Source of the DNA: Candidatus Heimdallarchaeota archaeon
GTDB lineage: Archaea; Asgardarchaeota; Heimdallarchaeia; Heimdallarchaeales; Heimdallarchaeaceae
Length of the DNA: 14,424 bases
Reading direction: 5' to 3'
Assembly: GCA_030668825.1 (NCBI GenBank)
Contig: DAOVET010000065.1
Span: 1 to 14,424 of the forward strand
Under the pieces are notes generated by a model. That model was given only the letters and a program-made list of their open reading frames with translations. It did not search any database and was not told the DNA's origin. Shown here piece after piece: positions 1 through 14,424 of this stretch. The position numbers were made by a program, and so were the translations under genes. Numbering within the stretch: the first letter of the stretch is position 1; each line of letters begins with the position of its first letter.

Positions 1-105
1 GCAATGTTAATACCAGTATTTCGAATGCGAAAAGAAGAAACTGCAGAGAAATTCATCAAATCCAAGAAAGCTAAGGTGTTAGAGGTTGATCCATTTGGAG
101 AATAA
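1..105 (+). CDS. 3' end of an upstream gene (partial, unknown product)
   Basis: Frame 1 is open from the window edge (AMLIPVFRMRKEETAEKFIKSKKAKVLEVDPFGE) to TAA at 103-105 and overlaps the start of the next gene. Confidence 0.6.
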   Translation, partial: AMLIPVFRMRKEETAEKFIKSKKAKVLEVDPFGE

Positions 106-1204
106 TCCTGAAATTAATGACATAGTTGACTCTCTGCTTAACGATGTTGAAAATGTTCTCTCAAGATTAGAAGATTGTTTTTCCGACCCTTTAGTAGATG
201 TGAGAAACGAAATCGAAAAACAAGAAGAATCATTAGAAGGTATCAATATTAAAATCCCTTATCCGAGTGTTCGCTATCATACACCAGATACTGTTATTAA
301 ATCAAATGTTGAGAACAAAAAAACGATAATTTCCAAACAAGAACAATCAAACGTTCCAACAAAAGAAAGCATTGAAGAAGAAGCAAAAATAGAGAACGAA
401 TCACCAATAGAATTACCACCAGTTTACAAAGACATTCCCATGCCAAATATGGAGCATAGAATCGCAAATAGAGTGGTAAAGACGCATTCAGAGAGGAGTT
501 CTTCGCAAAGCGAATCCAACTTATCAAAAACAATAGAAAAACAAGATGAAATACAGCAAATAGTAGCTTGTGAAGATGAACTAGAAATCGAGTTTATTGA
601 TATTCCAAGAAGTACAAAACTTATACATTTTTATGGCCCTCCAAGTTCAGGAAAAACAACTTTTGCAATACAATCAGCAATTGAAATTTATCCGAAAAAT
701 ACTTATTATTTTATCACTAGCCATTCTACTTCAGTGATAAAAAGAATAAAACAGCTGATCAATCATCCAAGATGGCTCGAATATAAAGATATTAAGAAAA
801 TTCTCTTCCCTATTGCAACACAAAACTTAGATGAACTTCAATCCGAAATAGAAAAAATCAAAAAACTTGAACCCGAGAGAGTTGGGTTAATAGTTATTGA
901 CCATCTAACTGATTACATTAGAGGAGAGATTTACAAAGAAGAACAAAGAGTGGTTTTGCGGGAGATTCTTGAGCAATTGTATTTACTTGCGGACGAGAAG
1001 AATTGCAAAGTTCTAGTCCTAAATGGTTATTCTTACAACAATGTAGCACCAGCTGGAGATATTGTTGAATCTTATTGTGATATGACACTAACAGCTGAAT
1101 TGGATCAGAAGAAGGTTAATTTCATTACAGAAGATGAGGAAGTCAACGTTCATTTTGATAACTCAGGTATCAAGAATTTACATATAAATATCTACTTCAA
1201 TTGA
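86..1204 (+). CDS. RecA/RadA/RadB-family P-loop ATPase with a long acidic, probably disordered N-terminal extension
   Basis: Walker A FYGPPSSGKTT and Walker B LIVIDH in the C-terminal ~200 aa. The N-terminal ~170 aa are E/S/K/P-rich. TTG start preceded by AAGGTG. Confidence 0.75.
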   Translation: MIHLENNPEINDIVDSLLNDVENVLSRLEDCFSDPLVDVRNEIEKQEESLEGINIKIPYPSVRYHTPDTVIKSNVENKKTIISKQEQSNVPTKESIEEEAKIENESPIELPPVYKDIPMPNMEHRIANRVVKTHSERSSSQSESNLSKTIEKQDEIQQIVACEDELEIEFIDIPRSTKLIHFYGPPSSGKTTFAIQSAIEIYPKNTYYFITSHSTSVIKRIKQLINHPRWLEYKDIKKILFPIATQNLDELQSEIEKIKKLEPERVGLIVIDHLTDYIRGEIYKEEQRVVLREILEQLYLLADEKNCKVLVLNGYSYNNVAPAGDIVESYCDMTLTAELDQKKVNFITEDEEVNVHFDNSGIKNLHINIYFN

Positions 1205-1212
1205 GATTGATG

Positions 1213-1228
1213 AAAAAGAAAAAGAAAA
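1213..1228 (-). terminator. Oligo-T terminator of the ATPase-TOPRIM operon
   Basis: The minus strand reads TTTTCTTTTTCTTTTT directly after the stop codon. An equivalent tract lies at ~12708-12724. Confidence 0.6.
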
Positions 1229-1708
1229 TTACTGAATTTGAATCTCAAAATAGTATTTTTGGAACAATTCCTTTAAACACAGCAAATGATCTGAAGAAAG
1301 TAAGACATCTAATAGTTGTTTAAATTTGTCAATACGAATATTAACTCGTCCATGAAATTCATTTTCATCTCTAGAAAATCCAAAATCTCTTACATCTACT
1401 TTTTCTAATCGAGAAACTCTTAGAACCCAACCTTCAAGTTTTGGATCTAATTCAATTACATAATTATTGTTAGAAGTCTTGAAAACACTATATTTAAAAT
1501 ATTCACTAATTTCAACCTCTTCCATCTCTTTGTATTTTGGTGTAATATAATCTTTATCAACCATTCCAATAGAATTATTCATTCGGAATATCCAGTTCAA
1601 AACATTTCCTTTGCCATGTTTATGTTCCATGTCCTTTTTTGTAATATCAGGGAGCAATTTCTTTATTAGCTCCTCGTCAGAATAACATTCAAATAGAATC
1701 ATTTTCAT
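1229..1708 (-). CDS. Small TOPRIM-fold protein, putative nuclease partner of the ABC ATPase (OLD-TOPRIM/AriB-like)
   Basis: ILFECxSD (conserved Glu after the first beta-strand, ExxxD) and GMVDKD (DxD). It overlaps the ATPase stop by 20 nt, and the paralog at 12725-13204 keeps both motifs. Confidence 0.7.
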   Translation of the reverse strand: MKMILFECYSDEELIKKLLPDITKKDMEHKHGKGNVLNWIFRMNNSIGMVDKDYITPKYKEMEEVEISEYFKYSVFKTSNNNYVIELDPKLEGWVLRVSRLEKVDVRDFGFSRDENEFHGRVNIRIDKFKQLLDVLLSSDHLLCLKELFQKYYFEIQIQ

Positions 1709-2723
1709 GCCCTAGATATTTTTTAATGTTGAAGAATATATTATCCCAATCTAAAACTTCTTCCATCTGCTTTTCTGTCATACAATGAACTTTTGTTTCA
1801 TAATCTTCGTAGTAGGTGAGAAAAACACGTAAATCTTTCTTTGGAGTCTTTTCTACAAGTGATGCTAGCAAATATGGACTATGAGTAGAAATGAAGTACT
1901 GGTTGTTAGATTTATCTATCGCAATAATTTCTGCAATGTATTTAGTATAGAATGGAAAAAGATGCGTTTCAGGTTCTTCAAAAACAAGGATTGATTCCTT
2001 GTTTGATAAAATGGCAGGTATAAGGATGAATAATCTTTGAATTGTTTCTGCAGTGAGATTCAATGAAAAACCAACGAATAAATCGGCATCAAGTTTTACA
2101 ATTTCAATTTTTTTATCTACAGGACGTACATACGTTTTAAAACCAAAAGGATGTAAGATATCTGAAAGAGCACTTCCAAGTTTTTTGTTCGCTTGTAATA
2201 AACTTACTAAATTTGTTCCTAGTGGGGGAAGTAAGAATTCTGTTTCATGTTCAGTGAAATCAGTAAGCTGTTTATATCTGTAAAACTTAATCCGTGGATA
2301 CAATTCATCCACTTCTTCCATATGACCCTGAAAGTCCATATATCTCCCTCTTTCATCGAAGGAGATCCTTATGGATCTTTCCATATTAGGATTGTTCAAA
2401 TCTTCGACTCCTAATCTGAAATGAATAGTATTTCTCTCAGAGGAAATCTGAATTTCTGAGTTATCTATTCTAACAGTTGCTGGAATGTTAACATTGTTAT
2501 CGTAAAAGAAATTCATCATGTATTCAAATCGTACAATATCTCTGCTTATTTGTTCCTTGTCAGAAGTGTACTTGTTATATCTAATCGAGGAAAATAGTCC
2601 TAGAGCCTCTAGAATATTGGATTTTCCTGTATTAGGTTTGCCAATAAATATGTTTACTCTTGAACAATCCAAATCAACATTTTTGATAGATTTAAAATTT
2701 TTGATTGAAATATGCTTTATCAT
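1689..2723 (-). CDS. ABC-type ATPase (AAA_15/AAA_21, OLD/AriA-like)
   Basis: N-terminal IKNFKSI, Walker A IGKPNTGKS, degenerate signature LTAET, Walker B/D-loop LVFEEPETHLFP, H-loop ISTHSP. Confidence 0.9.
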   Translation of the reverse strand: MIKHISIKNFKSIKNVDLDCSRVNIFIGKPNTGKSNILEALGLFSSIRYNKYTSDKEQISRDIVRFEYMMNFFYDNNVNIPATVRIDNSEIQISSERNTIHFRLGVEDLNNPNMERSIRISFDERGRYMDFQGHMEEVDELYPRIKFYRYKQLTDFTEHETEFLLPPLGTNLVSLLQANKKLGSALSDILHPFGFKTYVRPVDKKIEIVKLDADLFVGFSLNLTAETIQRLFILIPAILSNKESILVFEEPETHLFPFYTKYIAEIIAIDKSNNQYFISTHSPYLLASLVEKTPKKDLRVFLTYYEDYETKVHCMTEKQMEEVLDWDNIFFNIKKYLGHENDSI

Positions 2724-2749
2724 TTTCTATACTTAAGGTTAAATTGCAA

Positions 2750-2763
2750 GTTTAAAATTGTTT
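2750..2763 (-). promoter_or_regulatory. BRE/TATA promoter of the ATPase-TOPRIM operon
   Basis: The minus strand reads AAACAATTTTAAAC about 27 nt before the ATG at 2723. Identical at 14246-14259. Confidence 0.6.
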
Positions 2764-3073
2764 TGTAGATAATCTAATGTAACCTCCCAACTTCTAGAAA
2801 GAATGTCATACCACCAGTAATGGGATCTTTGAACAAGAAAGGGTACAAGATAACTTGCATAATTGCTTTTTTTCCCAAACATTTCCGTTTTTCAAGATCG
2901 AATCATTCATGTTAATGTCCTCATAATATCTTGTAAGTTAACCTATTAATGCACCACAATTTTGAATCAATTACAAAGACATTTTTATCGGGGTTTAGAC
3001 CTTGTTAAACATTAATAGAAAGCAAAGAGAGAGCGTTAAAAAGCCTTTTATACTTCTTCTTGTGCGATAATAT

Positions 3074-3907
3074 ATGAGTTCAAGTGCAATCATTATTAAA
3101 CGAATCACTGCACTAAAGGAAATTTTAGTTCAACTCACGAAACTTATCGAAGGTGAGATCACTGATGAGGAGTATCAGGATCTCCTAGCTAATACTCAGA
3201 AAATATCTTTAATATTGAAGGAGAAGAAAATAGGTTCAGGAGAGTACAAAACTGCAGGTTCTTTAAATACACCTTCAAACTTCAAACAAATTGACTTTTT
3301 TGCAAATTTTGAAACATTACTGCAACAAGTTGGACGAAGATTTCTGAAGCAATGTATTTCTGCAGTAAATGCAGGAATTTCAATGTATGAAGAAGATTTA
3401 ATTGAACTTCAGAATAAACCAAAAAATAACCTAGCTAAAATCCCAAGTGAATTAGTTACTGTACAAGAAAAGGAAGTTTCTTCACTTATACAGAATCTTG
3501 AGGACCATCTAGTAAGAATGATTATTACCCAAATTCTGATGAATCCTGAAAAATATTCTGCTAAATACCGAAATATATCTGAACAAAGAAAAAAAGTTGT
3601 AAAAGAGAGCGATAAGTATCAATGCCAAATTTGTACAGAGCAGTTTCCTGAAAATGAATTAGAAATAGATCATATCTATCCTCATAGTTTGGGAGGATCT
3701 AATCTTCCATTTAATCTAATGTCTCTGTGTAGAGAATGCAATAAGAATAAGGGTGCAAGACTAGCTTATTATCAATCGAAAGAAGGACAAAATAAGTTAG
3801 AAATGAATATTAGAGATTTTGTCAAGAATTTAGGAATCATTCTAAATTTTGGAGTTTGGCTTGAAGAAATGAATAAATTTAGAAAAATAGATGGTAGAAT
3901 AGAATAA
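3074..3907 (+). CDS. HNH endonuclease domain protein (helical N-terminal region, C-terminal Zn-binding HNH)
   Basis: CQIC...EIDHIYPHSLGGSN...NLMSLCRECNKNK is a canonical CxxC-DH-GG-N-CxxCN HNH signature. Confidence 0.9.
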   Translation: MSSSAIIIKRITALKEILVQLTKLIEGEITDEEYQDLLANTQKISLILKEKKIGSGEYKTAGSLNTPSNFKQIDFFANFETLLQQVGRRFLKQCISAVNAGISMYEEDLIELQNKPKNNLAKIPSELVTVQEKEVSSLIQNLEDHLVRMIITQILMNPEKYSAKYRNISEQRKKVVKESDKYQCQICTEQFPENELEIDHIYPHSLGGSNLPFNLMSLCRECNKNKGARLAYYQSKEGQNKLEMNIRDFVKNLGIILNFGVWLEEMNKFRKIDGRIE

Positions 3908-3914
3908 GTGACCT

Positions 3915-4583
3915 CTATTTCTTTGTCGTATTTTTCTTGTCTCTTTTCTCTATTGCTTTTCTAGCTCCTTCAGGCAATTTTCCATAAAATGAATTGAGTT
4001 CTTTTTCTTGTGTAATTAGTACATTAACAATCATGTTGATTATTGAAAAAAGAGCAGTTGCCATGTCAATATCATCTGTAAGATCAATTTCGCCAGGATG
4101 TACAGCATTGTTGCCTATAATCCTCACAAAATCCAATCCTTTTTGAATCTGTTCAGGCAATCCTTTCTCTACCAAACTTGCTATGTCCTTATCGATGTAC
4201 TTGCCTTCTTCACCTAAATGTTTCATCAATTTTTGTATTGACAATCGTAATAGAGCAGCAGCTGCTCTAGGAGAATCAGAGACAATATTTCTAGCTTCAA
4301 GATAATCTTCTTTTACATCTTTAGGCATATTTTCAACAGGAAGAGGAGCTGAAGATGTTCTTGGAGATATAATTTTTCTAGAAAACCACAATGCAAATTT
4401 CTCACAATGAGAACAAATACTTACATCAATCCCTTCTAGTTCATCATAATATGTTCTATTAATACTAGTAGAACGAGTACGAGAACATGAAGCATTAAAC
4501 CATTCTTGATGTGAATAAACCCCACAATGGGGACAATGGAAGCTATCTGTGTAAAATTTTGGTGGAAAATACTTTTCGCTCAT
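3915..4583 (-). CDS. DUF4145 (HEPN-like) domain protein with N-terminal Zn-ribbon
   Basis: CPHC and CSHC; DYLEA...SPRAAAALLRLSIQ; RIIGNNAVHPGEI, typical of DUF4145. Confidence 0.85.
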   Translation of the reverse strand: MSEKYFPPKFYTDSFHCPHCGVYSHQEWFNASCSRTRSTSINRTYYDELEGIDVSICSHCEKFALWFSRKIISPRTSSAPLPVENMPKDVKEDYLEARNIVSDSPRAAAALLRLSIQKLMKHLGEEGKYIDKDIASLVEKGLPEQIQKGLDFVRIIGNNAVHPGEIDLTDDIDMATALFSIINMIVNVLITQEKELNSFYGKLPEGARKAIEKRDKKNTTKK

Positions 4584-4659
4584 TTTAAAAACATCTTAGT
4601 ATTATACTTATTGTTTTTGTAAAACCACGATTTCTTCTGTATTAATTGTTGCGGTTACT

Positions 4660-4749
4660 TCATTTTTTAAAGGAAGAACCTTTGAAGAATTTCATTTTTA
4701 TCCTACTCATTAACCGACTTCGTTCTTCTTTTGTAAAGATATCATTCAT
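4660..4749 (-). pseudogene. Truncated 5' stub of a very-short-patch-repair (Vsr) endonuclease gene
   Basis: Not in the ORF track. It translates to MNDIFTKEERSRLMSRIKMKFFKGSSFKK*. The first 18 aa fit the Vsr N-terminal pattern MxDxFTxExRSxxMSRI(R/K), but the expected (S)KNTKPE does not follow. A promoter-like CGAAAAATATTAAG lies at 4773-4786. Confidence 0.7.
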
Positions 4750-4887
4750 TATTATACATAGAAAAAGCACAACTTAATATTTTTCGATAAATATCTATGA
4801 TTACTTTCATTTGATTCAAGTAACAATGAATAAATTGACTGTTCTCATACAACTCACCGAAAGTTTATATTCTTTCACCCATTTAGA

Positions 4888-5436
4888 TTGTTCATGGCAG
4901 TGGATTGGAGTACTTTCTGGTCAGATATATTATCTGCTTTTATTCAAGGTTTAATAATACTAATTCTTGGAGCTGTTATTGCTTGGTTCTTAACACATAA
5001 CTATCAAAGAAGGAAGGACAGAAAGCAAGTGAAAAATCAGCTAATTGACGAAGTTCAGGATTTAATACTTTTATTAGAGGAAACAAATATTTCTTGGAAA
5101 ATTTGGAGAGAGAATCCAAAGGATTATAAGAATTTAGTTAAAACAGAATTATGTGCAAGTAACGCAATGAGAAAAGCAAAAATCATAGATACTAAATTTG
5201 ATAATTGGATTCCTAAATTTAATAATAAAACGATTATTGACAAGGCTATAAAAGAAGGTTATTTAAAGCACGAATTTTATGATTTTAATGAGACATTAAT
5301 CAATTATGGGGATAGTTTACTAGATGTGCTAGATGAAAGAGACACAAGTGAGGAAAATATAAATTCAATAGATGCCTTGTATAGAGAAGCAAATCGTTTC
5401 ATATTAATGATGTTACATAGTTTAATTGGTTTTTAA
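4888..5436 (+). CDS. Hypothetical protein with a single N-terminal TM helix (ATG at 4894 is the likelier start)
   Basis: Hydrophobic FIQGLIILILGAVIAWFL followed by basic QRRKDRK. GAAAGTTTATAT TATA box at ~4859-4870. Confidence 0.75.
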   Translation: MFMAVDWSTFWSDILSAFIQGLIILILGAVIAWFLTHNYQRRKDRKQVKNQLIDEVQDLILLLEETNISWKIWRENPKDYKNLVKTELCASNAMRKAKIIDTKFDNWIPKFNNKTIIDKAIKEGYLKHEFYDFNETLINYGDSLLDVLDERDTSEENINSIDALYREANRFILMMLHSLIGF

Positions 5437-5506
5437 AATGTAATTTGTAATTCATAGATCAATAACTCTCTTATTTCTATCTCTTTTTTCATTCATTTTA
5501 TTTTCT

Positions 5507-5737
5507 TCAGAACCATATTTTCTCTAATAGTTTTCTTATATCTTCATCTGATGATTTCAGTAACTCTTCAGGTATTTCGGGAGCGTTCATTAATGAACCA
5601 CTTCTAGATGTTGGATCGGATAAACACATAAATCCATTGATTAACCATTCTGCAAGGAATATTACTAGTTTCTTCAGCTCTTCATTCTTTCTCTCTAATT
5701 CAGCTATTTGACCTTTCATTCTTAAATGGGATACCAT
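5507..5737 (-). CDS. Small hypothetical protein with N-terminal coiled coil
   Basis: Stand-alone ORF with heptad-like IAELERKNEELKKL and an AT box upstream. Confidence 0.6.
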   Translation of the reverse strand: MVSHLRMKGQIAELERKNEELKKLVIFLAEWLINGFMCLSDPTSRSGSLMNAPEIPEELLKSSDEDIRKLLEKIWF

Positions 5738-5879
5738 AAGCTTTCAGTTAGATAAGAATCTAATTAACGTTGCTATTTCATGTAAAAAGAAATCATAGAA
5801 GGATGACATTATACATTAGTGGACAATTTTTATAAATTCCCAGTTTAGAATTGCTACAGCTTTCACGGAGATTGTTAGT

Positions 5880-6158
5880 ATGGATGTCAGTGATAAAATA
5901 AATCAATTAGAAGATGAGATTACTAGTATTGTACTAATTATTGGCACTATTCAAAACACTATAGCTTCATTCTATAGATCAATAGACTATCAGAAAGAGG
6001 CTATTCTAAATATTTTCAAAGAGCTGGATATAAGCAAAATAAATCAAGAAAAAGTTATAATTGAGTTAGAGACAGAAAGAGAGAAGTTAAGAGAAGAATA
6101 TAACCAAGAACTATTAAAAATTCAGGAAGCCTTAGAAAAATTAGGCAAAAAACATTGA
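5880..6158 (+). CDS. Small coiled-coil hypothetical protein
   Basis: E/K/L/I-rich helical sequence, GGAG RBS before the ATG, TTTATAAA box at ~5828-5836. Confidence 0.7.
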   Translation: MDVSDKINQLEDEITSIVLIIGTIQNTIASFYRSIDYQKEAILNIFKELDISKINQEKVIIELETEREKLREEYNQELLKIQEALEKLGKKH

Positions 6159-6243
6159 CCTTAAACTATTACTTTTCTTATTTCATATTTTTATCTAGAT
6201 TCCTATTTGAAGATAGAACAGATTCGATTGTTTTATTTGCATG

Positions 6244-6268
6244 AAATCATTAAAGGGCAGTGTAATAC
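6244..6268 (+). repeat. 25-bp direct repeat, left copy (pairs with 7233-7257)
   Basis: AAATCATTAAAGGGCAGTGTAATAC vs AAATTATAAAAGGACAGTGTATTAC, 21/25 identical. Confidence 0.75.
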
Positions 6269-6306
6269 AATTTTTATTTGTTTTAGTTTTTTTAACATTT
6301 ATCGGA

Positions 6307-7149
6307 TTATATTTGATCTAGTAATTCAATAATTGCATCAGGAAGCCAAAAATCTCTAAAATCGTCGATATTTACAATCCATTTGTTATCTATACCTTCA
6401 CAGATTTTTTTCCATTCTTCTGGTTTATATCTCGCTACTTCTGAAAGCATCCACGAAAAAATGAAAACGTTCAATATTCCCCTATTATCTTTTTGATCAA
6501 TCATTTCTTTCAAAGAAGGAAAGTAATTATCATAATACTCATCCATAGTAAAATTTTTTGTTCCATCATCTTTTTCTAAATAATCAGTACAACGGATTAA
6601 TAATGCAGCAAACACTCCATGAGTTTGTATTTTTGCTTGATGTACAACATCAGGCGATACATCTTTTTTCTTTCTTTTTAAACCGTGAGCACTAAAAAAT
6701 TCTTCAGGCTCAACTTTAAGTTCTAACATTATTACACCTTTTACTATCTGTAATAATGCGTAATATTCAATAATGGGACTTGAATTTATATCCATCTCAA
6801 GGGAGGTTTTATACATCTCATAACCTTGTAAGAAATATATTGAAGCTTTAGATGCAATATCTCTTATTTCTTTCTCTGTTTCAGGAAGAACAACAGAAAT
6901 GTTAACTTGGTAATTTTGAGGTTCTTTAATCCCTTGTTTTTGCCTTATTTTTTCTAGATGCTTAATATTTTCTGGATAAACGTATTGGAATCTCATATAA
7001 GAGTGATGAACATGTTTAACTTCTTTTTCTTTTTCTTTTGAAATTTCAATTGTCTTTAAACGTTGTCTTATTTTGCTTTCAATAGTTGAAGGATAACTTA
7101 ATTTTTTAAGTTCTTTTAGAATTTGTATTTTTCTATGATCCAATATCAT
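6307..7149 (-). CDS. YaaC-like family protein
   Basis: YFLQG..Y, SPIIEYY..LQ..K, HGL and LSEVARYKPEEW match the PLxxYY / HGL / LSxxxRYxPxxW pattern I recall for YaaC-like proteins. Confidence 0.7.
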   Translation of the reverse strand: MILDHRKIQILKELKKLSYPSTIESKIRQRLKTIEISKEKEKEVKHVHHSYMRFQYVYPENIKHLEKIRQKQGIKEPQNYQVNISVVLPETEKEIRDIASKASIYFLQGYEMYKTSLEMDINSSPIIEYYALLQIVKGVIMLELKVEPEEFFSAHGLKRKKKDVSPDVVHQAKIQTHGVFAALLIRCTDYLEKDDGTKNFTMDEYYDNYFPSLKEMIDQKDNRGILNVFIFSWMLSEVARYKPEEWKKICEGIDNKWIVNIDDFRDFWLPDAIIELLDQI

Positions 7150-7232
7150 AAATTAATCTTAAATAAAACAGTATAATTTGTTTTTTATAATTGAGTGATA
7201 TTGAATTGAGCGAAAAACTAACATCTATAAGT

Positions 7233-7257
7233 AAATTATAAAAGGACAGTGTATTAC
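7233..7257 (+). repeat. 25-bp direct repeat, right copy (pairs with 6244-6268)
   Basis: See the left copy. The pair encloses only the YaaC-like gene with its flanks. Confidence 0.75.
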
Positions 7258-7286
7258 GCTATTGTTGGTAAATCACAAGAAGGTGA

Positions 7287-7572
7287 TTGTTTTATATACC
7301 CCTTTGAAAATATAATACTTTGATGAGGAAAATACAAACTTTTGATATTTGGGTTATTTTAGCTATAGGTTCTATCATATTTACAGCTATTGCTGGGTGG
7401 ATTAGATTATCACAAGATAGTTATCCCGCATGGATTTATAATGCGCCTATCGGAGGATTATCCGTGGCTTTAGTTTGTATGGGAATGTGGATGCTTGCGA
7501 GAAAGAGATTCAAAAACGATATTTCAAGATACCCTGAAAATCTTTGAATTAACTTAGTTTGTTTTATATACC
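7287..7572 (+). repeat. 14-bp perfect direct repeat TTGTTTTATATACC at 7287-7300 and 7559-7572
   Basis: Identical 14-mers flank the 7320-7547 gene. The left copy contains that gene's TATA box. Confidence 0.65.
7320..7547 (+). CDS. Small two-TM membrane protein
   Basis: Two hydrophobic segments (IWVILAIGSIIFTAIAGWI; APIGGLSVALVCMGMWML). TTTATATA box about 25 nt upstream. Confidence 0.75.
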   Translation: MMRKIQTFDIWVILAIGSIIFTAIAGWIRLSQDSYPAWIYNAPIGGLSVALVCMGMWMLARKRFKNDISRYPENL

Positions 7573-7666
7573 TGGATAAAGCACACCTTAATTACAATTC
7601 TTCTGGAATACTTGAATGTTTTGCTAGATTTATCTATAAAAGTAAAAGTACTACCAGTGCCTCTTA

Positions 7667-8137
7667 CTAATTCTTAGATTGTTTTTTCTTTGAATTTTTG
7701 ATTTCTGTAGATTTCTGTAAATCTAGAAACACTCCTTTTAATCTCTGTGAAGCTCTATAGAGATTGCTTTCACCAAACTCTTGTTGAATAATAATATTGG
7801 GACTTTGGATTATGTTAATTGTAATTTGTAATTCTCTTCTATACATCATTAATTCGTCAATGATCTTATTATCAAAAAATATAATGTCTCCAGAGGATAT
7901 TAATCCTGTGATAACTTCGTAGAGAGGTAGAACACCTAAATTGTTTCTATAAGTTGTATGTAGAATCTCATCGTTTGTATCAAGCTCAAACAATATTGAT
8001 TTAATGTATTTTCTCTTCTTCTCACTAATTTCATTTCTATCCTTTACTTTCTGAAATAGTAAATCAATACCAAACCCTAAAAAAGCTCCAAAAATTAGAA
8101 AAACTAAATTAATGAGACTAGCAATATAGTCAGCCAT
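7667..8137 (-). CDS. Hypothetical protein with a single N-terminal TM helix
   Basis: LINLVFLIFGAFLGFGIDLL followed by a charged helical domain. AAGTTTATC box upstream. Confidence 0.75.
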   Translation of the reverse strand: MADYIASLINLVFLIFGAFLGFGIDLLFQKVKDRNEISEKKRKYIKSILFELDTNDEILHTTYRNNLGVLPLYEVITGLISSGDIIFFDNKIIDELMMYRRELQITINIIQSPNIIIQQEFGESNLYRASQRLKGVFLDLQKSTEIKNSKKKQSKN

Positions 8138-8209
8138 AGAAAAAAGTAATTATTAGAATTGATAAACTTTACTTCAACTCTGGTGCAATTACAAAAAGAC
8201 TCAAGTTTC

Positions 8210-8229
8210 GTTTGGTCTCAGAATAGTAA
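8210..8229 (+). repeat. Junction motif copy 1
   Basis: GTTTGGTCTCAGAATAGTAA. Confidence 0.75.
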
Positions 8230-8259
8230 AAAAGAAAGAGAAAATTACTTTTACGAAAA

Positions 8260-8535
8260 CTAATTGCTTTTTTCATGTTCTCTAATTGCTACAACTATTA
8301 ATTGTACAATAACATTATCAGGATACTTTTGTTCTAGTAATTCAGCTAATGCTTGACAGCCTGTACTATTAATGAATACTGAAAAAAGTTCATGATCATC
8401 TTTTAATTGAGTAGCCCAACTAATTAATCCAATAAAATAGATTTCATGTATTTCAGTTTTTCCAGTCAAATAGTCGCCTAATTCACGACCAAGTTTTTTA
8501 CATTGTTCTTCTGTTATTTTTTTGCTAGAGTTCAT
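8260..8535 (-). CDS. Small hypothetical protein
   Basis: Stand-alone ORF with a CTTTAAATA box ~26 nt upstream and a T-tract downstream. Confidence 0.7.
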   Translation of the reverse strand: MNSSKKITEEQCKKLGRELGDYLTGKTEIHEIYFIGLISWATQLKDDHELFSVFINSTGCQALAELLEQKYPDNVIVQLIVVAIREHEKSN

Positions 8536-8608
8536 TAATATCAGTACTATTGGTACATTTGAATATTTAAAGATGCCAAGTTATTCTCCTGTGTTACAAG
8601 GTTTTTCA

Positions 8609-8628
8609 GTTTGGTCTCAGGATGGTAA
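8609..8628 (+). repeat. Junction motif copy 2 (extended similarity 8602-8676 to ~9185-9264)
   Basis: GTTTGGTCTCAGGATGGTAA, followed by TTTTCTTTGGAAATTTTACTAATATAAAGG and an A-tract, as in copy 3. Confidence 0.8.
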
Positions 8629-8698
8629 TTTTCTTTGGAAATTTTACTAATATAAAGGAAAAAAAGAAAAAAATTATAGATCTCTCTTTAAAGTACTA

Positions 8699-9112
8699 TT
8701 ACCACTTTGTTACCATCTGATGAGTTCCATCTTTAAATCCGCCAAGCAGAATAACTAAGCAATCAATAGCCCAACCAATTCCACATATACCAAAAGTAAA
8801 TAAGTATAGTATTCCCGAACCCACTTTACCTACATAGAATCTATGGACCCCAATAATACCAAAGAGTAAACAAAGAATAAGTGCTACTAATCTACTCTTC
8901 TGTGATATACTAGGCTGAGTTCCAGGCACGGTTACTTGTACAACTTGACTAACGCTTTGTACTGGTGCAACTGTTATTGGTTGCGGAGTGATTGTTTGTT
9001 CTTGCTGAGTTTGTCCTTTCATTTGCGCACCACAATTTTGGCAAAACTTCGCTTCAGGATCTTGGGTAGAACCGCATTTTGGACAGAAAAATTTTTGATT
9101 CATATTTATCAC
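8699..9112 (-). CDS. Zinc-ribbon + TM2 domain membrane protein (ATG at 9103 is the likelier start)
   Basis: FCPKCG...FCQNCG double Zn-ribbon, Q/P/V linker, then KSRLVALILCLLFGIIGVHRFYVGKVGSGILYLFTFG (TM2 signature). Confidence 0.92.
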   Translation of the reverse strand: MINMNQKFFCPKCGSTQDPEAKFCQNCGAQMKGQTQQEQTITPQPITVAPVQSVSQVVQVTVPGTQPSISQKSRLVALILCLLFGIIGVHRFYVGKVGSGILYLFTFGICGIGWAIDCLVILLGGFKDGTHQMVTKW

Positions 9113-9132
9113 TTCTGAAAAACTCTTTTCAG

Positions 9133-9234
9133 TTTCATATTAATTTCTAGAACTGAGATTGAAGGGATTTTAAGCTTTGAAACAGTTTTCGGTTTTGGCT
9201 CAAAAAGGTAGTTTTCTCTAGAAATTTTACTAAT
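9133..9234. repeat. 102-bp direct repeat, left copy (promoter + junction motif copy 3 at 9192-9211)
   Basis: 90/102 identical to 11342-11443 without gaps (73 of the first 78). Motif GTTTTGGCTCAAAAAGGTAG. Confidence 0.92.
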
Positions 9235-9240
9235 ATTAAG

Positions 9241-9261
9241 GAAAAAAAGAAAGAAAAAAAA
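9241..9261 (-). terminator. Oligo-T terminator
   Basis: Long T-tract on the minus strand immediately after the stop codon of the 669-aa gene. Confidence 0.6.
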
Positions 9262-11271
9262 TTACAAACTAATTGCCCCATCTAAATCACATATAGCTAT
9301 AGTATGCTCATCACTAGTTATACTCCCTTTATCAATATAGTATTGTAGCCAAGCAGGATGTGTTCCAAAAGGAGTATCCCAAGTAGTATCAATAAAACAC
9401 CAAGTAAATCCTTCATCGTAGTAAGGGTCTATACTTCCAAATCGCCATAAACTACACGCAGGGTATACTAATCTAAAAGCGTCTGTGTCTTCAATATGAA
9501 CCAAAAGCGTCATATGATAAAAACCATAGTCAGCATCATGAAAACCAACTAAGGTTGTCTCAAATCCACAAGATTCTAAGTAAGCAGAAACTAACATTGC
9601 TTGGTCTTCACAATCTCCTAATGTTCTGAAAGCAGTCTCAACAGGGAACTTAACATAATCCAAACCAAATGACTCTTGTCCAACAGTTATATCAGTATCA
9701 TATTCATAATCAATTTCATCTATACACCATTGAACAATTTCATTAATCCAATATAATTCATTCCCTAACAACGCTGACCCCCAATACGGAAGCCAATCCC
9801 AGAAAGTCCAATAGAAAATATCCAAAGCCAGATACTCAGTTTGATTACCATACTTTAAACAATCTGCAAGAGCATTAGACACTTCTGAAAACCAATGCCC
9901 TTCTAAAAAGGTGTCTACATAACTTTGTGAATCATGTAAAACTATGTCCCTACAAAATCTTGTAAATTGATACCAATATGTAGAATCATCTGTCGCTAAA
10001 CTTACATAATAGTCTTCAAAGTAGTATCGTCTAACAGCCTCTGCAAAAATCATATATTGTGCAGGTAAAGTCATTTGTCTAATCCAAGTTGATAATTGAT
10101 TCCATTGTTGAGATAGAATATTATACTCTGCTTCTAATAACAGATAATCTGATTCAAGTTGAACATATAAAATACCTAGTTGGTTAAAAGCATCTGATAA
10201 TAAATTATAATCTATTTGTAAATTATCAAAATTAGATTGTAATGTAATCAAATTTTCTGTTAGTACATTGTATTCTGCTAACAAAGTATTGTATGTCGTT
10301 GAAAGTACATCAAATTCCGTAATTAACAGTTCGTGTTCAGATTGTAATATGCTATAATTTACTAATAATGTATTGTAGTCATTAAGCATTACATTGTAAC
10401 TTGTTTCCAAAGTAGAATAAGCTGATACCAAAGCATTGTAATCTTCTTGTAGGTCACTGTTTTCTATTACCAAAATATCATACTCTATAATTAATAAATT
10501 ATAATTTGCTAATATTGTAGTATAAAGAATATCTAAAGTTTCATATTCACCTAGTAGCATATTATAGCTCGTTATAAGTGCAGTATGTTCAGCTTGAAGT
10601 GTATTATAATCCAACTGTAATTCTTCATGAGCTAGTACTAATATATTATGATTTAACATTAAAGAATCATAGTCTATTTGTAAATCTCCAAGTTCAGTCT
10701 CTAAAACATTAAAAGCTATTAATAACGTATTATAGTCTGCAAATAAAGCGTCATAAGCTACTACAAGTGCATCATGCTCTGCTATTAAGAGATTATGATC
10801 ACCTTCTAATGTAGAATATTCTTCTATCAATAAATTATACTCAGCCATTACCGTATTGTAATCAGATAATAAAACATTATAAGCGATCACTAAAGTATCA
10901 TAATCTTCTTGTAACGCATTATTTTCCATGACTAATGTTTCATAGGTTTCTACTACAACACTATAATTTCCTAATAATGTAGAGTAGGTCTCATTTAATA
11001 TATTATAATCCAGTAGTAGTTTGGCATAGAGTTCATCCAAAGTAATATTTCCTTCAATTAATATGTCATACTTTTCTTGCAACTCGGTATAATTTCCTTC
11101 CAAATTATTGTAATCTCCTAAAAGATTATTATATTCTTCATTCAATTCTTCGAGGTCTAACAAAAGTGCACCATAGTCTTCACCAGTTAAATCTGTAATG
11201 AGATAACCAGTTAAACCACCGACGCAAAAAAATACAAGTATTAAGCTTCCTGTTAACATGTTTTTATTCAT
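9262..11271 (-). CDS. Membrane-anchored long coiled-coil protein with C-terminal transglutaminase-like cysteine protease domain
   Basis: N-terminal TM/signal (LILVFFCVGGLTGYLI) and ~350 aa of Y-x-x-L heptads. The C-terminal KFPVET...GDCEDQAML, HM and FIDTT give a Cys-His-Asp triad. GAGGT RBS. Confidence 0.85.
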   Translation of the reverse strand: MNKNMLTGSLILVFFCVGGLTGYLITDLTGEDYGALLLDLEELNEEYNNLLGDYNNLEGNYTELQEKYDILIEGNITLDELYAKLLLDYNILNETYSTLLGNYSVVVETYETLVMENNALQEDYDTLVIAYNVLLSDYNTVMAEYNLLIEEYSTLEGDHNLLIAEHDALVVAYDALFADYNTLLIAFNVLETELGDLQIDYDSLMLNHNILVLAHEELQLDYNTLQAEHTALITSYNMLLGEYETLDILYTTILANYNLLIIEYDILVIENSDLQEDYNALVSAYSTLETSYNVMLNDYNTLLVNYSILQSEHELLITEFDVLSTTYNTLLAEYNVLTENLITLQSNFDNLQIDYNLLSDAFNQLGILYVQLESDYLLLEAEYNILSQQWNQLSTWIRQMTLPAQYMIFAEAVRRYYFEDYYVSLATDDSTYWYQFTRFCRDIVLHDSQSYVDTFLEGHWFSEVSNALADCLKYGNQTEYLALDIFYWTFWDWLPYWGSALLGNELYWINEIVQWCIDEIDYEYDTDITVGQESFGLDYVKFPVETAFRTLGDCEDQAMLVSAYLESCGFETTLVGFHDADYGFYHMTLLVHIEDTDAFRLVYPACSLWRFGSIDPYYDEGFTWCFIDTTWDTPFGTHPAWLQYYIDKGSITSDEHTIAICDLDGAISL

Positions 11272-11341
11272 TTTTTTACCTCTGTTCCTGTTCCGTCACA
11301 AGCCTCGACTTGTGAGCTTTAGAAATTAATACTCTCTTCCT

Positions 11342-11443
11342 TTTCATATTAATCTCTAGAACTGAGATTTAGGGGTTTTTAAACTTTGAAACAGTTTTCG
11401 GTTTTGGCTCAAAAAGGTAATTTTAAAGAAAGATTTTACTAAT
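11342..11443. repeat. 102-bp direct repeat, right copy (promoter + junction motif copy 4 at 11401-11420)
   Basis: Matches 9133-9234. Motif GTTTTGGCTCAAAAAGGTAA. Minus-strand TATA AAAGTTTAAAAA. Confidence 0.92.
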
Positions 11444-11500
11444 TAATACTATCTTGCCGAAACTTCTTATAGCTCTTGGGGGTAAGAAACAAAGATTAAA

Positions 11501-11737
11501 ATGGTAGATTGTTTATTAGGATGGTGTTTCATTTCACAAGAAGAACTAATACTTTATATTGTTCTTGCTGCTGTTGCTGGTCTCATAATTGGAGCACTGT
11601 GTGGTGCTGCTTTTAAATCTGGGAAAAAGGAAGTAGTTTATGTCCAACCTCCTCCTCAATACCCACCACCACAACAGCCACAACATAGACAACCTCCCCC
11701 TCAGCGCCCTCCTCAAGATCAACAAAAACAACAATGA
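11501..11737 (+). CDS. Small single-TM protein with Pro/Gln-rich tail
   Basis: LILYIVLAAVAGLIIGALCGAAF, then KSGKK and VVYVQPPPQYPPPQQPQ.... Confidence 0.8.
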   Translation: MVDCLLGWCFISQEELILYIVLAAVAGLIIGALCGAAFKSGKKEVVYVQPPPQYPPPQQPQHRQPPPQRPPQDQQKQQ

Positions 11738-11885
11738 AATAATCTTACAGAAAGTTTTCTTATGGAGTATCGGCAATAAAATAAATCGTTATCAGTTTCT
11801 CCTGGATAGTAAATATTTTCATCAGCTGATAATTTTCTTTCATGAAAGTATTTAATCACCAATATTACAAAATGACTTGGACCAA

Positions 11886-12195
11886 GATTTGAACCAGGGT
11901 TGAAAATCATACCAGGTATTGGTAATAGGGATTCTCATTATCTTGCTAAAAAGTGGCGTTTGTATGTCACATATAACATGCGAAAAAATGATGTCTATAT
12001 GTCAAATAGAAAAAACAAGTTTCTTTAGTTACTCATGGCCATAAAGAACTTTCCATTTTCCTTCCCTTTTTCTTATTAGGGAGGGAGGAGAAGTAGCTAT
12101 AAAATGAAAGCTACTTCCCAAGAATAGTATTAGAACGAGATTAATAAAGGTTATCTAATAAAAAATCAGGTTGGAGGAGAACCCAGGTTCAAATC
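11886..12195. repeat. 16-bp inverted repeat pair (11886-11901 and 12180-12195) resembling a tRNA T-arm
   Basis: AACCCTGGTTCAAATC (minus) vs AACCCAGGTTCAAATC (plus), 15/16. Confidence 0.65.
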
Positions 12196-12221
12196 CGTAT
12201 TGAGAAAATCTTATCATTTAC

Positions 12222-12569
12222 TTATTTTATTTCTAAGAATGTGATTCTTATGGTTTCTACGCTCTTCTCCGAATGATTTACTAGTGTATAAAACATTTCT
12301 TTATCAAATATCACAAAGTCCCCTTCCTTTAACAACTCCTTCTCTTTTTCTCTTTTGTCAACTTTCTCAACTTCTACTTCTCCTTCCATTATAAATACGA
12401 CATCCTTTACTCCCCTTTGAGAAAATCTGAATAGTGGATCTCTTGGAAGTAAGATGATTTTATTGATCTCAAAGGGAGATATCCTTGGGAAAAGACTCTT
12501 ACATCTCTCCATACACTCAGAGTATTTACCCTTGATAGATGTATAATTGCTCCTTCTTATTATTTGCAT
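12222..12569 (-). CDS. Cupin-domain protein
   Basis: DVVFIMEGEVEV...LLKEGDFVIFD...YTLVNHS fits the cupin barrel pattern. The metal-binding histidines are absent. Confidence 0.8.
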   Translation of the reverse strand: MQIIRRSNYTSIKGKYSECMERCKSLFPRISPFEINKIILLPRDPLFRFSQRGVKDVVFIMEGEVEVEKVDKREKEKELLKEGDFVIFDKEMFYTLVNHSEKSVETIRITFLEIK

Positions 12570-12689
12570 GCTAATAATCTCTTCTGATATTTATGTTATT
12601 TTCCATGAAATGTATTAAAGTGTTAGCGTTACTATATATGCCCCCTATGTCTTCTCATAAGCTTTAGTGTTCTATGATTAAACAAAAAA

Positions 12690-12709
12690 GTTTAATCTCA
12701 AAAAGGTAA
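12690..12709 (+). repeat. Junction motif copy 5, overlapping the palindrome GATTAAAC-N6-GTTTAATC (12676-12697)
   Basis: GTTTAATCTCAAAAAGGTAA, abutting the left edge of the second ATPase-TOPRIM copy. Confidence 0.7.
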
Positions 12710-12724
12710 AAAAGAAAAAGAAAG

Positions 12725-13204
12725 TTACTTAACTTGAATCTCAAAATAGTATTTCTGGAACAATTCCTTTAAACACAGCAAATGCTTTGAAGAAAGTAAG
12801 ACATCTAATAGTTGTTTAAATTTGTCAATACGAATCATAGTTTTTCTATGAAATTCATTTTCATCTCTAGAAAATCCAAATTCTTTAATATCTACATTTT
12901 CTAAACGAGAAACTCTCAGAATCCAACCTTCAAGTTTTGGATCTAATTCAATTACATAATTATTGTTTGAAGTCTTGAAAACACTATATTTGAAATATTC
13001 ATTAACTTCAACCTCTTCCATCTCTCTGTATCTAGGTCTAATATAATCTTTATCAACCATTCCAATAGAATTGTTCATTTGGAATATCCATTTCAAAATA
13101 TTTCCTTTACCATATTTATGTTCCATTTCCTTTTTTGTAATATCAGGGAGCAATTTCTTTATTAATTCCCCATCAGAATCACATTCAAATAGAATCATTT
13201 TCAT
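12725..13204 (-). CDS. Small TOPRIM-fold protein, paralog of 1229-1708
   Basis: ILFECDSD and GMVDKD. 24 of 159 residues differ from copy 1 by manual count. Confidence 0.7.
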   Translation of the reverse strand: MKMILFECDSDGELIKKLLPDITKKEMEHKYGKGNILKWIFQMNNSIGMVDKDYIRPRYREMEEVEVNEYFKYSVFKTSNNNYVIELDPKLEGWILRVSRLENVDIKEFGFSRDENEFHRKTMIRIDKFKQLLDVLLSSKHLLCLKELFQKYYFEIQVK

Positions 13205-14219
13205 TCCCTAGATATTTATCAATGTTGAAGAATATATTATCCCAATCTAAAACTTCTTCCATCTGCTTTTCTGTCATACAATGAACTTTAGTTTCATAAT
13301 CTTCGTAGTAGGTGAGAAAAACACGTAAATCTTGCGGTGGAGTCTTTTCTACAAGTGATGTTAGCAAATAAGGATTATGAGTAGAAATGAAATATTGGTT
13401 GCTGAACTTATCAATCGCAATAATTTCTGCAATATATTTAGTATAGAAAGGAAATAGATGCGTTTCAGGTTCTTCAAAAACAAGGATTGATTCATTGTTT
13501 GATAAAATGGCGGGTATAAGAATGAATAATCTTTGAATTGTTTCTGCAGTGAGATTCAATGAAAAACCAACGAATAAATCTGTATCAAGTTTTACAATTT
13601 CAATTTTTTTATCAGCAGGACGTACATACGTTTTAAAACCAAAGGGATGTAAAATATCAGAAAGAGCAGTTCCAATTTTTTTATTCGCTTGCAATACATT
13701 TACTAAATTTGTTCCTAGTGGGGGAAGTAAGTATTCTGTTTCATGTGCTTTGAATTCAAAAAGCTGTTTGTACCTATAAAATTTAATCACAGGATACAAA
13801 TCATCAAATCCCTTCATCGTACCAATAAACTCTCTATAATGCCCTAGATCAGTAAAGGATATTCTTATTGCTTTTTCTTTTCTTTTATTAATCTGATCAA
13901 TGTGTTCTAATCTGAGATGATATTCATCCTGCTCAGAGGAGATAAGAATTTGTGAATTATCGACTGTAATGGTTGCAGGGTTATTTGTATTGTTATCATA
14001 AAAGAAATTCATGAAATATTCATATCGCACAATATCCTTGCTTATATGTTGTTTGTCAGTTGTATAACGATTAAATCTAATTGAAGAAAACAGTCCTAGA
14101 GCTTCTAAAATATTGGATTTTCCTGTATTAGGTTTACCAATAAATATATTTATTCTTGAACAATCCAAATCAACATTTTTGATTGATTTAAAATTTTTGA
14201 TAGAAATATGTTTTATCAT
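13185..14219 (-). CDS. ABC-type ATPase (AAA_15/AAA_21), paralog of 1689-2723
   Basis: GKPNTGKS, FEEPETHL, ISTHNP. 64 of 344 residues differ from copy 1 by manual count. Confidence 0.9.
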   Translation of the reverse strand: MIKHISIKNFKSIKNVDLDCSRINIFIGKPNTGKSNILEALGLFSSIRFNRYTTDKQHISKDIVRYEYFMNFFYDNNTNNPATITVDNSQILISSEQDEYHLRLEHIDQINKRKEKAIRISFTDLGHYREFIGTMKGFDDLYPVIKFYRYKQLFEFKAHETEYLLPPLGTNLVNVLQANKKIGTALSDILHPFGFKTYVRPADKKIEIVKLDTDLFVGFSLNLTAETIQRLFILIPAILSNNESILVFEEPETHLFPFYTKYIAEIIAIDKFSNQYFISTHNPYLLTSLVEKTPPQDLRVFLTYYEDYETKVHCMTEKQMEEVLDWDNIFFNIDKYLGNENDSI

Positions 14220-14329
14220 TTTCTGTACTTAATGTTAAATTGCAAGTTTAAAATTGTTTTGTAGGTAATTTGGTGTAACACTTTACCAGGAGAATCTTCT
14301 TGAGGAGTATTTTCTAATTCAGTTGTCAT
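14216..14329 (-). pseudogene. 37-aa ORF, probably the 5' stub of an interrupted gene
   Basis: MTTELENTPQEDSPGKVLHQITYKTILNLQFNIKYRK*. AAGGTG RBS and ATGA overlap with the upstream gene. From codon ~17 it runs through the duplicated promoter DNA. Confidence 0.45.
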
Positions 14330-14424
14330 GAACGCACCTTAAAATCAATTCTAATTTTCTTTGAAATCTCTTCTAGTTCCTCTTCATACCTGGTCTTTTC
14401 AGCTGCACTAATAAGGAAATCAAT
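14326..14424 (-). CDS. 3' end of a gene starting beyond the window (partial)
   Basis: Open from the right edge: IDFLISAAEKTRYEEELEEISKKIRIDFKVRS*. Confidence 0.6.
   Translation of the reverse strand: MDFLISAAEKTRYEEELEEISKKIRIDFKVRS

What the first reader, a model, noticed from the sequence alone, without database searches (positions are those of the whole stretch)
2235..2579. Hypervariable insert in the paralogous ATPases: candidate sensor region under diversification
Seen (manual count): residues 1-48 differ at 1 position and residues 164-344 at 15 of 181. Residues 49-163 differ at 48 of 115, including 28 of 48 in residues 97-144, many non-conservative and without indels. The matching region in copy 2 is 13731-14075. 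Established: in PARIS the ATPase AriA senses viral proteins and releases the TOPRIM toxin. Inference: the two copies are specificity variants recognising different triggers, produced by positive selection or segment exchange.
Basis: partly seen in the sequence, partly recalled or inferred. Interest (0 to 1): 0.7.

Follow-up and report, generated by a model that had tools for sequence, protein, structure and literature searches.

The report
Hypervariable mosaic patch in twin defence ATPases
An Asgard (Heimdall-group) archaeon carries two copies of a tiny, unannotated ATPase-plus-nuclease gene pair of the anti-virus type, and the copies differ mainly in one swapped, fast-changing patch of the ATPase that may decide what each copy recognises, though that role is untested.

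Summary
A two-breakpoint scan puts the block at residues 45-158 (0 of 200 shuffles reach it).

The genes are two copies, 11.5 kb apart, of an operon on one contig of a Heimdallarchaeota MAG. It encodes a 344-aa SMC/Rad50/OLD-like ABC ATPase without a coiled coil, and an overlapping 159-aa protein. The small protein hits no Pfam, PADLOC or NCBIfam model but folds as an OLD-type TOPRIM (Z 9.5).

The block is mainly a recombination mosaic. Synonymous divergence between the copies is about 1.05 inside it and 0.19 downstream, with dN/dS 0.29.

Its core, residues 97-144, is a beta-meander of ABC "Insert-1". It is hypervariable among seven close alleles (9/48 invariant, against 137/181 downstream). 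In the closest DNA pair it has 22.5 nonsynonymous against 1.5 synonymous changes. That omega is about 4-6 and differs from the rest of the gene (p=0.0005), but is not significantly above 1 (p=0.075).

A second clade shows the same block-wise mosaicism. The sensor role is inferred by analogy with PARIS and is untested. This is not a PARIS member.

The parts
1689..2723 (-). ATPase copy 1 (344 aa, P0001). It is an ABC ATPase of the AAA_15/AAA_21 type. Motifs: Walker A GKPNTGKS at 28-35, Walker B/EEPE at 246-252, STH at 279-281.
   Evidence: AAA_15 4.8e-22, AAA_21 2.8e-15. Model pLDDT 92.9. SMC/Rad50 heads Z about 20, OLD 18.2, GajA 17.9.
2235..2579 (-). Divergent block of copy 1 (residues 49-163). 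It is a recombination mosaic of deeper ancestry than its flanks.
   Evidence: One search gives the counts. Searches give dS 1.05 against 0.19 (164-344) and 0.42 (1-48). One search places the maximum chi-square block at 2251-2589. One search gives a copy-1 branch of 0.51 in the block against 0.036 in the flanks.
2292..2435 (-). Hypervariable core of copy 1 (residues 97-144). It comprises strands 99-107, 115-123 and 128-132, the loop 108-114 and helix 135-139 of the ABC Insert-1 beta subdomain.
   Evidence: One search gives the secondary structure; 9 of 48 positions invariant and 22 of 48 with 3 or more states among 7 alleles; entropy 2.94 bits family-wide.
1229..1708 (-). Partner copy 1 (159 aa, P0003). 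It is a stand-alone mini-TOPRIM that overlaps the ATPase 3' end by 20 nt.
   Evidence: Searches (pLDDT 92.9; fold; invariant E7, D51). No Pfam, PADLOC or NCBIfam hit.
13185..14219 (-). ATPase copy 2 (344 aa, P0002). It is 81% identical to copy 1 and 88% identical to the gene of a congeneric genome (L061).
13731..14075 (-). Divergent block of copy 2 (residues 49-163). Its hypervariable core lies at 13788-13931.
   Evidence: Copy 2 against L061 in 97-144: sd 1.5, nd 22.5. Searches give the codon-model tests.
12725..13204 (-). Partner copy 2 (159 aa, P0004). It is 85% identical to P0003.
   Evidence: dS 0.16 and omega 0.47 against copy 1.
2724..2790 (-). Conserved upstream leader and promoter-like stretch of the duplicated unit. 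It is 82% identical to 14220-14286, and similarity ends beyond it.
1213..1228 (-). Conserved T-rich tail after the partner stop codon. This is the 3' end of the duplicated unit, 15 of 16 nt identical to 12709-12724.

Best explanation
The window holds two diverged, intact copies of a self-contained two-gene cassette. Each cassette encodes a minimal OLD/PARIS-like ABC ATPase (an SMC/Rad50-type head without a coiled coil) translationally coupled to a 159-aa stand-alone TOPRIM protein.

By analogy with PARIS and other OLD-like systems, I infer that the ATPase holds the TOPRIM nuclease in check and releases or activates it on sensing an invader.

Copy 1 carries a central cassette of much older ancestry than its flanks.

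What is also shown: the core of that block (residues 97-144) is a folded beta-meander plus loop of ABC Insert-1. It is the family's hypervariable element, and amino-acid replacement there runs at or above the neutral rate while the rest of the protein is strongly constrained.

What is inferred: this patch is a recognition surface for an external ligand (trigger). It is diversified by point substitution and by exchange of whole cassettes between alleles, so the two copies give the cell two specificities.
For: Mosaic: copy 1 against copy 2 gives pS 0.565 in residues 49-163, 0.166 in 164-344 (Fisher p=8e-8) and 0.143 in the partner gene. The breakpoint scan is significant (0 of 200 permutations).

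Copy 1's block differs by 27-34 of 48 residues (97-144) from all 6 other close alleles, which differ by 9-25 among themselves. In the flanks copy 1 is not an outlier.

Other mosaics: P0009 and L061 are identical over 49-163 but differ at 7 of 30 residues in 271-300. There P0009 matches copy 1 (2 differences) and L061 matches copy 2 (2 differences).

An independent clade of 7 metagenome alleles shows the same behaviour. L013 and L014 have 0 differences in 1-163 but dS 0.48 in 164-344. L014 against L016 has dS 2.34 in 97-144, 0.42 in 164-344 and 0 differences in 1-48. L019 against L021 has dS 0.75 in 49-96 and 0.07-0.08 elsewhere.

Hypervariability: 9 of 48 positions are invariant in 97-144, against 46 of 48 in 1-48 and 137 of 181 in 164-344, among 7 alleles.

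Copy 2 against L061 in 97-144: 18 codons changed, 1 of them silent. NG86 gives sd 1.5 and nd 22.5, omega 3.9. The ML codon model gives omega 6.4, against 0.25 for the rest of the gene; the heterogeneity LRT is 12.3, p=0.0005.

The patch is folded: block pLDDT is 82-96 and it forms strands. Close alleles have no indels there.

In 6 cognate pairs, ATPase patch divergence does not track partner divergence (rho -0.09), while flank divergence does (rho 0.68). The pairing was inferred from shared contig lengths.

Both copies keep all catalytic motifs.

The TOPRIM fold and the operon are conserved. In 25 related loci, 24 have an ORF of 115-179 aa directly after the ATPase. Three of these are cut by the contig end or, in L014, diverge before it. 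The 25th locus ends 19 nt after the ATPase.

Published analogy: AriA loop 113-124 and IS1 (122-180) are poorly conserved and proposed to recognise triggers (PMC11464382).
Against: For the pair in the window, omega is below 1 throughout the block: 0.13, 0.59 and 0.19 by NG86, and 0.42 by ML with t=2.4, which is saturated.

Omega above 1 in copy 2 against L061 is not significant (LRT 3.16, p=0.075). The region was chosen after seeing the data, and the result rests on one pair.

In the second clade the exchanged blocks have omega 0.09-0.88.

Residues 97-144 are also the least conserved part of the family at large and carry indels in distant members. That is what an unconstrained surface element would look like.

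The L061 operon is broken: an IS truncates the partner after codon 10. Part of its divergence could therefore be relaxation. However, the same block occurs unchanged in a second allele, P0009.

In the other PARIS structure paper, Ocr binds between the AriA coiled-coil domains (10.1101/2024.01.02.573835, passages). This ATPase lacks that element.

No defence phenotype, trigger or ATPase-TOPRIM complex has been shown for this family.
Confidence: 0.5

Rival explanations
1. Ordinary neutral variability. Residues 97-144 form a weakly constrained surface element of the ATPase that drifts at about the neutral rate and is shuffled by recombination like the rest of the gene. The two copies are redundant paralogs with no difference in specificity.
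For: Omega is not significantly above 1 in any comparison. Copy 1 against copy 2 gives omega 0.42-0.59. The region has the highest entropy family-wide (2.94 bits) and carries indels. Mosaic breakpoints also occur outside the patch, at 271-300 and at 163/164 in the second clade.
Against: The patch is a confidently folded beta-meander. Framework residues are kept (9 invariant positions, e.g. the I-S core of strand 115-123), and the seven close alleles have no indels. The ratio of 22.5 nonsynonymous to 1.5 synonymous changes exceeds the neutral expectation of about 4.3:1. Both copies are kept intact with their partners.
Confidence: 0.3
2. Paralog insulation. The patch is the docking surface for the TOPRIM partner. 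It diverged so that each ATPase controls only its own partner and the two co-resident pairs do not cross-talk.
For: The two partners differ at 24 of 159 residues, with a local cluster (partner residues 101-130: nd 10.5, sd 1.5). AriA and AriB are reported to co-evolve (PMC11464382 section 11).
Against: Across 6 cognate pairs, patch divergence is uncorrelated with partner divergence (rho -0.09; 15 non-independent comparisons). Flank divergence is correlated (rho 0.68). The patch is just as variable among alleles from different genomes, where no insulation is needed.
Confidence: 0.12
3. Intragenomic gene conversion has homogenised the flanks of two old paralogs, and the central block merely escaped it. 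Nothing was imported.
For: Some stretches are nearly identical between the copies: ATPase residues 301-344 (1 synonymous difference, dS 0.05) and partner residues 111-140 (dS 0.03).
Against: Over most of the flanks copy 2 is closer to the L061 gene of another species than to copy 1. For 1-48, dS is 0.105 against 0.419. For 164-344, dS is 0.128 against 0.188. So the flanks were not recently homogenised within this genome. Either way the pattern is a recombination mosaic. Three DNA sequences cannot resolve the direction.
Confidence: 0.25
4. Artefact or targeted mutagenesis. Either the contig is a chimera of two strains' alleles, or the patch is diversified by a retroelement (DGR).
For: The sequence comes from a MAG with 4.67% contamination. 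Both copies lie near the contig ends.
Against: The unique flanks of the two copies are unrelated (30-33% identity outside the unit). Exact Logan contigs chain from 2739 to 12817 by short overlaps and cover both patches. The longest shared exact run is 69 nt. The window holds no reverse transcriptase. The substitutions show no adenine bias: 11 of 24 are from A and 8 of 24 are to A.
Confidence: 0.03

Closest known systems
PARIS (AriA ABC ATPase + AriB DUF4435/TOPRIM; 'class 4' OLD-like system)
   Same: Both are two separate adjacent genes, an AAA_15/21 ABC ATPase followed by a TOPRIM-fold protein. The partner model matches AriB at Z 6.3. The poorly conserved segment lies in the N-terminal ATPase half, some 60-110 residues after the Walker A lysine. 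This is the linear position of AriA loop 113-124 and IS1 122-180, which are proposed to recognise triggers.
   Different: The ATPase is 344 aa with no coiled-coil or IS2 insertion (AriA is 55 kDa). The variable element is a beta-meander, not three helices. The partner is 159 aa with no DUF4435, Pfam or PADLOC AriB hit (AriB is 35 kDa). AriA chains do not appear at E<=0.001 in a profile search of PDB sequences, nor among the 50 entries shown by VIA-align. The hexamer, trigger release and tRNA target are untested.
OLD-family nucleases (P2 Old, Ts/Bp OLD; Gabija GajA)
   Same: These give the best fold matches for both proteins. The partner matches the Bp OLD Toprim region at Z 9.5 and Ts OLD at 8.8. 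The ATPase matches Ts OLD at Z 18.2 and GajA at 17.9.
   Different: In OLD and GajA the ATPase and Toprim are one polypeptide with a dimerisation insert. Here they are split and minimal. A search among longer proteins found no fused form, which is weak evidence.
AbiL (AbiLi/AbiLii), MADS3-4, DUF4276- and RloB-linked AAA_15/21 pairs
   Same: The ATPase matches the PADLOC AbiLi model over its full length (E 2.8e-18) and NCBIfam MADS3 weakly (47 bits, cut-off 420). One of 14 partner homologs has a sub-threshold DUF4276 hit (E 0.056). The Atlas lists a DUF4276 cluster at rank 30, score 0.91.
   Different: No partner sequence reaches any AbiLii, RloB, DUF4276 or DUF4435 model. All the ATPase hits are generic for the AAA_15/21 superfamily.
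Menshen NsnB
   Same: This is the best PADLOC score: NsnB 3e-21 over residues 1-332. It is also a short ABC ATPase without a coiled coil (PMC12065111 section 14).
   Different: The window holds no ParB/DUF262 NsnA and no inPIN-nuclease NsnC. The Walker B and other motifs here are canonical, whereas NsnB has them altered.

Membership tests
PARIS | AAA_15/AAA_21 ABC ATPase component | tested here: met
   Pfam AAA_15 4.8e-22 and AAA_21 2.8e-15 for P0001, both above cut-off.
PARIS | Adjacent separate TOPRIM nuclease gene | tested here: met
   By fold only: Z 9.5, 8.8 and 7.4 to OLD and GajA Toprim regions and Z 6.3 to AriB. E7 and D51 are invariant and D53 and E92 nearly so. The genes overlap by 20 nt.
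PARIS | AriB belongs to DUF4435 (PF14491) | tested here: not met
   0 Pfam families for P0003 and P0004 at E<=0.1. No DUF4435 hit at E<=10 among the 11 Heimdall-group partners nor at E<=1 among 14 distant ones. 0 PADLOC families.
PARIS | AriA coiled-coil/IS2 insertion that builds the hexamer | tested here: not met
   In the AlphaFold model (pLDDT 92.9), residues 149-171 form a loop and there is no helical insertion. The protein is 344 aa.
PARIS | Trigger-induced release of the nuclease; tRNA cleavage | not testable with these tools
   This needs biochemistry.
OLD family (classes 1-2) | ATPase and Toprim in one polypeptide | tested here: not met
   There are two ORFs in both copies, and 24 of 25 related loci have an ORF of 115-179 aa directly after the ATPase. 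No longer homolog of the partner was found (weak).
Menshen | NsnA (ParB-DUF262) and NsnC (inPIN + nuclease) neighbours | tested here: not met
   A Pfam scan of 14 window ORFs shows no DUF262/ParB and no PIN domain.
AbiL | AbiLii-type partner | tested here: not met
   The PADLOC AbiLi model hits the ATPase (2.8e-18). No AbiLii or other PADLOC model hits either of the 2 partners or any of the 14 homologs.
DUF4276-linked ATPase pairs | Partner matches PF14103 | tested here: inconclusive
   1 of 14 distant partners hits at E 0.056, 14 bits against a cut-off of 30. An Atlas DUF4276 cluster ranks 30 of 30 at 0.91. A distant relationship is possible.
Diversity-generating retroelement target | Nearby reverse transcriptase, template repeat, adenine-specific changes | tested here: not met
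   No reverse transcriptase domain in the window. The repeats contain no template copy of the patch. No adenine bias in the substitutions.

The most novel reading that the evidence does not exclude
A widespread minimal ATPase-TOPRIM immune or toxin-antitoxin module that no annotation library recognises. The partner family has about 1,500 clusters at 50% identity, across bacteria and archaea. It uses a small cassette-like beta-meander in ABC Insert-1 as its invader-recognition element. Populations diversify the element by swapping whole cassettes between alleles on highly conserved recombination anchors, much as polymorphic toxin or antigen loci do. This Asgard archaeon stacks two specificities in one island.
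Probability: 0.3. Interest if true: 0.65.

Novelty: new variant of a known kind. Interest (0 to 1): 0.5.

Why it matters
If the reading holds, this is the smallest known version of the OLD/PARIS design: an ABC-ATPase sensor guarding a TOPRIM effector, 344 + 159 aa. That size makes it convenient for working out how such ATPases read a trigger.

The recognition element would be pinned to a 48-residue patch with natural cassette variants ready for swap experiments.

It would also add an unannotated defence-type family to Asgard archaea and many bacteria. It would show that specificity in these systems is renewed mainly by allelic cassette exchange rather than by point mutation alone.

If the patch is only a tolerant loop, the finding reduces to an ordinary duplicated, recombining accessory operon.

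Tried and rejected
(1) Complex prediction with ATPase x2 plus partner (collected) gave no verdict (score 0.00, mark 0.32). No interface was returned, so I could not ask whether the patch touches the partner. This is evidence in neither direction.

(3) More DNA of close alleles. A family-level search of 31 genomes and a class-level search of 83 genomes each found only one close relative, G013 = L061. The metagenome scan returned only relatives of 46% identity or less over the full length. P0005-P0008 are therefore available as protein only, and site-model tests were not possible.

(4) Read laying. Runs X5 and X7 have almost no contig cover at 88% likeness or more over window 1925-2405, although they cover the neighbouring partner and ATPase 3' end. 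Lack of cover is not evidence, so I did not use it.

(5) Joints 2846->11847 (X1, X2) and 2863->11847 (X7) hint at a form lacking the 9 kb between the copies. The sides are only 23-30 letters, so I reject them as evidence.

(6) The viral-contig scan with the ATPase profile found 36 loci, all of them only distant AAA_15/21 relatives. There is no sign that this family is virus-borne.

(7) The PDB sequence search with the ATPase profile matched 5 distinct sequences, none of them AriA. The residue-level equivalence of the patch with AriA IS1 could therefore not be tested.

(8) DGR was considered and rejected.

(9) The earlier-findings look-ups returned nothing on this locus.

(10) Literature. The searches gave no description of this short pair in the listings I saw. 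I read only PMC11464382 (passages and section 11), 10.1101/2024.01.02.573835 (passages) and PMC12065111 (abstract, outline and section 14). The source data of Fig. 6c of PMC11464382 and the supplementary tables of the Asgard defensome papers (listed, not opened) may already catalogue such genes. The claim 'undescribed' is therefore limited to Pfam, PADLOC, NCBIfam and these searches.
Full report
WHAT IS THERE

The window is a whole 14,424-nt contig (C70) of a 2.76-Mb, 138-contig MAG that is 90.6% complete with 4.67% contamination. The closest named relatives of its proteins are Candidatus Heimdallarchaeota MAGs.

On the minus strand lie two copies, 11,496 nt apart, of a 1,578-nt unit. Each unit has:
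- a 67-nt conserved leader;
- a 344-aa ATPase gene (1689-2723 and 13185-14219);
- a 159-aa gene overlapping the ATPase 3' end by 20 nt (1229-1708 and 12725-13204);
- a 16-nt T-rich tail.

Outside the unit the flanks are unrelated (30-33% identity). These are the only two copies in the genome.

THE OBSERVATION

A two-breakpoint maximum chi-square scan over the whole unit puts the divergent block at window 2251-2589 (residues 45-158). No shuffle out of 200 reached the observed value.

Exact Logan contigs from two marine-sediment runs cover both patches. These runs may be the source sample.

WHAT THE PROTEINS ARE

The ATPase hits Pfam AAA_15 and AAA_21. Its PADLOC hits are generic: NsnB 3e-21, AriA 2e-20, AbiLi 3e-18, plus GajA, Old and PtuA. 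Its NCBIfam hits are all far below cut-off.

The AlphaFold model (pLDDT 92.9) is an SMC/Rad50-type head. VIA-align gives Z about 20 to SMC, condensin and Rad50 heads, 18.2 to Ts OLD, 17.9 to GajA, 17.6 to retron Eco8 and 17.3 to PtuA. It has no coiled coil: residues 149-171 are a loop.

The 159-aa partner has no Pfam, PADLOC or NCBIfam hit. Its model (pLDDT 92.9) is best matched by Toprim regions of OLD-family nucleases: Bp OLD Z 9.5, Ts OLD 8.8, GajA 7.4, AriB 6.3 and retron Eco2 6.2. These rank above generic Rossmann-like folds at Z about 5-6. Across 28 homologs, E7 and D51 are invariant and C8, H29, D53, P89 and E92 nearly so. This is the E...DxD...E pattern expected of a Toprim; the motif is from my own knowledge.

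The pair is conserved. In 25 related loci from bacteria and archaea, 24 have an ORF of 115-179 aa directly after the ATPase. Three of these are cut by the contig end or, in L014, diverge before it. The 25th locus ends 19 nt after the ATPase.

A profile of the partner finds 1,546 clusters at 50% identity with E<=0.001. The 150 best are all 111-201 aa long. In the protein Atlas, 29 of the 30 nearest clusters are unnamed and the 30th is DUF4276.

So this is a sizeable unannotated family of minimal, split OLD-like ATPase + TOPRIM pairs.

WHY THE BLOCK DIFFERS

Between the two copies, synonymous divergence is not uniform:

| Region | dS | omega |
|---|---|---|
| ATPase 1-48 | 0.42 | - |
| ATPase 49-163 | 1.05 | 0.29 |
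| ATPase 49-96 | - | 0.13 |
| ATPase 97-144 | - | 0.59 |
| ATPase 164-344 | 0.19 | - |
| Partner gene | 0.16 | 0.47 |

The inside-versus-downstream contrast gives Fisher p=8e-8. The ML estimate for 97-144 is omega 0.42 at t=2.4, which is saturated.

The central cassette of copy 1 comes from a lineage far outside the sampled alleles. It differs at 27-34 of 48 residues from every other allele, which differ by 9-25 among themselves. Its branch is 0.51 in the block against 0.036 in the flanks.

Copy 2 is closer to the gene of another species (L061, 88% aa) than to copy 1 almost everywhere. So the flanks were not simply homogenised inside this genome. Short near-identical patches (ATPase 301-344, part of the partner gene) do suggest some local conversion.

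MOSAICISM IS GENERAL

P0009 and L061 are identical in 49-163 yet carry the two alternative haplotypes of 271-300.

In an unrelated clade of seven metagenome alleles (80-96% identical), blocks 1-163, 49-96, 97-144 and 164-344 each show discordant synonymous distances. Examples: L013 and L014 are identical in 1-163 but have dS 0.48 downstream. L014 against L016 has dS 2.34 in 97-144 against 0.42 downstream. L019 against L021 has dS 0.75 in 49-96 against 0.07-0.08 elsewhere.

The nearly invariant first 48 residues, which include Walker A, look like a recombination anchor. That is inference.

THE HYPERVARIABLE CORE

Residues 97-144 form strands 99-107, 115-123 and 128-132, the loop 108-114 and helix 135-139. 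This is the distal part of what the ABC-ATPase literature calls Insert-1 (term from PMC12065111 section 14).

Among seven close alleles, only 9 of 48 positions there are invariant and 22 of 48 have three or more states. This compares with 46 of 48 invariant in 1-48 and 137 of 181 in 164-344.

In the closest DNA pair (copy 2 against L061), 18 codons differ and only one difference is silent:
- NG86 gives sd 1.5 and nd 22.5, omega 3.9.
- A GY94-type ML fit gives omega 6.4, against 0.25 for the rest of the gene.
- The heterogeneity test is significant (LRT 12.3, p=0.0005).
- The test against omega=1 is not significant (LRT 3.16, p=0.075).

The region was picked post hoc.

The patch is also the family's least conserved stretch (2.94 bits against 0.9-2.1 elsewhere) and has indels in distant members.

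The L061 operon is damaged. An IS with an rve-type transposase follows the ATPase, and the partner reading frame departs from the family after 10 codons. However, the same patch sequence occurs in the distinct allele P0009.

The honest statement is this. Replacement in the patch runs at or above the neutral rate while the rest of the protein is under strong purifying selection. Positive selection is suggested but not demonstrated.

FUNCTION

No experiment exists for this family.

The PARIS papers show that AriA sequesters the TOPRIM AriB and releases it on binding the phage protein Ocr. One paper places Ocr between the coiled-coil domains (10.1101/2024.01.02.573835, passages).

The other implicates the disordered loops 113-124 and 161-174 and IS1 (122-180). 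[quoted passage not shown]

The patch here sits at the same linear distance from Walker A as AriA IS1 but has a different structure. I could not test structural equivalence.

In six cognate pairs, patch divergence is uncorrelated with partner divergence (rho -0.09), whereas flank divergence is correlated (rho 0.68). The pairing was inferred from shared contig lengths, and the 15 comparisons are not independent. This argues weakly for an external ligand rather than the partner interface.

Context is compatible with defence:
- The window also encodes an HNH endonuclease, a DUF4145 protein and a YaaC-like protein.
- In one clade the pair sits between a DUF1156 methylase and a DUF499 gene, with MNT/HepT toxin-antitoxin genes nearby. 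Two other loci adjoin HEPN/MNT pairs.
- Several loci are isolated among housekeeping genes, as mobile cassettes are.
- Distribution is patchy. At E<=1e-60, 3 of 24 other genomes of the genus match, and only 1 of those is close.

VERDICT

This is a new minimal variant of the known OLD/PARIS kind, with a well-delimited candidate specificity cassette.

Noticed in passing
window 1194-1234, 8210-8250, 8603-8673, 9119-9256, 11328-11443, 12690-12730: A repeated 40-115-nt intergenic element (families D3-D5, 83-86% identical among the better copies). It lies 70-160 nt upstream of several successive minus-strand genes and just downstream of both partner genes. Read on the minus strand it contains a TTTATATT-like box, so it may be a reused archaeal promoter cassette.
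   Followed up: no
L061:7016-8055: In the congeneric genome, the TOPRIM partner reading frame leaves the family sequence after 10 codons and stops. An rve-type transposase ORF (7123-8055) follows, so that operon appears to have been disrupted by an IS.
   Followed up: partly
L015:1524-4883 and L019:336-3701, compared with L021:3323-6001: In two metagenome loci the DUF1156 DNA-methylase gene appears as two ORFs with an MNT/HepT toxin-antitoxin pair between them. In L021 it is one 893-aa ORF with the MNT/HepT pair upstream. The ATPase-TOPRIM pair then follows, ahead of a DUF499 gene.
   Followed up: no
window 1229-1708 against 12725-13204 (partner residues 101-130): The two TOPRIM partners have a local cluster of replacements (nd 10.5, sd 1.5), including GRVNI against RKTMI at residues 122-126. 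Other alleles carry RQANI there.
   Followed up: partly
window 3074-4583 and 6307-7149: Between the two copies lie an HNH endonuclease (HNH_5 5e-16), a DUF4145 protein (7e-16) and a YaaC-like protein (2e-18). This suggests a small accessory or defence island bracketed by the duplicated operon.
   Followed up: no
window 9262-11271: A 669-aa protein has a long N-terminal run of near-periodic 'DYN(T/I)L'-type heptad-like repeats, which hit leucine-zipper models. Its C-terminal part is a transglutaminase-like domain.
   Followed up: no
window 2846/2863 -> 11847: Contigs of three runs (X1, X2, X7) join the region upstream of copy 1 to about 11847, skipping some 9 kb. In X1 and X2 there are 17 other letters between the two sides. 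The sides are only 23-30 letters, so this may be a repeat artefact or an alternative arrangement in a related strain.
   Followed up: no
ATPase residues 271-300 (window 1824-1913; copy 2 13320-13409): Two alternative haplotypes of this stretch (SNNQYFISTHSPYLLASLV..KK-type and FSNQYF.STHNPYLLTSLV..Q-type) are reassorted among alleles independently of the central block.
   Followed up: partly

Follow-up and report, generated by a model that had tools for sequence, protein, structure and literature searches.

A repeated intergenic element at gene-unit junctions of a Heimdall-group archaeal island, a possible portable regulatory module

Gene Units and Junction Copies of the Island

The window, meaning the whole 14,424-nt stretch of DNA analysed here, lies in a variable defence and surface-protein island of a Heimdall-group archaeon. 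Its features are listed below, where core denotes a ~50-nt intergenic element.

1213..1237, minus strand: half element (box 1 and T-run only); 10.5 bits, E 0.01, model positions 3-27
7667..11271, minus strand: four successive single-gene units (156 aa, 91 aa, 137-aa TM2, 669 aa)
8203..8253, minus strand: core copy 1 (variant B, AGTAATTTTC-N-TTACTATTCTGAGACCAAAC), upstream of ORF 7667-8137; sequence model R1, 47.7 bits, E 2e-14
8601..8653, minus strand: core copy 2 (variant A), upstream of ORF 8260-8535; 47.5 bits
9119..9183, minus strand: candidate promoter module R2 (TATA-like AATTAATATG); direct repeat D3, 86%
9184..9236, minus strand: core copy 3 (variant A), upstream of the TM2/zinc-ribbon ORF 8699-9112; 50.1 bits
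11328..11392, minus strand: candidate promoter module R2, second copy; metagenome contig breaks at 11378 and 11387
11393..11444, minus strand: core copy 4, upstream of the 669-aa ORF 9262-11271; 48.2 bits
11849..11872, minus strand: candidate promoter module R1 (TTTTGTAATATTGGTGATTAAATA), with no core element in front
12689..12732, minus strand: core copy 5 (variant B), upstream of the cupin ORF 12222-12569; 35.6 bits
12709..14280, minus strand: AbiL/NsnB/AriA-like ATPase (344 aa) and 159-aa partner; PADLOC matches

Pfam assigned a transglutaminase-like domain to the ORF at 9262-11271, whose 669-aa product is a coiled-coil/transglutaminase-like protein, TM2 and a zinc ribbon to the ORF at 8699-9112, and nothing to the ORF at 8260-8535. 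The AbiL-like gene pair at 12709-14280 is a paralogous copy of 1213-2784, with repeats D1/D2 at 84-92% identity (a 1.56-kb duplication). Homology between the two pair copies stops at the 1213 site, exactly where the TTACC of copy 5 begins, and the half element lies at the 3′ end of the first pair. A circular-contig artefact was rejected as the source of these end copies, which are only 84-92% identical and lose homology ~60 nt upstream of the ATG.

The first-pass annotation had described a 20-bp motif in five same-orientation copies, delimiting a gene-cassette array. All five 20-mers are present on the plus strand at 8210, 8609, 9192, 11401 and 12690 with 0 mismatches to GTTTNNNCTCARRAWRGTAR, and their spacings are 399, 583, 2209 and 1289, as claimed. 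Chance expectation is 0.15 matches (sd 0.40), five or more being reached in 0 of 200 dinucleotide shuffles, and the strict pattern has five matches in the whole genome (2,757,437 bases), every one on this contig. Sharing of flanks between copies, also reported earlier, is borne out at 8603-8673 against 9186-9256 (copies 2/3, 85% identity), 9119-9234 against 11328-11443 (copies 3/4, 86%) and 8210-8250 against 12690-12730 (copies 1/5, 83%). Intervals 1-3 each hold a single minus-strand ORF, as proposed, and the three (8260-8535, 8699-9112 and 9262-11271) are mutually unrelated, with differing Pfam results. The one-gene pattern ends at interval 4, which holds several features: a plus-strand ORF at 11501-11737, the neighbour of copy 4 on its opposite side, and module R1 at 11849..11872, followed by a truncated small ORF (MKIFTIQEKL...). 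For two tRNA-like fragments (11882-11899 and 12182-12196) the rest of the genome offers no significant match, and ARAGORN found no tRNA at either.

Architecture of the Extended Element

The 20-mer is antisense to the flanking genes, each of which it precedes when read on the gene strand. As a motif it is real, but as a unit it is merely the middle of a ~50-nt element that reads RGTAAWWTTYC-N9-10-TTACCWTTTTGAGMCMAAACCGAAA on the gene (minus) strand. Four parts make up this element: box 1 (RGTAAWWTTYC), a spacer of 9-10 nt, box 2 (TTACCWTTTT) and an extension, GAGMCMAAACCGAAA. Boxes 1 and 2 together form a GTAA-N15-TTAC inverted repeat of 4-6 bp, and the extended core is conserved across 15 aligned copies. 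RNAalifold predicted 0 pairs on these 15 copies, and a reading of the core as a structured RNA was dropped on this result; tRNA and Rfam scans of the window gave no matches.

Every one of the five minus-strand window genes has its own TATA-like box at the genome-typical distance; the element precedes this box by 33-66 nt and the gene by 92-149 nt. In a shortened form of the element the TATA box is only ~20 nt from TTACC, and such a variable distance is odd for an activator site. In tandem contexts the element is found just downstream of T-tracts expected to terminate the preceding unit. In copy 2, TTACC is preceded by a TATA-like TTTATAT at a distance of ~33 nt, and another TATA, CTTTAAATA, occupies position -36 relative to the ATG. 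The weakest copy is copy 5, with 35.6 bits against 47.5-50.1 for the others, and at its orthologous loci in four genomes (G011, G013, G017, G022) the T-rich part and TTTTGAGATTAA are kept, whereas TTACC is not.

Two candidate promoter modules recur with the core. Module R2 is common to copies 3 and 4 and to G005:C70; its copy at 9119..9183 matches L031 1411-1471 at 85-88% identity, and the gene that follows there is an unrelated 422-aa ORF. Module R1 lies 3′ of the core in G002:C2, G029:C320 and G017:C246, and 3′ of a shortened core in G017:C340 and G005:C108. In all, R2 precedes three unrelated genes and R1 several. A general terminator or promoter motif of the genome was rejected as an identity for these sequences, box 2, the extension, R1 and R2 being essentially confined to contig C70; stray matches to R1 and box 2 on C59, C22 and C122 are unrelated sequence. 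Degenerate copies noted by eye on the minus strand (~2960-3030 and 7625-7671) were unsupported by the sequence model and were left uncounted.

The earlier claim that the junctions lack integron attC features is upheld by two comparisons. The attC criterion applied was a complementary R″ (RYYYAAC) and R′ (GTTRRRY), with inner L″/L′ pairing, 50-150 nt apart; a crude whole-window scan on both strands yielded 0 candidates (shuffle mean 0.04), and none of the motif's GTTTGGT, GTTTTGG and GTTTAAT fits GTTRRRY, the mismatch being at position 4 each time. Ten DNA folds, covering five junctions on both strands, gave -6.5 to -10.2 kcal/mol, with z-scores of -1.03 to +0.68 against 200 shuffles each and hence no attC hairpin. 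With no R″/R′ boxes, no hairpin and no integrase in this genome, attC identity was ruled out.

Distribution in Relatives

The sequence model has 24 matches at E<=1e-4 in 11 of the 83 genomes of the class, all of one family, with 1-6 copies per element-bearing genome and often 2-3 on one small contig; many weak partial matches also exist. A same-strand ORF (>=39 aa) begins within 250 nt downstream of 19 of the 24 matches, the other five having no convincing downstream ORF. Among the 24, at least five occupy divergent junctions, which speaks against a terminator and agrees with the earlier statement that it was not just one. The core precedes at least 15 different genes, and nine of the ten proteins downstream of the element have no Pfam match. 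These genes are accessory rather than core, unlike the core-gene transcription-factor site that the first-pass annotation had named as its refutation.

Against G029:C320, from a different genus, the core at copy 1 is 97-100% identical beside an adjacent CDS at 55-75%; a core-gene locus comparison gave 70-82%. Recent transfer instead of constraint could also produce such near-identity between genera.

The strict core pattern had 0 matches in the viral contig collection, 0 in the metagenome contig collection and six in the genome contig collection, five of them in Candidatus Heimdallarchaeota records. The sixth, inside a coding region of a bacterial MAG, was discarded as chance, and exact 20-mers in G025:C14 and G029:C2, in coding-looking sequence with unrelated flanks, were set aside. 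The parts of the literature covered here contain no report of the element or of cassette-like intergenic repeats in Asgard archaea (PMC8813620, PMC11529989).

Reassortment and Breakpoints

The proposal that the motif marks junctions of reassorting gene units is sustained by its flanks: the nearest relatives of the left and right halves differ in 14 of 18 copies, and in three of these both halves score at least 0.80. In copy 3, for example, the left half is nearest to copy 2 (0.91) and the right half to copy 4 (0.92). Gene order across the motifs is not invariant, the same genes having different neighbours in relatives. Four other genomes (G011, G013, G017, G022) contain the cupin unit (12183-12741) at 80-93% identity, each with an upstream neighbour unlike that of the window and unlike those of the other three. 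Between species with core genes at ~75% identity, units share 90-93%.

Contigs from four other (sediment) metagenomes break at the modules and join them in other combinations. Stretches of the window that lacked read cover in runs X5, X6, X7 and X9 were left out of account. Roughly nine of twelve joint endpoints (joints with >=28 letters on the shorter side) fall inside modules, R1 at 11849..11872 being the endpoint of four joints. Metagenome assembly by itself is expected to produce contig branch points at repeats. One circular-looking joint that goes back from 11868 to 11412 (run X6) is explained equally well by a shortened core-R1 junction elsewhere in the population.

Breakpoints are scattered over ~100 nt without a single position: they fall before TTACC, directly behind TTACCTTTT or CGAAA, at the border between core and R2, and within the T-tract. 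Three junctions lie within 10 nt of box 2: the boundary of the 1213/12709 duplication, a break at 9203 and the joint of the shortened form (TTACCTTTT|GTA). This clustering is what a site-specific crossover would predict and counts against shuffling by homology. The shortened form, joined right after TTACCTTTT, was seen in two genomes and one metagenome run.

Interpretation of the Junctions

The best explanation from the sequence comparisons, with a rough probability of 0.5, is that the element is a portable regulatory junction module, repeated copies of which let promoter-bearing units shuffle by homology in the manner of the PeSL of T4-type phages. The element itself would most likely be a protein-binding site, and in variant A it may additionally carry a second, upstream promoter. 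Against such roles, the core is not TATA/BRE-like, and a TATA suitably spaced from TTACC occurs in variant A only. Copies of the module form direct repeats between units and recur in several species, and would thus supply 50-120 bp of homology for exchange. At this homology whole promoter-gene-terminator units could be duplicated, deleted, replaced or exchanged by homologous or microhomology-mediated recombination, with no dedicated site-specific enzyme. The regulatory role and this recombination mechanism are what we infer; the facts they are meant to cover are the repetition of the element, its restriction to the island, its orientation, its conservation above that of neighbouring genes, its mosaic flanks and its variable neighbours. 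Homology shuffling at a repeated regulatory module accounts for the same facts as a dedicated recombinase with fewer assumptions.

PeSL (promoter-early stem-loop) elements are regulatory cassettes of T4-type phages (PMC2839356, PMC4122927). Like the present element, they are short, conserved, composite intergenic motifs that recur in a single orientation among the small, mostly ORFan genes of a hyperplastic region; the indels and replacements that separate relatives have their ends in the motif, which supplies homology for shuffling. Both properties recur here: a conserved motif lies between non-essential or ORFan genes of a hypervariable region, and indels and replacements between relatives end in it. 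The two differ in that the host here is an archaeal genome island, not a phage, and the core is not a recognisable promoter and has no stem-loop, with T-tracts that would act as putative terminators.

A cassette-capture site, as the first-pass annotation had supposed, was a competing explanation. The core would be the site of a new non-attC cassette system with a recombinase encoded elsewhere and crossover near TTAC between box 1 and box 2, the mobile unit being [box 2 - promoter - gene - T-tract - box 1]. Of that proposal the junctions of reassorting units stand, but no dedicated recombinase, scattered breakpoints and a TATA box belonging to each unit speak against the rest, and we consider it unlikely. 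The 1.56-kb AbiL-like duplication ending exactly before TTACC with box 1 kept, the repeated joining of the shortened form at one point, the reassorting halves, the single gene or operon per interval, the mostly ORFan cargo, the patchy distribution, the similarity of units between divergent species and the GTAA-N15-TTAC inverted repeat all agree with it, as does the integron enrichment reported for Asgard archaea (PMC9668308). However, the three sightings of the shortened form may represent one inherited deletion between CTTTTTG repeats, the half site at 1213-1237 is not expected after conservative recombination, other breakpoints fall outside the core and the TTACC of copy 5 is not kept in its orthologues. 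The inverted repeat is merely 4-6 bp with a 15-nt spacer, unlike any recombinase core site known to us, and the core has no other recombinase-type architecture. A co-occurring recombinase, which the earlier proposal called for, did not emerge, as no family tracks the element. A tyrosine recombinase lies ~1 kb downstream of one copy (G011:C55), which favours a cassette system, and apart from this integrase the window and other element-bearing stretches examined encode no recombinase. PF00589 occurs in 13 of the 25 genomes of the genus, near an element copy in G011:C55 only; resolvase-domain (serine recombinase) genes occur in 29 of the 31 family genomes regardless of the element; and the genome itself (G000, 90.6% complete) has 0 matches to tyrosine recombinase (PF00589) or Y1 transposase (PF01797). 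The most specific version of the cassette proposal appears quite improbable: a double-stranded site of a lineage-specific Heimdall-group cassette system, unrelated to integrons, whose trans-encoded recombinase would cross over next to TTAC and carry promoter-bearing units with defence, surface and ORFan genes both within a species and from one species to another.

It is similarly doubtful that the element combines a promoter with the opening nucleotides of a 5′ leader or short RNA common to the island genes, with box 1 (GTAAAATTT) or the variant-A TATA directing initiation at TTAC or GAG and transcripts beginning GAGMCMAAACCGAAA. The centre of an archaeal TATA box lies ~26 nt before the transcription start, a spacing seen between box 1 and GAG and between the variant-A TTTATAT and TTAC; both candidate start sites have a T followed by a purine, the orientation is always towards the next gene, and several copies are followed by very small ORFs or none. 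Against this, box 1 mismatches the genome's own TATA consensus (TTTAAATA/TTTATAT), a TATA at the required distance is missing from variant B, a proximal TATA is already present at every gene, and no conserved RNA structure or Rfam match was found. Still less probable is that the copies are functionless relics, intergenic sequence carried along in local duplications and now decaying, although the contig does hold the 1.56-kb duplication, copy 5 and its orthologues have drifted and weak partial matches are numerous. The flanking genes are mutually unrelated, the core is near-identical across genera beside far more diverged CDS, and the element stands before unrelated genes in 10 other genomes, all of which run counter to relics.

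Among known prokaryotes, Heimdall-group archaea are the nearest relatives of eukaryotes, and to our knowledge the movement of their accessory genes is poorly understood. The element offers a searchable marker of junctions where promoter-bearing units have been exchanged, and the exchange so marked spans species with core genes only ~75% identical. If the junctions are PeSL-like, modular shuffling at regulatory cassettes would extend from phages to archaeal chromosomes; if they are true recombination sites, they would represent a second, integron-independent cassette system. On either reading the element is a handle for locating variable islands in fragmented Asgard assemblies, and it explains the short contigs into which such islands assemble.

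Comparison with Other Repeat Systems

Arrays of attC sites without an adjacent integrase (CALIN) resemble the island in their same orientation, in single-gene units mostly of unknown function and in sites at the junctions (PMC9668308); here too no integrase is adjacent. They differ in that primary sequence, not structure, is conserved here, and in that the element lies upstream of a TATA-bearing ORF (its promoter activity being putative), whereas attC lies downstream of a mostly promoterless cassette ORF. Mobile promoters and promoter reuse likewise place highly similar upstream sequences before unrelated genes (PMC3575422). By comparison, the core here is upstream of, and separable from, TATA-bearing modules, and is found in one island type of one archaeal family. 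Compared with an operator, the element is upstream and co-oriented, at 33-66 nt from the TATA box or ~20 nt in the shortened form.

A MITE or IS-derived element was rejected: there are no terminal inverted repeats beyond GTAA/TTAC, all five window copies have one orientation, at least 19 of the 24 class-wide copies point towards a same-strand ORF that follows, and the genome has no Y1 transposase. A CRISPR-like repeat was likewise rejected, with no array found in the genome by a simple repeat-spacing scan and spacings here of 399-2209 nt. Trypanosome VSG genes have 70-bp upstream repeats, which are junction repeats of antigen-gene cassettes. Like the present element, they are conserved repeats upstream of a movable unit that set its 5′ recombination limit; they differ in acting through gene conversion within one eukaryotic gene family, whereas the genes here are mutually unrelated.

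Copies and Anatomy of the Element

The pattern GTTTNNNCTCARRAWRGTAR matches the window exactly five times, always on the + strand (8210, 8609, 9192, 11401 and 12690, here copies 1 to 5), against a chance expectation of 0.15 matches in dinucleotide shuffles of the window; none of 200 shuffles reached five, and the five same-orientation copies reported in the first-pass annotation are all present without mismatch. The window is the complete contig C70 (14,424 bases) of a 138-contig, 2.76 Mb assembly, G000, that has a G+C content of 33% and is archaeal as judged by the detection of TBP and an archaeal-model SSU fragment. The strict pattern is absent from all other contigs of this assembly. A sequence-only covariance model built on a 56-nt core returned five strong matches in the window (35.6–50.1 bits) and one further half match at 1213–1237.

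Since the flanking ORFs lie on the minus strand, the element had initially been viewed antisense; in gene orientation the 20-mer is TTACCTTTTTGAGCCAAAAC, and its first base stands 92–149 nt upstream of the start codon of the ORF that it precedes.

Distance from the first base of TTACCTTTTTGAGCCAAAAC to the start codon of the downstream ORF
7667–8137 (−): 92 nt
8260–8535 (−): 93 nt
8699–9112 (−): 108 nt
9262–11271 (−): 149 nt
12222–12569 (−): 140 nt

When the window copies were aligned with ten from relatives, the conserved core proved longer than the 20-mer, with TTAC invariant in the aligned copies; the 50-nt core also includes GAG and AAACCGAAA. GTAA and TTAC form a short inverted repeat with 15 nt between the arms. 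In tandem contexts, a long T-tract and a TTTATAT-type box stand in front of variant A of the left-hand part. The promoter-bearing sequence that follows the core varies, being module R2, module R1 or a unique sequence. A shortened form that lacks the extension, with TTACCTTTT fused straight to R1, is found in two relatives (G017:C340 and G005:C108).

Parts of the core and associated modules, on the gene strand
Box 1: RGTAAWWTTYC
Spacer after box 1: 9–10 nt, pyrimidine- or purine-rich
Box 2: TTACCWTTTT
Extension after box 2: GAGMCMAAACCGAAA
Variant A, left-hand part (copies 2, 3 and partly 4): TTAGTAAAATTTC-N-GAAAATTACC
Variant B, left-hand part (copies 1 and 5): AGTAAYTTTCTYTTTCTTTTTTAC
Module R2 (9119–9183 and 11328–11392): downstream of the core in copies 3 and 4
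Module R1 (11849–11872): TTTTGTAATATTGGTGATTAAATA, sole occurrence in the window, no core in front

Gene Context and Cargo

When ORFs of at least 45 aa are considered, all 24 strong matches fall between genes, save one that overlaps a doubtful 53-aa ORF. A same-strand ORF of at least 39 aa follows within 250 nt in 19 of them, and no convincing ORF follows the other five (G017:C340 at 505, G008:C95, G022:C193, G029:C248 at 2597 and G010:C63). At least five of the 24 lie at divergent junctions, upholding the earlier view that the element is not simply a terminator of the preceding gene. The cargo in the window comprises a 156-aa membrane protein, a 91-aa protein, a TM2/zinc-ribbon protein, a 669-aa coiled-coil/transglutaminase-like protein and a small cupin; in relatives, nine of ten downstream proteins tested had no Pfam match. 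The remainder of contig C70 is a defence island.

Features of the defence island
3915–4583 (−): PD-T7-4 homologue, a 222-aa DUF4145 protein, PADLOC model matched full length (E 5e-89)
1213–2784 and 12709–14280 (−): two AbiL/NsnB/AriA-like ATPase pairs, 84–92% identical paralogues
Also within the island: HNH endonuclease

The gene at 3915–4583 gives the bacterial anti-phage candidate PD-T7-4 a close homologue in a Heimdall-group archaeon. Each ATPase pair consists of a 344-aa ATPase and a 159-aa partner that overlaps it and belongs to no known family; the two pairs form a direct repeat, one near each end of the contig and approximately 10 kb apart. The 669-aa protein (9262–11271, −) has an N-terminal membrane helix, approximately 400 residues of YN-rich heptad-like repeats with many weak HALZ matches, and a C-terminal transglutaminase-like domain, and its family is multi-copy in islands of relatives. 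Within its gene, 9303–10006 contains several replaced segments in metagenome contigs. Approximately 25 nt ahead of the ribosome-binding site of this gene, its predicted 5′ leader contains a perfect stem of 6 bp, CACAAG/CTTGTG, closing a loop of 6 nt (11297–11314, −).

Distribution among Relatives

At E ≤ 1e-4, the covariance model identified 24 matches in 11 of the 83 genomes of the class, all 11 belonging to one family: G000, nine of the 24 other genomes of its genus, and one of two from a second genus. The 52 genomes of other families of the class had no match at this threshold; at E ≤ 0.01, 18 of the 47 genomes of the order had one. Five of six core matches in a species-representative genome collection are Candidatus Heimdallarchaeota archaeon records. 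Copies are clustered in several relatives (two each on G029:C320, C205 and C248, three on G017:C340, two on G005:C70). Contigs bearing the element are often just 2–6 kb long and several begin or finish inside a module, which fits a repeat that breaks assemblies.

Signs of Exchange at the Element

Self-comparison of the window confirmed that different pairs of copies share different flanks: on the gene strand, the left flank is common to copies 2 and 3, the right flank to copies 3 and 4, and the T-rich left part to copies 1 and 5. Of 18 copies compared, 14 have one nearest relative for the left 45 nt and another for the right 70 nt, and in three of these discordant copies (copy 3, the G017:C340 short form and G002:C2) both halves reach at least 0.80; the halves agree in the other four, two of which are an orthologous pair. 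The gene after the 669-aa gene is the TM2 gene in the window and a 76-aa gene in G017:C340, the homology ending at 9203, directly past TTACCTTTT. The cupin unit (12183–12741) recurs in G011:C32 (90%), G017:C246 and G022:C303 (93%, at contig ends) and G013:C153 (80%), with an upstream neighbour that is distinct in each of the four genomes and never that of the window. The 1.56-kb AbiL-like duplication (1213–2784 versus 12709–14280) retains box 1 and the T-run, its boundary falling exactly at the start of TTACC.

Contigs from four other sediment/seep metagenomes, aligned to the window at a likeness of at least 88%, link the modules in combinations other than those of the window, with joints or loose ends at 8604, 8655, 8667, 8669, 11378, 11387, 11412, 11847/8, 11868, 11869 and 11876. 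Approximately nine of 12 joint endpoints with a shorter side of at least 28 letters lie inside modules that cover a few per cent of the window; since repeats are expected to branch assembly graphs, these joints show that alternative combinations exist, not how they originated. Among the sequencing runs that contain the sequence, none is an RNA run.

Nature of the Element

The first-pass annotation had proposed recombination sites of a cassette-capture system, which would be a categorically new recombination system; we consider this unlikely. Its remark that the motif lacks attC hairpin boxes (attC being the integron recombination site) is borne out, since neither attC-type boxes nor a single-strand hairpin was found at the element (ten folds, z −1.03 to +0.68), nor any conserved RNA structure in the core. 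G000 has no match to a tyrosine recombinase or Y1 transposase, and the co-occurring tyrosine or serine recombinase that had been suggested did not emerge: resolvase-domain genes occur in 29 of 31 genomes of the family whether or not the element is present, and none lies within 50 kb of the element on any element-bearing contig; G000 itself has three such genes, on C90, C80 and C29. The only nearby recombinase is an integrase, a 314-aa tyrosine recombinase, in G011:C55, approximately 1 kb downstream of a copy, between the core and a large-gene pair. Breakpoints are scattered over approximately 100 nt: they precede TTACC, follow TTACCTTTT or CGAAA, or fall on the core/R2 border or within the T-tract. 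A deletion between the CTTTTTG repeats on either side of the extension can account for the shortened form.

Judged from sequence, the most economical reading is that the core serves as a portable junction module that acts at the DNA level, probably in regulation. A rival reading is a promoter with a shared leader. For the genome at large, 999–1006 confident gene starts yielded a TATA consensus of TTTAAATA/TTTATAT at −44 to −24 from the ATG and AGGTGA-type ribosome-binding sites at approximately −15. All five window genes that the element precedes have their own consensus-type TATA box near the start codon, and the core lies 33–66 nt upstream of the proximal box of each. The copies may also be read as neutral relics; the core, however, is 97–100% identical over 8174–8253 to G029:C320, from another genus, versus 55–75% for the neighbouring 156-aa coding sequence, 85–95% for the 3′ part of the 91-aa one and 70–82% for a core-gene locus compared with five relatives' genomes, suggesting that the element and some units are strongly constrained or were recently exchanged between species. 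A general signal of genome G000 was considered and rejected, as box 2, the extension, R1 and R2 are found almost exclusively on C70.

As a portable junction module, directly repeated core copies would permit homology-driven shuffling of promoter-gene-terminator units. A like account, of repeated modules with homology-driven shuffling, has been given for the promoter-early stem-loop (PeSL) cassettes of T4-type phages (PMC2839356, PMC4122927), whose mini-circles have been studied by outward-facing PCR; the same shuffling at repeated intergenic modules would here take place in an archaeal chromosome island. The element also agrees with the wider phenomenon of promoter reuse, as outlined in PMC3575422. 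Full-text literature searches and passages of Asgard mobile-element papers yielded no published account of the element, nor of any cassette-like repeats between genes of Asgard archaea.

Other Observations

Acidic 39–51-aa proteins beginning MKLFT(I/V)QEK, with no Pfam match, follow module R1 in several genomes (L028 207–362; L025, approximately 39 aa; L095 2545–2688); the window copy (11793–11822, −) is cut down to 20–27 aa. Inverted T-arm-like fragments (GGTTCAAATC-type; 11882–11899, −, and 12182–12196, +) bracket approximately 280 nt of non-coding DNA from the cupin gene to module R1; ARAGORN found no tRNA there, and the fragments have no significant match elsewhere in the genome. The core stands ahead of a common large-gene pair (a TPR protein of approximately 700 aa and a 670-aa protein) in G011:C55 (L116 930–7093) and G002:C2 (L028 83–4762). 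In a nearly closed relative (L099, G001:C15:374000–386000), two copies of a class-V aminotransferase gene enclose the core and a 429-aa homologue of the 669-aa gene; this locus adjoins tRNA-Gly(CCC) and is possibly an integration hotspot. The same aminotransferase also flanks the island in G029:C12.
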